Shown: positions 1 to 41,768 of the stretch, piece by piece | Layout: every line of letters begins with the position of its first letter | How positions within the stretch are numbered: position 1 is the first letter of the stretch | Assembly (NCBI RefSeq): GCF_036702665.1 | Contig: NZ_JAUBUN010000017.1 | Span: 1-41,768 of the forward strand | DNA: 41,768 nucleotides | Origin: Microcoleus sp. Aus8_D2 | GTDB taxonomy: Bacteria; Cyanobacteriota; Cyanobacteriia; Cyanobacteriales; Microcoleaceae | Direction of reading: 5' to 3' | Translations under genes and position numbers: made by a program | The notes under the pieces: model-generated | Database searches by the model: none | Told to the model about the DNA's origin: nothing | The model's input: the letters and a program-made list of their open reading frames with translations, nothing else

Positions 1-23
1 TGAGGCTATGCCGCTCTAAGTAT

Positions 24-300
24 CAAGTTTGTCGGGTTAGGTAAAGTTAATATGCTAATGAGTCCTTTGGGTAGGGGGACTCATTTTTATGGTTTATCCC
101 CTTATTTAAGGGGGTAAAATTAAAGTACAAGATACTAAGCTAGATTTTAGAGGGTGTGGTGTCTAGATTATGCCTAGAAAGTGACAAGCCACAATTAAGC
201 AAACTCAACAACTAGGATGACGTAAATAGGTTAAATGACTAGAATGTATCTAGAAATCAAGGATAGGATGGCTGAAAGCATTGGTAAATGGTTAATTTAC
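24..300 (+). repeat. Repeat-family copy A (~275 bp). It contains the perfect 16-bp palindrome CCCCTTATTTAAGGGG and the CTAGATAC(A/T)TTCTAG motif. It is the inverted partner of 2881-3370.
   Basis: By eye, 150-290 is the reverse complement of 2890-3030 with about 3 mismatches in 150 bp. 28-127 is the reverse complement of 3275-3370. The copy overlaps the last codons of ppk. Confidence 0.8.
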
Positions 301-2472
301 CATATCCATCAAAATTTGCTGAGAGCTCACCTCCGGGTTATTAGCAGGCGGGCGTCGCTGAGAGTAGTGTCCCCCAGACTGCAAATCCCAAGCTTGGCGG
401 TTGTCCGCCAACATCACACCCAAAATTTCTTGCAACTCCATCACTATAGTCGGATCTTCCACTTGCACGATCGCCTCAACCCGCCTTGTGAGATTGCGCT
501 GCATCCAGTCAGCAGAACCAATATACACCTCTTCGTTGCCGCCGTTGAAAAAATAAAACATCCGAGAATGCTCTAAAAAGCGGCCGATAATACTGATAAC
601 TTTGATATTTTCGCTAACACCCTCAACGCCCGGACGCAAACAACAAATCCCCCGGATAATCAAATCAATTTTAACACCCGCTTGGGAAGCTTCGTACAAA
701 GCAACAATAATTTGAGGGTCAACTAAAGCATTCATTTTAGCGACAATCCGGCCGCAGCTACCGGTGCCGCCTTCGGCCTGTAAGCGGCAGAAGTCGGCTT
801 CGCGGCGGATTAATGCTAAAAAACGCTCGCGCATATTGACAGGCGCCACCAACAATTTACGATAAGATAGCTGTCGGGAATAACCGGTTAAATAATTAAA
901 CAAGTCCGTCAAATCCGCACCCAAATCTTCGCGACAACTCAACAAACCCACATCCGTATACAGTCCAGCAGTTTTCGGGTTGTAATTTCCCGTGCCGATG
1001 TGGACGTAGCGGCGAATGCAACTGTCCTCGCGCCGGACTACCATCACCACCTTGGTGTGGGTTTTGAGTCCCACCAAACCGTAGACAACGTGCACGCCCG
1101 CTTGTTCTAACTTGCGCGCCCAATTAATGTTATTTTCTTCGTCAAACCGGGCTTTGAGCTCGACTAAAACGGCTACTTGCTTGCCGTTTTCCGCAGCTTG
1201 AATTAAAGAACTGACGATCGGCGAATCACCAGAAGTGCGGTATAAAGTCATCTTAATCGCTAACACCGAGCGATCGTTCGCCGCCTCAGTAATAAACCGC
1301 TGGACAGTGGCTGCAAACGAGTGATAGGGATGGTGCAGCATCAAATCGCCCTGGCGGATGGCCGTGAAAATATCCTCACCCTCCTCAACATCCAACATCG
1401 ATTTACCTACCATCCTGGGCGGTTCCGAGTTCCGCAAGCGGGGCGGCACCACCGGAGTCCAAGGCGGATCTTTGAGTTCCGGTACCGGCAACCCGACAAA
1501 AGACATCAAATCCTTGAGGCCTAGCAGCCCCTCCACGGCGTAAACATCCTGCTCGCCGAGATCCAACTCGTCCATCAACATATCTCGCAGTGCAGGCGGC
1601 ATAATCGCTGGAATTTCCAGGCGCACCGCAGAACCTGTAAATCGGCGTTTGCGGAGTTCCTGTTCAATGGCCAGCAGCAAATCATCTGCCTCATCTTCCT
1701 CCACAGTCAAATCGGAATTGCGAGTAATCCGAAACGGGTGATATTCCTGAATGTCCATCCCCGGAAACAAAGCCTCTAAATTGTGGGCGATTACCTGTTC
1801 GAGAGGTACCCCCGTCCACACAGGAGATTTGCCCCTCTGCTGCCACTGCAAGTCCTCCGGTAAGGGCAAAAATCTGGGCAGAACCTGCGGTACTTTGACG
1901 CGCGCAAATAGTTCTTCGCGGGTGTCGGGGTCTCTGACAACTACTGCTAAATTAAGACTGAGATTGGATAGAAATGGGAAGGGATGACTGGGGTCAACTG
2001 CTAGGGGTGTGAGCACAGGAAATACTTGTTCTTTGAAGTAGCGATGCAAGTAATTTCGCTGTTCTTGATTGAGGTCAATGTAGTCGAGAATGTGGATGCC
2101 GTTTGCTGCTAATTTGGGCCGCAGAGTTTGCTCAAAATACGAGTGTTGCTGAGTAACCATCGGCAAAAGCCGCTTGTTGATGGCATCTAGCTGTTCTTGG
2201 GGCGTGCGGCCGTCGGAGGTCAATTTACTGACTTTTGCTTCTACTTGCTGTTTGAGTGCGGCTACTCGCACCATGAAGTATTCGTCTAAGTTTGAGCTAA
2301 AAATAGCGAGAAATTTGAGTCTTTCTAGGAGGGGCGTGCGGGGGTCTAGGGCTTCGTGGAGCACGCGGTTGTTGAATTCTAGCCAGCTTTGTTCTCGGTT
2401 GAAGTAGTATTGCGGGTCGCTGAGGTTGATTTCGGTGTAGGTTTTGGCTGGGGTCTTTTTTTGCTTGGACAT
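292..2472 (-). CDS. ppk: Polyphosphate kinase 1 (PPK1)
   Basis: 726-aa ORF whose N-terminus (YFNREQSWLEFNNRVLHEA...RLKFLAIFSSNLDEYFMVRV) and overall length are typical of the PPK1 family. Confidence 0.93.
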   Translation of the reverse strand: MSKQKKTPAKTYTEINLSDPQYYFNREQSWLEFNNRVLHEALDPRTPLLERLKFLAIFSSNLDEYFMVRVAALKQQVEAKVSKLTSDGRTPQEQLDAINKRLLPMVTQQHSYFEQTLRPKLAANGIHILDYIDLNQEQRNYLHRYFKEQVFPVLTPLAVDPSHPFPFLSNLSLNLAVVVRDPDTREELFARVKVPQVLPRFLPLPEDLQWQQRGKSPVWTGVPLEQVIAHNLEALFPGMDIQEYHPFRITRNSDLTVEEDEADDLLLAIEQELRKRRFTGSAVRLEIPAIMPPALRDMLMDELDLGEQDVYAVEGLLGLKDLMSFVGLPVPELKDPPWTPVVPPRLRNSEPPRMVGKSMLDVEEGEDIFTAIRQGDLMLHHPYHSFAATVQRFITEAANDRSVLAIKMTLYRTSGDSPIVSSLIQAAENGKQVAVLVELKARFDEENNINWARKLEQAGVHVVYGLVGLKTHTKVVMVVRREDSCIRRYVHIGTGNYNPKTAGLYTDVGLLSCREDLGADLTDLFNYLTGYSRQLSYRKLLVAPVNMRERFLALIRREADFCRLQAEGGTGSCGRIVAKMNALVDPQIIVALYEASQAGVKIDLIIRGICCLRPGVEGVSENIKVISIIGRFLEHSRMFYFFNGGNEEVYIGSADWMQRNLTRRVEAIVQVEDPTIVMELQEILGVMLADNRQAWDLQSGGHYSQRRPPANNPEVSSQQILMDMVN

Positions 2473-2622
2473 GGTTTGCGGGAGTCTTGGGGAGGCTCGA
2501 TTGTATCTTTACCATTAGTATTGCAGTAGTATTGCGGTAGTGGGGCGGTTGCGGGCGATTGAAATCGCGCCGACACAGACAAAACCCGAGCTCAGAGGGG
2601 TTGAAGAAATTAAAACTTAACT

Positions 2623-2727
2623 GGTTCCAAGGCAGAGCCTTGGAACCCATATTCAGAGGCTCTGCCTCGGCTGGTAAAATGGAGGCAGAGCCTCCCGGAT
2701 CTGCGTTACCAGGCAGAGCCTGGTAAC
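2623..2727. repeat. Array of four short hairpins. All share the apex GGC-AGA-GCC but have different, compensating stem extensions (ccaaggc/gccttgg, gaggc/gcctc, ggaggc/gcctcc, ccaggc/gcctgg).
   Basis: Read directly in 2623-2647, 2654-2668, 2680-2696 and 2706-2727. Located in the ppk upstream region. Confidence 0.7.
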
Positions 2728-2880
2728 GAGTATAAACTCTTGTGGGGTGGGCTTCTAGCCCGCCCCAAAGGCATAACATCATATCACGCACCAATCCCCG
2801 CAATCCAATCCTGCACCGCCTCCAACAAATCCTCTGCATCCACCGCAAAACCTGTTAACGGCAATTCCAGCGGTGTGGCG

Positions 2881-3370
2881 CTAATCCAGATTAGTTACCA
2901 TTTACCAATGCTTTCAGCCATCCTATCCTTGATTTCTAGATACTTTCTAGTCATTTAACCTATTTACGTTATCCTAGTTGTTGAGATTGCTTAATTGTGG
3001 CTTGTCACTTTCTAGGCATAATCTAGACACCACACCCTCTAAAATCTAGCTTAGTATCTTGCACTTTAACTTTAACCCCTTAAATAAGGGGATAAATCAT
3101 AAACACTCCCAAAACCCCCATTTATAAAAAATTAAAATGACGTTTTGGGGTGAAAAACCCGGTTTTGATTTTAGGCCATAACACAAAGTACAAATATCGC
3201 TATGCTTGGCAGACTCTAGAGTAGTGATTTTCGACTTGGTGAGAGTAAAAATATGTAGGATAATTGATAATCTATTATTTAACTTTAACCCCTTAAATAA
3301 GGGGATAAACAATAAAAATGAGTCCCCCTACCCAAAGGACTCATTAGCATATTAACTTTACCTAACCTGA
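2881..3370 (-). repeat. Repeat-family copy B, inverted relative to copy A. It is interrupted by about 185 bp (3096-3277), and the segment TTTATCCCCTTATTTAAGGGGTTAAAGTT is duplicated on both sides of the interruption.
   Basis: 2881-3095 aligns to the reverse complement of 95-300 at about 98% identity. 3278-3370 aligns to the reverse complement of 28-127. The palindrome CCCCTTAAATAAGGGG occurs at 3068-3083 and 3287-3302. Confidence 0.75.
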
Positions 3371-3375
3371 CAAAC

Positions 3376-3606
3376 TTACTCTTTTCTAGAGATTTGTTGC
3401 CAGTGGCGAGGCATTGGTAAATCCCAGTCTAAAGTAATTTCATCTCCTATTTCCCTACCCAAAAAGAAGGGACTAAGCACTTTGTTGGCGTGAGCTTGCC
3501 ACAAAGAAAGTTGGCTACTGTCAATGTCTTCTTGCCACACAGAAGGTTCGTTACCGCCGGGTAAAAGTATCCACCTAATATACAAGTCAAGTCCTAAGTT
3601 GGTCAA
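3376..3606 (-). CDS. Hypothetical protein. Possibly the 3' continuation of 3616-4221 after a frameshift.
   Basis: 76-aa ORF immediately downstream on the same strand. Confidence 0.3.
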   Translation of the reverse strand: MTNLGLDLYIRWILLPGGNEPSVWQEDIDSSQLSLWQAHANKVLSPFFLGREIGDEITLDWDLPMPRHWQQISRKE

Positions 3607-3615
3607 GGTAGTTAC

Positions 3616-4221
3616 CTATCGCTTTCTGTGTCCTGCAATTGGACACCTGCTACGGGTATAAACAGGTTCCCAAGAAACTTTTAAGTTTTGAGATTTGCCT
3701 ACATAAATAACTTTTGGTTCTGTTTTGCTTACCATCACAAAGAACAAACCACGAGAAGGAGGTAAAAAATGGAGTGAAGAAAGAGGCAATATCGGTAACT
3801 GTAAAATACTTTGTGGGGTGATGTCAGTTACCATGTTTATTTGAGCTTTGTCGGAATTCCCTAAGTATTCCTCCATTACAGTCGCTTTTTTAAGAGCGAT
3901 ATGTGGACTCTCATTCGGTAACTTCGCTTTTCGCTCTGTTCGCTCTATCGATTCAGGAGGAGGAAACTCACCCTCATAATGCACTAGACGTTTCCATGTT
4001 TCAGTCATGGTTACATTGCCGAAACATTTTGCATAGGAATCTATATTTAGTTTCTTAGCAAGCTGTTTGTAGAACTCGAAACTCCCAGCACCCAAGTTAC
4101 CAAAAACAAAACCTGAGTTGAAACCTAGGCTTTTACGTGCCGAACAGTATTCTTCTCGCTCTTCTAACGCGGACGTTACGATTTGCGATCGCAAATCACT
4201 TGATAACGGTAAATCTGTCAT
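3616..4221 (-). CDS. Hypothetical protein (island cargo). The C-terminal stretch GLFFVMVSKTEPKVIYVGKSQNLK is faintly GIY-YIG-like.
   Basis: 201-aa ORF with no recognisable family. The ORF 3376-3606 follows after a 9-bp gap in another frame, so this may be a frameshifted single gene. Confidence 0.4.
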   Translation of the reverse strand: MTDLPLSSDLRSQIVTSALEEREEYCSARKSLGFNSGFVFGNLGAGSFEFYKQLAKKLNIDSYAKCFGNVTMTETWKRLVHYEGEFPPPESIERTERKAKLPNESPHIALKKATVMEEYLGNSDKAQINMVTDITPQSILQLPILPLSSLHFLPPSRGLFFVMVSKTEPKVIYVGKSQNLKVSWEPVYTRSRCPIAGHRKR

Positions 4222-4676
4222 AGTTATTCTGTTCCAATCGTTGGTTGTAAACGTTTGGGGAAGTCGTGGTTAGTGTGGTTCGTCAAAACCGCATTACCGC
4301 GCATCAATCTTCCTTAGTTACTCACGATTGCAGGTTTGCAGCCGCTTGTCAACGGTATAACCGTTAAGTTCTGTAAAGTTTTGTTACGGGTAATGGTACA
4401 GAAAAAATAAAAGTTCGTTATATAACCTTTGTTTGTAGCGTAAGTCGCTAATATGGTTTATTTATTATAGCTTACTTAATTAGACTAAAAGGTACAAAAA
4501 AGTTGAATAGGAGGGTTTTTTATTGGCTATTTTTATATTTACTATTTACACCCTGTTTTAGTCCATTTTAACGCTATACTGATTTTGTAAACCTATATGG
4601 TTTTGAAATATTTTGACATATACTGAAAACAGCCAGCGATTTAAGCGCAAAGTATTCTGAACAAGGAAGTGGCAGA

Positions 4677-4916
4677 ATGATTGTGAATTACGAGAATACA
4701 CCCGTCTCTATGCCCCATTATTGGGAACACATAGTAACATCTCATTACCTGACAAAGAATAGGTACGTCCCTGCTTATAAGCTAGAAGCGCTTAAGGATG
4801 GCGATAGCATAATTGATAGATGCCGTCGGAGATGGTGGAAAATTAAATTAGACGAACACAACCAACATTTGAAACCACAAGGTGCTATTATCCGTTTTGT
4901 TTACTGTAACGGCTAA
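4677..4916 (+). CDS. Hypothetical small protein (79 aa) in the AT-rich island
   Basis: Isolated ORF in AT-rich DNA with no recognisable motif. Confidence 0.25.
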   Translation: MIVNYENTPVSMPHYWEHIVTSHYLTKNRYVPAYKLEALKDGDSIIDRCRRRWWKIKLDEHNQHLKPQGAIIRFVYCNG

Positions 4917-5575
4917 AGCACTATTAAACCGTAAATCAAAGTAGGTCAATCTCAGTTGGTCTACTTTTTTGTGGGTAAATAAAGCGGATTTAGTAGTACA
5001 GGATTACGGAACTTTATAGGTTGGTAACATCGTTGTCAACATTAAACAGTGTTATTTAAGTGATGTACATATGTAAGATTTGTAAACATTTACGAGTATA
5101 GGGGAGTACAATAGATAAGTTTTATTAATATTAAAATTAGAGTAATTGTAAATCAATGTAACGGAAATATTGCATTAGAACTAACTAACTAGATAAAAAA
5201 CATGAACAGAGAGATACAAAAATAGTGGGTAGAAAGAGGTAGTAAAGAAAAATAAATCCCCCCCAGGGTTTTGTACCTTTCAAGCCTTAAAGGAGGCAAA
5301 AATGGCTGTTTCTGTGGCGATTAAGAGCATGAGTGATTATAAATTGCAAAAAATGAAGGGAAAGGATAGCGACTCACTTCATTAATAAAACTTATCTATT
5401 TAAATATAGGGGGGTTCAGTTTTGATTAGTAGCTGTAATATTTTTATTATTTATCCCCCCATATTGGGGGGGATAAAGTTATATATTTACTGATGATATG
5501 ACCTACAGGTTCACTCAGTAAGTAGGCACAAAAAAACCTACCGGGTTAGGGTAGGTAGGTATGTACTGGGTAGGG

Positions 5576-7027
5576 TTAGACTACTACTAACTCTGTTGAC
5601 TCATTAATACCTAAGTAATGTCTTAGAATCACATCCACACTGTTGCCACAACTGCTAGCTATGCGTAACAGAGCGTTGTTATTGTGGCTATTAGCTTGCG
5701 CGGTTAGCGTGATGTAAGTGTGACGGCAATGATAGGACGCTAAATAACCACTAATTTTGCCTTCACGAGCCAATTGTGAGACTATACCGGGATAGAAATA
5801 CGTTACTTCTTCCCCTGATTTGAGAGTTTGTTTTTTTACATAATCACGCCAAACTCTCCCTAGGGAAGAAGTATCTATATACCCCCCATTGGCATTTGAA
5901 AAAATTAAACCCTCTGTTTTGTCGCCTTTAATTTCTAACAACAAAGCTTTTAAACGTTCAAAATCTTCAAAATAAAACAAGCGGCTCTCGCCCGTCTTAG
6001 TGTTTTTAACCTTGCGAGTAGAAGCACCTAGTGACTTACTAATTTTGATAACATGACGTTCAAAATTAACGTCACGCCAAGTTAGTGCATAAACTTCGCT
6101 AGGGCGACAACCCGTTAAAAACAGAAATTCGATAAACGGTGCAAACATGATAGAACCTTTGCGAGTTCTATTGCTATCAGACTCATAAAACGCTTTGATG
6201 ATGATATCACGTTCATCCTTAGTAAAGGCACGCTTATCATTCTCTAAAGCTTTCTCATCCTCTACTTCATGCCATTCTACAATCTCACCATTAACTACTT
6301 TGTCAGCATACTTTTGCTGTGTTGTGACAACAGGTACGCTAAATTTGTTAGTAGCAAAAGGATTGTTAGTAGCCGAATTAACGATTAATCCTTTTGATTG
6401 GGCATACTCAAAGGCTTGATTTAACGCTCTCAAACTCAAAGTTTTGAGTTTGGATGTTATTGAATCAAGCGCGGTTTCAATACCCTGTTTGTCATTTAAA
6501 TGAACGGTAGCTAGCGGGTTGTCAGATAGTGTCAACTGACTACCCTTGTTTTGAAAAATTTTACCGTAAATTATGTTGCCATATTTTTTGTACGTTGTGT
6601 CAAAAGTAGTTTCTTCTATGGTTGTTTTTTTCCACAATAGATATGCTTCCCACATCGCACCTACGGTTATCTCAGGTACGGTTTGAGTCGTACCCGGCAA
6701 TTGAAGTACATCAGCTAACTTAGCATATTTGCCCCCTCCTAAGCCATATTTAGCAAGGGTAGGGTCAAACAGCTTTTCCCACTCTGGATGGTCTAAATCA
6801 GCCTCCATCGCAGCAGCAATTTGGCTAGCCCGCTTCCAATCCTCTGGGGTATCAGAGTAGCCGTATTTGCCTATTCCTAAGCACTTAGGCTTACCCTTGA
6901 GTGATTTACCGTCTAGTAGCTCCCACAGGGTGCTATGGCGCTTGGGGAAGCGCAAGGCGAGTGACCCTTTGTCAGAGTAAACAGATACATCACAAGCGGA
7001 CTGTGCCTTTTGAGATTGAGCTTTCAT
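5576..7027 (-). CDS. Tyrosine recombinase / phage-type integrase
   Basis: C-terminal catalytic signatures are present: LTGCRPSEV (Arg), HCRHTYITL (H-x-R-H box) and VILRHYLGI (Tyr). A ~480-aa protein with a long N-terminal arm/core-binding region. Confidence 0.88.
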   Translation of the reverse strand: MKAQSQKAQSACDVSVYSDKGSLALRFPKRHSTLWELLDGKSLKGKPKCLGIGKYGYSDTPEDWKRASQIAAAMEADLDHPEWEKLFDPTLAKYGLGGGKYAKLADVLQLPGTTQTVPEITVGAMWEAYLLWKKTTIEETTFDTTYKKYGNIIYGKIFQNKGSQLTLSDNPLATVHLNDKQGIETALDSITSKLKTLSLRALNQAFEYAQSKGLIVNSATNNPFATNKFSVPVVTTQQKYADKVVNGEIVEWHEVEDEKALENDKRAFTKDERDIIIKAFYESDSNRTRKGSIMFAPFIEFLFLTGCRPSEVYALTWRDVNFERHVIKISKSLGASTRKVKNTKTGESRLFYFEDFERLKALLLEIKGDKTEGLIFSNANGGYIDTSSLGRVWRDYVKKQTLKSGEEVTYFYPGIVSQLAREGKISGYLASYHCRHTYITLTAQANSHNNNALLRIASSCGNSVDVILRHYLGINESTELVVV

Positions 7028-7059
7028 GGTAGGTTCTCTCTGTGACTATTGGTTTGTCA

Positions 7060-7160
7060 AGGTTCTGGGTTTCTAGATACTTTCTAGATAATGACTAGAA
7101 TGTGCCTGGTATTTAACCCCTTATTTAAGGGGTTAAACCATAAAATCAGTATAACATGGT
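7060..7160 (-). repeat. Repeat-family copy C. It is abbreviated, in the same orientation as copy B, and lies immediately 3' of the integrase.
   Basis: TTTCTAGATACTTTCTAG...ATGACTAGAATGT...AACCCCTTATTTAAGGGGTTAAACCATAAAA matches the B and A motifs. Confidence 0.65.
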
Positions 7161-7170
7161 TTTCGCCTGC

Positions 7171-10100
7171 TTAATCGCTAATCCAGGCGATATGAATACC
7201 CATGTGAGAGTCGGCGAGTTTGCGGGTGAAAGACGAAAGCGCATTTTCGCACGGGCACGAGTGCAAGATTAAGGCGATGTGCGGTTTTTGCAGCCGGTGT
7301 TTGAGTTGGGGGATTAATCGCTTGAATTCCGGGGCGTTGCGGATGGCGGGGATGTCTGTATCTGCGGGGAAGATTGTTTGATATAGTTGGGTACAGAGTT
7401 CTTGGGCGATCGGGCTTATATCGGTTTCGCCTTCTAACGCGCGAATGTTGAGGGGTACGGGGAAGGTTTTATCTGTGGGTTTGAGTTGTTTTAGGAGTGT
7501 GGGGATATCTGGATTTTGTGGGTGGTTGTCCGGTATTGGGGAATTGGTGGGTTGAGTGTGCCATGCTTGATAAAATTCTGGGTAAGTCTTGCTTTGGGCA
7601 CAGTCAGAGATGACGAGGCAGCACTTGTGATAAAGAGTAAAGTCGTTTTTGTAGATTTCGGAAGTTAGGCAATCTTTCAAACCAGAGACTGCGATCGCGA
7701 AGTGTTTATCTTTCATGATTTCACCTAAGCTATCTGCCGCTATACTACGGATATGTCTATCACCTGAATTGCTGATTAACTCGACTAAAGCGGCGATCGC
7801 ATCCGGGTTGTTTTTGCATATTTGCCCTAGGCTTACAGTCGCTCTCCTCCGGGTATTTTTATCCTGAAAAGTACCGATTAACTCGACTAAAGCTGAGAGC
7901 GCAACTGAGTTATCTTTTTCGATTTTTCCTAAGATATTTAGGGCATTTCTCCAGGTATTGTCATCCTCAGAAGTACCAATAAGCTCGTCGCAATTATCTA
8001 AATTTGCGAGTATCAGAGAGTTGTTTGTTACTGATTTTGACAAGCTATATGCCAATTTAATCATCGTATTGTCATCTTCAGAAGTAGCACTCAGTTCATC
8101 AAAATTTACAAGTATAACTAAGTTATTTATGTCAATTTTTCCTAAGCTATTTGCCGCTGTCATCCGGGTATTTTGTTCGCCTGAATTGCGAATTAACTTG
8201 ACTAACCCGGAGATTGCAACTGGGTTATCTTCACCTATTTCTCCTAAGCTTTTTGCCGCTTGCTTCCAAGTATCTTCATCCTGAGAACTACGGATTAACT
8301 CGACTAAAGCTTCGATCGCAACAGGGTTAGATTTGCCTATTGTTCCTAAGCTAGCTGCCGCCTCCCTCCGGGTATTTTCATCCTGAGAATTACGGATTAA
8401 CTCGACGAAAGCTTCGATCGCAACTGGATTATCTTTGCTTATTTCCCCTAATATATTTGCCGCTATCCACCGGGTTTTTTCATTACCTGAATTGCGGATT
8501 GACTCAACTAAAGCTACGATCGCCCTTTTCCGATCCGTCTCCTTCAGTATATCCCATGAACTCTCTGCCAGTGGAGCGATAAATGTTTGCCACTCCTGCT
8601 TTTCCTCATCAAAATAACCAAACCCCCACTTAATAACCTGCGACACAATCTCATCAGCAAAACTGCAATCCTTAAACTCAGCAATCCCCGCAGCCGCGAG
8701 AAAATATGCCCGATCTCCATAAAATTTACCACACCCATCCTCAAACTCAACCAACGCCTTAATAAACGCTTCCTTCTCCTCCTTCCCAACCTCCTCACGG
8801 CCCAACCACAGCAAAATAACCTCCTTCCACTGCTTCTCAAAAATCCGATATCGAGCATCAGGATGCTGCGGATTCCCAGGAAAATGATTCAAGAAAAAAT
8901 GCCAATCCTCAGCCGCCAACGCCGCAAAATATTCCTGAAAAGTCGGATGATAAAAAGCATAAATCCCTTCCGCCGTCTCCGCATCCCTCGCCACCAAATT
9001 CAGCCAACCCAAGCGGCAAGCTATCTCAAACTGCGATGCACCCATCACCCGATATCCCACACTTTCTCGTAACTGAAACCGATCCGTTTCATTTAACATC
9101 CCAGCCAGAGCCAATTTCCCCAAAGCCGCATTCAAATCCTGCTGCTGACTCCAATTCAGGCGCGGTTCCTTCCACTGATACAAAGCAGTCACAAACCGCC
9201 GATAAAGCTTAGCCTTAGTATCCGGCAAATCCCCATCCAACGACTGCCAAGTACCGCACAGCAGCGAACATCTCAGCGGATTTTTTACTAAGTCTTGAAT
9301 TCGCTCTTTCCCCGATGCTGCTAATGCTTCCCGTAGCTGTTGGGAAAGCACCCCCCCAGCCCCCCTTGCTAAGGGGGGAGTAAGAGTTTCTTCTGTATTT
9401 TGGGTTGGGATGGAGGGAGGAAGAACCCCCCCAGCCCCCCTTGCTAAGGGGGGAGTAAGAGTGTTCCCTTCTCCTGTCGCCTGCGTTGATAAACCACGAG
9501 CAAAAGTATCCCCTTCTTCTCTTGTCCCCCCCCTTAGCAAGGGGGGGTTAGGGGGGGTTCCAAACCACTTATCGATAAACATTTCCACCTGTTCGGGATA
9601 GGAAAACTCCAGAGTACGATAAGTATCAAAAGTATCCAAGGCAGAGCCGATCGCATCCCAAACATTCTGCCGACAACTTAGCACAATCCGCGCCCTTTGA
9701 ACACAGCCGCCCGTTCTAACTTGTCGCTGAATTTCCGCCAAAGGATTCCCATCACCCGCAGCCATCTCATCCGCGCCATCCAACACCAACCAAACCCGCT
9801 CAGCATTAAACTGTGCTAAAAAATCATCTTTAATATCCGCCGTCGCCTCAGCTTTCCCAACCCTCTTAATTGCCGCCAGCAACCAAGTATCAAATAAATA
9901 CGATTCTAAATCTTTCCCCTGCAAATCCGCCAAAGCAACCCAAATAACAATCGCCTCGGAAATTTCCTCCGCCACCCAATTAGCAATCTGCCGCAACAGC
10001 GTAGTTTTCCCCGCCCCCGGTTCCCCAATAATTGCTAACCGCTTCCCATTGCTCTTCGGGCTACTTCCTCCCCGCAAAACTTGCTCCAGAAACTCCTTAT

Positions 10101-10992
10101 TTTCAAAGGTTTGAGTTACTTCTTTTTCCCGGTACAAATCCGAACCTTCCTCCGCCGCCAAATCCTCCCGGCGCTGAGTCACTTTGTGCCGTTCAACCAA
10201 TCCCAGCGGCACATAAACATCATCAATTTGACGATCGCCAAAAGTTAGCTGATTGCTACTGAGCCGCTGCTGTTCTTTCTCGTCTAAAATCTGCTGACAA
10301 ATAGCCCGCCAGTCAATCGGTTGGTAAACAATGCGGCTCTTTTGCACAATCTCCTCAAGCCAAGCATACATCTCTTGGGTTGTGGTATCAATTCGCGTCA
10401 AAGTTTGCCCGGTGAATATCTGAAAAACCTTTTCATTTTCCTTGATTTCTTGAGCAAAGTATGCAGCCACCAAGGCAAACAACTCTTGCTCTAACTTCGT
10501 TTTGTAATGTGCGACATCGCAATTTTCGAGGGCAACTTCCAGCAATTTTTGCTCAACTGCTGCTACCCGATTCTGCTTTAACTCATCTGTGGCAGTCAGC
10601 AGCAATTCTATCTCATCTAAACCCTCAATCGGAATCCCAGACGGGACTGTTTCTTTATTAACCTGTTCTAAATCTAATTTGAGCTTTTCGAGCTTTCGTT
10701 TCAACCAATCAAAATCGCGCCGCCTGTCTTGCAGCGAATAGCTAAAACTCTCTCGGTTAGCGCTATTTTTCGGATCGATTTCCTGCTTGCATTCTGAGGC
10801 GATTTGCTGCTGAGCTTTCAGGAAAGATGTTTTCAGCGCTTTTTCTAAATCGTGATTGACAATTTTACCGTTTCGCGATATCTTTTTAATGCCTGTCAAA
10901 CAGAGATGTTTTGCTGCATCATTAACTTGAGTTCCTAGTATGCCTTGCCAAGCGACTGTGAAAAGCAAGCCCAAGGTAATCGGATCTGACAT
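7171..10992 (-). CDS. STAND-class NACHT NTPase with C-terminal HEAT/PBS-lyase repeats and an uncharacterised ~300-aa N-terminal domain.
   Basis: Walker A is AIIGEPGAGKTTLL. The NACHT-type Walker B is VWLVLDGADEM. The C-terminus has many tandem HEAT-like repeats (…NPVAIEALVELIRNS.DE.TRR.AA.SLG.IG…). The start is placed at the internal ATG 10992 (MSDPITLG) with GGAG 9 nt upstream. The ORF-track extension to 11130 is encoded by the tandem repeat. Confidence 0.85.
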   Translation of the reverse strand: MSDPITLGLLFTVAWQGILGTQVNDAAKHLCLTGIKKISRNGKIVNHDLEKALKTSFLKAQQQIASECKQEIDPKNSANRESFSYSLQDRRRDFDWLKRKLEKLKLDLEQVNKETVPSGIPIEGLDEIELLLTATDELKQNRVAAVEQKLLEVALENCDVAHYKTKLEQELFALVAAYFAQEIKENEKVFQIFTGQTLTRIDTTTQEMYAWLEEIVQKSRIVYQPIDWRAICQQILDEKEQQRLSSNQLTFGDRQIDDVYVPLGLVERHKVTQRREDLAAEEGSDLYREKEVTQTFENKEFLEQVLRGGSSPKSNGKRLAIIGEPGAGKTTLLRQIANWVAEEISEAIVIWVALADLQGKDLESYLFDTWLLAAIKRVGKAEATADIKDDFLAQFNAERVWLVLDGADEMAAGDGNPLAEIQRQVRTGGCVQRARIVLSCRQNVWDAIGSALDTFDTYRTLEFSYPEQVEMFIDKWFGTPPNPPLLRGGTREEGDTFARGLSTQATGEGNTLTPPLARGAGGVLPPSIPTQNTEETLTPPLARGAGGVLSQQLREALAASGKERIQDLVKNPLRCSLLCGTWQSLDGDLPDTKAKLYRRFVTALYQWKEPRLNWSQQQDLNAALGKLALAGMLNETDRFQLRESVGYRVMGASQFEIACRLGWLNLVARDAETAEGIYAFYHPTFQEYFAALAAEDWHFFLNHFPGNPQHPDARYRIFEKQWKEVILLWLGREEVGKEEKEAFIKALVEFEDGCGKFYGDRAYFLAAAGIAEFKDCSFADEIVSQVIKWGFGYFDEEKQEWQTFIAPLAESSWDILKETDRKRAIVALVESIRNSGNEKTRWIAANILGEISKDNPVAIEAFVELIRNSQDENTRREAAASLGTIGKSNPVAIEALVELIRSSQDEDTWKQAAKSLGEIGEDNPVAISGLVKLIRNSGEQNTRMTAANSLGKIDINNLVILVNFDELSATSEDDNTMIKLAYSLSKSVTNNSLILANLDNCDELIGTSEDDNTWRNALNILGKIEKDNSVALSALVELIGTFQDKNTRRRATVSLGQICKNNPDAIAALVELISNSGDRHIRSIAADSLGEIMKDKHFAIAVSGLKDCLTSEIYKNDFTLYHKCCLVISDCAQSKTYPEFYQAWHTQPTNSPIPDNHPQNPDIPTLLKQLKPTDKTFPVPLNIRALEGETDISPIAQELCTQLYQTIFPADTDIPAIRNAPEFKRLIPQLKHRLQKPHIALILHSCPCENALSSFTRKLADSHMGIHIAWISD
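9348..9560. repeat. Intragenic palindromic repeat insertions in the NACHT gene. CCCCCC(AGCCCCCC)TTGCTAAGGGGGG occurs as two direct copies (9348-9386 and 9425-9462) plus one opposite-orientation copy (CCCCCCCCTTAGCAAGGGGGGG, 9527-9548).
   Basis: Read directly. They are translated in-frame as TPPLARGAGGVL (twice) and PPLLRGG, between the NACHT and HEAT modules. Confidence 0.8.
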
Positions 10993-11031
10993 TTGACGGT
11001 TCTCCTGATGCGCTGCTCGAAGCGGGTTAGT

Positions 11032-11360
11032 TTGATTGTAGGCGATCGACTTTAGTGGCGATCGGGCGAGTTGACAGGTGCGTCGCTTTGAGATTTTCGA
11101 TGTTTGGCTAAGGATTTTCTGTGGCGACACACCCGAATACTTGATTGTAGGCGATCGACTTTATTGGCGATCGGGCGAGTTCACAGGTGCGTCGCTTTGA
11201 GATTTTTCATGTTTGGCTAAGGATTTTTTGTGGCGACACACCCGAATACTTGATTGTAGGCGATCGACTTTATTGGCGATCGGGCGAGTTGACAGGTGCG
11301 GAGCTTTGAGATTTTCGATATTTAGTTAGGGATTCTTCGCAGGCGACACACCCTACGATT
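11032..11360. repeat. Tandem direct repeat of 3 x ~109 bp, each unit containing HIP1-like GGCGATCG motifs. It lies between the HTH regulator gene and the NACHT gene.
   Basis: Units start at 11032, 11141 and 11250 and are >90% identical (TTGATTGTAGGCGATCGACTTTA(G/T)TGGCGATCGGGCGAGTT(G/C)ACAGGTGCG...). Confidence 0.85.
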
Positions 11361-11465
11361 ACTACCGTGTCCGAATTTCGGGGCAATTGTTGATCCGATT
11401 TAAAACTGCTATAATTTCGACAAAAAGGTCGATCGCAAAAACAAAACTCGATCGCCAAAAAGCAC

Positions 11466-11684
11466 CTACTTTTCCATGATGATCACAAAATCCTCAATCA
11501 GCACATCAAAGGTGCGGGCCAACTTGTACACTGCCGCAAAGTCAACCATCGCCATCCCCTGAGAGCGGGCATAATTGCTAATCGTACTGTAGCCGACGCC
11601 CGATCGCTCCGCAACCTCCTTCAGCGTCCATCCCTTCTCGGCCGCCAACTCTCGAACCCGCAACCTGACTAAACCTTTACTCAT
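11466..11684 (-). CDS. XRE/Cro-C1-family helix-turn-helix transcriptional regulator (72 aa)
   Basis: Canonical HTH_XRE segment LRELAAEKGWTLKEVAERSGVGYSTISNYARS. Confidence 0.85.
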   Translation of the reverse strand: MSKGLVRLRVRELAAEKGWTLKEVAERSGVGYSTISNYARSQGMAMVDFAAVYKLARTFDVLIEDFVIIMEK

Positions 11685-11849
11685 ATAAACTATTTACAAA
11701 ATTTTGGATTTAGTATAATATAGCAAAAAGCGATCGCCCCCGGTCAGCGAAACTAAAGGCGATCGCCTGTTAAAATTAATTCTGACAGATAATTTCAGTC
11801 GGTCGCACCTAGCAGATAGATTGAGCTACCACCACCAGATGCAACTACA

Positions 11850-12320
11850 ATGATATCAGAGAATCAGTTAAGGTCGTCAGCGATCGGCGCCTCAAAAATT
11901 ATTCACAAATCGTCAATAGTCAATCCGCGATCGAGATTTGTCACCGAAGAAACAGTAGCACTTTTGTTCAACATCACGCCCGACCAAATTTACCGAATCG
12001 AATGCTGTCACAACATGGTGTACGTACACGCCAAAGGCCTGAGTAGATTTGTCAGCTACGCCGATTTCCCCCCAATCTTAGAAGTAAAACCAGCCTGCGC
12101 TCAAGATTTTCTCGGCTGGTACAAACGCTGGAAACGCACCCAAGCACCAGAATTTTGGACTAAATTCTATACGTACAACTTCAAAGCCGCTGTTTCAGTT
12201 GACAGCTTGCTGGAATGGGGTACATTAGTCGCTACAGTTAAATCGGTAATTTCTGCCTCAGCACTGCAACAACTACGAGATGTTTACGCTCAAGAAAAAA
12301 CCTTAATGGAAAGTTTCTAA
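11850..12320 (+). CDS. Hypothetical protein (156 aa), divergent from the HTH gene
   Basis: ORF with no recognisable family. The start may lie at an internal Met. Confidence 0.35.
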   Translation: MISENQLRSSAIGASKIIHKSSIVNPRSRFVTEETVALLFNITPDQIYRIECCHNMVYVHAKGLSRFVSYADFPPILEVKPACAQDFLGWYKRWKRTQAPEFWTKFYTYNFKAAVSVDSLLEWGTLVATVKSVISASALQQLRDVYAQEKTLMESF

Positions 12321-12418
12321 AGCAGGCGGGGCGAGCAAACGCGCGATTGTTGGCTGCGAGTTTTGTAAGGTGCGCATAGCGCACCCTACAGGATAGATAT
12401 TATCCTCAAAACTCTTTC

Positions 12419-13807
12419 TTATCTTCCAATCCCTACATATTGGAAACCAGCAGCTTCTAAAACCTTCTTGTCCAAGAAATTGCGGCCGTCAATCATCACT
12501 GCATGAGCCATCAATTTGGCCATTTTATCGTAATCTAAATTACGAAACTGTTCCCAGTCAGTCACCAACACCAAAGCATCGCAACCATCAGCCAACCTTT
12601 CCGGATCGGTTTCCACCAAAACACCGGACAAACCGTGACGCATCCCAGTTTGAGAAACAATCGGATCGTAAGCTTTAACTTTCGCTCCCAATCTGTTCAA
12701 ATTATCGATTAAATTCAGCGCTGGGGCATCCCGCAAATCGTCAGTATCCGGCTTGAAAGTCAAACCCAAAAGTCCGACTGTTTTACCTTTGAGAATCTTC
12801 AAAACTTGCTGCAACTTTTCAATTGCAATCAAGCGCTGGCGTTCGTTAACTTCCACCGCCGCTTTCAGCAAATGCGCCTCGTAGCCGTAATCCTCAGCAG
12901 TGTGAACTAATGCCGAGACATCTTTGGGGAAACAAGAACCGCCCCAACCGATACCAGCCTGCAAAAACTTGCCGCCAATTCGCGAATCTAAACCGATACC
13001 TTTGGCTACTTGGGTAACATCTGCGCCGACACGATCGCAAATATTAGCCACTTCATTGATAAAGCTAATCTTAGTCGCCAAAAAAGCATTAGCTGCGTAC
13101 TTAATCATCTCCGCCGAACTGATATCAGTCATCACTACAGGTACCACAGGCAAAGACGGATTTTCTGCAAACTTGCGATCGACAATTGGCGTGTATAATT
13201 GTAGCATCATATCCATCGCCCGCTGAGAGTTGCTGCCGAGAACAATGCGATCGGGATTAAACGTATCGAAAACCGCGCAACCCTCCCGCAAAAACTCTGG
13301 ATTGCTAACCACATCAAAATCAGCACCTATTTTTGCTGCTACTTCCTCACCTGTAACGCCCTCACCGCTTTGAGCTTTTTGACGTTCAGCCAAACCGTCT
13401 AATACAATCCTCCGCACCCAATCCCCCGAACCGATGGGTACAGTTGATTTGTTTACGATCACTTTGTAATCGCCGTCGAGATGAGCGCCAATGCCGCGCG
13501 CAACCGCTTCCACGTAGCGAGTATCGCTTTCTCCAGTGGGCAAAGGAGGAGTCCCTACCGCAATGAATAAAATCTCCCCGTGAGCCACTCCTGCTGCTAA
13601 ATCTGAAGTAAATTCTAGATTTCCCGATTGAGAAGCAGAGGACATTAATTCAGACAGTCCGGGTTCAAAAATAGGAGACTGTCCGGACTTCATTAATTTA
13701 ACTTTTTCTTCGTTGTTGTCTACACAAATGACATGATGTCCGATGTGGGCCAAGCAAGTGCCGGTGACTAAGCCAACGTATCCTGTACCGATGACGCAAA
13801 CACGCAT
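12419..13807 (-). CDS. ugd: UDP-glucose 6-dehydrogenase
   Basis: The N-terminal Rossmann motif is [16 protein letters not shown]. The catalytic-region motif GGSCFPKD and the overall ~460-aa architecture fit the family. The start is set at ATG 13807 with a GAGGAG RBS. The upstream extension PIPNSQF x3 is an artefact of the heptamer repeat. Confidence 0.92.
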
Positions 13808-13843
13808 AGAAATCTCCTCAAAGTTAGTAAATAAATCAGGTAG

Positions 13844-13912
13844 GAATGGGAATTGGGAATCGGGAATTGGGAATTGGGAATTGGGAATTGGGAATTGGGA
13901 ATTGGGAATTGG
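13844..13912. repeat. Heptanucleotide tandem repeat (GGGAATT)n of about 10 units (one GGGAATC variant), STRR-like. It sits 40-105 nt upstream of the ugd start.
   Basis: Read directly. Confidence 0.9.
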
Positions 13913-13972
13913 TATAGTCCTCAATTATGAATTGCGAACAATTTGTAGGGGTAGTGCCTCGCCGTGCCTACC

Positions 13973-14027
13973 CTCTTCTGCAGCAGCAGGGGGCAACCAC
14001 TCTTCTGCAGCAGCAGGGGGCAACCAC
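13973..14027. repeat. Tandem duplication (2 x 27-28 bp) CTCTTCTGCAGCAGCAGGGGGCAACCAC in the uxs-ugd intergenic region
   Basis: Read directly. Confidence 0.85.
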
Positions 14028-14057
14028 GGGGGGAAAGCCCCTACAATCCCCCAGTAT

Positions 14058-14996
14058 CTACTTTTGGTTTCCCTCGATACGATCGCGAAAATCTTTCACA
14101 GTCAACTCTAAACCTTGATCCAGCGGAATAGTTGGCTCCCACCCCAACCAACTTTTAGCACGAGTAATATCCGGTTGTCGCTGTTTTGGATCGTCTTGTG
14201 GCAGCGGTTTGAAGATGATTTCCGCCCCAGGATTAATCATGTTTTGAATTTTCTGGGCCAGTTCCAAGATAGTGTATTCGCCGGGATTCCCCAAATTCAT
14301 CGGCCCGATTTCGTCGCTATTCATCAAGCGCATAAATCCTTCCACCAAATCAGAAACGTAGCAAAAACTCCGTGTTTGGGAACCATCGCCATACACAGTC
14401 AGCGGTTGATTGCGCAAAGCTTGAACAATAAAATTGCTGACAACTCGGCCATCATTTTCTAACATTCGCGGGCCGTAGGTATTAAAAATTCGTACAACTC
14501 GAATGTCTACCCCATTTTGGCGGTGGTAGTCAAAAGATAGGGTTTCAGCTACTCGCTTCCCCTCGTCGTAACAGCTCCGAATACCGATACAATTAACGTT
14601 GCCGCGATAGTCTTCTGTTTGGGGATGGACATCCGGATCGCCGTAAACTTCTGATGTGGAAGCCAGAAAAAATCTTGCTTTTACCCGTTTCGCCAATCCC
14701 AGCATATTTAGTGTCCCGATGACATTCGTTTTGATTGTCTTGACGGGGTTGAACTGATAGTGTACTGGCGAAGCCGGACAAGCCAGATGGTAAATCTGAT
14801 CTACCTCTAACCGAATGGGTTCCGTGATGTCGTGGCGGATCAGCTCAAAATAGGGGTTGTCCAGCCATTTGAGGATATTGCGCTTAGTCCCGGTGTAAAA
14901 GTTATCCAGGCAGACTACCTCGTGTCCTTGGGCCATTAAGCGATCGATCAGATGGGAACCGATGAAACCCGCACCGCCTGTGACTAAAATTCTCAT
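14058..14996 (-). CDS. uxs: UDP-glucuronate decarboxylase (UDP-xylose synthase, SDR family)
   Basis: [41 protein letters not shown]... is the characteristic UXS N-terminus. The catalytic YDEGKR (YxxxK) is present. Confidence 0.9.
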
Positions 14997-16365
14997 GGGG
15001 GAAACTGCCGTTCTGTTTAGAGTGCAAGACTGTGGTACAATAATTCAGTCGATCGAATCAAACTTGCTAATACAATAACAAAATTTAGAGCGACAATGTA
15101 AAGACTTATCCGCAACCTTCATACAATCTTTAATTAACTTAGCATTTTAAAATATATTCACCTGAGTGCGATCGACACTGGAGCTAAGCTCGTTAATTTT
15201 ACGGAGACTTCGATATTTTTCCAACAATACTCTTGACACGATCTTCAAAGTGAATATATAATATATTTTTATTTTAAAAAAATATAGTTAGCCAACAGAA
15301 CCTATTGTAGCGTGAGTTGGGTGAGGCGATGGAATGGGGTAACAAATAGATAAATCTTAACCGCGCCGCCACCCACCCACATTCTGATGCAGTTAAAGGC
15401 AGAAAGAGAAGTCAATTTGGCGAACAATGCTCAAATATCTCATGGATGAAAATGTTGATCTAGTTTAGATCGACCAAAGTAGAAGCGTATAATGTTGTGC
15501 AGTCCACGGCGATCGACTCGAAGACAGACACCTACCCAAGCTTTACCCAGCACAGATGAAGGCGCTGTGTGACTTACTGAAGTTCTCGATCGCCGATTTG
15601 GTAGAATAGTCTGGGGAGTTGAGGCGGGGTGGGTTGGGCAATTCAGCCTTGGGGGATAGCTGGGCCGCGCGTACTTTTGCGAGGGCTAATCAATAACAGG
15701 GCGATGCCCTACGGGATGCTGCGCCGCGCGTACTTTTTTGAGAACATGACGGGCGATCGCATCTAATACCAGTTTCCCCAAAAATAATGCAACTGTAGGC
15801 TCCTGCTCCGAACCCTTATGCAGTAAGTGATTCCCCATTATTCAATTCTTTAATATCCATTCTTTAATCTCAAATCTAAATTGGTATAACCCTATCCTCA
15901 AGTCTCAAGTTATACCAATTTTCATGCATTAATGCAACAGTATATGTAGGGTGTGGAGCCATCGACAATCTCTAAAAAAGAGTGAAAATCTAATAGCTCC
16001 GCACCTTACACATTAGGTGAACGAAACAAACCCCAAAATTTTATTGTTGCAACATTTTTTCACGCATGGTATTAGATGCTCCCGTCAAGTCCTTAGCTAG
16101 AAGTGATAAAAATCTCAAAATTTCTCAATATACAATAGAATGGTGTAACTTGGCGGGCACTTATCAAATCAATACTCCGGACTGTTTTGAGATTAGCCGC
16201 TAAAACCCGCATTCTACCGTTAATATTTCTGATTCTGATGAAACTGAAACCCTCATTCTACCGTTGGCGATCGCAAACTGTCCGGACTATTGTTATCAAA
16301 TAAAAATGCGTGCTAAAATACTGCATCAGTTACCAGAAATATTTTTAGCAAAGGAGGATGAGCAA

Positions 16366-17052
16366 ATGGAGAACATCGTCACAGAAAAACAGCAGCGGGA
16401 AGCGCAGCTTCTGGAAGCTTTTATTAACATGGTGAAATCTCCTGACGGAGACTTTGAGGCTCTCGGACACTTGTTCAAAGCTGCGAGCGATGGTTATAGC
16501 CTCCAGCTAATAATAGATATTCTTTCCCAGGAACCTCAAGCAAAACGGGCATTTAAAGAACGTCCGCGTTTGGGAAATGTCGATTTGGAAGCACTCCACC
16601 AATTGCCGAAAAATACGCTCGGTTATCATTATGCAGTTCATATGCTAAGCAATAACCTCAAAGTTTTGTCAGCCAAAGAAATCCCTGATGATGACTTGGC
16701 ATTTTTGGCTGTGCATACTACTGAAACCCATGACTGTTGGCACGTCGTCACCGGTTGCAGCACCCATATAACAGGAGAAATTGAGTTAGAGGCTTTTTAT
16801 GTGGCGCAGATGTCGGCTTCTCGTTTTTGGCTGGCACTCCTTGCTAAAAATTTGTTAAAATCTACATTACAAGACATTGAAACCAGCGGCGATTATATGG
16901 ATGCGCTATGCCGAGGTTGGTTGCGGGGAAAACAGGCTAAACTGCTATTTGGAATTGAGTGGAATAAGCTGTGGGAAACGCCGCTGGCAGAAGTGCGCGA
17001 TCGCTTAAACTTAAATAGAGTACCGGAAACCGATCGCATTCTTTCAGCCTAA
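16366..17052 (+). CDS. Coq4-family protein (ubiquinone/plastoquinone-biosynthesis COQ4 homolog)
   Basis: HDCWH-x11-E (HDCWHVVTGCSTHITGEIE) matches the COQ4 HDxxH-x11-E zinc-ligand motif and its spacing. The start was chosen at ATG 16366, which has AAGGAGG 8 nt upstream; the ORF is open from 16264. Confidence 0.7.
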   Translation: MENIVTEKQQREAQLLEAFINMVKSPDGDFEALGHLFKAASDGYSLQLIIDILSQEPQAKRAFKERPRLGNVDLEALHQLPKNTLGYHYAVHMLSNNLKVLSAKEIPDDDLAFLAVHTTETHDCWHVVTGCSTHITGEIELEAFYVAQMSASRFWLALLAKNLLKSTLQDIETSGDYMDALCRGWLRGKQAKLLFGIEWNKLWETPLAEVRDRLNLNRVPETDRILSA

Positions 17053-17077
17053 TTCAGCGACCAACTTCGAGACCATC

Positions 17078-17112
17078 TCAAAACCCGGTTTCTTGAAGAA
17101 ACAGGTTTTTTT
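17078..17112 (+). terminator. Putative Rho-independent terminator after the Coq4-like gene (hairpin GGTTTCTT-GAAGAAAC followed by T8)
   Basis: AAAACCCGGTTTCTTGAAGAAACAGGTTTTTTTT read directly. Confidence 0.5.
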
Positions 17113-17139
17113 TCGTTGAGCTGAATCGCCTTTCATCCC

Positions 17140-18273
17140 TCAAGCTGTTCGATGAATTTCTGCGATCGCACTGGTGACTCGTTCTAAATCTTCTTCAGTT
17201 AAATTCGAGCCAGAAGGCAAGCAAAGACCATGTTCAAATAACTCTTCAGCAACTTCGCCTCCGATAGATTCACACTCAGCAAATACTGGCTGCAAATGCA
17301 AAGGTTTCCAAACCGGACGCGCTTCTATTTTCTCCTTCGCCAGTGCGAGGCGAACAAGTTCTCTATCCGCACCGAAAGCAGCAGGATTAATTGTCAAACA
17401 AGTCAGCCAGCGAGTAGCGCGTCCGAAATCAGCTTCCGGCATAAATTCGATTCCCGGCAAATTTCCCAAAGCTTGTTTGTAAACCTCAAAATTGTGCCGT
17501 CTCGCCTCAACTCTATCCTCCAAAACCCGCAATTGACCAATCCCAATCCCCGCTAAAACGTTGCTGAGGCGGTAGTTATAGCCGATTTCGGTGTGTTGGT
17601 AGTGAGGAGCAGGATCGCGGGCTTGCGTCGCCAAGAAACGGGCTTTTTCTACCAGTTTTTGGTCGTCAGAAACTAACATTCCGCCGCCGGAAGTGGTGAT
17701 AATTTTATTACCGTTGAATGAGAAAATCCCGATTTTGCCAAAAGTTCCCGGAGAACGGTTTTTGTAAGTAGCTCCTAGGGATTCGGCCGCATCTTCAATT
17801 AGGGGTATTTCATAGTCATTGCAAACTGCTAAAATAGGGTCAATATCGGCACTTTGACCGTAGAGGTGTACGATCGCCACAGCTTTGGGCAACTTTCCTA
17901 ATTTGGCTCGTTTGTCCAGGGCTTCTCGCAACAATTCTGGATTCATGTTCCATGTAGTGCGATCGCTATCAATGAAAACCGGTTTGGCGCCTAAATAAGT
18001 AATCGGACTCGCCGTAGCAATAAACGTCAGAGTCGAGCAAAAAACCTCATCGCCTGCACTGACACCAATTAATTGTAAAGCTAAATGTAAAGCCGCAGTG
18101 CCCGAACTCAGAGCAGCGGCGTGGCTGGAACCGACAACATCGCAGAATTCCCGCTCGAAAGCATCGACATGGGGGCCGACGGGGGCGATCCAGTTGGTGT
18201 CAAAGGCTTCTTGGACAAACTTTTGTTCTAGTTCGCCCATGTGCGGCGTTGAGAGGAGGATTTGTTTGGTCAT
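17140..18273 (-). CDS. DegT/DnrJ/EryC1/StrS-family PLP-dependent nucleotide-sugar aminotransferase (PglE/WbpE-like)
   Basis: The PLP-lysine motif FSFNGNKIITTSGGGM and the conserved N-terminal segment (GSSHAAALSSGTAALHLAL) are present. The start is placed at MTKQILLSTPHMG, 10 bp after the upstream gene. Confidence 0.88.
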   Translation of the reverse strand: MTKQILLSTPHMGELEQKFVQEAFDTNWIAPVGPHVDAFEREFCDVVGSSHAAALSSGTAALHLALQLIGVSAGDEVFCSTLTFIATASPITYLGAKPVFIDSDRTTWNMNPELLREALDKRAKLGKLPKAVAIVHLYGQSADIDPILAVCNDYEIPLIEDAAESLGATYKNRSPGTFGKIGIFSFNGNKIITTSGGGMLVSDDQKLVEKARFLATQARDPAPHYQHTEIGYNYRLSNVLAGIGIGQLRVLEDRVEARRHNFEVYKQALGNLPGIEFMPEADFGRATRWLTCLTINPAAFGADRELVRLALAKEKIEARPVWKPLHLQPVFAECESIGGEVAEELFEHGLCLPSGSNLTEEDLERVTSAIAEIHRTA

Positions 18274-18283
18274 TGGGGAGACT

Positions 18284-18922
18284 TCATTCATTACCTTTAA
18301 ACTCTTCACTTGTAAGATGACCTTCTTGGCTGATTTCTTTTTGTCCCAAGACTTGACCTACTGTCAGGAAAAGTATTTTCAAATCCAGCCACAGGTTCCA
18401 ATTATCCACATACCAAACATCGAGCCTAAATTTCTCCGGCCAATTACCATCTAGAAGTCGGCGACCGTTCACCTGGGCCCACCCGGTGATTCCGGGCATC
18501 ACATCATGGCGGCGTGCTTGTTCTGGGCTGTAGCGTTCTAGGTATCGTACTAACAAGGGACGAGGGCCAACAAAGCTCATGTCGCCTTTGAGAACATTCC
18601 ACAGTTGGGGAAGTTCGTCCAAACTGGTTTTTCGCAAGAATTGACCGATCGCAGTCAGGCGTTGTTCGTCGGGGAGCAAGTTTCCTTCGCGATCGCGATC
18701 GCTCGTCATCGTGCGAAATTTGTAGAACTTGAAGACGTGGCTATCTTTACCTGGCCTCGGTTGTGTGAACACAACGGGAGAACCCATGCGGATGTAAATG
18801 GCGATCGCCACTATTAAAACGATGGGAGAGAAAATTAGTAGGGCGATCGCGGCAACTAATCTATCTAATACCCACTTAACTAATCTGCTGAATTTGGTGA
18901 TTGGCGATCGGTGATTATTCAT
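18284..18922 (-). CDS. Small monotopic phosphoglycosyl transferase (bacterial sugar transferase, PglC/WbaP-C-terminal type). Likely the priming enzyme.
   Basis: One N-terminal TM helix is followed by the conserved block GSPVVFTQPRPGKDSHVFKFYKFRTM...DELPQLWNVLKGDMSFVGPRP. Confidence 0.88.
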   Translation of the reverse strand: MNNHRSPITKFSRLVKWVLDRLVAAIALLIFSPIVLIVAIAIYIRMGSPVVFTQPRPGKDSHVFKFYKFRTMTSDRDREGNLLPDEQRLTAIGQFLRKTSLDELPQLWNVLKGDMSFVGPRPLLVRYLERYSPEQARRHDVMPGITGWAQVNGRRLLDGNWPEKFRLDVWYVDNWNLWLDLKILFLTVGQVLGQKEISQEGHLTSEEFKGNE

Positions 18923-18939
18923 GGTTCATTGCTCATCAT

Positions 18940-19701
18940 TCATTTTTTACAGACAAAGTAAAGCATTCCTTGTAGGCGTTCATTCGCTAATGTTTCAATT
19001 GATTCTGGCATTCTTCCTTCTTGTTTGATCTGATAACTAGAACCCACAGCAACTACATGAAAACCAACTTTTTTTATAATCTGTTCAGCCTCTGCAACTT
19101 GATACCAATAAGGATAAGGGCCTCGATCCAGAAGGCATAACCAGTTTGGTTTTCCACCAAGCTTCAGCCAAGGAATATATTGAAGAGAACGATTTGAGCC
19201 GCGAAGCTTCCGTATCAGGCTGAGATAAGATAAATATGACTTGTAGATGGGACTTCTAACTCTCGTTTCAAAGCTGAGGAATGAGAATAATGCAATCCCC
19301 CCCATTTTGAGGATACGATAAGCCTCTTCCATCGCCTTTAATCTGCTTGAATCATTTTCGATCAAACAAATAATTTGTTGAAGATAAATTATCTGATCGA
19401 AACTAGCATCTTCGTAGTTTAAGCTAGTTGCATCCTGAACTTCAAAAGAAATACTCTGCGTCGCATCTCTTTTTTTTGCCTGCTCAATAAATTCTGGCAC
19501 GTAATCATAACCGGCAAGAGATGTAAAACCCATCTGTTTCATTTCTAATAAAATTCTTCCTCCTGCTGTTCCAGCTTCGAGTATTTTTCCTGTTCGAGCT
19601 AAATAAGTTTCTATTAGATACTTTTCTTCCTCAATCAATTGTTCTTTGTCTGCCCAACTCTCAAATTCTACTGTGCTGTAAACTTGCTTGTTGTCCATCA
19701 T
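18940..19701 (-). CDS. Class I SAM-dependent methyltransferase (paralog of 22328-23086)
   Basis: Motif-I-like ILEAGTAGGRILLEM followed by an acidic motif II. About 60% identical to the downstream paralog. Confidence 0.6.
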   Translation of the reverse strand: MMDNKQVYSTVEFESWADKEQLIEEEKYLIETYLARTGKILEAGTAGGRILLEMKQMGFTSLAGYDYVPEFIEQAKKRDATQSISFEVQDATSLNYEDASFDQIIYLQQIICLIENDSSRLKAMEEAYRILKMGGIALFSFLSFETRVRSPIYKSYLSYLSLIRKLRGSNRSLQYIPWLKLGGKPNWLCLLDRGPYPYWYQVAEAEQIIKKVGFHVVAVGSSYQIKQEGRMPESIETLANERLQGMLYFVCKK

Positions 19702-19714
19702 ACAATTCTCCTAA

Positions 19715-20779
19715 TCAGTTAGAGCGATATGCAGGGAAAAAATTGGTATTCAGTAGATGCTCCACCTCGATCTTCAGATATTTTGCACGTAGGTTAACTA
19801 AATGAAGATATTTTTCTTCATCTGTAATTAAGCGTCGGGTGAAAAAAGTGTGTCTTTGCTTAGAGAAACCTGCTTTGAAATGGTAGAGACTATCTTGCGA
19901 ACCTCCTAAACCACCGCCTAGATGGAAAACTTGATTACCGCGTTCCTTAGCCCAGAATCGAACATAATCAAACATTAGTTTAGTGGGTGCTTGTTTCAAA
20001 AAGCTTGACTTCGTACCACCCAGATGATACTGAACGATGCCGCAGCACTCAGTAAACAAACCACCACAGGTAATTTCTCCATTCAATTCTACCATACATA
20101 AATGCAATTTATCTCCTAATACATCGATGAGTTTTACCAGATAATTAGTTCCGAAATAATATAACTTTGCAGCCCCAACCCGAGCCATTGTTTCCTCATA
20201 AATCGCGTTGAAATCATTAATATATTCCTGAATAGGAACCATTTTAGCCGAAAAACCTTCGCGGACGCATCTATTTATTTTATTGCGATGTTCAGAGCGA
20301 GTTTGACTCCATATTTCACTTCGTTCGAGTGTTAAATCTACAGAAACTGTTTCTCCATTGAGTGTAAACAAGTCATTGTTTATCGAAGTATTAACATCCT
20401 TGTTGAGAATAGGATGCAGCCGTAAAAAAGCCGAACAAATATTGCGATCGCGCCAGGCCTGTGTTAAATTTTCGATTGCCAAGATAAAAAAATCAGGAGT
20501 GCTAGCTGCGGCTTCATTTAACAAAAATCCCGGATAGCCATAGGGCGATATAACATCAAAAACTTCTACTGTCTCTGCAAATAAATTATTGCACTTTCGC
20601 AATAAATAAGGCAAAAAGAATATTTTGTCATCATCAGCAATCAAAATAGCTTCTGCGGTTGCTTCGGTTCTTTTTGCTTCTAAATCCACATAGCCAGGTA
20701 AATGATAAAAATCATGTCTGAGATTATCCAGAGTTTCTAGCCACAAAGGACTGCTTAAATCAATAAATTGGATTTTCAT
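19715..20779 (-). CDS. FemAB/CelD-like GNAT-fold (Acetyltransf_6-type) acyl- or aminoacyl-transferase
   Basis: The C-terminal block KLMFDYVRFWAKERGNQVFHLGGGLGG...LYHFKAGF is characteristic of the FemAB/CelD-like family. 354 aa. Confidence 0.55.
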   Translation of the reverse strand: MKIQFIDLSSPLWLETLDNLRHDFYHLPGYVDLEAKRTEATAEAILIADDDKIFFLPYLLRKCNNLFAETVEVFDVISPYGYPGFLLNEAAASTPDFFILAIENLTQAWRDRNICSAFLRLHPILNKDVNTSINNDLFTLNGETVSVDLTLERSEIWSQTRSEHRNKINRCVREGFSAKMVPIQEYINDFNAIYEETMARVGAAKLYYFGTNYLVKLIDVLGDKLHLCMVELNGEITCGGLFTECCGIVQYHLGGTKSSFLKQAPTKLMFDYVRFWAKERGNQVFHLGGGLGGSQDSLYHFKAGFSKQRHTFFTRRLITDEEKYLHLVNLRAKYLKIEVEHLLNTNFFPAYRSN

Positions 20780-20878
20780 GGCTTGATAATTTTAAGTTGA
20801 TTATTCGCGAAGATTTACTGTGCATATAACCTCATCTGCTGACTTAGCACTTCAGCAGATGAGTAGGTTCAGCACCTT

Positions 20879-21826
20879 CTAGCCGTACAAAGACTGCACC
20901 CATTCCCATTCTTGCTTCAACCCTTCCCTCAAAGAAACCTGTGCCTGATATCCCAAGATTTTCTGAGCTTTCGATACGTCAGCGCTAGTATCTCGCGCAT
21001 CTCCTTTGCTCGATTCTAGGTAATTGATGCGAATCGGGCGATCGACAATGCTTTCCATAGTCTGAATAACTTCCGCCAAAGCAACTCGACTTCCCCCTCC
21101 AATATTAAATATTTCCCCGACAGCTTCCGGCACTTTAGCGGCAGCTAAATTAGCGGCAACGCAATCGCTGATAAATGTAAAATCTCGCGTTTGCTGTCCG
21201 TCTCCGTAAATTGAAATCGCTTCGCCGCGCAAAATTGACTTAAAAAATATGTGAAATGCCATATCGGGACGCTGGCGAGGCCCGTAAACAGTGAAATACC
21301 GCAGCATGGTTGCGGGAACGCCAAAATTGTGATGATAAAGCGAAGCCAAACGTTCAGCGGCTAATTTGGTAATCCCGTAGGGAGAAACTGGTTGAGGGCA
21401 GGCAGTTTCGGAAGTAGGAAAAGTTTCAGCATTGCCGTACACCGACGAAGACGAAGCCAATACAAACTTTTTCAGTTGCGGTGCATCTTTTGCGGCTTCT
21501 AGGAGTACCTGAGTTGCATTGATATTGCGTTCCGTATAGCTGCGGAAACCGTCTCCCCAACTAGCACGGACTCCTGCTTGGGCTGCTTGGTGGTAAATGA
21601 CTTCTGCATTTGCTAATAGCGGTTTCCAATCCAAAGATAAGATATTGCCCTCAATTAGTTGAAAATTCGGATTTTTTTCAAAATGAGCGAGATTTTTTCT
21701 CTTCAATTCGGGATTGTAGTAATCGTTGACTTCATCAACACCGATTACTTGTTCACCTTGGTTTAAAAGAGTTTCGACTAAGTTAGAGCCGATAAAACCT
21801 GCCGCGCCTGTAACAATATTACTCAT
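20879..21826 (-). CDS. NAD-dependent epimerase/dehydratase, most similar to UDP-glucuronate 4-epimerase-type SDRs
   Basis: The N-terminus is MSNIVTGAAGFIGSNLVETLL...VIGVDEVNDYYNPELKRKNL. YGITK (YxxxK) is present. The start is set at the internal ATG 21826. The ORF-track N-terminal extension is a glycosyltransferase remnant. Confidence 0.75.
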   Translation of the reverse strand: MSNIVTGAAGFIGSNLVETLLNQGEQVIGVDEVNDYYNPELKRKNLAHFEKNPNFQLIEGNILSLDWKPLLANAEVIYHQAAQAGVRASWGDGFRSYTERNINATQVLLEAAKDAPQLKKFVLASSSSVYGNAETFPTSETACPQPVSPYGITKLAAERLASLYHHNFGVPATMLRYFTVYGPRQRPDMAFHIFFKSILRGEAISIYGDGQQTRDFTFISDCVAANLAAAKVPEAVGEIFNIGGGSRVALAEVIQTMESIVDRPIRINYLESSKGDARDTSADVSKAQKILGYQAQVSLREGLKQEWEWVQSLYG

Positions 21827-21828
21827 GG

Positions 21829-21862
21829 GTTGATTGTTGATTGTTGATTGTTGATTGTTGAC
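21829..21862. repeat. Heptamer tandem repeat (GATTGTT)5, i.e. (AACAATC)5 on the coding strand. It is immediately 5' of the epimerase start codon.
   Basis: Read directly; it occupies positions -3 to -36 relative to ATG 21826. Confidence 0.9.
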
Positions 21863-21865
21863 TTC

Positions 21866-22010
21866 AGCATACAAAGCCTCGTATTGCTTGAGGATATGTG
21901 GTAGGTCATAATTAACCATATTTTCTCGTCCGCGCTTGCCCATATGTTGAGCTTCCTCTGGATGGTCTAAAATCTCTGTTGTTACTACTCCTTCTTTTGC
22001 TACACTATGA
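21866..22010 (-). pseudogene. Remnant of a GT4 glycosyltransferase C-terminus (…EILDHPEEAQHMGKRGRENMVNYDLPHILKQYEALY). It matches the tail of the intact GT 25779-26921 (…ILDHPEDALAMGKRGRSRMATHDLQNIIKLHETLY).
   Basis: Minus-strand translation compared by eye with the GT 25779-26921 C-terminus. Confidence 0.55.
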
Positions 22011-22327
22011 ATATCACTTTATCAATAGTTCGGACAGTTTTTATTTCGTAGTCTGAAACCATTATTTTCCATTGACGGATAGGGGCGCTCGCGCACGGAT
22101 TACCCTACAAAACACTATATACAGCATATCCCAGGTTTATGAAGTACAGTAGCAACTATTGGCAAACCCGCTACATAGGTAGATCCAAAAGATTGTGCAT
22201 CACATATACATCGAATATGTTGTATATAGCGTATCTGCGTAATTCCTGATACTTTAACTCAAGTTAATACCACCTTAAACTATTTTTTGCCTATGTTTGG
22301 TGTGCGAAAGTCTTAATTAACTAAAAT

Positions 22328-23086
22328 TTACTTTTTGCACACAAAGTAAAGCATCCCTGCAATCGGTTCTTTGACTAATGTTTCAATTGACTGGTGCATT
22401 TTGCCTTGTTTAATCTGAAAATCAGAACCAATAGCAACCACTTCAAAATTGACTTCTCTTAAAAGCTGGTAAACCTCTTCAACCTTGTACCAATAGACAT
22501 AAGGTTCCCGATCGACAAGCGCCGACAAGTTTACTTTCCCACCATGCTTAAGCCAAGGCAGATACTGAATTGTCCGATTCGATCCCCGCAAATTCCTAAA
22601 CATACCCAAATACATCAAGAACAACGAATACATAACACTGCTCTTTCTGGCATCAAAACTTAGAAACGAAAATAAAGCCGTTCCCTCATTTTTGAGAATT
22701 CGATAAGCCTCCTTCAGGGCTTTTAACCTGGCTTCGGCATCATCAATAGAAGAAATTATTTGCTGTAAATAAATGATCTGATCGAAATCATTATCTTTGT
22801 AATTTAATCTAGTTGCATCCTCCACCTCAAAATAAATACTGCCGCTCGAATCTTTCTGTCTTGCCTGCTCAATGAATTCTGGCACGTAGTCATAACCGTA
22901 AAGAGATGTAAAACCAATTTTTTTCATCTCTAACAAAATTCTTCCTCCTGCGGTTCCAGCTTCTAAAGTTTTTGCTCTTTTATCTAAATAGTTTTCGAGC
23001 AAAAATTTTTCCTGAGTGAGTAAACGTTTTTTATAAGCCCACTCCTCAAATGCTACAGTGCTGTAAACTTCCTTGTTGTCACTCAT
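22328..23086 (-). CDS. Class I SAM-dependent methyltransferase (paralog of 18940-19701)
   Basis: Same motifs and length as 18940-19701 (LEAGTAGGRILLEMKKIGFTSLYGYDYVPEFIEQA). Confidence 0.6.
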   Translation of the reverse strand: MSDNKEVYSTVAFEEWAYKKRLLTQEKFLLENYLDKRAKTLEAGTAGGRILLEMKKIGFTSLYGYDYVPEFIEQARQKDSSGSIYFEVEDATRLNYKDNDFDQIIYLQQIISSIDDAEARLKALKEAYRILKNEGTALFSFLSFDARKSSVMYSLFLMYLGMFRNLRGSNRTIQYLPWLKHGGKVNLSALVDREPYVYWYKVEEVYQLLREVNFEVVAIGSDFQIKQGKMHQSIETLVKEPIAGMLYFVCKK

Positions 23087-23096
23087 AAACTTACCA

Positions 23097-24179
23097 TCAA
23101 TAAAGAGAACGATAGACCGGAAAAAAATCCGTAACTAGCAGTTTATCTGCTTCTGTGTTCAAAAATCTTGCACGCAGTTCAATCAGTTCGAGATATTTAG
23201 TTCGCTCTGTAATTATCCGCAGCGTCAAAAAAGTATGTCTTTGCTTGGAAAAACCTGCCTTGAAATGGTAGAGACTGTCCTGGAAACCTCCTAAACCTCC
23301 CCCTAGATGAAAAAGTTGATTGCCGCGTTCTTTAGCCCAGAATCGAATATAATCAAACATCAGTTTGCTAGGTGCTTGTTTAAAAAACTCGCTTCTGGTT
23401 CCTCCCAAGTGATATTGAATTATTCCACAACACTCGGTAAATATCCCTGAACAAGTAACTTTATCCTCTAATTATACTATACACAAGTGAACTTTTTCAC
23501 CTAGTTTAGAGAAATGTGAAAAATATTCATCATCAAAATAGTACGATCGCCCAGCCTCTACCCGATCCATTGTTTCATGGTAAATCGAAATAAACTCGCT
23601 GATATAGTCCTGAAATGGAACGATTTTTGCTGTCATCTCAGAGCGCTTTAACTTATTAATACTCGTGCGGTGTTCCGATCTAGTTTGACTCCATATTTCC
23701 GCTTCGGAGAGTTTCAAATTCACAGATACAGTTTCTCCATTTAATTTGCAAATATCGGGCGATAAAATTTCCTTAAATCCGCTGTTAAGTATCGGATGCA
23801 GCCGAAAAAATGCCGAACAGACTCCCTTGGCACGCAATACAGAGATTAGCTGATTCATTGCCAACTCTAAAAAATCTTTTGTACTAGCTGCCTTCTCACT
23901 CAACAGAATTCCTGGATAACCATAAGGGGAGACAACATCAAAAACATCTTGTGTTGCCAAGCTTTGGTCAAATATATCATAGCACGGACGCAAAAAATAA
24001 GGTATAAAAAAGATTTTGTCATCTTCAGCTATCACAATAGCTTCTGCTAGGGCGTTGTTCCGAATCGACTCCAAATATAGATATTCAGGCAAATGATAGA
24101 TATCGTGGCGAATTTTTTGCAGAGTCTCTAACCACAAAGAGTCTGATAAACCAATTACTTGAATTTGCATTTTATGCAC
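23097..24179 (-). pseudogene. FemAB/CelD-like paralog disrupted by a single in-frame TAA (minus strand, 23474-23472) at the position of a Glu codon in the intact copy
   Basis: The two ORF fragments (23472-24179 and 23097-23408) align collinearly with 19715-20779. Minus-strand translation across the gap reads VHLCIV*LEDKVTCSGIFTECCGIIQYHLGGT. The intact copy reads LHLCMVELNGEITCGGLFTECCGIVQYHLGGT. Confidence 0.7.
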
Positions 24180-24287
24180 TCCTAAATAATAAGTAATTTC
24201 ATGTTCGGTTGAATCGCTATTGAATCATTGGTCATTTCTAATATCTAAGTTTCTTAATTTAATAAAAGACTGCATAATTTACACCGA

Positions 24288-24410
24288 TAGAGCTTCAGTA
24301 TAAAGAGCTTCATATACTTTCAGGATCTGTGGCAATCCATACTCCGTCATTCCTTCTCGTCCGCGCTTTGCCATGATGGAAGCATCTTCAGGACGATACA
24401 TATGTAAATG
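24288..24410 (-). pseudogene. Second remnant of a GT4 C-terminus (…RPEDASIMAKRGREGMTEYGLPQILKVYEALYTEALSV*)
   Basis: Minus-strand translation matches the C-terminal 40 aa of GT 25779-26921. Confidence 0.55.
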
Positions 24411-24431
24411 GATGTAAATCGAGATCGCCAC

Positions 24432-24527
24432 TATAGCCTTTCTCAGGTAGGTGAGGTACAGACAAATGCTCGAAAATCCTGAAATTCATAGAATCTGGTA
24501 CACCTCATGTTGGTGAGAACCGCTATA
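24432..24527. mobile_element. MITE-like element (~96 bp) with terminal inverted repeats TATAGCCTTTCTCA…TGAGAACCGCTATA. There is a second copy at 30319-30424.
   Basis: The two copies share termini and the internal CATAGAATCTGG(C/T)A(T/C)ACCTCA segment. Each copy is internally palindromic. Confidence 0.6.
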
Positions 24528-24791
24528 TATCTAAGTATTGCAGTAAAAAAAACAAATGGCGATACCCACAAACAATTACCATTATAGAGGCAAATGAGTA
24601 AATCATTGCACAAGCTAAGTTGATTTATGTCAAAAATAGTTATTTTTTGTATCAAATTATTTACGCAAGTCAAAAATATTAAGAATTATTAAATTTTGGT
24701 AATGAGTAACGAATTCTCGCTCCGACAATTTCACGGACGTGTTAAGATTAGGTGCAAACAATCAAGAGTATAAGTTTACAAAAAAACTACC

Positions 24792-25628
24792 ATGAAATTA
24801 AAAAAAACATTACCTCCTAATCGGAGTTTTGAACAAATTCAAAATCACTATTTGGTGGAGAAAGCCATTGCCGACAGAATCAAGGTATCTAGTCTTGAAG
24901 ACCGAAAACTTATCTATGCCACGATGTATGATGAATTATTTGGTAAAGTACCAGATCACCCAAGATTGACTAGAAGAGACAATGAACAACTTACTCTAAT
25001 AGCAAATAAGAACAAATTGGCTACCCTCAGTGGGCTTATAGATCAATCAACTGTCTTCGCAGAATTTGGTCCTGGGGACTGCCGATTTGCTATGGAAGTT
25101 GCCAAATATGTTAACTGTGCATATGGCATAGATATTTCAGATCAGCGCAACCCAAACCACAATGCGCCTGATAATTTCAAATTAATTATATATGATGGTT
25201 ACTCTCTTGAAGGGATCGAAGAAAATTCCATTGACATCTTGTTTAGCGATCAAATAATCGAACACTTTCATCCCGAAGAAACTCAGCTTCATTTTCAATT
25301 AGCATATCGTATTCTCAAAAAAGGTGGCAAGTACATATTTATAACACCACACGCATTCAGAGGTCCGCATGATGTATCTGCCTATTTTTCCGATGAGCCA
25401 GAATGCTTTCATTTGAAAGAGTGGACTTATGCCGAACTACATCAAATCCTGAGCCAGTTAGGGTATTCAAAACTTGATTCATATTGGTGCGCAAAAAGCA
25501 TAAAATTCAGAATGCCTAATTTCTATTTTGAAGTCTGTGAAAAAGTGCTAGGTTTATTCCCAAGGCAATACATAAGAGTTGTTGCAAAATATTTAATACC
25601 CAACATTTTTTGTGCCACTATCAAATAA
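24792..25628 (+). CDS. Putative class I SAM-dependent methyltransferase (278 aa)
   Basis: Motif-I-like FAEFGPGDCRFAMEVAKYV and motif-II-like DILFSDQIIEHF. It is the only plus-strand gene inside the cluster. Confidence 0.5.
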   Translation: MKLKKTLPPNRSFEQIQNHYLVEKAIADRIKVSSLEDRKLIYATMYDELFGKVPDHPRLTRRDNEQLTLIANKNKLATLSGLIDQSTVFAEFGPGDCRFAMEVAKYVNCAYGIDISDQRNPNHNAPDNFKLIIYDGYSLEGIEENSIDILFSDQIIEHFHPEETQLHFQLAYRILKKGGKYIFITPHAFRGPHDVSAYFSDEPECFHLKEWTYAELHQILSQLGYSKLDSYWCAKSIKFRMPNFYFEVCEKVLGLFPRQYIRVVAKYLIPNIFCATIK

Positions 25629-25778
25629 AACATAAACTTGGAAAAAACTTCCTTGACCTAACTATGGGCTTCATCTCTGTACTCATAAGTCAGCAATTTC
25701 AAGATAGGATACGCCTAATTCCCGATAAAATTCTGCTGGTCGCTGGAAGACTAACCGCTCATCATAATTTTGCAGAAT

Positions 25779-26921
25779 TTATGATAAGTGCATCGCCTCG
25801 TTATACAAAGTTTCATGCAGTTTGATAATGTTCTGCAAATCATGTGTAGCCATGCGCGATCGCCCACGCTTGCCCATCGCCAAGGCATCTTCTGGGTGAT
25901 CTAATATCCAAGCCATTGCTTCAGCAAGTTTTTCCACATCTCCTACCTTAATCAAAAAGCCACAGTCTCCCTCCAGCAAATCCTGGATACCCCGAATGTC
26001 TGTTCCGATGACCGGAATTTCGAGGCAAAAAGACTCCATTACACATCTGGGAAGTCCTTCTTGTTCAGAAGCCAGCAGCGTAGCTGCTGAGGCACGGCTC
26101 AAAGTGGGAATATCCCGGCGTTCCCCTAGAAAATGCACCCGTTTTTCTACTTTTAGATCAGATGCTAATTGCCGCATTTCTGACATCAGCGGGCCGTCGC
26201 CGGCCAAGGCTAAATGGACTTGCGATCGCTCTAACTTAGCAAACGCTAGGATCACATCCCGATGATGCTTGCGGGGAATAAATTCGGCTACTGACAGGAA
26301 TAGAGGATTTTCTTGGGTGATTCCCATTTCCTGACGTACTTGTTTAACATCAGTTTCAGAAATAGCATCGGGACTGTAATAATCGATATCTACGCCAATT
26401 CCCGGCATATAGCGGACTCGTTCTGATGGCAGGATACCATAGCGCTTTGCAGCCTCTTCATCTTCGCGATTAATTACTACTAAGTAATCAGTCCAAGCTC
26501 CAGCCAATTTTTCTAAATTGAGAAAGACGGTATTTTTTAGAGGTTTCCCGCCGCGATAAAAGTGAAAGCCGTGAGCCGTGTAAATTACTTTGAATTTTGC
26601 CTGCTTTTTCAAATCTTTGAGGGCATACCGGGTAACGAAAGCTGCTACAGGGGTGTGTACGTGAATTATGTCGTATGCTTCCTGGGCGACGACCTCTCTA
26701 ATTATTTGAGGAGCAAGAATTAAATTGCGGGGATCTAGAGGATTGCGAGACCACTTTACATCCCAGACGCGATCGAATGCTTGCAAGCATTCAGCAGACT
26801 CAGAAATTCCTTGAGCCATTGCATCTACTTTCCAGCCTTTTTTGCGGAAGTGAAGAGCAAAAGGGAGAAGAAATGCCTGGAGAGTAGCTGGAATGGTAGT
26901 GACAATCAAAAGGCTATTCAT
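25779..26921 (-). CDS. GT4-family (GT-B, group 1) glycosyltransferase
   Basis: E-x7-E region EQEGLPRCVMESFCLEIPVIGTD. Typical ~380-aa length. Confidence 0.85.
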   Translation of the reverse strand: MNSLLIVTTIPATLQAFLLPFALHFRKKGWKVDAMAQGISESAECLQAFDRVWDVKWSRNPLDPRNLILAPQIIREVVAQEAYDIIHVHTPVAAFVTRYALKDLKKQAKFKVIYTAHGFHFYRGGKPLKNTVFLNLEKLAGAWTDYLVVINREDEEAAKRYGILPSERVRYMPGIGVDIDYYSPDAISETDVKQVRQEMGITQENPLFLSVAEFIPRKHHRDVILAFAKLERSQVHLALAGDGPLMSEMRQLASDLKVEKRVHFLGERRDIPTLSRASAATLLASEQEGLPRCVMESFCLEIPVIGTDIRGIQDLLEGDCGFLIKVGDVEKLAEAMAWILDHPEDALAMGKRGRSRMATHDLQNIIKLHETLYNEAMHLS

Positions 26922-26937
26922 AAGTTGGCTTTGTGAC

Positions 26938-28887
26938 TTAATAATTTTCCTCTAACCAAGCTTGGAACATCAACACATTCCATAAACAGTATTTCCAATC
27001 GCGATCGCCCGCCAGGTGTTCTGCCCACTTTTGGCGAATTGGCTGTGGATTAAAAAACCCTTCTCTGCGCAACCGTTTTTCATCTAGCAACGCTTCTGCC
27101 CAATCCCGCAAAGAACCGCGCAACCAGCTATCAATCGGAACACCAAATCCCATTTTTGGCCGCTCTACCAAGTTTCTAGGCACGTATTTGTATAATACCT
27201 GACGCAACAACCATTTGCTTTGACCATGACGGACTTTCATAGATAGTGGCATTCGCCAAGCTAATTCCACCAACCGATGGTCTAATAGCGGTACGCGAAC
27301 TTCCAAACTCACACCCATGCTAGCTCGGTCTACCTTGACAAGGATATCGTCCGGTAAAAAGGTGGCGGTATCGAGATACATCATCCATTCTATGAAATTT
27401 GGGAAATCAGCTCTGTCAAAGCGATCGTTCATAGCTGTCAGTGGCTCTGAGCCACCAATAATTAATTCTGCTGGGTCTTTCCAGTGAGAAACAAAATTTC
27501 TGTACATAGCTTTGTAATTGGCATCTGCCACAATTTCAGCGAGTTTGTGCAATCTATCACCTGAGACAGAGTTTCTAAGGTTCAGTGGCAGTAAAGCACT
27601 AAAGTTAGGCAGAATTCGATCCCAAGTTTGAGGAGATAAGCTAGTCAAGCTATGCGCGACCATCGATCTCAGTCCTGAGGGTATCCAGTCTATCTTCTGC
27701 CTAATGCTGTTAGCCAAAAAATAGCGTTCGTACCCAGCAAAGATTTCATCGCCACCATCGCCTGAAAGACTTACTGTTACCTGCTGTCTAGCTAACTGTG
27801 ATACCAGAAAGGTAGGTACTTGAGAGACATCGGAAAAGGGTTCATCATATAAACTTGGCAACTTCGGGATGACTCCCAGCACCTCTTCTGGAGTCAGATA
27901 AAGTTCTGTGTGGTCTGTACCCAGGTGCTGTGCTACAGCCTTGGCATACTTGGCTTCATTGTAGGCATCCTCATCAAAACCGATACTAAAAGTTTTCACT
28001 GGTTGACTACTTTGAGCCTGCATCAAAGCTACCACTGTGGAGGAGTCAATCCCTCCTGAAAGGAAAGCGCCTAAAGGTACATCTGCAACTACTCGAAGCC
28101 CCACTGCATTCCACAGGAGCGCATCTAACTCTGCCACTGCTTCCGATTCCGAACCTGTGAAAGGATTGGCAACACCGAATGTCGCCACTTCCTTGATAGA
28201 CCAATAAGGTACTGGCTCCTGATGAGTACCTGCACTTTTACAAGTGAGGATTGTTCCGGGAGGTAACTTGTAGATGCCTTGGTAGATTGAATAGGGCGCA
28301 GGAATGTAGCTATACCGAAGAAACAATGTCAAAGCATCTCGGTTGATTTCCGCCTGAAAATGAGGATAAGCTTTCAGAGCTTTTAGTTCAGAGCCAAACA
28401 AAAAAGTTTGATCCACCCAGCCGTAATAAAGGGGTTTTTCTCCTAAGCGATCGCGCCCCAAATGCAGAACCCCCTCTTGACAGTCCCACAAGGCAAAGGC
28501 AAACATTCCGTTGAAACGCCGAATTGCCCGATCTAGCCCCCACTCGCTAAAGCTAGCCAGCATTACCTCAGTATCAGAATGACCCCGGAAGCGGTGACCT
28601 AACCGCTCAAGTTCGCCTCTTAACTCTAAAAAGTTATAAATCTCGCCATTAAACGCGATCGCATAACGACCGTCCGCACATACCATCGGTTGGTGTCCTT
28701 CCGGCGAGATATCAATAATAGCGAGGCGTCGATGTCCCAAAGCAATACCTTTCTGGGCATCTACCCAAATGCCACGATCGTCTGGTCCCCGATGTTCGAG
28801 GCTATCCGACATCTTTTCAGCTACAGACCCCATTTCTTGAGCAGACATTTGCTGAACGGCATCAAACAAACCAGTTATTCCACACAT
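26938..28887 (-). CDS. Asparagine synthetase (glutamine-hydrolysing) family amidotransferase (AsnB/WbpS-like). Likely a sugar-uronate amidotransferase in this context.
   Basis: The N-terminal nucleophile MCGITGLFD is present (Cys2 of class II GATase). The PP-loop is LSGGIDSSTVVALM. 649 aa. Confidence 0.85.
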   Translation of the reverse strand: MCGITGLFDAVQQMSAQEMGSVAEKMSDSLEHRGPDDRGIWVDAQKGIALGHRRLAIIDISPEGHQPMVCADGRYAIAFNGEIYNFLELRGELERLGHRFRGHSDTEVMLASFSEWGLDRAIRRFNGMFAFALWDCQEGVLHLGRDRLGEKPLYYGWVDQTFLFGSELKALKAYPHFQAEINRDALTLFLRYSYIPAPYSIYQGIYKLPPGTILTCKSAGTHQEPVPYWSIKEVATFGVANPFTGSESEAVAELDALLWNAVGLRVVADVPLGAFLSGGIDSSTVVALMQAQSSQPVKTFSIGFDEDAYNEAKYAKAVAQHLGTDHTELYLTPEEVLGVIPKLPSLYDEPFSDVSQVPTFLVSQLARQQVTVSLSGDGGDEIFAGYERYFLANSIRQKIDWIPSGLRSMVAHSLTSLSPQTWDRILPNFSALLPLNLRNSVSGDRLHKLAEIVADANYKAMYRNFVSHWKDPAELIIGGSEPLTAMNDRFDRADFPNFIEWMMYLDTATFLPDDILVKVDRASMGVSLEVRVPLLDHRLVELAWRMPLSMKVRHGQSKWLLRQVLYKYVPRNLVERPKMGFGVPIDSWLRGSLRDWAEALLDEKRLRREGFFNPQPIRQKWAEHLAGDRDWKYCLWNVLMFQAWLEENY

Positions 28888-29059
28888 TTAATTCTCTAAA
28901 CCTATAAAAATTGAGCAAATTTATCCCAGAATAGCCAATTATAAAGCATTTTATCTGTACCGCCTGTTGAAAGTTCTCTGATGATATGTAGCATAAAAAA
29001 AATTACCTATCATATTATTCACCTTTGGATGACAACTAATTCAATGTGGTGGTAAATTT

Positions 29060-30229
29060 TTATTTTTTTTTAATTAACACACTTTCATACAATTCCTCAT
29101 ACTGAGCTACAATAGAATCTAAGGAAAAATTTTCGATAATTCTGGTTCTTGCCGCCTTTCCTAAAGCATTCCTGCCTTCTAAACCAACTTTGATTAACTC
29201 TTTCCAAGCATCAGCCAATGCCTTTGGATTCTTTGGAGATACTATTCTTCCAGTATTAGAGACAATCCAAGCTGAATCGCCAACATCCGTGACAACGCAA
29301 GGTACGCCACAGGACATGGCTTCACCAATAACATTAGGAAAAGCTTCTCCATAGAATGAAGAAGAAGAAGCGATATCTAAGGCCGCAGTAAGACGAGGAA
29401 TATCCTGTCTATCGCCAAGTAAGTGAATGCGATCGACAATTTTTAACTCATGGATTAGTTGAGATAATATTTGGTTCTCCCAATTAACTTCATCCCCAGC
29501 CAATAAAAAATGTACGTCGGGATAATCTTTGAGTAAGATTGCTGCCGCTTCAAGGAAGTTAGCAAAGTCTTTCATTAGATGATAGCGAGCAAACCGACCA
29601 ATTAAAAAAGTATCACTTTCTAGTCCGAGTTCTTTTATAAGACTAGTCCGAAACTCAAGTGAAGGCATAAAATTTTCTGGATCAAAGCCATTGGAAATTA
29701 CAAGGGTTTTAGAGGCTTGGTATCCAAGTTGTTCGTGTTGACTAGCACCTGTTTTTGAGTTATATAAGATTTTTTCAGGAAAACTACTAATTTTAGCTAG
29801 AATCTTAATTATAGCTGATGTAGCTGGTTTTTCGTAATCCAATGAGTAAATAGAATGACGAATGTTCCACACTACAGGTATAGATTTTAAGGTAAAAATA
29901 CCAGCTAACTGTGCCGCTAAATTAGCATGATACATCCAGCCTAGTATAAGGTCAGGTTTTAATTGGCGGATTTGATGAATAAATTGCCAAATAGATTTTG
30001 GTGTAGGTTTACCTTGCTTCATGCCCATTATATAGACAGGGATGCCTAAAGCTTCAATGCGATCGCCCCACGTCCCACGATCCATTAAAGAAACCACAAC
30101 AGGACTAAACCGCTCCCGATTTATTCTGGACAGCAAATTGTAGAGCATTCTCTCTGCACCACCTGTTGACAGTCCGGTAGTGATATATATAATTGACACT
30201 TTTTTCTCGGAAATATTTTTATTACCCAT
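29060..30229 (-). CDS. GT4-family glycosyltransferase
   Basis: GEAFPNVIGEAMSCGVPCVVTDVGD (E-x7-E) is present. The N-terminus has a GGAERM-type Gly-rich loop. Confidence 0.85.
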   Translation of the reverse strand: MGNKNISEKKVSIIYITTGLSTGGAERMLYNLLSRINRERFSPVVVSLMDRGTWGDRIEALGIPVYIMGMKQGKPTPKSIWQFIHQIRQLKPDLILGWMYHANLAAQLAGIFTLKSIPVVWNIRHSIYSLDYEKPATSAIIKILAKISSFPEKILYNSKTGASQHEQLGYQASKTLVISNGFDPENFMPSLEFRTSLIKELGLESDTFLIGRFARYHLMKDFANFLEAAAILLKDYPDVHFLLAGDEVNWENQILSQLIHELKIVDRIHLLGDRQDIPRLTAALDIASSSSFYGEAFPNVIGEAMSCGVPCVVTDVGDSAWIVSNTGRIVSPKNPKALADAWKELIKVGLEGRNALGKAARTRIIENFSLDSIVAQYEELYESVLIKKK

Positions 30230-30318
30230 AGTTTTAATTTTATTTCTGCACTATCTTAGCATACATCGATTTGTCTGATATTAATTTTAATACAAAAAGG
30301 ACTTATTTTGCTGGGCCA

Positions 30319-30424
30319 ATAAAGAACATATAGCGGTTCTCAGATAGATGAGGTATATATCAAAGGTCGAAAACCTTGATGTACATAGAATCTGGCATAC
30401 CTCACCTTTGTGAGAAAGGCTATA
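30319..30424. mobile_element. Second copy of the MITE-like element (TATAGCGGTTCTCA…TGAGAAAGGCTATA), in inverted orientation relative to 24432-24527
   Basis: See 24432-24527. Located in the 213-bp gap between the GT and the Wzy-like gene. Confidence 0.6.
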
Positions 30425-30442
30425 CATAGCTTTGGTTATATA

Positions 30443-31786
30443 TTAACTTTTCTGTCGCAGAATAGATATTTTAGTTCCTACCAATATCAATAACGTACTT
30501 GATACTAATAATATGAATTGAGATTGCAAAAATGTTTCTGGATCGGCTGTTTGCATGATTGCCCATATTTGAGCTACTGCTGTATAAAAAGACGGCATCC
30601 AAAATACATCTTGGATATGCTTTTCCATCACAGATTGTAAGTACCCACCTAACCACCCATAAGTTAAACAAACTATAATCAGTCCTGGCCACCACAGACT
30701 ATATATACCAAAAGCAAGAAAGCCTGTTGGTATCGAATAATCAAATGCTCCTGTAATATACCTGGTGTTATAAGCTAATATTGTTTCCGGTGATTCCGTA
30801 CCTAGTAAACGATCTGGGACTAAAGAAAGAAACCCATAGATCAAATCTACGAACCAGCGTATTTCATAGTCTGCACCAAAAGCTGTGTCCAGCGAAAAAA
30901 CGGTAAAAAAAAAGTTGTCCATAAACTTGTATAAACTAAATCCTTCACCATCTGTGCTACCCTCAGCAGATTTGTTAAATCTATCAATAACAGCATCAAT
31001 ACCGTCTGGAATAGCCGCTAAGCTAGAGAAAAGATTTTTACCATAAAATAAGAATAACACCATTAAAACAACCAAAATAACACTAAACAACCAGGGTATT
31101 TTTCTGGTTTTAAGTATATAAATTTGGTAAAATCCAAGAAAGTAGTAGAGAACGTCAAAGCGCCCAGCCCTCACCAAAAAAGAAGAAACTGTTACGACTA
31201 GTGAGAAAGCAAATGATAGAATTATCAACAATTTTCCTGTCTTGGTCTTGATATCCTTCGTAAATACAAAAGCACATAATAAATAAGATGAGAAGCTTGC
31301 TGCTCCTAGAAATCTGATGAAAAATCCTAGTGAACCGGCCTGTTCTGTACCAGATCTAACGGCTATTGACTGTGTGATTGCATTGACAACTCCACCAAAA
31401 GCTGAACTATATATCTGAACTGACATAGCAGAAAATAGAAGCAAAAAAATGGCATATCCCAAAATCATCAAATTGTTACGAGCGTTTACCACTATACGTT
31501 GTCCAAACTTTTTAGCTGACTTTGAATAAAAGCCAATTAGTACAAAAAAATATCCGACAAATATTGCTAAAGCAGTTTGTATTTTGTTTGTATAACCAAT
31601 AATATTTATCCACGAACCTGTGACTGTATTTTCAGGGTCAAAAGCTATTAGAAAAGCAGGTAAAACATACCACATTATAAAAGCACAATTAAACATGGTT
31701 AGAAAATCTATGGGATTTTCTTTCCTTCTAAATATTTCAATTAATGGTATAATAAATAGCAAAACCAAGTAAGCAGAATCTAGCAT
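30443..31786 (-). CDS. Polytopic membrane protein, probable oligosaccharide repeat-unit polymerase (Wzy-like)
   Basis: 447 aa with at least 10 predicted hydrophobic helices and no soluble-domain motif. Its position among GTs next to a flippase fits a Wzy. The assignment is from context only. Confidence 0.5.
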   Translation of the reverse strand: MLDSAYLVLLFIIPLIEIFRRKENPIDFLTMFNCAFIMWYVLPAFLIAFDPENTVTGSWINIIGYTNKIQTALAIFVGYFFVLIGFYSKSAKKFGQRIVVNARNNLMILGYAIFLLLFSAMSVQIYSSAFGGVVNAITQSIAVRSGTEQAGSLGFFIRFLGAASFSSYLLCAFVFTKDIKTKTGKLLIILSFAFSLVVTVSSFLVRAGRFDVLYYFLGFYQIYILKTRKIPWLFSVILVVLMVLFLFYGKNLFSSLAAIPDGIDAVIDRFNKSAEGSTDGEGFSLYKFMDNFFFTVFSLDTAFGADYEIRWFVDLIYGFLSLVPDRLLGTESPETILAYNTRYITGAFDYSIPTGFLAFGIYSLWWPGLIIVCLTYGWLGGYLQSVMEKHIQDVFWMPSFYTAVAQIWAIMQTADPETFLQSQFILLVSSTLLILVGTKISILRQKS

Positions 31787-31792
31787 TTCAAA

Positions 31793-32923
31793 CTACCTTT
31801 GTCTGATTACAGATATTAATATGTTTTCGGTTTTTTCATAAAGTACCTTAGTTTGGAAATTTTCCTTAATGCGTGTTCTAGCCATTATAGATAACTTTTC
31901 TCTATTCATCTGTAATATTTCTAACCACCCCGCAAATAAAGCTTGAGCATTGCTAGGCGCTACTACCACTCCTGCATCTCCGACAATCCACTTGGAATCT
32001 CCTACATCTGTTACTACACATGGTACACCACAAGCCATTGCCTCTCCAATCACATTAGCAAATCCTTCGCCATAGGCAGAAGCAGAAGTAGCGATATCTA
32101 AGGCGTTGTGTACCGCAGGCATATCTGGTCGCGCTCCTGCCCAAATAACTCGTTCATTAATACCTAATTTAGACGTTAATTCATACAATTCCTGTGCATA
32201 GTTTTCCAGTCCTGTACCAACACAAACAAAGTGGACATCCTGTCTTTGTTTGCAGATTAATGCTGCTGCTTTGAGAAAGTTTGGATGGTCTTTCATCGGG
32301 TTTAATCGCCCCACCAAGCCAATCAGAATAGTGTTTTCGGAAATTTTCCATTCTGCTCTTACTTTTGCCCTAGCTTCTGAATCAGGCTGAAAACGTTTAG
32401 TATCCAGACCGTTAGGAATTACCACCATTTTGTCAGATGGAAATCCATGTGTTAGGTAATAGGTTTTACCAGCGTGGGAATTAACAATGATCGAGTCGGC
32501 AAAGGGAGATAAAAGACTCTCTAGCTGAGATAGTACACGCCCCAGCCATCCGTAAAGATCGGGATCGGTGTTGCTGCCACGGATTCCCCAAATCATTTTG
32601 GTTGAGGGGAATAATGGCTTTAAGAATATTGTTAATACATTTGATTCGCCGAGGTATCCGTGCAAGACATCAGGTTGTATGTGTTTAAGATGTTGAAACA
32701 AACGCCAAAAGAAACCGAATATATCCCAACGTTCCCGTTTTTCCAAACATATTAGTGGGATTTCATTGTCTTTAAGCTCTTTTTCTAAAGGGCCACCGCG
32801 ATAAAAGCATAAGACTATTACATCGAAGCTTTGTTTGTTAAGCCCTTTTACTAAAGTGACTAATTGCCTTTGAGCGCCACCATAGTTTAAATCCCGGATC
32901 AGGAATACAACATTTTGTCTCAT
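31793..32923 (-). CDS. GT4-family glycosyltransferase
   Basis: GEGFANVIGEAMACGVPCVVTDVGD is present. The start is set at MRQNVVFLIRDLNYGGAQR. The stop of the upstream gene overlaps this ATG. Confidence 0.85.
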   Translation of the reverse strand: MRQNVVFLIRDLNYGGAQRQLVTLVKGLNKQSFDVIVLCFYRGGPLEKELKDNEIPLICLEKRERWDIFGFFWRLFQHLKHIQPDVLHGYLGESNVLTIFLKPLFPSTKMIWGIRGSNTDPDLYGWLGRVLSQLESLLSPFADSIIVNSHAGKTYYLTHGFPSDKMVVIPNGLDTKRFQPDSEARAKVRAEWKISENTILIGLVGRLNPMKDHPNFLKAAALICKQRQDVHFVCVGTGLENYAQELYELTSKLGINERVIWAGARPDMPAVHNALDIATSASAYGEGFANVIGEAMACGVPCVVTDVGDSKWIVGDAGVVVAPSNAQALFAGWLEILQMNREKLSIMARTRIKENFQTKVLYEKTENILISVIRQR

Positions 32924-34035
32924 CGCGGAACCTCCACAATTTGCTTTAATAATTCTTCCCACTTTTCTACTATTTTTTCTAAGCTGAACCGTTCTTTAAC
33001 CTCTGGCGCACGAGCAGCTAGAGTTGTTCGCTTTTCTTCATCAGACATTAAAGAATCCATTGCTGTAGCTAAGGCTAACATATCTTCGGTTGGTACTAAT
33101 ATACCATCTACCCCATCGCGGATAATTTCTCGTGGCCCGCTAGGACAATCTGTGGAAACTACGGGTAATCCACAGGCTAATGCTTCAAACAAAACTGCTG
33201 GTAATCCCTCCCAACGAGATGATAAAATGAATAGCTGTGAGGATTTGAAAACTGCGATCGGATTTTTAGTTTGTCCCGGCAATAGAACTTGCTCGCCTAA
33301 ACCAAAATGATCTCTTAAATGTTCAAGTTCTTTTCTCATTTCTCCTTCCCCAAATATCAGTAATTGCCAGTCTGGATAGCGATCGATAATTTTATGAAAT
33401 GCTGATAGCAGCAGTTCAAAATTCTTTTGATATACCAGACGACCCATTGCTATCGCCCATTTTTTATTTGGATCTGCTCCTTGAGGTAAATCGAACGTAC
33501 CTGTCTCACCGTTAATTGGTTGCAACGGGTTAAAGATAACTGCTCTTTGTGTTTTTGGCAACCAGTCATCAAAATAATTATCGACTCCTTCACTGACGCT
33601 CACCACTTTGTTAGCTCGTGGGTATATCCAACGACGCAATTGCTTCCACAAGTTTTGAGTGTCAGTATCTGGATTATTCTGCTCATTAACTATAACAGGA
33701 TAGTTTGTCTGGGTAAGAGCTAACAATGTCAAGATATTTATTTCAGCCATAAACGAGATGACTGCATCTGGCTGAAGCGCTCGAATTGTTTGTCTTAATA
33801 CCCGAAGGCGGTACAGATTATTCCACAAAGCATGGAATGGTGTTGGTGAAATTCCAGCTAGATCCAGAGCTAATCTATGAACTCCATCTGGTACTTTGTA
33901 GAAATCTCTCTCGGTTCCAGCAATTGTTACAAAGGAAACTTGATGACCTTTTTTAAGCAATCCTTCAGCGATCAAAATCGCTGCTCGCTCGGCACCGCCA
34001 CAGGAAAGGGATGAAGTTAGTAAAGTCAGTCGCAT
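32920..34035 (-). CDS. GT4-family glycosyltransferase
   Basis: N-terminus LLTSSLSCGGAERAAILIAEGL. E-x7-E is WEGLPAVLFEALACGLPVVSTD. Confidence 0.85.
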   Translation of the reverse strand: MRLTLLTSSLSCGGAERAAILIAEGLLKKGHQVSFVTIAGTERDFYKVPDGVHRLALDLAGISPTPFHALWNNLYRLRVLRQTIRALQPDAVISFMAEINILTLLALTQTNYPVIVNEQNNPDTDTQNLWKQLRRWIYPRANKVVSVSEGVDNYFDDWLPKTQRAVIFNPLQPINGETGTFDLPQGADPNKKWAIAMGRLVYQKNFELLLSAFHKIIDRYPDWQLLIFGEGEMRKELEHLRDHFGLGEQVLLPGQTKNPIAVFKSSQLFILSSRWEGLPAVLFEALACGLPVVSTDCPSGPREIIRDGVDGILVPTEDMLALATAMDSLMSDEEKRTTLAARAPEVKERFSLEKIVEKWEELLKQIVEVPR

Positions 34036-34083
34036 TATTTTTAGATGATAACTAGAGTTAATAAGATAGCTTCAACACACAGT

Positions 34084-34902
34084 TTAATGATTCAAAACTA
34101 TTTTCTGTGCCACAGAAATAATGTATGGTGCAAATATCTTAGTTTCTGGGAGAGGCGCTGTATAGTATTCTATAGCCCAAACCAATTTAGAAATCCGACT
34201 GAGACTATTCATCACAAAAGCCTTTATTTTAGTTGTTGAATGTTGTGGATTAAGATGGCTTAAATTTAGCACCCCAAAATGCGTACTCATAAAGTAACCG
34301 CATTTGTTAACCTTTAAACCAGCATCTTCATGTACAAGCTGAAGTAGATGCTGATCTAAGAGAACGTGTATGTCATACGTCTGCCTGTCCAAAATTTTCT
34401 GGAAAAATCCAATACTTCCTGTCTGGTTAGGAATCAGAGTAATCAAAATCCCATTAGGCTTGAGAAATCTGGAAAAGGCTGTAATACAGCCAACGGTATC
34501 TGGAAAGTGTTCAGCAACACCAAAGGAAATCACTACATCAAAGCTTTCCAATAGATTTTCTGCTGGATTGAAAAAGTCAGAACAAACAATTTTTCCTTTT
34601 ATTTCAGCTTTTTGCAGTATTTTTTCTGCCTGTTGACACCCTAATTCAGAATAGTCTAGACCAAAAACTTGAAAATCAAATTCTTTAGCAAAATATGGAA
34701 GCTTATCAGATCTAGCACAGCCGATTTCAAGTAATCGCATCTCCTTTGCATCCAACTTGGAAAAAATCTCAGAAAAATATCGATGTAGACGAAGTTCCCG
34801 ATAATTTCTGAAATGAGGATGGTGGGGGTTCATTGGTTCTGGTAGCTCACCTGTTTCCCACCAGCTATCCCATAATTCTTTGCTGGCTTTACTATTAGTC
34901 AT
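34084..34902 (-). CDS. Class I SAM-dependent methyltransferase
   Basis: Motif I LLEIGCARSDKLPYF, and a D/E after the beta-2 strand (FGLDYSE). Confidence 0.7.
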   Translation of the reverse strand: MTNSKASKELWDSWWETGELPEPMNPHHPHFRNYRELRLHRYFSEIFSKLDAKEMRLLEIGCARSDKLPYFAKEFDFQVFGLDYSELGCQQAEKILQKAEIKGKIVCSDFFNPAENLLESFDVVISFGVAEHFPDTVGCITAFSRFLKPNGILITLIPNQTGSIGFFQKILDRQTYDIHVLLDQHLLQLVHEDAGLKVNKCGYFMSTHFGVLNLSHLNPQHSTTKIKAFVMNSLSRISKLVWAIEYYTAPLPETKIFAPYIISVAQKIVLNH

Positions 34903-36259
34903 TTTGCCTCCTTAACAAATAGAAACACCAGTATGATGTAAAACTCAAGCATATCATATATAAACAACTTGTAGATAATGCAATTCCGCTAATTCCAAGC
35001 ACTTTCATGAAAATGTAGTTTAAGCCGATATTGACTATTAAGTTAATCGCCGATCCCCACATTAGAATATGATTAGCCTGTAAGGCTGAAATCAGCCTTA
35101 CAACCAAAATATTCGCCACATAAAAAGGAATCTGCAAGGCATAAAATGCTTGTATTTGAGCTACTATAATAGTATCTTTGCTACTAAATGTCCCTCTTTG
35201 GAACATGAACTCAACAATTTTGTCAGATCCCAGATAGAAAAATGCTACCAATGGTACAGTTATGAGAAAGATTAAAAAAAGATAGCGCCTCAATGTATGA
35301 CGTATAGCGTTCCAATCTTCACTCGCAACCATTTTGGAAAAATATGGTATTACAGCAGTGCTTAAGGCTGTGGTTGTTAGGGTGATCGGCAAGGCAATTA
35401 TTCGATTACCATAGTTCAATGCTGCCACACTTCCCGATGGTAATTGTGCTGCCATAGCTTGATCGACCAAGCCGGCACTACACATTAAAAGTCCTCCAGC
35501 AATCATCGGAGCATATTGGTTAGCTACCTGACGCAGATGAGTATCAAATCCATACCATTTTGGCATTAATGAAATGTGTTGCTTCTTTAATGCCACTCCT
35601 AAAATAACAATTTCTAATATTTGACCAAACACGAGTCCGGCTGCTAAGGCAAAGACTCCCCAGGAATTGGCTAACAATAATAATATGATAGTAATAGCTG
35701 GGGTAATAATGGGAGAAATAGCTGCTAAAGCGAAACGCTCTCCTGCATTCAAAACAGCACCCCATATAGTGAGCATCCCACTGAGTAGAACCATTGGCGC
35801 GATCGCGCATAGCAGCTTAAATGTCAGGTCTAACTTTTCATCACTGAACCCACCTGCAATCCACGGTAAATACAGTGGTGCAGTCATCACCATTGCTAGA
35901 GTCGTAATTCCTAGTAGTCCGAGACTCCAGACTGTGGCTCCAGAAAAAAGTTTTTGAGCTACTGTTATACCTTCTTGTTCTCGTACTTTAATATAGGTAG
36001 GTATCAGTGCAACATTAAAAGAGTTGGCTACAACATTAACTATAAAAGAAGGAATCACTAAAGCAATTAAGAATGCATCCAAGGCATCGGTAGTGCCAAA
36101 TTTCCAAGCAACCGCCAATTCTTTAGCTAAAGCTGCTAATTTGACTAATGCTGTTCCTATAGCAACTATTAAAGCTGCACCTAAAATTTGACGATTGGGA
36201 GACCCAGTTGTCAAGTTTTTCCAAAAATCTAGCCATTTTTTATAGCGCAAAATTTTCAT
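34895..36259 (-). CDS. MOP-superfamily polysaccharide flippase of the MurJ/MviN (MVF) type (Wzx-equivalent)
   Basis: The N-terminal region KFGTTDALDAFLIALVIPSFIVNVVANSFNVALIP resembles the MurJ signature (FG…TDAF…P…AF). 454 aa with about 12-14 TM helices. Confidence 0.7.
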   Translation of the reverse strand: MKILRYKKWLDFWKNLTTGSPNRQILGAALIVAIGTALVKLAALAKELAVAWKFGTTDALDAFLIALVIPSFIVNVVANSFNVALIPTYIKVREQEGITVAQKLFSGATVWSLGLLGITTLAMVMTAPLYLPWIAGGFSDEKLDLTFKLLCAIAPMVLLSGMLTIWGAVLNAGERFALAAISPIITPAITIILLLLANSWGVFALAAGLVFGQILEIVILGVALKKQHISLMPKWYGFDTHLRQVANQYAPMIAGGLLMCSAGLVDQAMAAQLPSGSVAALNYGNRIIALPITLTTTALSTAVIPYFSKMVASEDWNAIRHTLRRYLFLIFLITVPLVAFFYLGSDKIVEFMFQRGTFSSKDTIIVAQIQAFYALQIPFYVANILVVRLISALQANHILMWGSAINLIVNIGLNYIFMKVLGISGIALSTSCLYMICLSFTSYWCFYLLRRQND

Positions 36260-36353
36260 TAAATACAGATCCGTTTTTTGTTAATTTTGGACGCTCATTT
36301 TTTATTAGCGGCATCATCGTTACAACCACTTGAGCTTCTATTTGCACGATCGC

Positions 36354-37799
36354 CTAACGTGTCCTAAAAAAATCCTTGCCTGAATAGTCACCTCCTGATG
36401 CTTTAGGAGCTACAATCACACTTGTTTGTAAGTAATTATAGCCTGTGGATGGTTCCCACACATTAAGATTAGCAAATCTTATTGAATATTCAGGACGATT
36501 ATATAATTTGGTAGTGGGATCTGGTAAGTTCAATAATACTTCATAAACTCCTGGAGGTATATTTGCTGGGATACCACCTTTAATATTTACGATTTTAGTA
36601 GTTCCTGGCATCCACAGACGAGGCTCTTCTGGTACTGGCAAATAGTATTCTTTTCGGGTTTGACGGTTACGCAAAATCGCTTCTAGTCGTCGCGGGTTGT
36701 ATGGACTAGCCCATCCATCATTGACAAGTGTCAAATTTATTGAAAAGCTACCACCAGGTTTTATTGTGTGGGGAATCACCGAATTCAAAAGACGAAAGCG
36801 GTAGCCTAAACGACGCTTGATTTCGGGCATACAGCCTTGATCCTCCCAAACTTTCAATACTTCTTGGTCAAATCTAGAGTTTAAGTCACTCCAGCGCATT
36901 TGTCGTAAATCTTTTAAAGCATTAAGGCAACCAATATAAGGTTGTGCTTCTCTGTCAGCGTTACAAGTTTCCCCTCCTTGAACTAGATAGCTGTTATCCA
37001 GGTTTAAAAAATTCTTTTCTCTTTCTACAATTGTGGGATCTGTACTCATATATGTACCCCAATCATCTATACTAGCTAAGAAACACTCGTTATTAGCACC
37101 TGTTCTGGCGCGATAAGTACCGTTGAAGGCGTCTTCAGGAGTAAGGGGATTTTGATTGTCATAAATATCTCTTTTATTTTTGGAGTAACGTAGCGCTACC
37201 ATTCTGTCTGCTGGAAGTACCGATAAAATTTTAAATAAAATGGTTCTCATGTCCTGAGTATTTAGCAGATTGTTGGTCGAACGATTCCATTCCCCCCAGT
37301 AACCAATAAAACCTGCATGGATGTATGCGATCGCGTCGTAGTTCTCTGCCAAAATTGGTCTCAACTGCTCCAAGTGTGAGATAATTCTGTCGCGCGGAGC
37401 ATCAGAACCACCTTCTAGCCAATTGTAGGAAAATTTGATAATCAATTTTACCCCTGCTTGGCGGGCTGTCTCGCAGTCCTGCGAAATCATCTCTAGGAAA
37501 GATTGTGATAGCGGTTTTTCTCGAAATTCTGAAAGCAGGTAAATTCTGCGCACCAAACTCATGTTCTGAGTTCTCACTTTTTGCAAGTCAGATAACTGCA
37601 AGGGAGAAACTGGGTTATTACCGATAGGGTTAAACGGTACGAAGAAACCTCTTTCTGGATTGGGAAAATCCTCAGAACTGCTTTCATACGTTACTGTGGT
37701 TTGATTAGAAGGAACAGTAGCAACAGTCGGTTGGTATGAAGCGATCGCAAACAACAAGATTGACCCCAAAGGAAACTTTATATATTTTGCCAAATTCAT
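36354..37799 (-). CDS. Secreted TIM-barrel glycoside-hydrolase-like protein (DUF4874/DUF4832-like). Putative polysaccharide-processing hydrolase.
   Basis: N-terminal signal peptide MNLAKYIKFPLGSILLFAIASYQPTVA. GYWGEW and GGETC segments occur, as in GH-like TIM barrels. The family assignment is tentative. Confidence 0.45.
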   Translation of the reverse strand: MNLAKYIKFPLGSILLFAIASYQPTVATVPSNQTTVTYESSSEDFPNPERGFFVPFNPIGNNPVSPLQLSDLQKVRTQNMSLVRRIYLLSEFREKPLSQSFLEMISQDCETARQAGVKLIIKFSYNWLEGGSDAPRDRIISHLEQLRPILAENYDAIAYIHAGFIGYWGEWNRSTNNLLNTQDMRTILFKILSVLPADRMVALRYSKNKRDIYDNQNPLTPEDAFNGTYRARTGANNECFLASIDDWGTYMSTDPTIVEREKNFLNLDNSYLVQGGETCNADREAQPYIGCLNALKDLRQMRWSDLNSRFDQEVLKVWEDQGCMPEIKRRLGYRFRLLNSVIPHTIKPGGSFSINLTLVNDGWASPYNPRRLEAILRNRQTRKEYYLPVPEEPRLWMPGTTKIVNIKGGIPANIPPGVYEVLLNLPDPTTKLYNRPEYSIRFANLNVWEPSTGYNYLQTSVIVAPKASGGDYSGKDFFRTR

Positions 37800-37922
37800 A
37801 ATTTTCCTGCCTTCCACTGTTGATTCTGCGATCGCTAAGTCATAAGACTGGGATTAACCTACTGATAAACCTATTTTATGGGGGAAATTGAGTAAGTTTG
37901 AAAATTCTCAATAAATTCCCCA

Positions 37923-40730
37923 TTAACTATGAGCAGTCATAGTGCCAATCAATGTCTCTATCTTAGAGCCTTCCACGGGCTTCGAGAAAAAGTATCCCTG
38001 GCCGTAGACGCATTTCAGCGCTTTGAGCTGAGCTATTTGCTCGCAGGTTTCCACCCCAGTTGCAATCATACCCATATCTAGCTCCTGCGCGATCGCAATA
38101 ATTTTTTGGAGAGTTTCTAAGTTAGCGTCATTACCCTCCAGCCCGCTGACCACAGAACAATCTAGCTTCAAACTGTCGAACTTCCCATACTTCATGCGTA
38201 TCAAGCGGTGGAGGCGAGTTAAAGATCGATCGCTCAAACCGCAGTGATCGATTTGCAATTGCACCCCTAAAGCTTTGAGTTTAACAAACACAGCGGTAGC
38301 TAGCTCAGAATTGTCGATCGCAACTTGCTCCGGAATCTCTATCTTTAAACTAGAAGCATCAAGCTTAGTTTCCGTTAGAATTTGGTAGAGTACCTCGCTT
38401 AAATCAGGTTGGAAAAACTGTTTGCTAGTCAGATTCACGCTGACTGTTAAGGGATCGTCAATATCAAATCGCTGTTGCCAAATTCGCAACTGGCTGCAAG
38501 CTTGACGCAACACCCACTCGCCAATAGGCACAATCAACCCCGTGGCTTCTGCCGCTGGAATAAACTCGTCTGGGACAAGAAATCCACGAGTCGGGTGCTG
38601 CCAGCGCAGCAGCCCCTCAAAACCTGTAATCTTATGAGTTTCCAGGCATACTATCGGTTGATAGTAAAGGCGAAACTCCTGAAGTTTAAGAGCTTGCCTC
38701 AAATCATTCTCTACGTCAACAGATACAACACTGTTGGAATTTGTCTGAACCTGCGGAGAATTTTCTGCGATATCCGTTTTTTCTTGGGCTATATTGGCGT
38801 GCAAATTAACAGTTGAATATCCCGGTATGTATTCAGGCACTAACTGCTCTAGCAAAAACACAATTAAATTGGCATCATTTCGATGAGCTGCTTGACAAAG
38901 GGCTTCTATGTCCTGCTCAATATTTTCTCGGACAATGCGGCTGGCATTGCCGAGAATCAGAATTTTTTCATGTTCAGTTTTGTCGTAGGTTTCCCCGGGA
39001 ATAAACAGTTCTTCAAACAATTTTTCTCCAGGCCGCAGCCCCGTGAAGACAATATCAATGTCTTTGCCCAACTCATATCCCGAAAGGCGAATTAAATCTT
39101 TTGCCAAGTCAACAATTCTGACTGGCTGCCCCATGTCGAGCATGAATACTTGACCCCCGTCACCGAGCACTGCCGCCTGCAACAGCAGTTGCACTGCTTC
39201 GGGAATTGTCATGAAATACCGGCTGATATCTGGATGGGTAATGGTGATCGGGCCGCCTTCAGCAATTTGCCGTTTGAAGGTGGGGACGACGCTGCCGCGA
39301 CTGCCGAGAACATTGCCAAAACGTACAACTACAAAGGGTTTCCCGCTTTTTTTTGCAGCTTGCAGCACCAGCATTTCTGCAACTCTTTTGCTGGCGCCCA
39401 TAATGTTAGTTGGATTCACGGCCTTGTCAGTCGAAATCATCACAAAATGTTCGACATCGTACTTCAATGCCATATCCAACAGGTTTTTTGTTCCCCGCAC
39501 ATTATTAGTAATGGCTTCAGGCGGGTTTAATTCCATCATGGGTACGTGTTTGTGAGCCGCCGCGTGAAACACAATATCTGGTCTAACTTTGTCAAACACG
39601 TACTCTAAGCGATCGACAAAGCGAATATCGGCTATGAATGTTGTTAATTGAGGGATATGTATTTTGAGTTCGCCTGCTTTTTGGAGTTGGGAAATCACCC
39701 GGTTTAGTTCTTGTTGAATGTTGAATACAGAGTTTTCTCCGTGTCCTACAAGGATCATTTCCGCAGGTTCTGATTTTAAAACTTGTCGGCAAAGTTCGCT
39801 GCCGATCGAGCCACCAGCTCCGGTAATTAGAACTTTTTTGCCTATGATAAATTCGGAAACTTTCTCGACATCAGTTTGGATGGATTCGCGACGGAGCAAG
39901 TCCTCAATTTGTACTTCCCTGACGCTGCCCAAGCTGACGCGGCAGTTGATGATTTCATTGATACCGGGCAGTGTACTGGTTGGCACTCCAATTGACTGAC
40001 AAATTTCTACGATTTCTCTAATTTCTCTTCCCGGGGCTGTGGGTATGGCAATGATAACTTTAGAGATATTTAACGACCTAACTATTTGGGGAATTTGATG
40101 GCGATCGCCTACTACACTTACTCCGCGAATCCGCAAGTTGAGCTTTTTCGGGTCGTCGTCAATGAAAGCTGCGGGGTAAAGTCCTAGCTGGGAACTCCGC
40201 TGCATTTTCTGCATCAAAGAAATGCCTGCACTCCCTGCACCGACTATCAGCAAGCGATCGCACCGCTGAAATTTCCGGCGTCTTTGGCTCAACCTTTCGA
40301 TCGCGGGAATGCTGAAACGAATGCCGCCAATAAACAAAAAGCTCAGCATCGCATCGAGCAGTGGCAGCGATCGCGGCAGTTTGTTGACCCCAAAAATACT
40401 CAGGTGAGCCAGCCCTTGGAACAGTATAGTTTCTAAGGCTAAAGCCACACCGATCAGCACCGCTATTTGTGCCAATTCGTCAATACCGGCATACCGCCAG
40501 TAACGCCTGTAGAACCCGAAGCTATAAAATACAGTTAGCTTTACTGCAACGAACAATACCGTAGCTACCGCTAGCCCGTACAAGTAGGGTGCAAGAGTAA
40601 AAGAATCATCTAAACGAATAGCTAGCGCCAATACGGGGGCGATCGCCAAACAAATCGTGTCAATCAACAAAAAATGACGGTTCCTCAATCTCAGCAAACC
40701 TTGGCTGATTTTTCTGATTATCCGGTTCAT
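37923..40730 (-). CDS. Fusion protein: membrane-anchored CapD/WbpM/PglF-type nucleotide-sugar 4,6-dehydratase (residues ~1-640) followed by a C-terminal EAL (c-di-GMP phosphodiesterase-type) domain (residues ~690-935)
   Basis: The CapD part has an N-terminal 4-TM region, LIVGAGSAGISL, VLITGAGGSIGSEL, FHAAAHKHVPMME, ISTDKAVNPTNIMGASKRVAE and FGNVLGSRGSVVPTFKRQIAEGGPITITHP. The EAL part reads YYQPIVCLETHKITGFEGLLRWQHPTRGFLVPDEFIPAAEATGLIVPIGEWVL…SVNLTSKQF…KIEIPEQ…QIDHCGLSDRSL…KLDCS…ATGVETCEQ…GQGYFFSKP. It is a single uninterrupted ORF. Confidence 0.85.
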   Translation of the reverse strand: MNRIIRKISQGLLRLRNRHFLLIDTICLAIAPVLALAIRLDDSFTLAPYLYGLAVATVLFVAVKLTVFYSFGFYRRYWRYAGIDELAQIAVLIGVALALETILFQGLAHLSIFGVNKLPRSLPLLDAMLSFLFIGGIRFSIPAIERLSQRRRKFQRCDRLLIVGAGSAGISLMQKMQRSSQLGLYPAAFIDDDPKKLNLRIRGVSVVGDRHQIPQIVRSLNISKVIIAIPTAPGREIREIVEICQSIGVPTSTLPGINEIINCRVSLGSVREVQIEDLLRRESIQTDVEKVSEFIIGKKVLITGAGGSIGSELCRQVLKSEPAEMILVGHGENSVFNIQQELNRVISQLQKAGELKIHIPQLTTFIADIRFVDRLEYVFDKVRPDIVFHAAAHKHVPMMELNPPEAITNNVRGTKNLLDMALKYDVEHFVMISTDKAVNPTNIMGASKRVAEMLVLQAAKKSGKPFVVVRFGNVLGSRGSVVPTFKRQIAEGGPITITHPDISRYFMTIPEAVQLLLQAAVLGDGGQVFMLDMGQPVRIVDLAKDLIRLSGYELGKDIDIVFTGLRPGEKLFEELFIPGETYDKTEHEKILILGNASRIVRENIEQDIEALCQAAHRNDANLIVFLLEQLVPEYIPGYSTVNLHANIAQEKTDIAENSPQVQTNSNSVVSVDVENDLRQALKLQEFRLYYQPIVCLETHKITGFEGLLRWQHPTRGFLVPDEFIPAAEATGLIVPIGEWVLRQACSQLRIWQQRFDIDDPLTVSVNLTSKQFFQPDLSEVLYQILTETKLDASSLKIEIPEQVAIDNSELATAVFVKLKALGVQLQIDHCGLSDRSLTRLHRLIRMKYGKFDSLKLDCSVVSGLEGNDANLETLQKIIAIAQELDMGMIATGVETCEQIAQLKALKCVYGQGYFFSKPVEGSKIETLIGTMTAHS

Positions 40731-40821
40731 AACACGCCCTACAACAACAACTACAGCTTACGCTCGTACCAAATTGCTTCTTTAAAATGTAGAATCTTCC
40801 TTCCCTCTTGTCTGGGAGAAT

Positions 40822-40848
40822 CCTACTTATCCTACTTATCCTATTTAT
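40822..40848. repeat. Triple direct repeat CCTACTTAT / CCTACTTAT / CCTATTTAT in the divergent promoter region
   Basis: Read directly, about 90 bp upstream of the CapD-EAL start codon. Confidence 0.7.
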
Positions 40849-41223
40849 CTACCTTTGACTGCCACTTGTTATAAGCTATTCGTAGACCCACACCCGCACG
40901 CTCAAATTTTTAACCGCTTCGGGGGGAGAACCTAAAGCAGATCGCTGAAACCAGATCGCATAGAGAAGCTCTACTATCTGCCATCTTTTTGATTCCACTT
41001 TGATGTACGCTCTTTATTATCCCACCAACCTCTTGCTGTTGTTCTAGTATGTTAAATACTTTATCAAACCAATAATATTTAGATATATGTATAAATTGGC
41101 ACCTCTGTTACATGGAATTCGTATAGTATAGACACGGTTAATCTTTCACTTATTGACCGCTACAGATTATTTTTTTTCTAATAATACTAAATATATCAAA
41201 AAAATATAATACTTAAGTATTAT

Positions 41224-41258
41224 TGACATAGGCGACGAAATATGATATGATAGAACCA
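41224..41258 (+). promoter_or_regulatory. Sigma70-like promoter TTGACA-N17-TATGAT upstream of the Wzc-like gene. An AGGAGG RBS lies at 41276-41281.
   Basis: TTGACATAGGCGACGAAATATGATATGAT read directly. The spacing and hexamers are near consensus. Confidence 0.5.
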
Positions 41259-41286
41259 TTTTATGTCATAAGTTCAGGAGGAATTT

Positions 41287-41768
41287 ATGGAGTCCGCAGA
41301 AACTGGTATAGGGTTTCAGCAATACTGGCAAATTATCAAGCGGCGCTGGCTGCCCGCCTTAGTCGTATTTGCCTCGGTTCTCGCATTAACTAGCTATAGT
41401 GTACTCAAGGAAAAGCCTGTCTATGAAGCCGAAGGCAAGCTTTTATTTAAAAAGACAAATCCTGCCTCTGCTTTAACAGAATTGGGAAAAGAAATAGGAC
41501 AGTTGACTCCAGCAGCAGAGCAAAGCAACCCCTTGACTACCGAAATCGAGCTAATTCGTTCTGTTGAACTTGCAGCAAAGACCATAAACAAGCTCAACCT
41601 CAAGGATCAAAAAGGCGACCCTCTAACAAGCAAAAGCTTTTTGAAAAACCTGACAGTGACAACTATTCGGGGAGCAGATATCCTGACGGTTTCTTACAAA
41701 AGTAAAAAATCCAAAGAAGCCGCAGATGTTGTCAAGAACATGATGGATTTTTATATAGAAAATAATGT
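41287..41768 (+). CDS. Polysaccharide co-polymerase / chain-length determinant (Wzz/Wzc/GumC-like), 5' part only; runs off the window
   Basis: The ATG at 41287 is preceded by AGGAGG. The N-terminus is YWQIIKRRWLPALVVFASVLALTSYSVLKEKPVYEAEGKLL, i.e. a cytoplasmic N-terminus, one TM helix and then a periplasmic Wzz domain (…DILTVSYKSKKSKEAADVVKNMMDFYIE). Confidence 0.75.
   Translation, partial: MESAETGIGFQQYWQIIKRRWLPALVVFASVLALTSYSVLKEKPVYEAEGKLLFKKTNPASALTELGKEIGQLTPAAEQSNPLTTEIELIRSVELAAKTINKLNLKDQKGDPLTSKSFLKNLTVTTIRGADILTVSYKSKKSKEAADVVKNMMDFYIENN

Follow-up and report, generated by a model that had tools for sequence, protein, structure and literature searches.

Four tandem hairpins upstream of ppk in Microcoleus very probably form one copy of a dispersed, RAYT-associated REPIN-like repeat

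In Microcoleus sp. Aus8_D2 a compact array of four hairpins is located 151–256 nt upstream of the ATG of ppk, the gene for polyphosphate kinase 1. This location raises the question whether the hairpins serve the expression of ppk or whether they stand next to this gene by chance. A preliminary description of the 41,768-nt stretch analyzed here (in the following: the window) had proposed three candidates for the array, namely a structured element of the ppk 5′-UTR, an array of protein-binding sites and a family of small palindromic repeats. The comparisons reported below point to the last of them. Very probably, the segment from 2617 to 2735 is one copy of a non-autonomous REP/REPIN repeat belonging to a RAYT system, and its position beside ppk is incidental. 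The window as a whole has a G + C-content of 42% and contains 29 HIP1 sites, which, together with the nearest homologues of its ppk protein, is in line with an oscillatorian cyanobacterium.

Inspection of the sequence recovered all four hairpins where they had been described before (2623–2727), each of them perfect and all with the common apex GGC-AGA-GCC (2623–2728; Table 1). Their extent had been underestimated, with the stems of the two outer hairpins H1 and H4 being longer (11 bp) than previously given. Over the whole array, hairpins comprise 13–25 nt and stems 5–11 bp. The left half of the segment reads TTAACT-GGTTCCAAGGC-AGA-GCCTTGGAACC-catattca-GAGGC-TCT-GCCTC-ggctggtaaaat, and the right half continues after ggctggtaaaat with GGAGGC-AGA-GCCTCC-cggatctg-CGTTACCAGGC-AGA-GCCTGGTAACG-AGTATAA. 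The 9-mer GGCAGAGCC occurs five times in the window compared to 0.20 expected occurrences, a number which none of 100 shuffles reached; the fifth copy, at position 9640, lies within a NACHT ORF and is not part of a palindrome. As single-stranded DNA, 2617–2735 is predicted to fold with −40.6 and −40.4 kcal/mol on the two strands (z = −9.4 and −10.4 respectively), and the predicted RNA fold of 2473–2800 gave z = −6.8 on one strand and −5.5 on the other relative to shuffled sequences. In addition, H3 can alternatively pair with H2 over 13 bp. A CRISPR-like or tandem-repeat reading of the array was rejected because the orientation of the units alternates and the units are palindromic. Two ORFs which extend over the region (2740–2958 on the plus strand and 2297–2848 on the minus strand) were likewise rejected as genes; neither of them matches a Pfam family, and the record annotates no gene there. 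The GC-rich hairpin that had been noted behind the array at 2744–2768 does exist, but it ends at 2766. It lies outside the REPIN and stems from a second family of dispersed palindromes, members of which sometimes directly abut REPIN ends.

Table 1. Position of the hairpin array, its parts and the neighboring features in the window.
Feature	Position	Strand	Description or basis
ppk (polyphosphate kinase 1), neighboring gene outside the element	292..2472	-	Pfam PP_kinase_N, middle, C_1 and C
ppk-proximal block kept in the relatives sharing it	2473..2600	-	alignments A1, A2 and A5
Complete REPIN-like element	2617..2735	.	two double-hairpin REP units, inverted around a 13-nt spacer; boundaries from blastn
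H1, outer (B-type) hairpin of the left arm	2623..2647	+	GGTTCCAAGGC-AGA-GCCTTGGAACC, 11-bp stem
H2, inner (A-type) hairpin of the left arm	2656..2668	-	GAGGC-TCT-GCCTC; loop on the other strand
Central spacer between the inverted units	2669..2680	.	core-to-core distances
H3, inner (A-type) hairpin of the right arm	2681..2695	+	GGAGGC-AGA-GCCTCC
Conserved A-to-B hairpin linker	2696..2703	+	(C)GGATCTG
H4, outer (B-type) hairpin of the right arm	2704..2728	+	CGTTACCAGGC-AGA-GCCTGGTAACG, 11-bp stem
GC-rich hairpin	2744..2766	+	GGGGTGGGC-ttcta-GCCCGCCCC, one T.G wobble
Relic of the former 3′ end of the NACHT/HEAT gene located upstream	2783..2889	-	87–88% identity to L005–L007

A blastn comparison with all loci fetched for this study (L numbers) revealed that the block 2617–2735 recurs at dozens of unrelated loci with 79–88% identity, and the ends of these matches cluster at window positions 2617–2620 and 2731–2735. 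The idea of a family of small palindromic repeats is borne out by this dispersal. The basic unit of the family, about 50 nt in length, consists of a hairpin A (GAGGC-RGA-GCCTC), a 9-nt linker and a hairpin B (CGTTACCAGGC-AGA-GCCTGGTAACG, 11 bp), both of which share the apex GGC-RGA-GCC. Two units of slightly different arm type, inverted around a short spacer, make up the four-hairpin element of about 119 bp. In the consensus, the left arm TTAACT-GGTTCCCAGGC-(TCT/AGA)-GCCTGGGAACC-GATATCCA-GAGGCTCTGCCTC is followed by the spacer and by the right arm GGAGGCAGAGCCTCC-GGATCTG-CGTTACCAGGCAGAGCCTGGTAACG-AGTA, so that the element is a heterodimer of two related arm types. The arms fall into few and discrete classes (GAGGC, GGAGGC, CGTTACCAGGC and GGTTCCCAGGC), of which CGTTACCAGGC, the arm of H4, is the most frequent one. 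The arm of H1 departs from GGTTCCCAGGC/GCCTGGGAACC by a compensated change from a C-G to an A-T pair, which is also present in other copies of the repeat, and the loop of H1 has the opposite orientation to the more frequent TCT form. The distance of 27 nt from H1 to H2 equals the dominant core-to-core spacing of the family, and the core-to-core distance over the central spacer is 26 nt in the window and 26–60 nt in other copies. The linker, as GGATCTG or GGATATG, was also found at L002, L020 and L116 as well as in further REPIN copies. Altogether, the four-hairpin architecture was found at 29 sites including the window, with 21 of them being of the orientation --++ and eight, among them the window, of the orientation +-++ (spacings 27 / 26–60 / 27 nt).

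The repeat is widespread beyond these loci. A search of a species-representative genome collection with the exact 20-mer of H4, CGTTACCAGGCAGAGCCTGG, yielded at least 118 stretches of 8 kb each. They represent about 50 genomes of cyanobacteria, for the most part Microcoleus and Tychonema, with other filamentous cyanobacteria also being among the matches listed; at least 11 of these stretches originate from one single genome. The motif-selected loci (0.93 Mb) contained 407 GGCRGAGCC cores vs about 14 expected, a density which is biased upward by the way these loci were selected. A motif-independent sample of about 150 kb included one or two sites outside RAYT flanks and suggests, as a rough estimate, a copy number of tens to about 100 per genome. 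The window and a further 5.4 kb of the same contig together contain only a single copy of the element. The outer flanks of the repeats read TACT or AACT (AGTA or AGTT on the other strand), and GAGTAG occurs in some copies only. The canonical unpaired 5′ GT[AG]G foot beside the hairpin is absent in the family. This marks the repeat as an atypical REP, not as a non-REP.

The preliminary description had considered the covariation between the four stems as the signature of a selected structure. Indeed, pairing is kept by compensatory changes. Among 138 distinct B-type hairpins, which were chosen by their left arm only, 94.7% of the cells of the B stem are paired, and four of the 11 pairs are changed on both sides (73 cells). 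None of 500 shuffles reached these values, and sliding the partner by 1–3 columns reduced the paired fraction to 26–44%, with 43.5% as the highest value. These compensated changes imply that the stem is maintained. The covariation is therefore real, but it exists among paralogous copies and subtypes of a mobile repeat, and the argument built on it holds only in part: the hairpins are related to each other as paralogs within a single mobile element that has two types of arm, and they are not orthologous positions of one RNA. Most likely, the constraint acts on a DNA hairpin that is recognized by a transposase, and not on an RNA at this locus.

A link between the repeat and such an enzyme is visible in relatives of the strain. 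At the ppk loci of two Microcoleus assemblies, L002 and L003, the motif flanks a gene for a 179-aa protein located about 7.6 kb upstream of ppk, with three units in minus orientation to the left and two to three units in plus orientation to the right of the gene. The unit present there, CGAGGC(A/G)GAGCCTC-TGGATCTG-CGTTACCAGGCAGAGCCTGG(G/T)AACGAGG, has the same make-up as H3, linker and H4 in the window. The 179-aa protein matched the NCBIfam model NF047646 (“REP-associated tyrosine transposase”) with 111 bits at a cut-off of 80 and the IS200 transposase model with 17 bits at a cut-off of 55; it carries the Pfam domain Y1_Tnp, and the Microcoleus protein is named “REP element-mobilizing transposase RayT” in the database. 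Its sole sequence match in the PDB is TnpA-REP of E. coli (4ER8); the motifs HLH and YIHNNP are aligned, albeit at a low overall similarity (28 bits). Across 11 homologues the residues N61, H62 and H64 (NH(L/I)H) as well as Y140, I141, H142, N144 and P145 (YIHxNP) are invariant. At all 16 RAYT loci from Microcoleus genomes and metagenomes (L002, L003, L020, L116, L052 and L132–L142), units flank the gene in minus orientation on the left and plus orientation on the right, with fixed distances of 45/72 and 27/54 nt. The number of units beside RAYT varies among strains (2 to 8 on one side). The context of the gene is kept in several genomes; its neighbors are a formyltransferase and an epimerase gene in one set and an LRR/Roc-COR and an MFS transporter gene in another. 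A tblastn search of the 41.8-kb window yielded no RAYT gene, and the commonest Microcoleus RAYT sequence is listed from 10 places, none of them being assembly GCA_036702645.1. That assembly encodes, on JAUBUO010000016.1, a protein identical to the ppk product of the window.

The same arrangement extends beyond Microcoleus. A RAYT from Kamptonema (66% identity) is flanked by the same order of hairpin A, linker and hairpin B, with the apex GCC-TCA-GGC on one side of the gene, and a RAYT from Brocadiales (61% identity) has the same flanks with the apex CGC-AGA-GCG. When the 600-nt flanks of 80 metagenomic RAYT loci (51–90% identity) were scanned, 52 of these loci exhibited at least two apexes of the type N-GC-RRA-GC-N′, vs 0.8 in shuffled controls. 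Moreover, an identical 20-mer was found in Microcoleus and in a closed Planctomycetota chromosome (OY970367.1). In architecture, extragenic dispersal and linkage to RAYT the system shows the defining features of REP/REPIN–RAYT systems save the GT[AG]G foot, with dispersal and linkage being seen in relatives. As units of this repeat flank RAYT and also occupy many unrelated intergenic sites in relatives, the array is best regarded as an ordinary repeat and not as a regulatory RNA of ppk.

Stop-free stretches of at least 200 codons, which span 73% of the DNA, contained only 10% of the cores (p about 1e-177), and clusters were comparatively rare between divergent long ORFs (7 of 94 vs 95 of 448 spacers; p = 0.0013). 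This depletion means that there is no bias of the repeat to 5′ regions; if anything the tendency is opposite, as has been reported for REPs. The preliminary description had itself named a scatter of many such hairpins with no preference for 5′ regions as evidence against a regulatory role, and this is what was found in the relatives.

The surroundings of ppk are informative about how the array came to lie there. The nearest homologues of the ppk protein are from Microcoleus and Tychonema (92–95% identity). In alignments of relatives at most about 125 nt before the ATG are kept; in blastn, positions 2442–2589 of the window match L143 and L144 with 84% identity. Beyond this block the neighbor differs by lineage (NACHT/HEAT, DUF6930, acetyltransferase, HTH or FBPase). 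The promoter and leader of ppk are probably contained in the conserved block. A terminator-like GGGTTTTGT motif is located at its upstream edge, and the REPIN lies just outside of it. The relic listed in Table 1 matches the final ~107 nt of the NACHT gene of L005–L007 and is parted from its gene by an insertion of about 4.3 kb which includes an integrase. The array thus occupies the former spacer between the NACHT gene and ppk. Readings of the flanks as Pho-box or NtcA-site were dropped, with no convincing match being recognized by eye. With respect to an empty site, the ppk loci of the seven nearest available relatives have different upstream neighbors and offer no orthologous one, and a metagenome scan with the unique flank GGCATAACATCATATCACGC gave 0 matches.

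Against this background, the reading of the array as a structured cis-regulatory RNA in the ppk leader, similar to a riboswitch or an attenuator, appears extremely improbable. Its distance to ppk and the very stable fold on either strand would be in line with such a function. However, no array is present upstream of ppk at L002, L005–L007, L009, L129, L131, L143 and L145, including loci with ppk proteins of 92–95% identity, and GGCAGAGCC was found upstream of ppk in none of the fetched loci of other lineages, while the same 119-nt block occurs at dozens of unrelated loci. The array is furthermore located outside the block of about 125 nt that is kept in front of ppk, and promoter prediction for the ppk strand within 2473–3300 gave no sigma-70-like promoter upstream of the array. 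An Rfam scan, which the preliminary description had suggested as a check, gave no match to a curated RNA family at the gathering score in the whole window; at an E-value threshold the region 2400–3000 only yielded look-alikes of the animal miRNAs mir-3155 and mir-9033, far below the cut-offs. The proposal of a structured ppk 5′-UTR can hence hardly be upheld. One form of the second proposal, a protein-binding array, would be operators to which a dimeric regulator of ppk or of phosphate metabolism binds. A constant core within inverted repeats would be typical of such sites, and the array groups four of these upstream of one gene. This reading is scarcely credible either: the same sites exist at many loci with unrelated neighbors and are absent from other ppk promoters, the constant part corresponds to the loop and apex of the hairpins instead of two half-sites with a fixed spacer, and RAYT is the only protein that is consistently linked to these hairpins.

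Two further explanations concern the origin and the later use of the repeat. A MITE or PATE derived from the ends of an IS200/IS605 element and mobilized by TnpA-IS200, in place of a domesticated RAYT, could account for the hairpins, as subterminal hairpins are also found in IS200/IS605 ends, RAYTs and TnpA-IS200 are homologous and genes for IS605 OrfB/TnpB occur in these genomes (L005). Yet this origin is very unlikely in view of the model scores given above, which place the flanked protein above the cut-off for RAYTs and below that for IS200 transposases, of the conserved chromosomal context of RAYT in several genomes and of the absence of a TnpB gene adjoining it. RAYT is the only gene consistently flanked, and the repeats form arrays on both of its sides and not single defined IS ends. 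It is more conceivable, though still unlikely, that this particular copy has been co-opted as a terminator, as a stabilizer of RNA 3′ ends or as an insulator between the former NACHT unit and ppk, a role which would be compatible with a REPIN origin. On the ppk strand the 11-bp stem of H1 runs into AGTTAAGTTT, and H1 was classed as terminator-like, copies of the family favor spacers downstream of genes and avoid divergent spacers, and E. coli REPs have been described to stabilize mRNA 3′ ends and to cause termination (Quentin et al., 2018, PMC6006769). The T-rich tail behind the minus-strand H1 is weak, though, and the other three hairpins have none; the positional bias could equally reflect purifying selection against insertions in promoter regions, and the end of the upstream gene is by now a relic, with the insertion described above lying between it and the gene.

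Several palindromic repeats with which the Microcoleus family can be compared are known from cyanobacteria and other bacteria. The SDRs, which Elhai and co-workers are said to have described in 2008 for Nostoc and other heterocystous cyanobacteria, reportedly are very small, palindromic and mobile intergenic repeats; they are said to be sometimes nested beside other hairpins and to differ in sequence from the Microcoleus repeat. A link between SDRs and a transposase is not known to have been established. A closer match is offered by the REP/BIME repeats of E. coli. Like these, the Microcoleus repeats are short extragenic palindromes which occur in clusters and in alternating orientation, and the combination of two related types into heterodimers resembles the Y and Z REPs within BIMEs. 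The arrangement around RAYT also parallels that of TnpA-REP, with a single HUH/Y1 transposase gene and inverted REPs on both sides. Unlike E. coli REPs, however, the Microcoleus family lacks the 5′ GTAG foot, and its unit comprises two hairpins with the same apex instead of one. As the GT[AG]G foot is missing, the cleavage rule of the E. coli enzyme cannot simply be carried over. REPINs of Pseudomonas fluorescens (Bertels and Rainey, 2011, PMC3116915) share with the Microcoleus element the organization of two inverted REP units around a short spacer into one repeated unit, the extragenic dispersal and the link to a single-copy RAYT. They differ from it in that each Microcoleus arm holds two hairpins and that the sequence types of the two arms consistently differ from each other; the copy number, roughly estimated here at tens to about 100 per genome, appears to be lower than that of P. 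fluorescens REPINs.

Among cyanobacterial REPs, GTAG-12, GTAG-15 and GTAG-16 from Anabaena, Nostoc and Cyanothece carry an unpaired GTAG tag (Di Nocera et al., 2013, PMC3733652). Similar to the Microcoleus repeats, they often form head-to-head dimers and are associated with RAYT, but the outer flank of the Microcoleus family is AGT[AT]-like, and neither GGAGCC nor GGGAAC is present in the text of that study. The classification of Quentin et al. (2018, PMC6006769) distinguishes a subclass 2.4 (NH[IFV]H, WQ, YIxNNP), which is abundant in Cyanobacteria and has REPs with a GT[AG]G foot, from a subclass 2.6 (NH[LIV]H, WQ, YIH[QN]NP, mean length 179 aa), which is mostly found in Bacteroidetes and has “atypical secondary structures”; these two subclasses correspond to Groups 4 and 5 of the Bertels RAYT scheme. 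By its motif signature alone, the Microcoleus RAYT (NHLH, WQ, YIHNNP, 179 aa) would fit subclass 2.6 and nearly 2.4. A double hairpin without GTAG in Cyanobacteria and Planctomycetota is unlike the descriptions given there for either subclass. Literature searches for GGCAGAGCC together with cyanobacteria, for CAGGCAGAGCCTGG and for GGCGGAGCC together with RAYT yielded no relevant paper.

In analogy to E. coli TnpA-REP and to the Pseudomonas REPINs, RAYT, an HUH/Y1 enzyme, would recognize the hairpins on single-stranded DNA and would cut and rejoin the DNA beside them, by which copies could spread into intergenic DNA. The constant apex may be the feature that RAYT recognizes, with the stems needing only to pair, which would explain the compensatory differences between them. 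The copy beside ppk would then have inserted into a variable spacer behind the 3′ end of the former neighbor gene, presumably with no role in the control of ppk. We can only infer the mobility of the element, as no empty-site allele was found. Taken further, it appears quite possible, although somewhat short of probable, that these systems represent a RAYT clade which extends across Cyanobacteria, Planctomycetota (including Brocadiales) and other phyla, and whose REPs are double hairpins that lack GTAG and share the nearly invariant apex GC-RGA-GC. The adjoining apex pair would switch by lineage (G-C, C-G or A-T), the outer stems would drift with compensation, and the outer 3-nt loop would flip between AGA and TCT.

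Annotators should mask the array as a REPIN and treat it neither as a ppk leader nor as a novel RNA motif. More generally, covariation among adjacent hairpins may stem from paralogous subtypes of a repeat and does not by itself imply a selected RNA. What deserves attention in this family is the double hairpin without a GTAG foot, the apex which recurs across phyla with covarying stems and the flipping of the loop between copies. The inheritance of REP/RAYT systems is generally considered to be vertical. If the apex is the recognition code of RAYT, the family would provide a naturally varied system for studying hairpin recognition by HUH transposases, and the identical 20-mer in Microcoleus and Planctomycetota would then point to a transfer of the REP/RAYT system between phyla. 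Its three features make the family a candidate model for substrate recognition by RAYTs and a useful marker for strain typing in Microcoleus, whose members include cyanobacteria of soil crusts and of toxic benthic mats.

The DNA upstream of ppk, the gene of polyphosphate kinase 1, is a rearrangement hotspot. The gene located upstream of ppk differs in almost every lineage, as seen when the window is compared with loci from other lineages (L009, L143, L129, L131 and L005). The conserved ppk-proximal block (window 2473-2600) includes a small palindrome, GGCGCGATTTCAATCGCC, which L009 and L143 have as well, and a duplicated GCAATACT motif within which a -10 element may be located. In four comparison loci (L005-L007 and L129) the NACHT gene directly adjoins ppk. 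In the window, the 3′ end of this gene is replaced by an insertion carrying a tyrosine recombinase gene, and the original end is displaced, with a relic persisting next to the REPIN, the four-hairpin repeat element upstream of ppk. Two copies of a 39-nt repeat, each with the hairpin AACCCCTTA-aat-TAAGGGG inside, lie near one end of this insertion and a third one at the opposite end. Possible roles are those of att sites or of binding sites for the recombinase; alternatively, the copies may represent another small palindromic repeat.

Coordinates of features in the window and in comparison loci (L numbers; position in the locus after the colon)
Feature	Position	Strand	Remark
Insertion, ~4.3 kb	~2890-7170		Between NACHT/HEAT gene and ppk
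Tyrosine recombinase (integrase) gene	5576-7027	minus	Pfam Phage_integrase; inside the insertion
ORFs of the insertion	3376-3606; 3616-4221		
NACHT/HEAT gene	7171-11130		
Relic of original NACHT gene 3′ end	2783-2889		
39-nt repeats	3065-3103; 3278-3316; 7106-7144		
GC-rich hairpin	2744-2766		cTTGT-GGGGTGGGC-N5-GCCCGCCCC; adjoins four-hairpin array
Further GC-rich hairpins	L005:2505; L012:5708 and 5780; L019:2202; L036:1026		
Further GC-rich hairpins, approximate	L107:~3157; L123:~4082-4115		
End duplications	L002:1745-1790; REPIN ends in L013, L073, L084, L104, L110, L112, L119		Short tandem duplications, 7-9 nt
Apex comparison sites	L146:1420-1490 and 2030-2085; L147:1280-1480 and 2035-2240; L148-L227		
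Further loci with the double-hairpin unit	L046, L048, L051		

The GC-rich hairpin beside the REPIN is a member of another family of dispersed palindromes, distinct from the REPIN; wherever a copy is intact, its T.G wobble is found on the same strand. Hairpins of this type are located approximately 10 nt from a REPIN end in the window and in L019, L104 and L112. As the junction is near-identical in the window and in L112 (CACAAGAGTTT(A/T)..ACTCGTTACC), the sequences suggest either targeting of one element by the other or a preference of both for the same insertion site.

Across REPIN loci with the hairpin orders +-++ (as in the window) and --++, the 3-nt loop of the left-arm outer hairpin (window 2634-2636) occurs in both orientations, reading AGA in eight copies, including that of the window, versus TCT in 21, with the surrounding arm otherwise the same. 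Chloroplast DNA is known for similar small inversions of hairpin loops. Many copies have short tandem duplications of 7-9 nt directly at their outer ends, for example ACTCGTT-ACTCGTT, AACCAGACT (twice) and TTTACCTAG (five times). Such duplications could originate from slippage, or from several rounds of cleavage and rejoining where the element ends.

Apex sequence and lineage of the REP-associated tyrosine transposase (RAYT) covary (L146, L147, L148-L227). Microcoleus and many metagenomic loci have GGC-AGA-GCC; the apex of Brocadiales and of many further metagenomic loci is CGC-AGA-GCG. Other forms are AGC-RGA-GCT and CGC-AAA-GCG, and one Kamptonema flank exhibits GCC-TCA-GGC. The inner GC-RGA-GC is almost constant. 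In Microcoleus sp. MP8IB2.171, tblastn aligns the RAYT gene (L052:429-963) as two segments that overlap but differ in frame. This gene is probably frameshifted and decaying; REP units still flank it.

A closed chromosome of Planctomycetota (OY970367.1; L021, L033, L088) has several copies of the double-hairpin unit of the window, including the identical 20-mer CGTTACCAGGCAGAGCCTGG and a REPIN-like --++ architecture. The unit is also present in MAGs of other Planctomycetota (L023, L034, L127, L113) and of Desulfomonilaceae, Binatia and Pseudomonadota. These sequence matches suggest either a very strong conservation or an inter-phylum transfer of the REP/RAYT system.

Follow-up and report, generated by a model that had tools for sequence, protein, structure and literature searches.

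A 4.3-kb element with a tyrosine recombinase gene interrupts a NACHT gene in Microcoleus

In Microcoleus sp. Aus8_D2, a small segment with an integrase gene lies at a gene for a NACHT protein, near ppk. What is this segment, where does it begin and end, and what did it insert into? A sequence-only reading of the 41,768-nt stretch of DNA that we analyzed (GCF_036702665.1, NZ_JAUBUN010000017.1:1-41768; hereafter, the window) had proposed an AT-rich integrase islet at 3096-7160, next to the NACHT gene and bounded by copies of a repeat that was also taken to be the insertion target. The islet is real, but its borders lie elsewhere, at 11-bp repeats (2879-2889 and 7176-7186) that we checked against two related loci, L040 and L041. 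The AT-rich region is also real: the GC content is 0.383 for the element and 0.352 for positions 4222-5575, versus 0.424 for the window, 0.503 for ppk, and 0.47-0.50 for the flanking genes. Among windows of the same size, the element's GC content reaches only the 10th percentile.

Comparison with relatives, as proposed in that reading, did find empty sites rather than identical content. In two other Microcoleus assemblies (L040 and L041), the NACHT gene is uninterrupted and ppk follows directly. Positions 4670-5482 of L040 align with window 7986-7174, and positions 5470-5576 align with window 2889-2783 at 92% identity, with ppk next; L041 shows the same pattern. Homology to the empty sites ends at 2889 and 7176, and the element is window 2890-7175 (4,286 bp). 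The flanking direct repeat, CGCTAATCCAG, is perfect over 11 bp (11/11 matches) and reads CTGGATTAGCG in the sense of the NACHT gene. Because the relatives' attB, TGGATTACCGATACACC, departs from the window junctions at 1-3 positions, the crossover can be placed only approximately. The integrase is absent from L033, L034, and L036 too. The features at the junctions are:

2784-2878, minus strand: 3' terminal part of the NACHT gene, now displaced, encoding ...ATPLELPLTGFAVDAEDLLEAVQDWIAGIGA and a stop codon (2784-2786); it joins to the sequence starting at 7176.
2879-2889: direct-repeat copy on the attR side, identical to 7176-7186; the two L040 alignments overlap exactly here.
7176-7186: direct-repeat copy on the attL side; junction checked against the empty sites.
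7171-11130, minus strand: NACHT-HEAT-NCC-H-NCAB1 gene as now read, 1,319 amino acids; 30 codons are lost, and the Pfam NCAB1 match covers the 140-position profile only as far as position 113.

Rather than lying beside the NACHT-type sensor gene, as had been thought, the element is inserted within the last 30 codons and splits the gene. The final two codons of the truncated gene (Asp and stop, at 7171-7176) are supplied around the element's end, and the tail of the gene is now stranded 4.3 kb from the rest. Removing the element in silico gives a NACHT open reading frame of 1,349 amino acids and lengthens the NCAB1 match from 15-113 (50.4 bits) to 15-138 of 140 (74.9 bits). In 10 NACHT homologs, ...IHIAWITDTPLELPLTGF... 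continues uninterrupted across the junction, and the kinship of 2784-2878 with NACHT C termini was borne out when we checked it. In other Microcoleus genomes, the NACHT gene is uninterrupted, or has a different C terminus, or is missing. The gene did not match any PADLOC model for a known anti-phage defense system and had only weak matches at the P-loop level (E about 1e-4); the label "defense-like" would reflect domain architecture alone. The target is the 11-bp sequence in the 3' coding region of this gene, not the repeat. As had been noted by eye, no tRNA is nearby: ARAGORN identified no tRNA or tmRNA in the whole window, and the junctions fall in coding sequence.

The other features of the element, and a related sequence beside ppk, are:

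25-292, plus strand: inverted second copy of the 268-nt far-end sequence (repeat copy A), 96-97% identical, beginning at the ppk stop codon.
2890-3103, minus strand: X-end, far from the integrase, with a conserved terminal motif, CTAG pairs, the conserved block GACGTAAATAGGTTA, and hairpin B (3071-3097).
3104-3277: 174-nt insert between the duplicated hairpins B and B', without a match in any related locus.
3278-3377, minus strand: hairpin B' (3284-3309) and a terminator-like hairpin (3317-3345; terminator scan) at the end of the cargo gene; matches 25-124 in inverted orientation at 96% identity.
3376-4221, minus strand: cargo pseudogene, with p201 (3616-4221) and p76 (3376-3606) in one frame and one TAG between them (three-frame translation).
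4216-4345, minus strand: leader or promoter region that precedes the cargo gene, with about 115 nt conserved; present in 8 elements.
4677-4916, plus strand: orf79, a conserved small gene, 88% identical (protein) and 81% identical (DNA) to L045 3792-4028.
5302-5385, plus strand: putative micro-ORF of 27 amino acids with an AAGGAGG ribosome-binding site.
5536-5556, minus strand: terminator-like hairpin 3' of the integrase gene (terminator scan).
5576-7027, minus strand: tyrosine recombinase (integrase) gene, intact, 483 amino acids (Pfam, PHROG, family alignment, structure model).
7028-7175, minus strand: I-end, beside the integrase, with TGTTATACT, hairpin C, three CTAGs, the CAGAACCTTGACAAACCAATAGT leader, and a ribosome-binding site.

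The integrase had been recognized correctly. Its sequence and modeled fold place it, as predicted, in the tyrosine recombinase superfamily: it matches PF00589 (35.5 bits, with a cutoff of 27.1) and PHROG 1, "integrase" (2e-27). Its only sequence match in the PDB is 3nkh (E = 3e-4). When we compared an AlphaFold model (pLDDT 75) to known structures using Foldseek, the best matches were the integrase of Tn1549 (E = 3e-8), lambda Int (tetramer chains), and XerH; the IntI structure was a poorer match than Tn1549 Int. Of the catalytic residues R-K-H-R-H/W-Y, R308, R435, and Y471 are invariant among 23 family sequences, and the window's integrase is full length and retains all of the family-invariant residues. 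By motif spacing, the usual two catalytic histidines are replaced by Y432 (His-II) and N462 (His-III); Y432-x-x-R435 is invariant in the family, and a PY.TRHT pattern extends to more distant relatives. The N terminus of the model is a small beta-beta-alpha-beta domain, and an arm-binding domain (PF12167) is annotated on one family member. We assume that the recombinase is active.

Instead of two or three hypothetical genes, we found one cargo gene, which is broken by a single in-frame stop codon. Residues 52-89 of p201 match the C-terminal motif of a protein of roughly 250 amino acids (L003, L004, L008, L011, and L018), and the cargo gene has no match in Pfam, PHROG, NCBIfam, or PADLOC. The stretch of about 1.3 kb that had been described as noncoding is not all noncoding: it contains orf79 and the conserved leader. 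Across the 8 elements, the leader stands upstream of unrelated genes. It has no match in Rfam, and it may be structured: RNAalifold identified an invariant GGAAG/CTTCC stem and three pairs with compensatory changes. orf79 does not match any Pfam family and, because its protein is more conserved than its DNA, appears to be under purifying selection. The 27-amino-acid ORF is present as described; in L045, its ribosome-binding site and first 12 codons are kept, followed by a frameshift. At 5450-5477, the element's palindrome recurs in variant form. The small ribbon-helix-helix-like gene and the 125-amino-acid gene of relatives are absent from the window element, which also lacks any excisionase candidate, replication module (primase/helicase), or packaging genes. 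The suggestion that the element is decayed holds in part, given the stop codon in the cargo gene and the genes that are missing relative to relatives; judging from gene content, the element in the window is a reduced form of the family element.

Both ends of the window copy retain all of the conserved motifs. The X-end has two CTAG pairs, each spaced 11 nt apart (2936/2947 and 3012/3023), and is homologous to the far ends in L003, L004, L007, L011, L024, L027, L031, and L045; at least 9 elements share this conserved far end. In the I-end, the TGTTATACT motif (7148-7156) resembles an extended -10 promoter element. Also in this end are hairpin C (7111-7137), CTAGs at 7073, 7084, and 7095 (11 nt apart), and, conserved as well, the CAGAACCTTGACAAACCAATAGT leader with a ribosome-binding site. 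This layout upstream of the integrase is shared by about 28 of 30 loci, with 80-90% conservation between loci in the 62 nt that directly precede the ATG. Phased CTAG repeats are present at both ends in all of the family elements that we examined.

The repeat copies that were thought to bound the islet do exist: the palindrome CCCCTTAWWTAAGGGG occurs 4 times (at 98, 3076, 3289, and 7117), while none would be expected by chance. Whether they share an orientation, as had been claimed, is ambiguous because the hairpin is a near-perfect palindrome: B and C are 96% identical over 27 nt if inverted or 77% identical over 39 nt if direct, and the direct orientation is favored only by the flanking TTTATGR. 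One of the element's hairpins is 40 nt inside an end; toward the left end, where the hairpin is present twice (B and B'), the distance is about 190-420 nt. In each related element, a palindrome peculiar to that element occupies the equivalent internal positions and also recurs between genes. By these comparisons, hairpins B, B', and C are internal parts of the element, neither its ends nor its target. Copy A belongs elsewhere: 25-292 is, by its similarity to the far end, where a second element of the family terminates, abutting the ppk stop codon. This copy is contiguous, whereas the copy that begins at 2890 is split, with a 39-nt duplication. Relatives with an empty site have different genes after ppk. 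A 356-amino-acid protein of the neighboring element has a weak match to the PHROG "head decoration" (9e-5).

We identified 324 homologs of the integrase, nearly all from Microcoleus and related Oscillatoriales, and some genomes hold several of them. At least 7 related elements, of 2.8-7.4 kb, have a common end architecture. Each of these seven has its own flanking direct repeat, perfect over 8-16 bp and in some cases within a longer imperfect match. The related elements are usually in or at protein-coding genes, different ones each; across the family, many unrelated genes are targeted, in either orientation, with several elements per genome. Modules between palindromes occur in either orientation in different elements. 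A primase-helicase module (DUF3854, D5_N, and DUF5906) was found only in a 7.3-kb relative (L011). Judging from these homologs, the family's main hosts are Microcoleus and the Oscillatoriales related to it.

Given its flanking short direct repeats and the empty sites of relatives, 2890-7175 has the features of a site-specific integrative element. It is very probably a reduced 4.3-kb element of this kind that entered the NACHT gene near the 3' end of its coding sequence by conventional recombinase-driven insertion; the sequence-only reading was right to consider it a small integrative element, too small for a prophage. Integration would join a circular form (attP, with the far end, CTGGATTAGCG, and the integrase end) to a chromosomal attB (...ATCGCCTGGATTA[C/G]CG...). 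The recombinase would be a two-site enzyme of the lambda/Tn916 type, whose catalytic domain would cut and rejoin DNA within the common 11 bp and whose N-terminal domain, by analogy, may use the CTAG repeats as its arm-type binding sites. The reverse reaction, excision, would yield the full-length NACHT gene. In metagenome contigs, the attP junction had 0 exact matches, and a generic pattern (far end, then integrase end) had 13 matches, all due to chance, so we infer excision rather than observe it. If the window element is still mobile, it probably needs helper functions from a larger relative; the second element beside ppk, with its closely similar far end, is a candidate.

Another explanation, which we consider unlikely, is that the element is a dead relic: a single insertion that has lost excision and whose integrase gene has merely yet to degrade. 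The stop codon in the cargo gene would fit, as would the 174-nt insertion and the hairpin duplication in the far end, the lack of an excisionase-like gene, and the absence of an attP junction from the metagenome contigs. But the integrase is full length with every family-invariant residue, the direct repeats are still identical, both ends keep their conserved motifs, and orf79 is apparently under purifying selection.

In Anabaena, Nostoc, and Nodularia, the nifD, hupL, and nifH1 elements are excised by XisA, XisC, or XisG. Could the element be a domesticated switch of the XisA/XisC type, which the host retains in the NACHT gene and excises on cue (stress, infection, or cell differentiation) to make the full-length protein? 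The element does lie inside an open reading frame that its excision would restore exactly. Also, its recombinase gene is at the start of the element and is co-directional with the split gene, as reported for co-oriented xis genes (Hilton et al., PMC4874684). By motif spacing, the recombinase has the R-Y-R-Y signature that was reported for XisA, XisC, and XisG (PMC3610870), and the 11-bp repeat is as long as XisA's repeat, GGATTACTCCG (PMC11249958). We nevertheless consider a switch improbable. A fixed role in development is hard to reconcile with the element's patchy presence: other Microcoleus have an uninterrupted gene, a different C terminus, or no NACHT gene. Having many unrelated targets, both orientations, several copies per genome, and one primase-helicase is how selfish mobile elements behave. 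Finally, merely 30 C-terminal residues are lost, the cargo is decaying, and Microcoleus does not form heterocysts.

That the element is what remains of a prophage, or a PICI-like phage satellite, is more doubtful still: the integrase, the small size, and the weak head-decoration match in the neighboring element are offset by the absence of capsid, terminase, or other phage-family matches in the element, by the lack of a tRNA target, and by the near absence of the integrase family from 2.9 million IMG/VR viral contigs, where the only match was a 25%-identical relative. Least plausible is that the palindrome itself is the target, with copies B and C as the bounds: its non-chance recurrence, its resemblance to recombinase core sites (palindromes with an asymmetric spacer), and its duplication around the 174-nt insert might suggest this, but the empty sites lack the hairpin, relatives have different palindromes at the same internal positions, and the break in homology at 2889 and 7176, away from the hairpins, refutes it for the chromosomal junctions.

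How does our preferred explanation, a conventional integrative element, compare to known systems? As in integron cassette arrays, element-specific imperfect palindromes recur between genes and bracket modules in either orientation; that recombination occurs at these palindromes is pure conjecture. We rejected an integron identity: the recombinase resembles Tn1549 or lambda Int rather than IntI and lacks an IntI-type signature, the element lacks the attI-Pc layout, and the chromosomal junctions are away from the palindromes.

Tycheposons of Prochlorococcus are also small integrative elements (bioRxiv 10.1101/2020.12.28.424599). They are alike in build: a tyrosine recombinase, an optional primase/helicase (here, in L011), and variable cargo, with the insertion site set by integrase specificity. 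However, tycheposons integrate at tRNA genes and the Microcoleus family integrates in or at protein-coding genes. We rejected a tycheposon or PICI-like identity for the window element, which has no tRNA attachment site and no replication module or packaging genes.

The XisA, XisC, and XisG elements share a layout with the window element: a location within a protein-coding gene that is restored upon (computed) excision, short direct repeats, and a recombinase gene at one end. The recombinase is likewise large (about 480 amino acids), and Tyr replaces the first catalytic His (by motif spacing only). This likeness is one of layout, repeat length, and motif spacing. In contrast to those elements, this one is in a host without heterocysts, its target is a NACHT NTPase gene rather than a nitrogen-fixation or hydrogenase gene, and it is present or absent between strains; its family has many targets, multiple copies per genome, and one member with a replication module.

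In modeled structure, the closest systems are lambda Int and the Tn916/Tn1549-type integrases. The phased CTAGs, with their 11-nt period, are placed like arm sites on either side of the crossover, which by analogy may be their role, and, as in those systems, both junctions carry a copy of a short segment of identity. Sequence similarity is very low, though, and the Microcoleus recombinase is about 100-130 amino acids longer, with both catalytic His positions substituted (Y432 and N462, by motif spacing); also, the window copy has no excisionase and no conjugation or phage genes. Overall, this family of small gene-splitting elements is apparently undescribed, and its mode of insertion looks conventional.

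Reading the minus strand, the 11-mer CTGGATTAGCG is present twice, at the end of the NACHT open reading frame (7186-7176) and at 2889-2879, directly before a stretch (2878-2784) that codes for the NACHT tail, ...TPLELPLTGFAVDAEDLLEAVQDWIAGIGA followed by a stop codon. The genes of this region are as follows.

Genes at and around the element
292-2472, minus strand: polyphosphate kinase gene ppk1 (ppk below), four PP_kinase domains
3376-3606 and 3616-4221, minus strand: two ORFs of 76 aa (p76) and 201 aa (p201)
5576-7027, minus strand: tyrosine recombinase, 483 aa
7171-11130, minus strand: NACHT-HEAT-NCC-H-NCAB1 protein, 1,319 aa

Joining both copies of the 11-mer in silico gives a 1,349-aa ORF whose C-terminus matches positions 15-138 of the 140-position Pfam NCAB1 profile (74.9 bits), as compared to positions 15-113 (50.4 bits) for the interrupted protein. 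Ten homologues from other Microcoleus and Oscillatoriales are continuous across the junction, reading ...MGIHIAWITDTPLELPLTGF..., and DNA was fetched for two of them. In L040, a locus from Microcoleus sp. PH2017_37_MFU_D_B, positions 4670-5482 align with window 7986-7174 and positions 5470-5576 with window 2889-2783; the two alignments overlap precisely at the repeat, and ppk lies 306 nt further on. The second locus, L041, has the same empty-site pattern. From the repeat, the restored ORF, and the empty-site alignments, we therefore place the element at 2890-7175 (4,286 bp). It cuts the NACHT gene 30 codons ahead of its stop and adds just Asp and a stop codon. The annotation is corrected accordingly: the NACHT gene is split here, and its lost tail is the 95 nt upstream of ppk.

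Attachment sites
Uninterrupted site (attB): CATATCGCCTGGATTACCGATACACCGCTGG
attL, at 7176-7186: ...ATCGCCTGGATTAGCGATTAAGCAGG
attR, at 2879-2889: GGTAACTAATCTGGATTAGCGCCACACCG

Other islet-free loci were obtained by searching with ppk homologues. In L033 and L034, ppk directly follows NACHT and the islet is absent, but these NACHT proteins end at NCC-H with another C-terminus, so these loci show the absence of the element and not the sequence of attB. L036 lacks both the islet and the NACHT gene. In L037, sequence homologous to window 2885-2783, immediately upstream of ppk, is joined to the remnant of a NACHT gene that matches window 7402-7268. We do not count this joining of 7268 to 2885 as an empty site: the remnant is decayed, with its own deletion of about 95 nt between short repeats, and it retains the right half of attB. 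The clean empty sites are L040 and L041.

The sequence-only reading had described an AT-rich integrase islet at 3096-7160, bounded by hairpin repeats that were also its likely target, and had proposed looking for empty sites in relatives. The islet largely stands and the relatives do have clean uninterrupted sites, but the 11-bp repeat and the two empty sites displace its borders and its target. A tRNA target, which that reading had already doubted by eye, is ruled out because ARAGORN found no tRNA or tmRNA in the window. Rfam gave only sub-threshold chance matches in 1-12000 and nothing credible, and PADLOC gave no solid defense-system match for the NACHT gene or the cargo.

The NACHT gene itself varies among strains: it is absent from L036, a remnant in L037, in pieces of 599 and 306 aa in L040, and without NCAB1 in L033. 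Within the gene in the window (9346-9462 and 9528-9555), a G/C-rich palindromic unit, CCCCCCAGCCCCCCTTGCTAAGGGGGG, is present in two direct copies and one inverted copy. The direct copies are 98% identical and 75 nt apart. The units are in frame and encode the repeated peptide TPPLARGAGGVL, and they resemble small palindromic insertions that a linker has tolerated. At 11032-11358, the annotated GTG start and the region upstream of it are covered by three tandem units of 109 nt (95% and 77% identical). Elsewhere in the window, segments at about 18940-20750 and 22330-24140 are paralogous (about 67-86% identical, 3.38 kb apart), probably by tandem gene duplication.

Contig JAUBUO010000016 (L001) of Microcoleus sp. 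assembly GCA_036702645.1, on which the integrase protein is recorded, is the reverse complement of the window. The AlphaFold model of the integrase (mean pLDDT of 75) begins with a small beta-beta-alpha-beta domain, continues with a helical section, and ends in the catalytic domain. The best PDB folds for the model were Tn1549 Int (E = 3e-8), an S. aureus integrase, lambda Int, and XerH; a PDB search by sequence alone gave one weak match, 3nkh. R308, R435, and Y471 are invariant. Judging by motif spacing, Y432 would occupy the position of the first catalytic histidine (Y-H-x-R-H-T versus H-x-x-R-H) and N462 that of the second. The same substitution of tyrosine for histidine has been reported for XisA, XisC, and XisG (PMC3610870). 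It is also seen in more distant relatives of the Microcoleus family. Among 1.84 billion representative proteins, a profile search detected 5,790 relatives (E ≤ 1e-3), most of them via the catalytic half only, and the names of the distant homologues were uninformative.

A word-indexed search gave 324 homologues of the integrase (E ≤ 1e-3), nearly all of which are about 480 aa long and belong to Microcoleus or Oscillatoriales; genomes carry several of them. By scanning one genome per species, we obtained 30 related loci. Of these, 29 have upstream sequence; together with the window's own contig, about 28 of 30 share a common plan upstream of the integrase.

Plan of the integrase end, from the junction inward
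1. Extended -10-like promoter motif, AAAACyATGyTATAsT, a few bases inside the junction (in the studied element, TGTTATACT at 7148-7156)
2. Hairpin, with a sequence that differs from element to element
3. Two or three TCTAGAA repeats with 11-nt spacing
4. CAGAACCTTGAYAAAYCAATAGTTTCAGGAG, then ATG

The 62 nt nearest upstream of the ATG are 80-90% conserved, which is above the coding sequence. The far end, distant from the integrase, is shared as well: positions 1-130 of its 268-nt sequence (X) have homologues 1.6-7 kb downstream of the integrase in eight loci (L003, L004, L007, L011, L024, L027, L031, and L045), and the far ends have in common the CTAG pairs GACGTAAATACGTTA and GCTGAAAGTATTGATTT. 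Seven of these elements are each bracketed by a short direct repeat of flanking DNA.

Direct repeats at related elements
8 bp perfect, about 19 bp imperfect: L004
11 bp: L003, where a gene that begins MLEIKDIHTYYG starts
12 bp: L027, mid-gene
16 bp: L031
About 16 bp, imperfect: L045, which splits a peptidase M42 gene lying on the other strand
About 20 bp, one mismatch: L007 and L011, where a gene that begins MNPIQFGTDG starts

Elements of the family are 2.8-7.4 kb. We considered whether the split gene is always co-oriented with the integrase: the window, L003, L007, L011, L019, and L027 conform, but L045 and L046 are exceptions, as the peptidase M42 gene split there has the opposite orientation. 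Viral contigs have essentially no members of the family; they and plasmids have relatives at 25-30% identity only, and those on cyanobacterial plasmids are just 30% identical. We found no description of it in the literature that we searched. Overall, Microcoleus carries a recognizable family of very small integrative elements that split ordinary genes. One end has the integrase, preceded by a promoter-like motif, a hairpin, and CTAG repeats; the far end is conserved and has two CTAG pairs. These elements are compact pairs of integrase and att site with differing specificities for 11- to 16-bp sequences.

The hairpins lie inside the element. The palindrome CCCCTTAWWTAAGGGG has four copies (at 98, 3076, 3289, and 7117), with none expected by chance. 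A repeat finder reported two inverted repeats, one of 207 nt (86-292 versus 2897-3103, 97% identity) and one of 100 nt (25-124 versus 3278-3377, 96%). X is therefore contiguous at 25-292, and on the other side of ppk a 174-nt insert (3104-3277) divides it; in the split copy, the 39-nt hairpin region is doubled (B at 3071-3097 and B' at 3284-3309). B and the copy near the integrase end (C, 7111-7137) had been read as having the same orientation. The inverted match between them has 96% identity over 27 nt and the direct match 77% over 39 nt, and because the hairpin is an almost perfect palindrome, their orientation is ambiguous and depends on a few flanking bases.

Each element examined carries three to five copies of a palindrome of its own, which lie past the integrase gene, between cargo genes, and close to the far end. 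These recurrences are at intergenic positions in the interiors of L003, L004, L007, L011, L027, and L031, so we view the hairpins as punctuation within the element, which may act as terminators, bind proteins, or be where the interior is rearranged. A module of a conserved leader with cargo has the same orientation as the integrase in the window, L011, L022, and L025 and the opposite one in L003, L004, and L027. Together with the recurring palindromes, this hints at internal inversion or cassette-like exchange, and the element-specific intergenic palindromes may be secondary recombination sites that let cargo modules invert or be exchanged like cassettes.

The contiguous copy of X (25-292) starts at the final base of the ppk stop codon. 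It belongs to a second element of the same family, which ends exactly at that stop codon and whose far end matches the far end of the studied element, in inverted orientation, at 96-97% identity. To the left of the window, this second element continues with genes for proteins of 64, 67, 778, 356, 68, and 320 aa (L001 17028-21452), which have no family assignment; seven other loci have DNA homologues of these genes beside family integrases. In the empty-site genomes, ppk is followed by 56-aa, 86-aa, and DUF2854 genes instead. The second element is not of the type found at ppk in L019, as the two 356-aa proteins are unrelated. Among Microcoleus (proteins P0121-P0173), the C-terminus of Ppk is mostly MDM[VA][MIL]N, with MDMVN here and MNMAETVLH, MDMGNGE, MDMVF, or MDMAL elsewhere; the variable part is the final 1-6 residues (window 292-310). 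In L019 (2380-2530), a family integrase begins 140 nt past ppk. The 3' end of ppk therefore looks like a recurrent insertion site, a second hot spot. The 207-nt inverted repeats of two elements lie on either side of ppk and the stranded NACHT tail and could be a substrate for inversion. Heptamer tandem repeats (TGGGAAT / AATTCCC) are at window 13847-13912, and the same repeat is just downstream of ppk in empty-site relatives (L033 12259-12304).

Related elements have in common proteins of about 250 aa, about 125 aa, and 90-135 aa. The last has the motif TRTIRVPIALAD and no Pfam match, and from its sequence it looks like a ribbon-helix-helix DNA binder; in L011 it is encoded at 14592-14870. The 7.3-kb element in L011 also has a DUF3854 + D5_N + DUF5906 primase-helicase in two ORFs (11630-14424), which suggests that full-size elements replicate after excision. 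The studied element is a reduced copy: the ribbon-helix-helix-like and 125-aa genes are absent, and the 250-aa protein is matched by residues 52-89 of p201 only. p201 and p76 are in one frame with a single TAG between them. A GIY-YIG nuclease motif in the C-terminus of p201 ("VIYVGKSQNL") was dropped, as even the read-through of p201 and p76 had no Pfam support, and the 198-aa gene that the same leader precedes in L027 is unrelated to p201.

The rest of the interior had been described as a non-coding stretch, which is only partly so: it contains three conserved features.

Conserved features of the AT-rich stretch
4216-4345, minus strand: conserved leader, about 115 nt, in eight elements upstream of unrelated genes
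4677-4916, plus strand: orf79; L045 3792-4028 has 88% protein and 81% DNA identity
5302-5385, plus strand: micro-ORF with a strong ribosome-binding site; this site and the first 12 codons are kept in L045, where the remainder is frameshifted

orf79 is a real conserved small gene: its protein identity exceeds its DNA identity, which suggests purifying selection. It matches no known family, and the L045 element has an additional paralogue (35% identical). In the leader, found also in L003, L004, L011, L022, L024, L025, and L027, a GGAAG/CTTCC stem is invariant and an inner stem shows compensatory changes at three pairs; for an inner third stem, the alignment was too poor for scoring. The leader matches no Rfam family and could be a regulatory RNA, a promoter or operator, or a replication signal. 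A perfect 20-nt inverted repeat (5110-5129 / 5381-5400) brackets the micro-ORF region.

The locus has an insertion with an 11-bp duplication, empty sites in relatives, an intact integrase, and phased repeats at both ends. We infer that a circular attP form recombined with attB inside the common 11 bp, and the CTAG repeats are putative arm sites for the N-terminal domain, by analogy with lambda/Tn916-type systems. Excision would give back an intact NACHT gene, with a predicted restored attB of ...CATATCGCCTGGATTAGCGCCACACCGCTGG... and a predicted attP of ...GGTAAATGGTAACTAATCTGGATTAGCGATTAAGCAGGCG.... No attP junction was found in public metagenome contigs, where 13 pattern matches were due to chance. 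The patchy presence, the multiple targets, the several copies per genome, the replication module in one relative, the lower GC content (0.383 versus 0.47-0.50 in flanking genes), and the decaying cargo all favor a selfish integrative element over a fixed host switch. Alternatively, family elements may be reversible host-gene switches in a heterocyst-free filamentous cyanobacterium, here gating the C-terminal NCAB1 domain in a NACHT sensor; integrase transcripts would start at the conserved promoter-like motif near the junction, on its inner side, or come from read-through of the split gene. This is separate from the idea that palindromes are secondary recombination sites, and we consider these speculative readings improbable. 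If excision were regulated, this would be programmed gene restoration outside heterocysts. The family is also a marker of strain-level variation in bloom- and mat-forming Microcoleus.

Interruption elements have been cataloged nearly exclusively in heterocyst formers: Hilton et al. list 101 there, just 3 in non-heterocyst cyanobacteria, and none in Microcoleus, with tyrosine recombinases in six target gene groups only; those with tyrosine recombinases are known only from a few nitrogen-fixation and hydrogenase genes (PMC4874684). The studied element is like the XisA/XisC interruption elements in its effect on the host gene; judging by motif spacing, the recombinases would also share the tyrosine-for-histidine substitution. 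It is modular, as tycheposons are, but unlike them it does not use tRNA sites. In how it works, it would be like the integrative elements of the lambda/Tn916 type.

Follow-up and report, generated by a model that had tools for sequence, protein, structure and literature searches.

The 41,768-nt stretch of DNA analysed here (the window; contig NZ_JAUBUN010000017.1 of Microcoleus sp. Aus8_D2) contains a NACHT gene that carries, within its reading frame, three short palindromes made of C-runs and G-runs. The question is whether these arose in place as a protein linker, arrived as copies of a dispersed repeat, or have been recruited to a function. The host gene lies on the minus strand (7171..11130) and, according to the ORF list and its translation, is a 1319-aa ORF encoding a NACHT STAND NTPase. 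Pfam identifies NACHT at aa 365-523, HEAT_2, and NCC-H and NCAB1 in the C-terminal part; the 46.5-bit PF05729 match exceeds the cut-off of 26.7, and the ORF contains the Walker A sequence GEPGAGKT. The nearest homologues are NACHT proteins of Microcoleus and Oscillatoriales (84–94% identity). NACHT STAND proteins are typically conflict or defence genes. PADLOC returned only weak, partial matches to this protein and no convincing defence model, and it therefore has no assignable validated defence family.

Comparison of orthologous alleles, including the element-free allele L126, defines a variable linker at 9343..9561 (minus strand; 219 nt, 73 aa), composed of three units and their spacers and flanked by ..FIDKWF and QQLREALAASGKE... 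The insert sits between the NACHT core, which ends at aa 523 in Pfam, and the next helix. The first-pass annotation had described a linker between the NTPase and HEAT modules; it does follow the NTPase core, but the HEAT repeats begin only ~270 residues beyond the insert, which does not join the two directly. In the AlphaFold model aa 531-586 are coil with a pLDDT of 25–36 (about 30) and confident helices on either side, and the insert is predicted to be a disordered, Pro/Gly-rich surface loop of ~73 extra residues. The encoded peptide includes, for example, GAGGVLPPSIPTQNTEETLTPPLAR.

On the plus strand CCCCCCTTGCTAAGGGGGG is found at 9360-9378 and 9435-9453, each within one of two 42-nt copies, which share 98% identity at a spacing of 75 nt, and the inverted form CCCCCCTTAGCAAGGGGGG at 9528-9546. 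The two direct copies and one inverted copy, as first annotated, are thus borne out. The pattern CCCCCCTTNNNAAGGGGGG has three matches in the window compared to 0.00 expected from 100 dinucleotide shuffles. In the 1319-aa ORF the three copies are translated as GTPPNPPLLRGGTR once and TLTPPLARGAGGVL twice, in agreement with the earlier statement that both orientations of the in-frame palindrome yield a similar Pro/Gly-rich peptide.

Unit C (9519..9558, plus strand, inverted relative to the gene) has the sequence CTCTTGT C8 TTAGCAA G7 TTA G7 T, which on the coding strand becomes C7 TAA C7 TTGCTAA G8 ACAAGAG and encodes TPPNPPLLRGGTR. Unit B (9425..9461, minus strand, gene orientation) reads CTCTTACT C6 TTAGCAA G6 CT G7 T and encodes TLTPPLARGAGGVL; unit A (9350..9386, minus strand, gene orientation) has the same sequence over the whole unit. 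An nhmmer profile of 108 units, all taken from other cyanobacterial genomes, produced exactly three matches (E-values 1e-11 to 2e-10) in the window and detected no further copy in it. These were 9520-9558 on the plus strand for unit C (E 1.3e-11; inverted-repeat arms I1/I2), 9424-9462 on the minus strand for unit B (E 2.3e-10; repeat family D2) and 9349-9387 on the minus strand for unit A (E 2.2e-10).

Two arrangements are superimposed in this array. A 75-nt tandem period (9346..9462, minus strand; ~1.6 copies, with a start-to-start spacing of 75 nt) consists of a unit and a 46-nt spacer, the latter encoding PPSIPTQNTEE. Units C and B form a divergent pair whose spacer (9462..9518, minus strand) can fold with them as a long hairpin: the DNA fold calculated for 9340-9570 has an energy of -53.5 kcal/mol (z = -3.0), with unit C paired to unit B. 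The doublet can, in this model, form one long hairpin resembling a REPIN doublet. With respect to other structures, an intramolecular G-quadruplex at the unit is unlikely, one unit having only two G-runs. A search of 9200-9700 against Rfam in E-value mode gave sub-threshold microRNA/snoRNA noise only, so no known RNA family matches there. A CRISPR-like or programmed tandem array was rejected, as each spacer either recurs along with its unit or stems from host flank.

With a probability of about three in four, the units represent a dispersed palindromic repeat of small size, which is tolerated as a disordered loop and evolves by local duplication, deletion and slippage. The evidence for dispersal consists of loci in other genomes, where the expectation that the same element would be found at many other sites held true. 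A genome scan found at least 119 loci, mostly in cyanobacteria; copies are numerous in Microcoleus and other cyanobacteria, with look-alikes in further phyla. The oriented consensus is (A)CTCTTRYT-C6-8-TTAGCAA-G6-7-(CT/TTA)-G7-T, that is, a unit of ~37 nt with a C6-8/G6-7 hairpin, a TTAGCAA loop, 2–5 nt and a second run of G6-8. The stem is 8 bp (C6TT/AAG6), sufficient for a stable hairpin. Of the 122 cyanobacterial hairpins among the matches listed, 110 possess a single outer run, and the ratio of loop orientations is 83:21. The flanks of 110 distinct units carry information only as a T at -1 and TT/AT at +1/+2. Searches of the literature with the unit sequence and the encoded peptides gave nothing relevant.

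The unit sits in genes about as readily as between them, unlike classical REPs: 81 of the 122 cyanobacterial hairpins among the matches listed (66%) lie within an ORF that is 200 aa or longer. Genes that carry it in frame include those for LigA, DnaX, GlyS, PurL, MenD, a Mur ligase, aconitase B, a PKS and a kinase, among others. Four of the six reading frames of the unit are open, and the peptide read from it varies from gene to gene (PPLARGAGG, PLSKGGLGG, PPLLRGG, PLAKGG); since different genes read different peptides, conservation is at the level of DNA rather than protein. The anchors in LigA stand 40 aa apart in 65 of the 120 cyanobacteria compared, and 84–87 aa apart in the Microcoleus proteins that contain a doublet. 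Insertion in frame, together with orthologues free of the element, is thus found for both NACHT and LigA.

It is scarcely credible, given these copies, that the segment is an ordinary low-complexity linker, generated in place by tandem duplication of codons and selected as a flexible Pro/Gly spacer. In favour of that reading, copy number does change mainly through local tandem duplication, and disorder is predicted for the segment. However, the array includes an inverted copy, and its units are palindromes, near-perfect ones, at the DNA level. The same sequence turns up in intergenic DNA as well as in unrelated genes, where all four open frames are used, and all three units are retrieved with E ~1e-10 by a profile derived from foreign loci. 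A linker without any tie to repeats is contradicted by the copies in other genes and by the profile matches.

The linker is a hotspot for changes of length and frame, and almost every related strain has its own version. As the ortholog alignment proposed with the first annotation confirms, both presence and copy number vary: the L126 allele of a close relative (95% identity) is element-free, and the filled orthologues have from 1 to 6 units. Linker lengths in orthologous alleles range from 33 to 370 nt, the longest being that of the syntenic strain L122, which is frameshifted and in which TRF finds a period of 75 with 3.5 copies and 97% matches; the NACHT homologues of Nostocales have linkers of 22–28 aa. 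Tandem periods across the alleles are 48, 72 or 75 nt and include host flank, and hairpin loops are flipped between alleles and between copies. In some orthologues another palindrome occupies the site, and in some there are deletions and foreign-DNA (IS-like) junctions or ORFs. Between L126 and the filled alleles, which diverge there over ~27 nt, neither a target-site duplication nor a clean insertion boundary could be defined.

At least three independent frameshifts have come from changes in the length of different G- or C-runs: G7 to G8 in L122, G6 to G5 in L138 and C7 to C8 in L139/L140. Two more frameshift alleles (P0120, P0084) were deduced from peptides. About one third of the database alleles are disrupted at the linker site, some of these alleles coming from metagenome assemblies, in which homopolymer errors are possible. 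However, two MAGs share the L139/L140 allele, and there are several truncated clusters of 8–36 members. The alleles show an array that evolves locally and fast. Whole units duplicate with their host flank, segments between hairpins are lost and hairpin loops invert, and homopolymer runs gain or lose a base, shifting the frame of the NACHT gene repeatedly.

The history of the dispersed repeat at this site would then begin with the insertion of a family copy rather than with evolution in situ. The present array consists of a divergent doublet (units C and B) and one additional tandem copy (unit A), and runs of variable length would help new insertions to drift into frame. The element is probably a tolerated selfish or neutral passenger rather than an adaptation. 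Broken alleles, free copy number and disorder together are the pattern of a tolerated but unstable passenger, not of a recruited function. The insert may have a function, for example as an RNA structure or in tuning the length of the linker.

In contingency loci of Neisseria and Haemophilus, homopolymers provide phase variation. The NACHT gene resembles them in having intragenic poly-G/C tracts, here 6–8 nt long, whose length varies between strains with a change of frame; it differs in that the tracts belong to a dispersed palindromic element. That the runs and the array have been retained because populations can thereby switch a costly NLR-like gene, or vary its linker, at high frequency is a doubtful reading. 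The frameshift alleles and the high proportion of disrupted ones are what it would predict, and the usual role of NACHT STAND proteins in conflict fits it. However, the same element resides in LigA, DnaX and GlyS, essential proteins whose loss by switching would be lethal, and the runs are accordingly a property of the element rather than of the design of this gene. Moreover, the deletions and foreign-DNA (IS-like) junctions and ORFs look like plain decay, and the protein lacks a convincing PADLOC defence model. Adaptive phase variation of the NACHT gene is possible.

A related proposal, also tentative and improbable, is that the array is a built-in mutator and recombination module of an NLR-like immune gene in a multicellular cyanobacterium. 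Slippage in the G/C runs would toggle the gene on and off, and ribosomal +1/-1 slippage at CCC-C/GGG-G beside the hairpin might partly rescue the off alleles. Hairpin-mediated recombination at the junction of NTPase and sensor would shuffle or delete the sensor part. The variable runs would also let insertions quickly find the frame, making essential genes open to colonization.

REP, REPIN and BIME elements are short imperfect palindromes that form inverted doublets and have occasional intragenic copies (PMC3116915, PMC3733652). The units are alike in their inverted short-spacer doublets and their clusters of alternating orientation: among the matches listed the divergent doublet is the commonest arrangement (41 of 72 adjacent pairs), spacers of inverted doublets are mostly 11–19 or ~52–55 nt, and the architecture in the NACHT gene recurs in LigA and other loci. 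That the doublet is a non-autonomous transposon of REPIN/BIME type, mobilized in trans by a Y1 (HUH) transposase which resembles RAYT and recognizes the hairpin, is nevertheless rather unlikely. The imperfect palindrome of 26–40 nt, the dominance of inverted doublets with such spacers and their folding into one long hairpin speak for it, and intragenic REPs, including some in DNA ligase and polymerase genes, have been documented (PMC3733652). On the other side, neither end of the unit has a conserved GTAG or CGTC tag, and REPs are extragenic, whereas ~2/3 of the copies are in ORFs. In ~1 Mb of fetched loci, tblastn with approximate RAYT and IS608 TnpA queries found one Y1_Tnp ORF, at L076 (PF01797, confirmed by Pfam). 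This sole Y1 transposase near any copy is flanked by its own classical GTAG REPs, not by units of the NACHT-gene type. No transposase gene flanked by units was seen, and no RAYT, other enzyme or mechanism of spread for the family was identified in that ~1 Mb. MITEs have terminal inverted repeats, a target-site duplication and a length of 70–300 bp; the doublets are ~90–140 nt with units as inverted termini, and their internal sequences are not conserved. A scan of IMG/VR returned six plain terminator-like hairpins and no units, and thus no sign of a phage vector.

A close parallel to a tolerated passenger in coding DNA is the Rickettsia palindromic element (RPE) of Ogata et al. (2000). According to two later reports, RPEs are palindromic repeats present in frame in many coding genes, housekeeping genes included; they are translated, tolerated in surface loops and selfish, with filled and empty sites (PMC3184786, PMC3733652). 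They are described there as ~100–150 bp long and AT-richer, with a CGTC end in one account (PMC3733652). Both systems are palindromic insertions in frame with filled and empty sites, but the units have no sequence similarity to RPEs, form doublets and arrays, contain G/C homopolymer runs and have free-living cyanobacteria as hosts. Frameshift instability due to homopolymer runs is not among the RPE features described there (PMC3184786, PMC3733652). At ~37 nt and without a conserved CGTC at either end, the unit is an analogue of the RPE, not a member. Compared by description with the small dispersed repeats (SDRs) of Nostoc punctiforme, the unit is somewhat longer, with nested G/C runs, and it may or may not correspond to one of the SDR families. 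Elhai et al., in 2008, reportedly described SDR1-8 as dispersed hairpin repeats of 21–27 nt in filamentous cyanobacteria that are thought to be mobile, and SDRs are said to occur within other repeats, inserted at precise sites.

The first-pass annotation had gone further, in assigning the units and the AT-loop palindromes of the window to a single family whose coding copies had been exapted. This is very improbable. Both kinds are C-run/loop/G-run palindromes enriched in the window, where C-run/G-run hairpins number 8 compared to 1.9 expected; that enrichment stands, but the hairpins are not one family. The AT-loop palindromes (CCCCTTATTTAAGGGG and the like, at 98, 3076, 3289 and 7117) differ in their 4-nt runs and in their loop, and lack the second run. 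They form part of separate repeats of 100–207 nt, which border a tyrosine-recombinase insert and surround ppk, and the 108-unit profile gives E>6 or no match to them. They belong to another repeat than the units of the NACHT gene. A further lone palindrome, placed earlier at 5448-5466, actually lies at 5455-5472. Neither the orthologues nor the predicted structure gave evidence that the coding units have been exapted, and the term exceeds the evidence given the empty L126 allele, the lack of constraint on copy number, the disorder predicted for the insert and the ~1/3 of alleles that are broken.

Rickettsia is the best-known case of selfish palindromic repeats colonizing genes in frame. The distribution of the unit shows that such colonization is also common in free-living cyanobacteria, in Microcoleus and its relatives, where it has reached essential genes (LigA, DnaX, GlyS, PurL and MenD). 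If switching of the NACHT gene were reversible, this would be a phase-variable gene of NLR type in a multicellular bacterium. The linker is among the most allele-rich short segments documented in the analysis, and is thus a potential strain marker. More widely, the unit family explains odd Pro/Gly-rich inserts of the form PPLxKGG or PPLxRGG in cyanobacteria, as well as many genes that are called as split or truncated in the genomes and MAGs of these bacteria.

The NACHT gene, a 1319-aa ORF by ORF list and translation, lies at 7171-11130 on the minus strand. Pfam places an NTPase domain at aa 365-523 (Walker A, GEPGAGKT), HEAT repeats from about aa 870, and the NACHT-associated C-terminal domains NCC-H and NCAB1. 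Its palindromes lie in a 219-nt linker (9343-9561, minus strand) between ..EQVEMFIDKWF and QQLREALAASGKE.., which on the coding strand reads C7 TAA C7 TTGCTAA G8, a 72-nt stretch (ACAAGAG...CTCTTACT), C6 TTAGCAA G6 CT G7, a 46-nt stretch, and again C6 TTAGCAA G6 CT G7. A repeat finder gave two 42-nt copies, 98% identical and spaced 75 nt, and a third, inverted copy, 89% complementary across 28 nt. The core pattern matched three times in the window against 0.00 expected in shuffled sequence, and the linker peptide is GTPPNPPLLRGGTREEGDTFARGLSTQATGEGNTLTPPLARGAGGVLPPSIPTQNTEETLTPPLARGAGGVL. The first-pass annotation had thus described the sequence of these internal copies correctly. The C-terminal sensor/HEAT half of the gene (7171-9340) is 86-87% identical in nucleotides to 7678-10160 of a syntenic Microcoleus contig (L122), with about 540 nt unalignable; the N-terminal half and neighbouring genes are about 93% identical.

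These copies belong to a dispersed family. A scan with the 17-mer CCCCCTTAGCAAGGGGG, using one genome per species, matched at least 119 loci, mostly cyanobacterial among the matches listed, where the hosts include many Microcoleus species, Tychonema, Nostoc, Calothrix, Coleofasciculus, Limnoraphis and Laspinema. Look-alikes among the listed matches came from Calidithermus, Planctomycetota, Nitrospirota and others, and a few bare hairpins in unrelated taxa probably match by chance. Among the matches listed, 110 of the 122 cyanobacterial hairpins carry exactly one additional run, to one side of the hairpin, and this defines an oriented unit: a weakly conserved CTCTTGT, C6-8, TTAGCAA, G6-7, a spacer of 2-5 nt (TT, TTA, CTA, CT, ACTGA or ATTTA), G6-8 and T. 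Conservation ends directly at the unit edges in the cyanobacterial hairpins listed, in which the loop, in standard orientation, is TTAGCAA (n = 83) or TTGCTAA (n = 21). All three window copies are canonical, two along the gene (A, 9350-9386; B, 9425-9461) and one inverted (C, 9519-9558). Adjacent units are mostly paired divergently, 11-19 or about 52-55 nt apart; C and B have the same arrangement and can fold into one long hairpin. A profile HMM trained on 108 units from other genomes, with the orthologous NACHT locus left out, found exactly three matches in the 41.8-kb window, the three NACHT units (E 1e-11 to 2e-10). Elsewhere, unit doublets are amplified into a 201-nt tandem array (L057:2900-3800), and a 39-nt tandem array encodes (PPLSKGGLEEQIS)n within a 573-aa ORF (L103:2100-2400). 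Ten Calidithermus loci (L016, L021, L026, L082, L084, L091, L105, L109, L117 and L119) hold many hairpin-plus-G-run copies per 8 kb, with (ACGCAAA)n heptamer repeats on one side and GATAAACCCTCCCCGCG on the other, so that a related composite repeat is present in a distant phylum.

Residence within genes is common. Among the matches listed, 81 of 122 cyanobacterial hairpins fall within ORFs of at least 200 aa, and these are real genes, in which Pfam domains flank the insert left and right: GlyS, LigA, DnaX, aconitase B, PurL, MenD-like TPP enzymes, a Mur ligase, a radical-SAM protein, an amidase, a PKS module, a kinase-AAA-GAF-PAS protein, and WD40, VWA and CHAT-TPR proteins. Four of the six reading frames through the unit are open, and its DNA is translated, according to the strand and frame read, as PPLARGAGG, PLSKGGLGG, PPLLRGG or PLAKGG; since one DNA gives differing peptides, conservation is at the DNA level. 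In LigA, two conserved anchors stand 40 aa apart in 65 of 120 cyanobacterial sequences, as against 84-87 aa in Microcoleus, where the extra DNA is again a divergent doublet whose left unit (C7 TAA C7 TTATCAA G8 ACAAGAG) equals the NACHT-gene unit except in the loop. LigA offers a clean comparison of filled and empty sites. The LigA loop is generally permissive; other cyanobacteria (P0124, P0141, P0158) carry unrelated inserts there, for example SPNLPISQ repeats and, in Trichodesmium, an insert of 47 aa.

Alignment of NACHT orthologs, by which the first-pass annotation had proposed to check its reading, was clearly positive: both the presence and the copy number of the element vary. Nostocales homologues (about 60% identity) all have a linker of 22-28 aa without the unit. 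In the Microcoleus/Tychonema clade (73-96% identity) virtually no two alleles have the same linker. One (L126, NACHT domain 95% identical) is element-free (KWYENVDAPRGKQLREAL), L120 has a bare C7-N7-G7 hairpin, L121 a single nested palindrome, and others arrays of 2-6 units. Tandem Repeats Finder (TRF) gave a 75-nt period in 3.5 copies in L122; L130-132 have a 72-nt period that takes in duplicated host flank (VLSQQPGEALDE), and L130 also a 48-nt period. Loop centres flip among alleles and copies (AGC/GCT, AGT/ACT, AAG/CTT). In L135:2068-2235 and L136:2068-2255 the site is occupied by a long, GC-rich and unrelated palindrome (GGGCGGGCACGGGG...GTAGGGGCGGTGCCCC), which has an 18-nt tandem repeat and encodes SPRGGHGEEGGHGGTAPTNPLNVGAVPPCPP; this makes the linker a hotspot, or a tolerant place, for two or more palindromic families.

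The same site is prone to breakage. An in-frame deletion in L123 and L124 (from position 2068) fuses the first hairpin unit directly to a HEAT repeat with loss of the helical and winged-helix region, which suggests that the array can serve as a recombination breakpoint. In L128 and L129 (from 2068) an out-of-frame deletion runs from FIDKW to GWLNLVARD, and a TnpB-like ORF with a typical TnpB/OrfB N-terminus (MSVRIAYQYKLRPTK...) adjoins the site. Foreign DNA is joined within hairpins in L127 (1990-2107), P0030 and P0095. One shared foreign sequence (..GCTACCGTGTACACAC.., peptide YRVHT) was seen within different hairpins of three alleles (L127:1990-2107; proteins P0030, P0049, P0095) and resembles an insertion sequence that targets the hairpins, much as REPs are the targets of some IS elements. 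In three alleles a frameshift maps exactly to a change of homopolymer length, each time in a different run: outer G7 to G8 (L122), inner G6 to G5 (L138), and inner C7 to C8 (L139/L140, two MAGs). Two further frameshifts were deduced from truncated peptides (P0120, P0084).

The array alters by tandem duplication of unit plus flank, deletion between hairpins, loop inversion and homopolymer-run slippage; as for deletion, the hairpins are palindromic, so that even copies in inverted orientation double as direct repeats. The first copy at the NACHT site would have been an inserted family member, and adjustable run lengths would ease an in-frame outcome, which would account for the family's unusual success inside genes. 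Possibly the unit makes this NLR-type gene phase-variable and recombination-prone, a reading compatible with the recurrent run-length frameshifts.

The first-pass annotation had also read the element as apparently exapted into coding sequence. Its interpretation holds in part: the in-frame copies come from a palindromic family of mobile type, and they are polymorphic. Exaptation is unsupported. In an AlphaFold model of aa 301-800 (71-sequence alignment, mean pLDDT 75.6) the NTPase and the next helical/winged-helix region fold confidently, and aa 531-586 form coil (pLDDT 25-36) between a helix ending ..FIDKW and one starting QQLREAL. The insert is accordingly modelled as a disordered excursion out of a surface loop. 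Allele comparison gave no evidence of recruitment for function: a near-identical allele lacks the insert, whose length varies without constraint, and the gene often breaks at this site. "Tolerated and unstable" suits it better than "exapted".

The observation, confirmed for the gene-internal copies, was not confirmed for their claimed relatives in the window, and the proposed window-wide family is unsupported. The AT-loop palindromes (CCCCTTATTTAAGGGG; 98, 3076, 3289 and 7117) are truly enriched in the window; inverted repeats of 207 and 100 nt around ppk contain them, and they also border a segment of about 4.6 kb. Theirs is a separate kind of repeat: the runs are 4 nt long, the loop consists of A and T only, and a second run is lacking. 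The unit profile HMM, searched against the whole window, did not detect them. The repeats around ppk and the segment lie at 25-124, 86-292, 2897-3103, 3278-3377 and 7106-7144; the 207-nt and 100-nt inverted repeats (96-97% identity) flank ppk and the 4.6-kb insert. This segment (about 2580-7170), between the NACHT gene and ppk, is missing from L122, contains a tyrosine recombinase gene (5576-7027), and looks like an integrative element or invertible segment. A lone palindrome (CCCCCCATATTGGGGGGG), earlier placed at 5448-5466, does exist, at 5455-5472, downstream of the recombinase gene by about 100 nt, and gave no match to the unit profile HMM.

In behaviour the units are similar to Rickettsia palindromic elements and to the REPs that Di Nocera et al. 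(PMC3733652) describe within genes. They resemble REPIN/BIME elements in organisation (PMC3116915) and, in described size and host group, Elhai's small dispersed repeats. They lack the defining sequence features of both RPE and REP. No description of the unit sequence or its peptides was found in the searchable literature, an Rfam search of the unit region gave no family, and a scan of IMG/VR found no copies in viral contigs. Because of the doublets, RAYT-type spread to new loci is attractive. Against it, flank conservation among the cyanobacterial units listed shows no GTAG or CGTC tag, and the one Y1 transposase encoded in the retrieved loci comes with classical GTAG REPs of its own. This IS200-like enzyme (PF01797; L076:820-1430), flanked by GTAG-tagged REPs (GTAGGACAGGCGTCTCGCCTGTC), is a textbook REPtron, by chance in a locus that also bears C/G-run hairpins.

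Follow-up and report, generated by a model that had tools for sequence, protein, structure and literature searches.

Two allelic FemAB-like transferase and methyltransferase cassettes, probably stacked by recombination, in a surface-polysaccharide locus of Microcoleus

In the O-antigen and capsule loci of Enterobacteriaceae, Streptococcus pneumoniae, Klebsiella and Acinetobacter, allelic cassettes replace one another and gene remnants are left at the junctions. The surface-polysaccharide gene cluster of the soil cyanobacterium Microcoleus analyzed here, which holds two cassettes side by side, resembles these loci in its variable central block between conserved flanks, in the reassortment of its parts, in an allele divergence (dS > 1) far above that of the backbone (dS 0.15–0.18), and in crossovers marked by truncated gene remnants. 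It differs from them in its cyanobacterial host and in cassette content, namely a FemAB-like transferase and a methyltransferase. Furthermore, its joins adjoin small palindromic elements instead of IS or H-repeat elements, and both alleles are kept in tandem without replacement.

Two further processes invite comparison. Homology-facilitated illegitimate recombination integrates foreign DNA additively, with an anchor on one side. As in that process, foreign DNA appears beside resident DNA in the Microcoleus locus, with a filler junction free of homology. Here, however, the end product alone is seen, and on the left side, for which the sampling contained no close relative, no homologous anchor was identified. 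Segmental tandem duplication with pseudogenization likewise yields head-to-tail units, a piece of the upstream gene at the boundary and one inactivated copy. In contrast to such duplicates, the Microcoleus copies are not sisters, single-copy loci offer near-identical or closer orthologs for each of them, and a young junction (J1) separates old copies.

The window, i.e., the whole analyzed stretch of DNA, comprises 41,768 nt from Microcoleus sp. Aus8_D2 (GCF_036702665.1, NZ_JAUBUN010000017.1:1-41768), and its relevant features are listed in Table 1. Every feature described in the original prediction was present, all on the minus strand. The region is best read as the hypervariable section, devoted to decoration, of a Wzx/Wzy-type polysaccharide locus. 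As predicted, the two modules are collinear homologs: MT1 and MT2 are 63.6% identical over their full length (E 4e-121), Fem1 and Fem2 about 61–62%, and the copies share order and orientation at a spacing of 3382–3391 nt. Module 2 indeed has no epimerase. Both methyltransferases scored above the Methyltransf_11/25 domain cutoff of 21.2 bits (MT1, 54.8; MT2, 51.5).

Table 1. Features of the cassette region (positions counted from the first nucleotide of the window).
Feature	Coordinates	Strand	Evidence or remark
Small polyprenyl-phosphate sugar-phosphate transferase (Bac_transf; BacT)	18284..18922	-	Pfam Bac_transf, E 1.6e-66; conserved 3' flank of cassette site
MT1, class I SAM-dependent methyltransferase, 253 aa, module 1	18940..19701	-	Pfam Methyltransf_11/25/31
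Fem1, FemAB-like tandem-GNAT transferase, 354 aa, module 1	19715..20779	-	Pfam FemAB + Acetyltransf_6
Epi, NAD-dependent sugar epimerase/dehydratase, 315 aa from MSNIVTG	20879..21826	-	Pfam Epimerase, E 8e-55
Heptamer repeat TCAACAA, 4.7 copies, GT-tail/epimerase junction	21829..21861	-	TRF, 100% matches
Remnant 1, last ~37 codons of L001/L015-type GT4 gene	21862..21974	-	DNA homology, tblastn
Filler (46 nt) at junction J1	21975..22020	-	Homologous to neither parent; three-way comparison of window, L010 and L001
3' flank native to module 2; corresponds to the intergenic stretch after MT2 in L010	22021..22327	-	L010 match
MT2, class I SAM-dependent methyltransferase, 252 aa, intact, module 2	22328..23086	-	Pfam
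Fem2, FemAB-like gene with one nonsense codon	23097..24170	-	Single frame throughout; TAA at 23472-23474, codon 233
Conserved leader (~50 nt) of Fem2-type genes; 5' limit of module 2 homology	24171..24222	-	Alignment with L002, L003, L008, L010
Remnant 2, diverged GT4 tail with own stop, without heptamer repeats	~24279..24397	-	tblastn
25-mer resembling 5' region of sugar-transferase gene (18790-18814), 23/25	24410..24434	-	Repeat search
Palindromic dispersed element (96 nt) abutting junction J2	24432..24527	.	Hairpin, -26 to -32 kcal/mol
MTx, methyltransferase, 278 aa, between module 2 and intact GT	24792..25628	+ (opposite strand)	Pfam Methyltransf_11
Resident intact GT4 glycosyltransferase, 380 aa	25779..26921	-	Pfam Glycos_transf_1, Glyco_transf_4

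Fem1 exceeded the Pfam gathering scores for both PF02388 (28.8 bits, gathering 24) and PF13480 (26.6 bits, gathering 22). Its AlphaFold model (pLDDT 90.9) matched Weissella viridescens FemX (TM 0.69–0.73) and other aminoacyl-tRNA-dependent transferases best; the top PDB matches overall were FemX, Sbb17, FemA and MprF domains (TM 0.60–0.73, E 1e-16 to 1e-13). Among the entries matched were 7z6a and 1ne9 (TM 0.67–0.73, E 1e-16), 9wqw-9wqy, 6snr and 1lrz. The predicted structure is thus a two-GNAT-domain fold like that of FemX and FemA, the aminoacyl-tRNA-dependent transferase type. Fem1 would share this fold with W. viridescens FemX, S. aureus FemX and FemA and the streptothricin-type Sbb17/Sba18; unlike them, it belongs to the context of a lipid-linked polysaccharide pathway and not of peptidoglycan, and its sequence identity to them is only 10–17%. 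Against the NCBIfam equivalog models for FemX and PEP-CTERM FemAB it scored 33 bits, far below the cutoffs of 260–500, which places the protein outside those specific subfamilies.

Module 2 had been described as decayed, and Fem2 does carry one stop; the term overstates the damage, since MT2 is intact and Fem2 has a single lesion. A frameshift in Fem2 was rejected: the gene keeps one reading frame, and the in-frame TAA is its sole interruption. The lesion changes GAA to TAA at an invariant Glu, with GAA found in all orthologs. The dN/dS of Fem2 versus its orthologs was 0.21–0.26, as among the intact orthologs. When the two Fem2 fragments were each scanned separately against Pfam, neither gave a match.

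Four Microcoleus assemblies, which may be near-clonal and so offer little population depth, annotate the entire arrangement with the Fem2 stop codon included. In these, NCBI accessions run consecutively through BacT, MT1, Fem1, Epi, MT2, the 232-aa N-terminal fragment of Fem2, MTx and GT.

Related strains carry a single module. L015 and L001 have the order GT', epimerase, a FemAB-like gene identical to Fem1 at 91.7% and 86%, respectively, methyltransferase (92% amino acid identity to MT1 in L001), BacT and DegT aminotransferase. L010 has the order epimerase (97.8% nucleotide identity), intact Fem2, MT2, spacer and BacT/DegT (91%). Its Fem2–MT2 pair occupies exactly the slot between epimerase and sugar transferase that is held by Fem1–MT1 in the window, which argues that the pairs are alleles and not local duplicates. 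The flanking BacT product was 85–93% identical to those of L015, L016, L010 and L001.

Phylogenetic trees placed Fem1 and Fem2 in separate clades, and likewise MT1 and MT2, each with orthologs in other strains. Fem1 and MT1 grouped with L015 and L001, Fem2 with L010 and L002–L009 (80–83% identity), and MT2 with L010–L013 (98.8% amino acid and 99–100% nucleotide identity, dN/dS 0.1). The copies diverged long ago, as had been proposed: cassette dS was 1.26 and 1.01 (about 1.0–1.3), versus 0.15–0.18 for the epimerase and flanks between carriers. Mosaic structure and reassortment of parts are widespread among the loci. In L014 and L017, a Fem1-clade gene is paired with an MT2-clade methyltransferase. 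The identity of module 2 to L010 is itself mosaic; the 5' two-thirds of Fem2 reaches just 74–89%, and the sampled relative is therefore not the direct donor. Scars were also detected, comprising Fem/MT fragments after the epimerase in L001 and frameshifted 5' fragments of the sugar-transferase gene just upstream of Fem2-type genes in L007, L008 and L028.

Both modules are bounded, as predicted, within the 3' end of a GT4 gene from the family to which the resident GT belongs. In a tblastn search of the whole window with the intact resident GT tail, remnant 1 (21973-21863) was 59% identical over 37 aa (E 6e-12) and remnant 2 (24392-24288) 51% over 35 aa (E 9e-9), while the best chance match had an E value of 0.097. 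Both remnants are real, although their limits needed correction: remnant 1 starts at 21974, not at 22010, and remnant 2 spans about 24397-24279 including its stop codon. The breakpoint had been placed inside the resident GT gene itself, and for remnant 1 this did not hold. By its sequence, remnant 1 is an L001/L015-type tail (96.5% nucleotide identity to L001; 44/46 aa to L015, E 2e-27) and not a derivative of the resident gene. The resident GT was 80% identical to that of L015, 74.5% to L009 and 65% to L001; the L015 GT is a mosaic, with a body at the same 80% and a tail like remnant 1.

At J1, which runs from the MT2 3' spacer through the filler to the GT tail, the homology breakpoints are sharp (21974 and 22021). 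Homology of remnant 1 to the GT tails of L001, L003 and L008 starts exactly at the former position, and on the other side the spacer is continuous with L010 2386-2692 (86–99% identity). The nucleotide identity of remnant 1 matches that of the adjacent epimerase (95.6% in this comparison; 95–96% versus L001, L015 and L017), which indicates that J1 is young. The GT-tail fragment is fused in frame to the epimerase, whose reading frame would not reach 21943 without this fusion. In an alignment with L001, L015, L017, L002 and L025, the heptamer repeat of the window had one unit more than that of L001, L015 and L017, and this unit fuses the two frames. NCBI annotates the 315-aa form of the epimerase; the 354-aa form was absent from the protein collection searched.

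Remnant 2 was more diverged (tblastn against GT tails, 51–67% amino acid identity, E 9e-9 to 1e-11; 69.6% nucleotide identity to L003), and a search of 5.8 billion proteins yielded no close relative. Its end resembles GT tails without a following epimerase. The absence of the epimerase from module 2 is probably not a loss, remnant 2 being of the non-epimerase GT-tail type. Upstream of Fem2, blastn homology ended at 24218-24222 in seven loci. The 25-mer before remnant 2, at J2, is also matched in L001, L015 and L016; it is possibly a junction relic, and its GATCGC core also allows a chance or repeat origin. The palindromic element has a second copy at 30329-30424 (2 matches found, 0 expected) and another in the MT2-to-transferase spacer of L010. 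MTx lies in low-GC DNA (GC 0.35), has no homolog in L001–L037 and belongs to a protein cluster of only 2 members. No instance of the exact left part of a donor (GT, MTx, remnant 2, Fem2) was found.

We estimate at about 75% the probability that recombination stacked two allelic cassettes here and that one transferase was inactivated recently, after the stacking. The two cassettes are best read as long-diverged alternative versions, carried singly by related strains, within the ordinary mosaic evolution of a sugar locus. The cassette would consist of a FemAB-like transferase and a methyltransferase, and its site would extend from a conserved GT4 gene, with or without the epimerase, to the initiating sugar-phosphate transferase and aminotransferase genes. 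Microcoleus as a whole would have several long-diverged alleles of the cassette, reassorting by recombination; in this lineage, two would have been stacked head to tail instead of exchanged. The resident allele would be of the L001/L015 type (GT'-Epi-Fem1-MT1). Foreign DNA ending in Fem2–MT2 and its native 3' spacer would have replaced the body of GT' and everything upstream. The join, illegitimate and containing the filler, would fall within the final ~37 codons of GT' and would have left remnant 1. Remnant 2 would stem from an earlier or separate event of like kind. After stacking, one nonsense mutation would have knocked out Fem2, with Fem1, MT1 and MT2 staying intact. We infer the mechanism from its end products alone, and likewise the order of events.

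The original prediction was an ancient in situ tandem duplication of a GT tail-Epi-Fem-MT unit. On this reading, the copies would have drifted to about 60% identity, module 2 would have lost its epimerase and other lineages would have dropped one copy or the other. Such an event would account for the collinear gene order, for the GT-tail fragment at the 5' boundary of both modules and for J1, where DNA downstream of a methyltransferase is joined to a GT tail; several Fem paralogs per locus are also common (L002, L004, L009, L029–L032). However, it is unlikely and largely refuted. The copies are not closest relatives, each being closer to single-module loci, and a duplication as old as the copies is incompatible with a non-coding remnant 1 that still nearly equals the functional GT' tail of L001, so that junction age and copy divergence do not match. 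Synteny with related strains points to alternative alleles of one site and not to ancient duplicates: MT2 is nearly identical to that of L010, whose order, with Fem2–MT2 downstream of the epimerase, is not obtainable by deletion from that of the window. A doubled module with GT tails occurred in none of about 30 other loci, and remnant 2 has the kind of tail that occurs without epimerase linkage. The Fem and MT allele families may still go back ultimately to an old duplication at the root of the clades.

It is decidedly unlikely that stacking was selected because the modules act in series, with two Fem enzymes adding successive amino acids (cf. FemX, FemA and FemB), each paired with its own methyltransferase, and with the Fem2 stop as a very recent loss or strain-specific variant. 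The intact MT2, the purifying selection on Fem2 up to its single stop and the two adjacent Fem genes in L029–L032, L002, L004 and L009 would fit. Nevertheless, the second Fem in those loci belongs to a third clade and does not form a Fem1 + Fem2 pair, close relatives carry Fem1–MT1 alone or Fem2–MT2 alone, and Fem2 is truncated in 4/4 known carriers. A chimeric contig co-assembled from two strains with different alleles is hardly credible, even though the alternative allele is found naturally in close relatives (L010–L013) and cyanobacterial cultures are frequently non-axenic or mixed, as four separate assemblies contain identical proteins in the same order down to the Fem2 fragment, the J1 filler is unique with no shared repeat for an assembler switch, and the GT' body, which a chimera of two complete alleles would keep, is gone.

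The stacked cassettes may serve tRNA-dependent aminoacylation of a 4-amino sugar, followed by its methylation; the substrate would be made by a PglF-like dehydratase and the DegT aminotransferase. A bolder and rather unlikely reading is that the scars of GT tails and sugar-transferase heads, along with the 96-nt palindromes next to the joins, mark a dedicated accretion hotspot that repeatedly stacks decoration cassettes. If this were true, the site would capture not only Fem/MT but also ATP-grasp, PhyH and similar cassettes, and stacked Fem enzymes could give longer peptide side chains on the sugar. Cassette shuffling would then diversify an aminoacylated, methylated surface sugar, with phage or grazer pressure as a possible driver.

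Formal alignment bore out two collinear modules within the cluster, an epimerase, FemAB-like transferase and methyltransferase in module 1 (Epi, Fem1, MT1) and a second transferase and methyltransferase in module 2 (Fem2, MT2). MT1 and MT2 were 63.6% identical over their full length (E = 4e-121), Fem1 and Fem2 were 61–62% identical, and direct repeats of the two modules lay in register at spacings of 3382–3391 nt. When the 45-residue tail of the resident GT4 glycosyltransferase (GT) was searched against the whole window, the gene-tail fragments in front of the modules were recovered with E-values of 6e-12 (remnant 1, 59% over 37 aa) and 9e-9 (remnant 2, 51% over 35 aa), compared to 0.097 for the best unrelated match. 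Module similarity and remnant scores therefore establish the observation as real. The history given for this structure in the original prediction, an ancient tandem duplication with a breakpoint inside the GT gene, was mistaken. Details also changed: remnant 1 starts at 21974, the limit of GT-tail homology, not at 22010, and Fem2 is one reading frame with a single in-frame TAA and no frameshift. All genes concerned lie on the minus strand, except the methyltransferase MTx.

Features of the two-module region, in the order of minus-strand transcription
Feature	Coordinates	Strand	Basis or remark
Resident intact GT4 glycosyltransferase	25779–26921	minus	Pfam
MTx, methyltransferase	24792–25628	plus	Pfam; GC ~0.35
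Remnant 2, GT-tail fragment	~24397–24279	minus	
Fem2	24170–23097	minus	Pfam-assigned role
MT2	23086–22328	minus	Pfam-assigned role
307-nt spacer and 46-nt filler			between MT2 and remnant 1
Remnant 1, GT-tail fragment	21974–21862	minus	
Heptamer repeat	21861–21829	minus	
Epimerase	21826–20879	minus	Pfam
Fem1	20779–19715	minus	Pfam
MT1	19701–18940	minus	Pfam
Bac_transf sugar-phosphate transferase, small	18922–18284	minus	Pfam
DegT-type aminotransferase	18309–17140	minus	Pfam

Scanning a single genome per species returned 9 related loci, 8 of them in Microcoleus, and 28 further loci came from protein searches, contig look-ups and a metagenome scan (L001–L037). Their common backbone is GT4–(epimerase)–Fem–(extra gene)–MT–Bac_transf–(extras)–DegT, and a doubled GT tail–Fem–MT arrangement was found in none of these 9 + 28 loci. 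Three of them, L015, L001 and L010, were decisive. Gene order in L015 and L001 (Microcoleus sp. ARI1-B5) is GT'–epimerase–Fem–MT–Bac_transf–DegT, GT' being the GT type of these two loci. Fem1 was 92% identical to the L015 Fem and 86% to the L001 Fem, MT1 was 92% identical to the L001 MT, and the DNA of the window matched L001 at 95% over 21974–20850 and at 92% over 20779–16293. L010, a 4.1-kb metagenome contig with near-identical copies in three other samples, carries an epimerase 3' end, an intact 357-aa Fem2-type gene, an MT, a spacer and Bac_transf/DegT; its epimerase was 97.8% identical to that of the window at the nucleotide level, its MT 98.8% identical to MT2, and its Bac_transf/DegT 91% identical (nucleotide). 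In close relatives the two pairs fill one position with common flanking genes; Fem1–MT1 and Fem2–MT2 are therefore alleles of a single site.

Neighbour-joining trees grouped Fem1 with L015, L001 and L014, and Fem2 with L010 and the L002–L009 group; the second copies in L002, L004 and L009 formed a third Fem clade. MT1 grouped with L001, and MT2 with L010–L013, L014 and L017, so that L014 and L017 hold reassorted pairs of a Fem1-clade Fem and an MT2-clade MT. By the Nei–Gojobori method, dS was 1.26 for Fem1/Fem2 and 1.01 for MT1/MT2, and 0.15–0.18 for the epimerase of the window versus L001 or L015. Module 2 was mosaic relative to L010, with 74–89% identity over the 5' two-thirds of Fem2, 96–100% over the Fem2 3' end and MT2, and 86–99% over the spacer. 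The L015 GT (7781–8953) was likewise mosaic: it was 80% identical overall to the resident GT, while its last ~46 residues were of the remnant 1 type (96%). Such a split implies that recombination breakpoints fell inside the GT gene, towards the 3' end.

Remnant 1 is the tail of an L001/L015-type GT, a gene whose native position is ahead of the epimerase. This fragment shared 44 of 46 residues with L015 and 96.5% of nucleotides with L001, a value indistinguishable from the 95.6% of the adjoining epimerase. Homology to three different GT tails begins exactly at 21974; upstream lie 46 nt without a counterpart (21975–22020), and then DNA matching the spacer downstream of MT2 in L010, a match that stops at 22021. 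A 27-nt probe spanning this join had no match in JGI metagenomes. Directly before the epimerase start, the final GT codons contain a TCAACAA heptamer repeat, present in three units in L001 (~5934–5956), L015 (~8923–8947) and L017 and in four in the window, L002 and L025. Every added unit changes the register between the GT reading frame and the overlapping ATGA stop/start, and the extra unit in the window, compared with L001, L015 and L017, puts the GT-tail frame into that of the epimerase. A 354-aa epimerase ORF was rejected as an artefact of this in-frame fused tail; the form on record has 315 aa.

These results speak strongly against the ancient duplication. Remnant 1 is non-coding and so near a functional gene of another species that it cannot match the Fem/MT divergence in age, and the supposed paralogs share one slot in relatives. 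The ~60% identity of adjacent modules cannot date a local duplication where the locus trades alleles horizontally.

Remnant 2 has an open frame with its own stop and no heptamers, and therefore resembles the epimerase-free GT tails of L003, L008, L009 and the resident GT. Its identity to any GT tail was only 51–67%, and a peptide search of 5.8 billion proteins found none sharing enough words, hence nothing close and no donor GT. Homology of module 2 starts ~50 nt upstream of Fem2, with a leader conserved in L002, L003, L008 and L010. A 25-mer just upstream of remnant 2 (24410–24434) matched the 5' part of Bac_transf at 23 of 25 positions. A weak tblastn signal (E = 0.3–0.9) had suggested a decayed sugar-transferase 5' fragment at 24431–24562; this was rejected for most of the stretch because a dispersed palindromic element occupies 24432–24527 and recurs at 30329–30424, leaving the 25-mer alone as a possible relic of a sugar-transferase gene. 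The 96-nt element has terminal inverted repeats (TATAGCnnTTCTC...GAGAAnnGCTATA), a predicted hairpin of −26 to −32 kcal/mol and compensating differences between copies. One copy abuts the join region upstream of Fem2 (~24222–24434) and another sits between genes elsewhere in the cluster; the third (L010 2760–2857) lies in the MT2–Bac_transf spacer of L010, ~70 nt past the end of its match to the window.

The Fem2 stop is a GAA to TAA change at a Glu invariant in 16 of 16 homologs compared. The model of Fem1, its homolog, places residue 233 in the second GNAT domain, most of which would be missing from a 232-residue product. The dN/dS of Fem2 versus its orthologs was 0.21–0.26, compared to 0.19–0.37 among intact orthologs; relaxed selection was rejected on the strength of this equality, and constraint on Fem2 therefore lasted until very recent times. 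MT2 remains intact. Proteins identical to those of the window occur in NCBI under consecutive accessions from four Microcoleus assemblies (MEG4320528–535 and equivalents), in the order Bac_transf, MT1, Fem1, epimerase, MT2, the N-terminal fragment of Fem2 (232 aa, annotated as "hypothetical protein"), MTx and GT, which rules out sequencing error and argues against misassembly. No Glu-restored Fem2 is on record among NCBI proteins.

The best-supported history is recombinational stacking, its mechanism and event order being inferred. In a resident GT'–Epi–Fem1–MT1 allele, the GT' body and upstream genes would have been swapped for foreign DNA ending in Fem2–MT2 and the spacer, with an illegitimate right-hand join within the last ~37 codons of GT'. 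A comparable event ahead of Fem2, perhaps an earlier one, would have left remnant 2. Homology-facilitated illegitimate recombination would yield such a product, as would unequal exchange between genome copies in a polyploid cell with two alleles.

Scars were also observed at other loci. L001 carries its own at 7118–7300, with Fem and Fem/MT-boundary fragments directly after the epimerase (92% to window 20119–20080 and 79% to window 19790–19639), followed by ATP-grasp (PylC-like) and HAD genes, a divergent Bac_transf-like piece and an intact Fem–MT pair. Frameshifted Bac_transf 5' fragments (residues ~1–116, 60–69% aa identity) lie directly upstream of Fem2-type genes in L007 (946–1270), L008 (9497–9845) and L028 (1895–2219), where a full Bac_transf follows MT; these form a further recurrent type of junction scar at this locus.

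A Wzx/Wzy-type polysaccharide cluster makes up the remainder of the window; it contains a PglF-like dehydratase–EAL fusion, a MurJ-type flippase, several GT4 genes, an asparagine-synthase-type amidotransferase, a UDP-glucose dehydrogenase and a UDP-glucuronate-decarboxylase-like gene. MTx (278 aa), the sole opposite-strand gene within the cluster, had no homolog in the 37 related loci and an exact-sequence cluster of just two members; it was seemingly acquired recently, splitting the co-directional gene array. The fusion (37923–40730, minus strand; 935 aa), also found in L002, L004 and L015, joins a PglF/WbpM-type membrane-anchored UDP-sugar 4,6-dehydratase (CoA_binding_3 and Polysacc_synt_2) to a C-terminal EAL domain, a c-di-GMP phosphodiesterase domain, suggesting that c-di-GMP signalling is tied directly to the first step of the polysaccharide pathway. 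Low GC (0.34–0.39) marks 3000–7027 and 7171–11130, where a phage-integrase-family gene (5576–7027) adjoins one for a 1319-aa NACHT-HEAT STAND NTPase with NACHT C-terminal NCC-H and NCAB1 domains; this stretch may be a mobile or defence-related island flanking the cluster. No Rfam family matched across the whole window, and a promoter/terminator scan gave fewer sites than shuffled sequences and did not inform operon structure.

The Fem1 model (pLDDT 90.9) matched Weissella FemX, S. aureus FemX and FemA, MprF synthase domains, and Sbb17 and Sba18, aminoacyl-tRNA-dependent peptide synthases solved with the substrate streptothrisamine. Only this fold search was informative, as Fem1 had no match when searched by sequence against the PDB; at the sequence level Fem1 belongs to the Pfam family only, with NCBIfam equivalogs far under their cutoffs. 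Given a locus context of PglF-like dehydratase, DegT aminotransferase and PglC-size Bac_transf, Fem likely N-aminoacylates a 4-amino-4,6-dideoxy-HexNAc, which MT then methylates. A PhyH-family dioxygenase gene adjoins the third-clade Fem in L002 (13084–13974) and L004 (12958–13848); together with the ATP-grasp/HAD genes of L001, this suggests varied sugar side-chain chemistry across Microcoleus species.

Junction scars, reassortment and recent gene inactivation are shared with pathogen O-antigen and capsule loci, whose serotype-like cassette dynamics are here documented in a globally important soil cyanobacterium. Polysaccharide and glycosyltransferase loci go unmentioned in a Microcoleus population-genomics paper (PMC10923798). 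The evolution of the locus is a new example of a well-known kind, and its main value lies in this cyanobacterial case and in the pointer to FemX-like enzymes in polysaccharide clusters. These form a widespread, large cyanobacterial family (2,872 homologs at E ≤ 1e-30) that probably attaches amino acids to an amino sugar, a poorly explored chemistry in cyanobacterial surface glycans.

Follow-up and report, generated by a model that had tools for sequence, protein, structure and literature searches.

The window (the whole 41,768-nucleotide stretch of DNA analysed here, from Microcoleus sp. Aus8_D2) carries a gene whose product joins a membrane-anchored UDP-sugar 4,6-dehydratase to a C-terminal EAL domain. 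The locus comprises the following features:

37923..40730, minus strand: dehydratase-EAL fusion gene (CapD/PglF-type), 935 aa, stop codon included (ORF and Pfam domains)
40278..40682, minus strand: N-terminal membrane anchor, residues ~17-151, four predicted helices (AF2, Kyte-Doolittle, TIGR03025)
39972..40259, minus strand: cytoplasmic Rossmann-like pseudo-domain, residues ~158-253, the C-terminal half of CoA_binding_3 (PF13727, AF2)
38955..39833, minus strand: SDR dehydratase catalytic domain Polysacc_synt_2, residues 300-592 (PF02719, PglF 5BJU, Foldseek)
38724..38819, minus strand: flexible interdomain linker, residues 638-669 (AF2 pLDDT and family alignment)
37977..38708, minus strand: degenerate EAL domain, residues 675-918 (PF00563, MorA, Foldseek 3N3T)
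38223..38249, minus strand: D828-H829 at the DD pair and degenerate loop 6 (MorA alignment, 205-member census)
38058..38060, minus strand: T891, at the position of the catalytic Glu, RocR E352 / TBD1265 E703 (205-member census)
40731..41286, no strand: divergent intergenic region with promoter-like sites at 41223-41251 (plus) and 41269-41242 (minus)
41287..41768, plus strand: N-terminus of a divergent Wzz/Wzc-type co-polymerase gene that continues past the window edge (translation, PF02706)
17140..37817, minus strand: downstream polysaccharide cluster (Pfam and NCBIfam scans)

The fusion ORF opens with an ATG and runs through 935 codons with no internal stop (ORF listing). From the N to the C terminus, the protein consists of four membrane helices, the UDP-sugar 4,6-dehydratase, a linker of ~30 residues and the EAL domain. 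AlphaFold2 (AF2) places the helices at residues 17-39, 47-70, 83-109 and 122-151, Kyte-Doolittle analysis finds hydrophobic segments at residues 18-113, and the N-terminal portion of profile TIGR03025 aligns with the anchor. The CoA_binding_3 match (PF13727, E 1.1e-11) covers residues 71-250, with a strand/helix pattern modelled by AF2 at residues 158-253; the protein thus has the pseudo-Rossmann CoA_binding_3-type domain following the N-terminal transmembrane helices by which this dehydratase class is recognised. The linker (pLDDT 25-33) lacks secondary structure and is modelled as disordered. In the family alignment it is the segment with the lowest conservation and the most gaps, and its length is kept within clades. 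In the AF2 model of the whole protein (pTM 0.52) no confident contact between the domains was obtained and, given the disordered linker, the structure suggests no path for allostery.

The original prediction, made from the DNA letters, had described one uninterrupted polypeptide combining a complete CapD/PglF-type membrane-anchored dehydratase with a true EAL domain. Both points stand: the frame is open throughout, both domains exceed their Pfam cut-offs, the AF2 helices and Foldseek matches agree, and all of the quoted motifs (YYQPIV, GFEGLLRW, SVNLT, EIPE, KLD, GVETCEQ and GQGYFFSKP) are found in the translation. It had also raised a missed stop or frameshift at about 38700-38800, which we can exclude: this region encodes linker residues 638-669, and no fewer than 205 relatives, besides an identical NCBI protein, have the same frame.

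These relatives, at least 205 full-length proteins with both domains, come from independent isolate genomes and metagenomes, and the identical (100%) NCBI protein is from Microcoleus. In both large searches all of the best 120 matches (120/120) carry PF02719 together with PF00563. Many members lie on metagenome contigs; the named records are all cyanobacterial, with genera that include Microcoleus, Oscillatoria, Phormidium, Moorena, Pleurocapsa and Stanieria, and two are complete genomes, PCC 7112 and PCC 7437 (CP003614 and CP003653). An exhaustive search of a 1.84-billion-protein representative library brought up full-length fusions in only about five clusters (50% identity); the matches ranking below them were plain CapD proteins. 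A GTDB species-genome scan gave, among the matches listed, no locus outside cyanobacteria with dehydratase and EAL together, and a profile search built on the most divergent members returned no non-cyanobacterial names. The fusion is therefore widespread in cyanobacteria. That an error of sequencing or assembly fused two neighbouring genes has, in our judgement, a vanishingly small probability, and we reject it: the continuous frame recurs in at least 205 proteins of independent assemblies, including the two complete genomes, with linker length kept within clades. The architecture had also been called undescribed. This holds for the literature searched, where we found no paper on a CapD/WbpM/PglF-EAL fusion (full text was covered, with subscription journals mostly outside coverage, so a published mention is possible), and it fails for databases, where JGI/IMG has both domains in the protein name ('FlaA1/EpsC-like NDP-sugar epimerase/EAL domain-containing protein'). 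A widespread and already annotated fusion had been put forward as grounds against the original claim, and on this count the architecture search went partly against it. The architecture is already in databases and is new to the literature searched.

The dehydratase half is complete. PF02719 matches residues 300-592 with E 5.5e-117 (390.6 bits against a gathering cut-off of 20.2), and the class motifs are all present: the NAD(P)-binding GxxGxxG (G304-A-G-G-S-I-G), the catalytic Thr-Asp-Lys (S433-T-D-K436) and the Met-x-x-x-Lys that replaces Tyr-x-x-x-Lys (M444-x-x-x-K448, here M444GASK448). The GxGGSIG, S-T-D-K and M-x-x-x-K motifs are invariant in 116/116 fusion relatives. PglF of Campylobacter jejuni is the nearest solved structure both by sequence (5BJU, E 2.8e-85, ~43% identity) and by fold (Foldseek TM-score 0.85-0.89). 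The dehydratase motifs align with those of PglF, the block 'mistdkav' being conserved in the 5BJU alignment (PglF catalytic residues T395/D396/K397, numbered as in PDB entry titles). The dehydratase site is intact. Homology and the DegT and Bac_transf genes nearby suggest UDP-GlcNAc as the probable substrate, which the enzyme would convert to a UDP-4-keto-6-deoxy sugar. PglF, WbpM of Pseudomonas aeruginosa and CapD of Staphylococcus aureus have the same transmembrane helices, pseudo-domain and SDR domain, and their systems likewise have a DegT aminotransferase and a small PglC-like transferase as partners. However, these proteins stop at about residue 590-665, whereas the fusion protein goes on into the linker and an EAL domain of roughly 260 residues. 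The Foldseek search returned no solved structure covering dehydratase and EAL together.

The EAL domain is equally well recognised (PF00563, residues 675-918; E 8.2e-61, 205.8 bits against a gathering cut-off of 31.3). It is modelled with confidence and superimposes on the c-di-GMP-bound TBD1265 EAL (3N3T) with a TM-score of 0.90; across the EAL domains of TBD1265, MorA and BifA the Foldseek TM-score is ~0.90 and the rmsd 2.2-2.6 Å. Its catalytic site is degenerate. The DD pair reads D828-H829, loop 6 reads HCGLSDRS as compared with the canonical DFGTGYSS and is followed by a 6-residue insertion, and the EGVE motif reads T891-G-V-E894. The original prediction had overlooked all three, and with them the degeneracy of the domain.

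A census of 205 members puts these changes in the context of the family. The D296 position is occupied by N in 122, H in 60, Q in 13, K in 6 and R in 4 members, with Asp in 0/205, and the E352 position by T in 142, A in 35, V in 18, M and I in 3 each, and D and S in 2 each, with Glu in 0/205; the loop 6 motif DFG(T/A)GYSS is gone in every member. By contrast, eleven c-di-GMP-contact or first-metal positions are kept at 91-100%: Q161 (205 members), E175 (205), R179 (186), N233 (202), E265 (198), E268 (200), D295 (204), K316 (189), D318 (196), E355 (203) and Q372 (205). Loss of the catalytic residues with retention of the ligand-contact residues is thus common to the whole fusion family, and this is the sequence pattern of a degenerate receptor. 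R179 is His in 19/205 members and K316 is substituted in 16/205; taken together with the loss of D296, a recognition residue according to some authors, these substitutions mean that affinity may be weak or absent in some lineages. The EAL domain is under purifying selection, with column conservation of 0.6-0.83 across it in the 116-member family alignment. As an internal control we sampled 50 non-fused EAL relatives, with identity from 50% down to 31%. In all of them (50/50) both the DD pair and the first ExxE Glu are present, mostly as DDFGTGYSS and AEG(V/I)E; at the catalytic Glu they read xEGxE (one xEAxE), and loop 6 is canonical or near-canonical. Three fused loci in the control set (L001, L002 and L017) have D[H/N] at the DD pair; L001 and L002 have a scrambled loop 6 and ATG(V/I)E, and L017 is incomplete in that part.

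The fusion gene is the first gene of a Wzx/Wzy-type operon at each of the six loci examined (6/6). The downstream cluster encodes DUF4874/DUF4832 proteins, a MurJ-type flippase, methyltransferases (one of whose genes, 24792-25628, lies on the plus strand), five GT4 glycosyltransferases, an AsnB-type amidotransferase, an SDR epimerase, a FemAB/GNAT-like acyltransferase, a small PglC-like Bac_transf protein and a DegT aminotransferase, as well as a 447-aa protein that is a Wzy-like candidate by position only. Gene content downstream of the fusion gene is equal at five further loci (L081-L085). The partial divergent gene matches the Wzz profile PF02706 with E 4e-5 and 24.2 bits, slightly below the cut-off of 25.5; a full-length gene of ~740 aa with GNVR and P-loop regions occupies the equivalent position at L081, L082 and L084, and a divergent Wzc-like gene is found at 4/6 loci examined. 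The operon context is conserved. The promoter-like sites between the divergent genes match the consensus at 11/12 and 10/12 positions, such sites being no more numerous than in shuffled sequence. An Rfam scan of this 556-bp leader/intergenic region (E <= 1) gave a single chance lncRNA match, which rules out a c-di-GMP riboswitch upstream of the fusion gene. A nearby NACHT protein gave marginal matches only in a PADLOC scan.

The likeliest function of the EAL domain is that of a non-hydrolysing c-di-GMP receptor, since the domain has lost its catalytic and second-metal residues together with the loop 6 motif while keeping those for c-di-GMP and the first metal. In the model that we propose, the membrane-anchored UDP-HexNAc 4,6-dehydratase of the PglF/WbpM/CapD type would produce a 4-keto-6-deoxy intermediate, from which the DegT aminotransferase, the acyltransferase and the PglC-like phosphoglycosyl transferase of the cluster would assemble and load the sugar that primes a Wzx/Wzy-dependent polysaccharide. 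The EAL domain tethered to the dehydratase C-terminus would act as a receptor of the LapD/FimX kind, and its occupancy by c-di-GMP would alter the oligomeric state, the conformation or the pathway-partner contacts of the dehydratase, such that the intracellular c-di-GMP level gates the initiating nucleotide-sugar supply. We consider a non-hydrolysing receptor that modulates the attached dehydratase of a Wzx/Wzy operon to be probable, if only just; that c-di-GMP gates the priming nucleotide-sugar supply through this receptor is quite possible, at a confidence slightly short of even. Binding of c-di-GMP, its influence on dehydratase activity and the direction of that influence are predictions, and the 'hard-wiring' of c-di-GMP into the dehydratase in the original prediction is likewise something that we infer. 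By analogy with other polysaccharide systems, our guess would be that high c-di-GMP activates.

The original prediction had left room for a degrading domain, and the EAL could in that case deplete c-di-GMP in the vicinity of the polysaccharide machinery or serve as a trigger enzyme. Its top sequence and fold matches are indeed the active phosphodiesterases MorA, TBD1265 and BifA, the first-metal ligands and K316 are retained, and His829 could in principle bind metal. However, an intact EAL site requires seven residues (RocR E175, N233, E265, E268, D295, K316 and E352; PMC2952852), and the fusion EAL has T891 in place of E352. In TBD1265 (PMC12943098), phosphodiesterase activity is abolished by the E703A substitution at the equivalent position but not by E706A; loop 6 is essential as well. 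Nor can the D296 position be a conserved metal ligand, since its replacement varies (H, N, Q, K, R). No member (0/205) has the catalytic Glu, a complete DD pair or the loop 6 motif. On this census, with the non-fused relatives as control, we reject an active phosphodiesterase, to which we give a very small chance; degradation of c-di-GMP is very unlikely, although the first-metal ligands that remain could support some slow hydrolysis. Only slightly less improbable is that the pocket holds a related nucleotide, pGpG or another cyclic dinucleotide, so that the dehydratase would answer c-di-GMP turnover or another messenger. The degenerate EAL of FimX was crystallised with pGpG (PMC3527489), and replacement of D296 and E352 alters the pocket near the scissile phosphate, yet the guanine and phosphate contacts (Q161, R179, D318, Q372 and the following aromatics) are those for c-di-GMP and nothing points specifically to another ligand.

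A stronger competitor, if still an unlikely one, is a ligand-independent dimerisation or docking module that does not sense c-di-GMP, similar to the EAL-like domains of YdiV or BluF/YcgF, with the dehydratase itself, a Wzc-like co-polymerase or the phosphoglycosyl transferase as its partner. The dead catalytic site, the long tether, which suits docking, and the frequently adjoining divergent Wzc-like gene all fit such a role, as does a loop 6 remodelled with a family-specific 6-residue insertion, loop 6 being the element that mediates EAL dimerisation (PMC12943098). An empty pocket is, however, hard to reconcile with eleven ligand- and metal-contact positions kept at 91-100% in domains that are only about 34-45% identical among members. 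To our knowledge, EAL-like domains that do not bind c-di-GMP have lost most of these contact residues, which the fusion EAL has kept.

As a putative non-hydrolysing receptor, the fusion EAL resembles LapD and FimX in having lost catalytic residues while retaining the ligand pocket as part of a larger protein. It differs in being much nearer to active phosphodiesterases (E 2e-48 to the MorA EAL as compared with E 4e-14 to FimX), in keeping all first-metal ligands, in lacking a GGDEF partner domain, and in its output: whereas the output of LapD and FimX is a periplasmic protease trap or a pilus regulator, that of the fusion EAL, with binding as predicted, would be a metabolic enzyme. Post-translational action of c-di-GMP on a biosynthetic protein, as proposed here, is found with the PilZ domains of BcsA and Alg44, with PelD and with PgaCD; the Caulobacter holdfast glycosyltransferase HfsJ and acetyltransferase HfsK are also under post-translational c-di-GMP control. 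The known inputs thus act on synthases, co-polymerases, a glycosyltransferase and a modifying enzyme, whereas in the fusion the input would act on a nucleotide-sugar dehydratase, before lipid-carrier loading. A single 760-aa sequence (P0212) combines the same CapD-family dehydratase scaffold with a response-regulator receiver domain at the same C-terminal position, with Bac_transf and DegT genes adjacent; its input is two-component phosphorylation, as opposed to the nucleotide messenger predicted for the fusion. It follows that signalling input has evolved at this C-terminus on more than one occasion, and the parallel with the CapD-receiver fusion suggests a general regulatory port at the C-terminal end of CapD-type dehydratases.

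Receptors for c-di-GMP are few or largely unknown in cyanobacteria. According to a 2023 review, the downstream targets are 'poorly investigated', and the papers that we found name the cellulose synthase PilZ domain, CdgR and ComFB. In the literature searched we found no paper on c-di-GMP input at a nucleotide-sugar dehydratase, and the c-di-GMP receptor review and cyanobacterial reviews searched mention neither a dehydratase nor a nucleotide-sugar target. The fusion family is a candidate c-di-GMP effector in many cyanobacteria that form mats, crusts and biofilms, and, with the candidate sensor physically joined to the enzyme that it would control, the hypothesis is testable with one purified protein. 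If true, it would provide filamentous and pleurocapsalean cyanobacteria with a widespread c-di-GMP effector and a substrate-level control point undescribed for any polysaccharide system. Second-messenger control would then be exerted at the nucleotide-sugar step, ahead of lipid-carrier commitment, rather than at polymerisation or export, which would imply a different regulatory logic for the production of exopolysaccharide and of the soil-crust matrix.

The CapD-EAL gene (37923..40730, minus strand) is a single ORF of 935 aa with an ATG start and no internal stops in the ORF listing of the window, and Pfam resolves its product into three domains:

residues 71-250 of the CapD-EAL protein, CoA_binding_3
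residues 300-592 of the CapD-EAL protein, Polysacc_synt_2 (E 5.5e-117)
residues 675-918 of the CapD-EAL protein, EAL (E 8.2e-61)

The fused gene thus lies where the original prediction had placed it, and every motif quoted there is found in the protein. NCBIfam returns partial matches only, to PseB/FnlA-type dehydratases and, for the EAL part, to many c-di-GMP phosphodiesterase models over their EAL portions; all of them stay below the equivalog cut-offs.

The fusion is real and conserved. A 100% identical NCBI protein is filed under 'unclassified Microcoleus', and all of the best 120 database matches, down to 57% identity, combine PF02719 with PF00563, nearly all being 895-956 aa long, with a few truncated proteins. 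A profile built from the five members that diverge most likewise retrieved two-domain proteins only (120/120 best matches). Named hosts among the best matches listed in both searches are all cyanobacteria (Microcoleus, Oscillatoria nigro-viridis PCC 7112, Tychonema, Phormidium, Moorena, Leptolyngbyaceae, Aerosakkonemataceae, Cyanosarcina, Merismopedia, Pseudanabaena, Pleurocapsa PCC 7319, Stanieria PCC 7437, Chondrocystis, Xenococcaceae and Waterburya). Since the same fused frame recurs in many hosts, 2 of them with complete genomes, a missed stop or frameshift, which had been raised as a way in which two genes might pass for one, is excluded, and it is scarcely conceivable that the fusion is an artefact. 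When 1.84 billion cluster representatives were searched exhaustively, approximately five full-length fusion clusters at 50% identity emerged (P0121-P0125, CapD and EAL confirmed in all), after which the list turns to ordinary CapD proteins of 620-680 aa. Among the matches listed in a scan of GTDB species genomes, both parts occur together solely in cyanobacterial loci (L001, L002 and L017). Judged from these searches, the family has many members yet is phylogenetically compact.

The dehydratase half is closest, among solved proteins, to C. jejuni PglF (WlaL, 5BJU; E 2.8e-85, ~43% identity, TM-score 0.85-0.89). The nucleotide-binding motif G304AGGSIG, the S433-T-D-K436 block (PglF T395/D396/K397) and M444-x-x-x-K448 are all present and invariant in 116/116 family members, and the AlphaFold2 (AF2) model places four N-terminal helices at 17-151, overlapping strongly hydrophobic segments. 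This bears out the expectation of a complete membrane-anchored CapD-family dehydratase: the half carries every feature of the PglF/WbpM/CapD family that sequence can test. In the AF2 model of the whole protein (mean pLDDT 80, pTM 0.52), the interdomain linker at residues 638-669 has a pLDDT of 25-33; it is also the most variable and gap-rich stretch of the family alignment, and a flexible tether seems to connect the two domains. The model contains no confident docked arrangement of the dehydratase and EAL domains, and no allosteric path between them can be read from it.

The EAL half best matches the EAL domain of MorA (E 2e-48), with FimX reaching only E 4e-14. We transferred RocR numbers from MorA by spacing (Q161/E175/R179, K316+36 = E352, E352+20 = Q372), in agreement with the described RocR motif E352xxE355 (PMC12943098). 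The intact catalytic site has been defined as E175, N233, E265, E268, D295, K316 and E352, with Q161, R179, D296 and D318 recognising c-di-GMP (PMC2952852). Across 205 full-length family members most of these positions are canonical: Q161 (205), E175 (205), R179 (186, His in 19), N233 (202), E265 (198), E268 (200), D295 (204), K316 (189) and D318 (196), as are E355 (203) and Q372 (205). Two are not: the D296 position is N122/H60/Q13/K6/R4, with Asp in 0/205, and the E352 position is T142/A35/V18/M3/I3/D2/S2, with Glu in 0/205. Loop 6 reads vDDFGTGYSSLnyL------Kqf in MorA versus iDHCGLSDRSLtrLhrlirmKyg in CapD-EAL, and MorA AEGVE aligns with ATGVE. As a control we read the same positions in 50 EAL relatives that are not fused (identity 50% down to 31%), taken from the loci retrieved and including a second EAL protein from Microcoleus vaginatus; the DD pair is kept in 50/50, and so is the first Glu of ExxE, mostly as DDFGTGYSS and AEG(V/I)E. 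By contrast, all three fused loci have D[H/N], and L001 and L002 a scrambled loop 6 and ATG(V/I)E (the L017 match ends before those positions). The degeneration is thus derived and universal in the fused clade rather than alignment noise.

The loss is selective: the motif of loop 6 is gone, and so are both residues that, in a two-metal site like that of TBD1265, bind the second metal only, one of them being the proposed catalytic base as well. In TBD1265, E703A (RocR E352) abolished phosphodiesterase (PDE) activity while E706A had no effect, and loop 6, DFG(T/A)GYSS, is essential (PMC12943098). The EAL domain has a confident AF2 fold that superposes on c-di-GMP-bound TBD1265 (3N3T) with a TM-score of 0.90, and its pocket and first-metal residues are kept by strong purifying selection even in members ~34-50% identical in this region.

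On this evidence ligand binding by the EAL domain is likely and c-di-GMP hydrolysis very unlikely. The proposed c-di-GMP-binding or -degrading role thus narrows to probable binding. The reading with the best support has an intact dehydratase to which a non-catalytic c-di-GMP receptor domain is tethered, a predicted sensor and not an enzyme. The rivals are ranked here by likelihood. A docking or dimerisation role of the EAL domain that needs no ligand is unlikely, though the foremost of the rivals: EAL domains do dimerise via the loop 6 region (PMC12943098), but the ligand pocket is kept here. Binding of a different nucleotide such as pGpG, in a pocket whose recognition position D296 is never Asp, is a good deal less probable, and residual or real PDE activity, with most catalytic positions canonical and E352 lost throughout, is more doubtful still. 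On the receptor reading, messenger level would be coupled to how much initiating sugar is supplied for a Wzx/Wzy polysaccharide. Since EAL domains dimerise through loop 6, which is remodelled here, ligand-dependent oligomerisation of the attached dehydratase would be the simplest route for passing the signal.

Other CapD proteins also carry C-terminal additions. P0212 (L086 8001-10283, 760 aa) is a CapD-family dehydratase with a response-regulator receiver domain in the place of the EAL; its gene directly follows Bac_transf and DegT genes. Signalling input has therefore been attached at this C-terminus repeatedly, and receiver domains, too, commonly act by dimerisation. Further additions are Bac_transf (P0226, P0255) and NTP_transf_5 (P0267).

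Profile scans of the window place the fusion gene at the head of a polysaccharide cluster. Downstream on the same strand follow a DUF4874/DUF4832 protein, a MurJ-type flippase, a methyltransferase, two GT4 glycosyltransferases, a 447-aa ORF where related loci have Wzy_C proteins, GT4, an AsnB-type amidotransferase and GT4. At a greater distance come a methyltransferase, an SDR epimerase, a FemAB/GNAT-like acyltransferase, another methyltransferase, a PglC-like Bac_transf of 212 aa and a DegT aminotransferase. By homology, the dehydratase, aminotransferase, acyltransferase and small phosphoglycosyl transferase would form a PglF/PglE/PglD/PglC-like module, which supports the original view of the enzyme as the source of the first committed intermediate in making the priming sugar. 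In five other loci (Phormidium ambiguum, Cyanosarcina, Stanieria PCC 7437, O. nigro-viridis PCC 7112 and a divergent metagenome contig) the fusion gene again heads a one-directional operon with flippase, GT4 and Wzy-like genes; the small Bac_transf gene, seen in the window, recurs in 3/5, and 3/5 have a divergent GNVR + P-loop gene of ~740 aa upstream. Upstream in the window are:

41287 to beyond the window end, plus strand, Wzz/Wzc-type gene, across 556 bp from the CapD-EAL gene
41223-41269, plus and minus strands, back-to-back promoter-like hexamer pairs between the CapD-EAL and Wzz/Wzc-like genes

The plus-strand site scores 11/12 with an extended -10 TG and the minus-strand site 10/12, promoter-like sites being no more numerous in this region than in shuffles; the minus-strand site would give the CapD-EAL mRNA a ~500-nt leader. 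No Rfam family is recognisable in the 556-bp intergenic region or leader, and therefore no c-di-GMP riboswitch.

Several cluster genes deserve comment. The DUF4874/DUF4832 protein (36354-37817, minus), with an N-terminal hydrophobic segment, lies immediately 3' of CapD-EAL and recurs there in Cyanosarcina (L082 13278-14720 and 15566-17068, two copies) and in a further family locus (L084 12858-14339); it may be a conserved partner in the pathway. The SAM-dependent methyltransferases at 22328-23086 and 18940-19701 (both minus; 252 and 253 aa) are paralogues, 64% identical, and with two more at 34084-34902 and 24792-25628 the four suggest a heavily O- or N-methylated polysaccharide. The amidotransferase (26938-28887, minus) strongly resembles the XrtA/PEP-CTERM amidotransferase model TIGR03108 (E 8e-185; 616 bits, under the 817 cut-off) and suggests that a uronic acid of the polymer is amidated; genes for UDP-glucose dehydrogenase (12419-13924) and for an SDR of UXS/ArnA-like type (14058-14996) are near. 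A Coq4-family ORF (16264-17052, plus; PF05019, E 1.5e-32), unexpected in a cyanobacterial sugar cluster, separates the DegT aminotransferase from the UDP-sugar dehydrogenase/decarboxylase-like genes and is read from the opposite strand. ORFs 23472-24179, 23097-23408, 30443-31786 and 3616-4221 (all minus) and 11850-12320 (plus) have no Pfam match; by position, the 447-aa ORF 30443-31786 may be a divergent Wzy. Elsewhere, a 1319-aa STAND NTPase (7171-11130, minus; NACHT, HEAT repeats and NCAB1/NCC-H C-terminal modules) adjoins a 483-aa phage-integrase-family protein (5576-7027, minus), and GC at ~3000-6000 is 36-39% versus ~45% elsewhere in the window; the region looks like a mobile or conflict-system island, with only marginal PADLOC matches for the NTPase. 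A complete polyphosphate kinase 1 with all four PPK domains (292-2472, minus), at the left end, appears unrelated to the polysaccharide cluster.

LapD and FimX are established degenerate EAL receptors, and CapD-EAL would be of the same kind with a different output domain. Established post-translational control of polysaccharide by c-di-GMP acts at synthases and co-polymerases (BcsA, Alg44, PelD, PgaCD), and the Caulobacter glycosyltransferase HfsJ is also controlled in this manner; the output here is instead a nucleotide-sugar dehydratase, a step upstream of lipid-carrier loading. In full-text literature searches thin on subscription journals, and in cyanobacterial c-di-GMP surveys and reviews and a receptor review, there is mention neither of this architecture nor of any dehydratase or nucleotide-sugar target of c-di-GMP, in line with the claim that such an input is undescribed. 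Unreported in the literature searched, the fusion is yet neither rare nor unannotated in databases: JGI/IMG names both domains ('FlaA1/EpsC-like NDP-sugar epimerase/EAL domain-containing protein'), and the NCBI names go no further than 'polysaccharide biosynthesis protein' or 'CapD'. What endures of the original prediction is a real, conserved fusion, but its EAL half is predicted not to be an enzyme, and the c-di-GMP link is one we infer from conserved residues and domain-fusion logic. For the cyanobacteria, a phylum short of known c-di-GMP receptors, CapD-EAL offers a clean candidate effector that can be tested directly.

Follow-up and report, generated by a model that had tools for sequence, protein, structure and literature searches.

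The gene at positions 37923-40730 (minus strand) of the window, a 41,768-nucleotide stretch of DNA from Microcoleus sp. Aus8_D2, is predicted from its sequence to encode a membrane-anchored UDP-GlcNAc 4,6-dehydratase of the PglF/WbpM type that carries an EAL domain at its C terminus. Two residues of this EAL domain that should hold the second catalytic metal ion have been replaced, and neither is present in any of 168 cyanobacterial relatives. On balance we lean toward a model in which a former phosphodiesterase (PDE) domain now acts as a non-hydrolyzing, tethered sensor of c-di-GMP on the dehydratase or its EPS pathway.

c-di-GMP governs aggregation, motility, and biofilm formation in cyanobacteria. 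Few receptors for it are established in these organisms, and a 2023 review lists just two, the PilZ cellulose synthase XcsA and CdgR (PMC10124867). Should the EAL domain directly gate the dehydratase, the fusion protein would add one more, as the first example in which c-di-GMP controls the supply of precursors instead of a synthase or transcription factor. A disabled EAL domain on the first committed enzyme of EPS synthesis would also offer a testable link between c-di-GMP and the polysaccharides of sheath, slime, and mat in carriers such as Microcoleus, Oscillatoria, Moorena, and the Pleurocapsales.

A dehydratase-EAL fusion at the head of a polysaccharide locus

The CapD/PglF-type fusion gene is delimited by its ORF call, Pfam matches, and a database match, its 935-aa product being 100% identical to an entry named [quoted passage not shown]. 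All coordinates below refer to the minus strand unless the plus strand is given. Pfam and transmembrane (TM) predictions place a TM region, CoA_binding_3, Polysacc_synt_2, and EAL in that order, with no GGDEF domain. The N-terminal anchor (aa 17-154; 40269-40682), recognized by helix prediction and hydropathy, has four long predicted helices, and three segments reach at least 1.6 under a strict hydropathy threshold.

The Polysacc_synt_2 or extended-SDR dehydratase domain (aa 300-592; 38955-39833; Pfam E 5.5e-117) has C. jejuni PglF (WlaL, 5bju) as its closest solved structure (E 8e-85). It carries the NAD-binding motif GxGGxIG in the form TGAGGSIGSE, and the TDK...Mx3K catalytic signature of PglF and WbpM (PMC8987622) is intact at 39387-39431 as T434-D435-K436...M444-G-A-S-K448. 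PglF, WbpM of P. aeruginosa, and EpsC of B. subtilis likewise join an N-terminal TM anchor to an extended SDR with this signature, but a review of nucleotide-sugar dehydratases (PMC8987622) and the paper on EpsC of B. subtilis are both silent on any EAL or other second-messenger domain at the C terminus of these enzymes.

The EAL domain (aa 675-918; 37977-38708) matches PF00563 with 205.8 bits against a cut-off of 31.3 bits (E 8.2e-61). Modeled alone with AF2 it reaches a pLDDT of 89.7, and the top Foldseek match of this model is 3n3t, the complex of TBD1265 with c-di-GMP (E 9e-27, TM 0.85-0.90). Between the two domains lies a linker of ~32 aa (aa 638-669; 38724-38819), marked by AF2 disorder, low identity, and its dN/dS.

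Downstream of the fusion gene, a co-directional polysaccharide cluster (17140-37817) includes genes for DUF4874/DUF4832 proteins, a MurJ-like flippase, methyltransferases, five GT4 glycosyltransferases, a 447-aa multi-TM Wzy-like ORF, an AsnB-like amidotransferase, an epimerase, and a FemAB/GNAT-like protein. It also holds a PglC-like Bac_transf gene and a PglE-like DegT aminotransferase gene, whose counterparts are partners in the pgl and eps pathways. These two genes fit the predicted conversion of UDP-GlcNAc to UDP-2-acetamido-2,6-dideoxy-4-hexulose by the dehydratase. On the other side, a divergent gene for a Wzc/Wzz-like chain-length determinant (41287-41768, plus strand) runs off the window, leaving only its N terminus.

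The Wzc-like neighbor is also found in four relatives (L001, L003, L084, and L085), and in Microcoleus, Oscillatoria PCC 7112, and Merismopedia the fusion gene heads EPS loci with such a gene beside it. It again heads an EPS cassette in Moorena, with no Wzc-like gene inside the flank examined. The cassettes downstream of the fusion gene differ between relatives. Scanning the entire window with Rfam turned up no c-di-GMP riboswitch or other RNA, and a scan for promoters and terminators around the fusion gene gave sites no more numerous than in shuffled sequence.

Ligands unique to metal site 2 are missing from the EAL domain

An earlier, sequence-only reading had located an intact EGL signature and a degenerate DDFGTGYSS loop in this domain. 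A base-by-base check of the minus strand bears out both. EGL is encoded at 38610-38618 (GAG-GGG-CTG, E705-G706-L707), and DHCGLSDRS at 38223-38249 (GAT-CAC-TGC-GGT-TTG-AGC-GAT-CGA-TCT, D828-H829-C830-G831-L832-S833-D834-R835-S836). The SVNLT, EIPE, KLD, GVET, and GQGY motifs that it listed are all present as well. In a HMMER comparison with the PDB, IDHCGLSDRS pairs with LDDFGTGYSS of TBD1265 (2r6o, E 4e-47); the degenerate stretch is loop 6.

To assign the remaining positions we used the published key residues of TBD1265 (PMC6629876); an offset of 464 between the 2r6o chain index and TBD1265 numbering puts each of them on the expected motif. The equivalents of E523, R527, E546, N584, E616, D646, K667, and Q723 are all present, as E705, R709, E728, N766, E798, D828, K855, and Q911. 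Among these, E705 corresponds to the metal-1 ligand E523 of TBD1265 and E175 of RocR, and R709 (38604-38606) to R527.

Two other positions have changed. D828 is kept, but its neighbor H829 (38244-38246) replaces the metal-2 ligand that is D647 in TBD1265 and D296 in RocR. Thr891 (38058-38060) occupies the position of TBD1265 E703 and RocR E352, a metal-2 ligand and general base. The spacing of RocR agrees with this mapping, as the steps from K316 to E352 (+36) and from E352 to Q372 (+20) match those from K855 through T891 to Q911. RocR coordinates metal through both D296 and E352 (PMC7911125; PMC2952852), and metal site 2 of PA3825 comprises the Asp residues of DDFGTG together with E217 (PMC5301497). 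His829 and Thr891 at these positions therefore leave the domain without either of the ligands that belong to metal site 2 alone. Among the PDB matches, the MorA structure titled as a mutant phosphodiesterase (4rnf) has NNFG where DDFG is expected.

The sequence-only reading had counted the Glu of GVET as an intact catalytic residue, and this assignment does not hold. That residue, E894 (38049-38051), is the equivalent of TBD1265 E706 and RocR E355 and is dispensable: the E706A change is without effect in TBD1265, and E703A abolishes its PDE activity (PMC12943098). The position of the essential Glu is that of Thr891. A further difference is an insertion of 6-7 aa that follows loop 6 and precedes the KxD motif (I844-G849; 38184-38201), found family-wide and not in canonical EAL domains.

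In sequence and fold alike, active class 1 enzymes are nearest to this domain. TBD1265, MorA, BifA, and PdeA are its best matches (36-39% identity, TM 0.82-0.90), and they share with it all eight of the retained residues listed above. In contrast to them, it lacks D647, E703, and the DFGTGYSS of loop 6, and has about 6 aa added after that loop.

The loss is a trait of the whole family

We sampled the CapD-EAL family as 168 cyanobacterial cluster representatives, all full-length homologs, of which 116 are nearer and 52 more distant, and compared it with a background of 227 EAL domains. Asp is absent from the D647 position in all 168 (0/116 and 0/52), compared with its presence in ~98% of the background. 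Likewise, no member has Glu at the E703 position (again 0/116 and 0/52), where ~97% of background domains carry it. The replacements at the first position vary by clade among H, N, Q, R, and K, with Asn in 52/52 of the distant members and DHCG constant within the Microcoleus/Oscillatoria clade; those at the second are Thr, Ala, Met, or Val. Loop 6 exists in 43 variants among the 116 nearer relatives, at positions that are 93-100% conserved in the background.

The remainder of the domain is far more stable. Of ~88 columns that are at least 80% conserved in the background, only nine are lost in the family; just three are kept by 0% of its members, the two metal-2 ligands among them. Q691, E705, E894, and Q911 are invariant (168/168); R709 is kept in 165/168, and N766, E798, E801, D828, and D857 are each at least 96% conserved. 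The K667 equivalent is mostly retained, with Asn or Ser in one clade. Against close relatives, dN/dS is 0.20-0.26 for the EAL domain, 0.06-0.12 for the SDR domain, and 0.96-1.19 for the linker, the last being only 9-23% identical among homologs that are ~60% identical overall. A decaying remnant or pseudogene was rejected on the strength of the dN/dS of 0.2-0.26 and the invariant ligand-site residues.

In a 50%-identity representative library, used to define the nearest EAL domains outside the family and containing one fusion member only (P0121, a 461-aa fragment), those nearest domains (45-55% identity) belong to GGDEF-EAL proteins, whose DDFGTGYSS and AEGVET motifs are canonical. The inactivation is therefore specific to the fusion. 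Judged across this collection, loss of the D647 and E703 equivalents is a trait of the family and not a product of decay, chance, or sequencing error.

Fusion to the dehydratase is found in 168/168 relatives from several cyanobacterial orders and, among the matches listed, only in cyanobacteria. A profile scan of genome contigs, which served as a background control and not as a taxonomic census, recovered mostly canonical GGDEF-EAL genes, with fusions at 2/80 loci among the matches listed. The family is a natural example in which metal site 2 was selectively removed, and it should help to separate binding from catalysis in EAL domains.

Predicted recognition of c-di-GMP

We hold with moderate confidence that the EAL domain binds c-di-GMP. 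The residues that would contact the substrate or metal 1 (Q691, E705, R709, N766, E798, D828, D857, E894, and Q911) are near-invariant, the domain is under purifying selection, and two kinds of precedent exist: in YkuI one metal ion accompanies bound c-di-GMP (PMC3527489), and LapD and FimX show that degenerate EAL domains can serve as receptors (PMC3032553). Loss of the D647 equivalent could nonetheless weaken binding, because D296 is also counted among the residues of RocR that recognize c-di-GMP (PMC2952852).

This effect on recognition is one reason to consider that the domain might ignore the nucleotide altogether and, like YdiV, CsrD, and BluF, serve dimerization or protein contacts inside the membrane EPS machinery, with partners such as Wzc or the initiating transferase. 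Loop 6 and the helix that follows it form part of the dimer and switch region of EAL domains (PMC5301497; PMC7005169), and this region has been remodeled in the family through the 43 loop variants and the family-wide insertion. A flexible tether would suit a recruiting module as well. However, residues whose only role lies with nucleotide and metal are near-invariant in the 168 members, which is not expected of a pure scaffold. Moreover, known non-binding EAL domains are absent from the PDB matches (E <=1e-3), where active EAL domains score 1e-40 or better. We therefore regard a nucleotide-independent module as unlikely, though it is the alternative that fares best.

The sequence-only reading had described the domain as LapD/FimX-like, a comparison that stands for function only. 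LapD and FimX also have an EAL fold with catalytic residues lost and pass a c-di-GMP signal to an attached output (PMC3032553), as is proposed here, and the fold match to 3hv8, used for the LapD/FimX-type comparison, has a TM score of 0.77. In sequence and fold, active EALs are much nearer: the match to TBD1265 (4e-47) far exceeds those to FimX (6e-14) and LapD (3e-7). LapD has KVL in place of EAL and so has lost the Glu (PMC3032553), whereas the Microcoleus domain keeps E705 and all metal-1 ligands. Overall, the heavily degenerate sites of LapD and FimX contrast with a domain much nearer to active EALs. Their architectures (HAMP-GGDEF-EAL and REC-PAS-GGDEF-EAL) include the GGDEF domain that the Microcoleus protein lacks, and their signal travels through a helical relay, in contrast to the disordered linker that joins this EAL domain to a biosynthetic enzyme. 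The retained metal-1 ligands and, mostly, K667 exceed what binding requires in LapD and FimX, an excess that a pure receptor model leaves unexplained.

From the proposed sensor to EPS synthesis

In the sensor model, metal site 2 would have been removed from a former PDE (D647 to His, Asn, or Gln; E703 to Thr, Ala, or Met), after which loop 6 would have drifted, with metal site 1 and the pocket for c-di-GMP retained. The domain would bind c-di-GMP, with Mg2+, and hydrolysis would be absent or its turnover negligible. Through the tether, the c-di-GMP level would be linked to the step that commits material to a Wzx/Wzy EPS pathway, the first such step being the conversion of UDP-GlcNAc to a 4-keto-6-deoxy sugar that would feed the PglE-like aminotransferase and the PglC-like initiating transferase.

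That c-di-GMP regulates the dehydratase or the initiation of EPS synthesis is a weaker claim than those of lost catalysis and retained binding. The full-length AF2 model has a pTM of only 0.58 and a disordered linker (pLDDT 31-35), and a search of this model for a defined EAL-dehydratase interface found no confident packing between the domains. The disorder, the neutral evolution of the linker, and the pTM together mean that an interface has no structural support, and allosteric control of the dehydratase is a weaker inference because the joining segment is of this kind. Rigid allosteric coupling or a rigid helical relay is unlikely, given ~32 aa with pLDDT below 50 and a dN/dS of ~1. With so flexible a linker, the EAL module would probably dock or dimerize in a ligand-dependent manner, on the dehydratase or on neighboring machinery.

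It follows that a domain that binds c-di-GMP might direct its output elsewhere, to the Wzc-like co-polymerase/kinase, the flippase, or the polymerase, or might buffer or sequester c-di-GMP at the membrane, the fusion providing localization only. The flexible and neutrally evolving linker and the lack of confident interdomain packing would suit such an arrangement, and besides the fusion gene, the heads of these loci conserve the Wzc-like gene, while the downstream cassettes vary. Against it stands the fusion itself, and because this is conserved in 168/168 relatives, a functional link between dehydratase and EAL domain is the simplest explanation. An output elsewhere thus seems improbable, marginally more so than a module indifferent to the nucleotide.

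Direct post-translational control of exopolysaccharide by c-di-GMP, as proposed for the fusion protein, is known from the PilZ domains of BcsA and XcsA, from PelD, and from BgsA. In those systems the receptor sits on a synthase or glycosyltransferase, whereas the putative Microcoleus receptor sits on an enzyme for nucleotide-sugar precursors. We know of no characterized precedent for the latter arrangement, and literature searches likewise revealed none; full-text searches found no paper on a CapD-EAL fusion. XcsA is a c-di-GMP-gated example from cyanobacteria (PMC10124867), and BgsA has been described separately (PMC5567048). A bolder proposal would make CapD-EAL proteins a widespread cyanobacterial effector class, in which an EAL domain that keeps the ligand pocket and metal site 1, but not metal site 2, directly gates a precursor enzyme at serotype-variable Wzx/Wzy loci. 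We consider this possible, with somewhat more doubt than belief.

Probable loss of phosphodiesterase activity

The sequence-only reading had argued from the second Asp and loop 6 that the domain is not a PDE, and the finding that the essential Glu is missing too strengthens that case. Loop 6 is required for EAL activity (PMC12943098; PMC7005169). Where a class 1 PDE has the second Asp of DDFG, the first Glu of EGVE, and DFG(T/A)GYSS in loop 6, this domain has His829, Thr891, and HCGLSDRS. Published mutagenesis therefore argues strongly that PDE activity has been lost.

YkuI, the representative of class 2, presumably carries the full set of catalytic residues. EAL domains of its type share with the Microcoleus domain a degenerate loop 6 and probably a single-metal complex with c-di-GMP (PMC3527489; PMC7005169). 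They have the catalytic residues, however, and because two of these are missing here in addition to loop 6, the domain falls in class 3, the catalytically inactive group of that scheme (PMC7005169). FimX shows very weak PDE activity despite its missing catalytic residues (PMC3527489), so a "dead" EAL domain may in practice be a very slow one.

That the domain still works as a PDE, by a one-metal mechanism or with His829 and Cys830 as substitute ligands, and depletes c-di-GMP locally at the EPS machinery, is the least probable of these alternatives. The domain keeps K855, the EAL Glu, and every metal-1 ligand, His is able to ligate metals, DHCG is constant in its clade, and turnover persists even in FimX. 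A single E703A change nevertheless abolishes TBD1265 activity, and the family has Thr, Ala, Met, or Val at that position; the required loop 6 is hypervariable; and even K667 is replaced by Asn or Ser in one clade. As a rebuilt metal site, His829/Cys830 was rejected at the family level, since the D647 position holds N, Q, R, or K in other clades and so offers no conserved replacement ligand. JGI annotation of homologs as "putative c-di-GMP-specific phosphodiesterase class I" agrees with a working enzyme. Correcting this automatic label would keep counts of c-di-GMP-degrading enzymes in these genomes from being inflated.

Loss of the second metal site

The gene at 37923-40730 on the minus strand encodes a 935-aa protein in which a CoA_binding_3 domain (aa 71-250) and a Polysacc_synt_2, or extended SDR, domain (aa 300-592, Pfam E 5.5e-117) are followed by an EAL domain (aa 675-918, Pfam E 8.2e-61). 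It is 100% identical to the database entry [quoted passage not shown]. Four long helices (aa 17-154) open the full-length AlphaFold2 (AF2) model, three of which reach a strict hydropathy threshold. The nearest match to the SDR domain is C. jejuni PglF (5bju, E 7.7e-85), and the enzyme half shows the testable defining features of PglF/WbpM. Because it carries the PglF/WbpM signature TDK...Mx3K (PMC8987622), as T434-D435-K436 and M444...K448, this dehydratase half looks catalytically intact.

When the protein was searched against all PDB chains with HMMER, the best match was TBD1265 (2r6o/3n3t, E 4.3e-47). An offset of 464 converts the 2r6o chain index to TBD1265 numbering, whereupon all published key residues fall on the expected motifs. 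These residues (PMC6629876) correspond to the window protein as E523 to E705, R527 to R709, E546 to E728, N584 to N766, E616 to E798, D646 to D828, D647 to H829, E703 to T891 (codon 38058-38060, minus strand), and Q723 to Q911; K667 and E706 correspond to K855 and E894. The mapping is supported by RocR spacings (Q161-E175, +14; E265-D295, +30; K316-E352, +36; E352-Q372, +20). Relative to TBD1265, there is a 6-residue insertion (I844-G849) upstream of the KxD motif.

The sequence-only reading had placed an intact EGL at 38610-38618 and a degenerate DHCGLSDRS at 38223-38249. A base-by-base check of the minus strand locates E705-G706-L707 and D828-H829-C830-G831-L832-S833-D834-R835-S836 exactly there, and alignment to TBD1265, a comparison that reading had proposed, pairs IDHCGLSDRS with LDDFGTGYSS, so that the second Asp is His829. 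Its choice of the GVET Glu as a catalytic residue must be revised. This residue, E894, is the equivalent of TBD1265 E706 and RocR E355 and is Ala-tolerant: in TBD1265, E703A kills activity and replacement of E706 by Ala has no effect (PMC12943098). The essential Glu is the first E of EGVE, where the window protein has Thr891.

Metal site 2 of PA3825 is formed by the DDFGTG aspartates and E217 (PMC5301497), and the metal ligands of RocR include D296 and E352 (PMC7911125). Since D647 is replaced by His829 and E703 by Thr891, neither residue specific to metal site 2 remains. The domain departs from an active EAL phosphodiesterase in three defining respects, and under the scheme that sorts EAL domains into classes 1, 2, and 3 (PMC7005169) we place it in class 3, the catalytically inactive class.

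Conservation across the fusion family

From a search of 5.8 billion proteins, the best 120 matches (57-100% identity) all share the dehydratase-EAL (CapD-EAL) architecture and come from Microcoleus, Oscillatoria nigro-viridis PCC 7112, Tychonema, Phormidium, Moorena, Cyanosarcina, Merismopedia, and Leptolyngbyaceae. None of the 116 full-length sequences analysed has Asp at the D647 position (H57, N41, Q13, R4, K1) or Glu at the E703 position (T78, A29, V4, M2, D2, I1). Q691, E705, R709, E894, and Q911 are unchanged in all 116, E728, N766, E798, E801, D828, and D857 are at least 97% conserved, and K855 is kept in 100.

A second search, started from L025, a distant member found in a Thermosynechococcaceae MAG, added 52 members belonging to Gloeocapsopsis, Stanieria PCC 7437, Pleurocapsales, and Xenococcaceae. 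Every one has Asn at the D647 position and T, M, A, S, V, or G, never Glu, at the E703 position, and there is again essentially no variation at the metal-1 and ligand-contact residues. Loop 6, the segment equivalent to DDFGTGYSS, exists in 43 variants among the 116 members, DHCGLSD being the Microcoleus/Oscillatoria version. Because several members have a near-canonical loop in which Asp is simply changed to Asn (DNFGIGYSS, DNFGLGYSS, DNFGTGWSS), the family probably began with a D-to-N change and loss of E703, after which loop 6 drifted. In a DNLGIGYSF clade (including P0061, P0076, P0078, and P0079), all 14 members carry Asn or Ser at the K667 position while Q, E523, R527, E706, and Q723 are still present. 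Loss of this catalytic Lys adds to the evidence against selection for catalysis.

EAL domains outside the family served as controls. Among cluster representatives at 50% identity, the 150 nearest to the window EAL domain share 45-55% identity with it, and almost all are GGDEF-EAL proteins carrying the canonical motifs DDFGTGYSS and AEG(V/I)E; canonical GGDEF-EAL proteins also occur in 78 of the 80 loci listed from a species-dereplicated genome scan. We compared the 116 family members column by column with 227 background EALs, in which ~88 positions reach at least 80% conservation. Only nine of these (T800, D829, F830, T832, I856, F860, L880, V888, and E891) have a retention below 15% in the family, and only D829, T832, and E891 are kept by no member; two of these three are metal-2 ligands.

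Selection and predicted structure

Nei-Gojobori dN/dS values for the window gene against two close Microcoleus relatives, L084 (93% amino acid identity) and L085 (80%), are 0.26 and 0.20 for the EAL domain, 0.10 and 0.06 for the SDR domain, and 1.19 and 0.96 for the linker. The EAL domain is kept by purifying selection (0.20-0.26), which rules out its being a decaying remnant. The 32-aa linker (aa 638-669; 38724-38819, minus strand; pLDDT 31-35; dN/dS ~1.0-1.2 against close relatives) evolves neutrally. Its sequence is effectively unconstrained, yet a comparable size is retained in the family.

Modeled alone by AF2, the EAL domain reaches pLDDT 89.7 and pTM 0.88, loop 6 and the insertion forming its least confident internal stretch. 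The top Foldseek match is the TBD1265-c-di-GMP complex (3n3t; E 9e-27, TM 0.85/0.90), followed by MorA, BifA, and PdeA, with FimX at rank 46 (TM 0.77). The full-length model (pTM 0.58; linker pLDDT <50) gives no grounds for proposing a fixed arrangement of EAL domain and dehydratase.

Proposed function and relation to known systems

A c-di-GMP-binding, non-hydrolysing sensor would best explain why metal site 2 was removed, constraint on loop 6 relaxed, and the nucleotide pocket and metal site 1 strictly kept, as well as the purifying selection and the obligatory fusion to the dehydratase. On these residues, phosphodiesterase activity has very likely been lost. Three caveats apply to the sensor model: RocR D296 also contributes to substrate recognition (PMC2952852), FimX keeps feeble turnover (PMC3527489), and the near-complete metal-1 site and retained K855 exceed what LapD or FimX needs for binding. 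That the domain binds c-di-GMP seems a reasonable expectation, of lesser confidence, and that it controls the dehydratase or EPS initiation is a tentative proposal. Because the tether is flexible, ligand-dependent docking or dimerisation of the EAL module would be favoured over a rigid relay, and the domain could act on the dehydratase itself or on adjacent machinery such as Wzc.

There is precedent in YkuI, which binds c-di-GMP with one metal (PMC3527489), and in LapD and FimX, where degenerate EALs serve as receptors (PMC3032553). The earlier description "LapD/FimX-like" holds for proposed function; it does not extend to family membership, since the window domain is without GGDEF, keeps the EAL Glu, and is much nearer to active EALs. 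The fusion is already visible in databases, where JGI labels it [quoted passage not shown]; our literature search found no paper discussing it. The only receptors that a 2023 review of cyanobacterial c-di-GMP signalling names are XcsA (PilZ) and CdgR (PMC10124867). To a specialist, a receptor role for a degenerate EAL would come as no surprise. The hypothesis is worthwhile and directly testable for its nucleotide-sugar precursor enzyme as output, the clean, family-wide removal of metal site 2, and its relevance to EPS in mat-forming cyanobacteria.

Genomic context

The CapD-EAL gene heads a co-directional polysaccharide cluster on the minus strand. Immediately downstream is a 487-aa DUF4874 and DUF4832 protein (36354-37817), a neighbour also found in PCC 7112 (L001) and Moorena (L002), where the order CapD-EAL, DUF4874/4832, MurJ, GT4s is repeated. 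The cluster also includes a MurJ-like flippase, methyltransferases, five GT4 glycosyltransferases, and an epimerase. Between GT4 genes lies a 447-aa ORF (30443-31786) with at least nine hydrophobic segments and no Pfam match, a candidate Wzy-type polymerase; L001 and L002 have a similar no-Pfam gene at the equivalent place. A 649-aa AsnB-like, asparagine-synthase-type glutamine amidotransferase among the glycosyltransferases (26938-28887, minus strand) may amidate a uronic acid, because a UDP-glucose/GDP-mannose dehydrogenase is encoded at 12419-13924.

At 17140-20779 (minus strand) are a PglE-like DegT aminotransferase, a 212-aa Bac_transf protein (PglC-like small phosphoglycosyl transferase), a methyltransferase, and a FemAB/GNAT-like protein. 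Together with the PglF-like dehydratase they give a PglF, PglE, acyltransferase, and PglC set that corresponds to the initiating pathway of bacillosamine type in C. jejuni (pgl) and B. subtilis (epsCNM/epsL) (PMC10653937), and we infer that the initiating sugar may be a bacillosamine-type 4-amino-4,6-dideoxy-HexNAc.

A Wzc/Wzz-like gene (41287-41768, plus strand) diverges from CapD-EAL, as also in PCC 7112, Merismopedia, and the two close Microcoleus relatives. In L084 and L085 (CapD-EAL 93% and 80% identical), the genes just downstream encode a Polysacc_synt-type flippase or a no-Pfam protein, then GT4, then Wzy_C or O-ag_pol_Wzy, whereas the window has DUF4874/4832 and then MurJ. The locus therefore looks like a conserved head, the divergent Wzc-like gene plus CapD-EAL, joined to a serotype-style variable cassette.

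Within the cluster, on the opposite strand, is a Coq4-family protein (16264-17052, plus strand; Pfam E 1.5e-32), unexpected in a cyanobacterium; to our knowledge, cyanobacteria do not make ubiquinone. At 5576-11130 (minus strand), a 1319-aa NACHT-HEAT STAND NTPase with NCAB1 and NCC-H C-terminal modules adjoins a 483-aa phage-integrase-family protein, and this segment could represent a mobile or defence island beside the polysaccharide cluster. Across the 41.8-kb window, no match to an Rfam family attains gathering score. The GC content is 42.4%, and the cyanobacterial HIP1 octamer palindrome GCGATCGC is present in 30 copies, against ~0.6 expected by chance.
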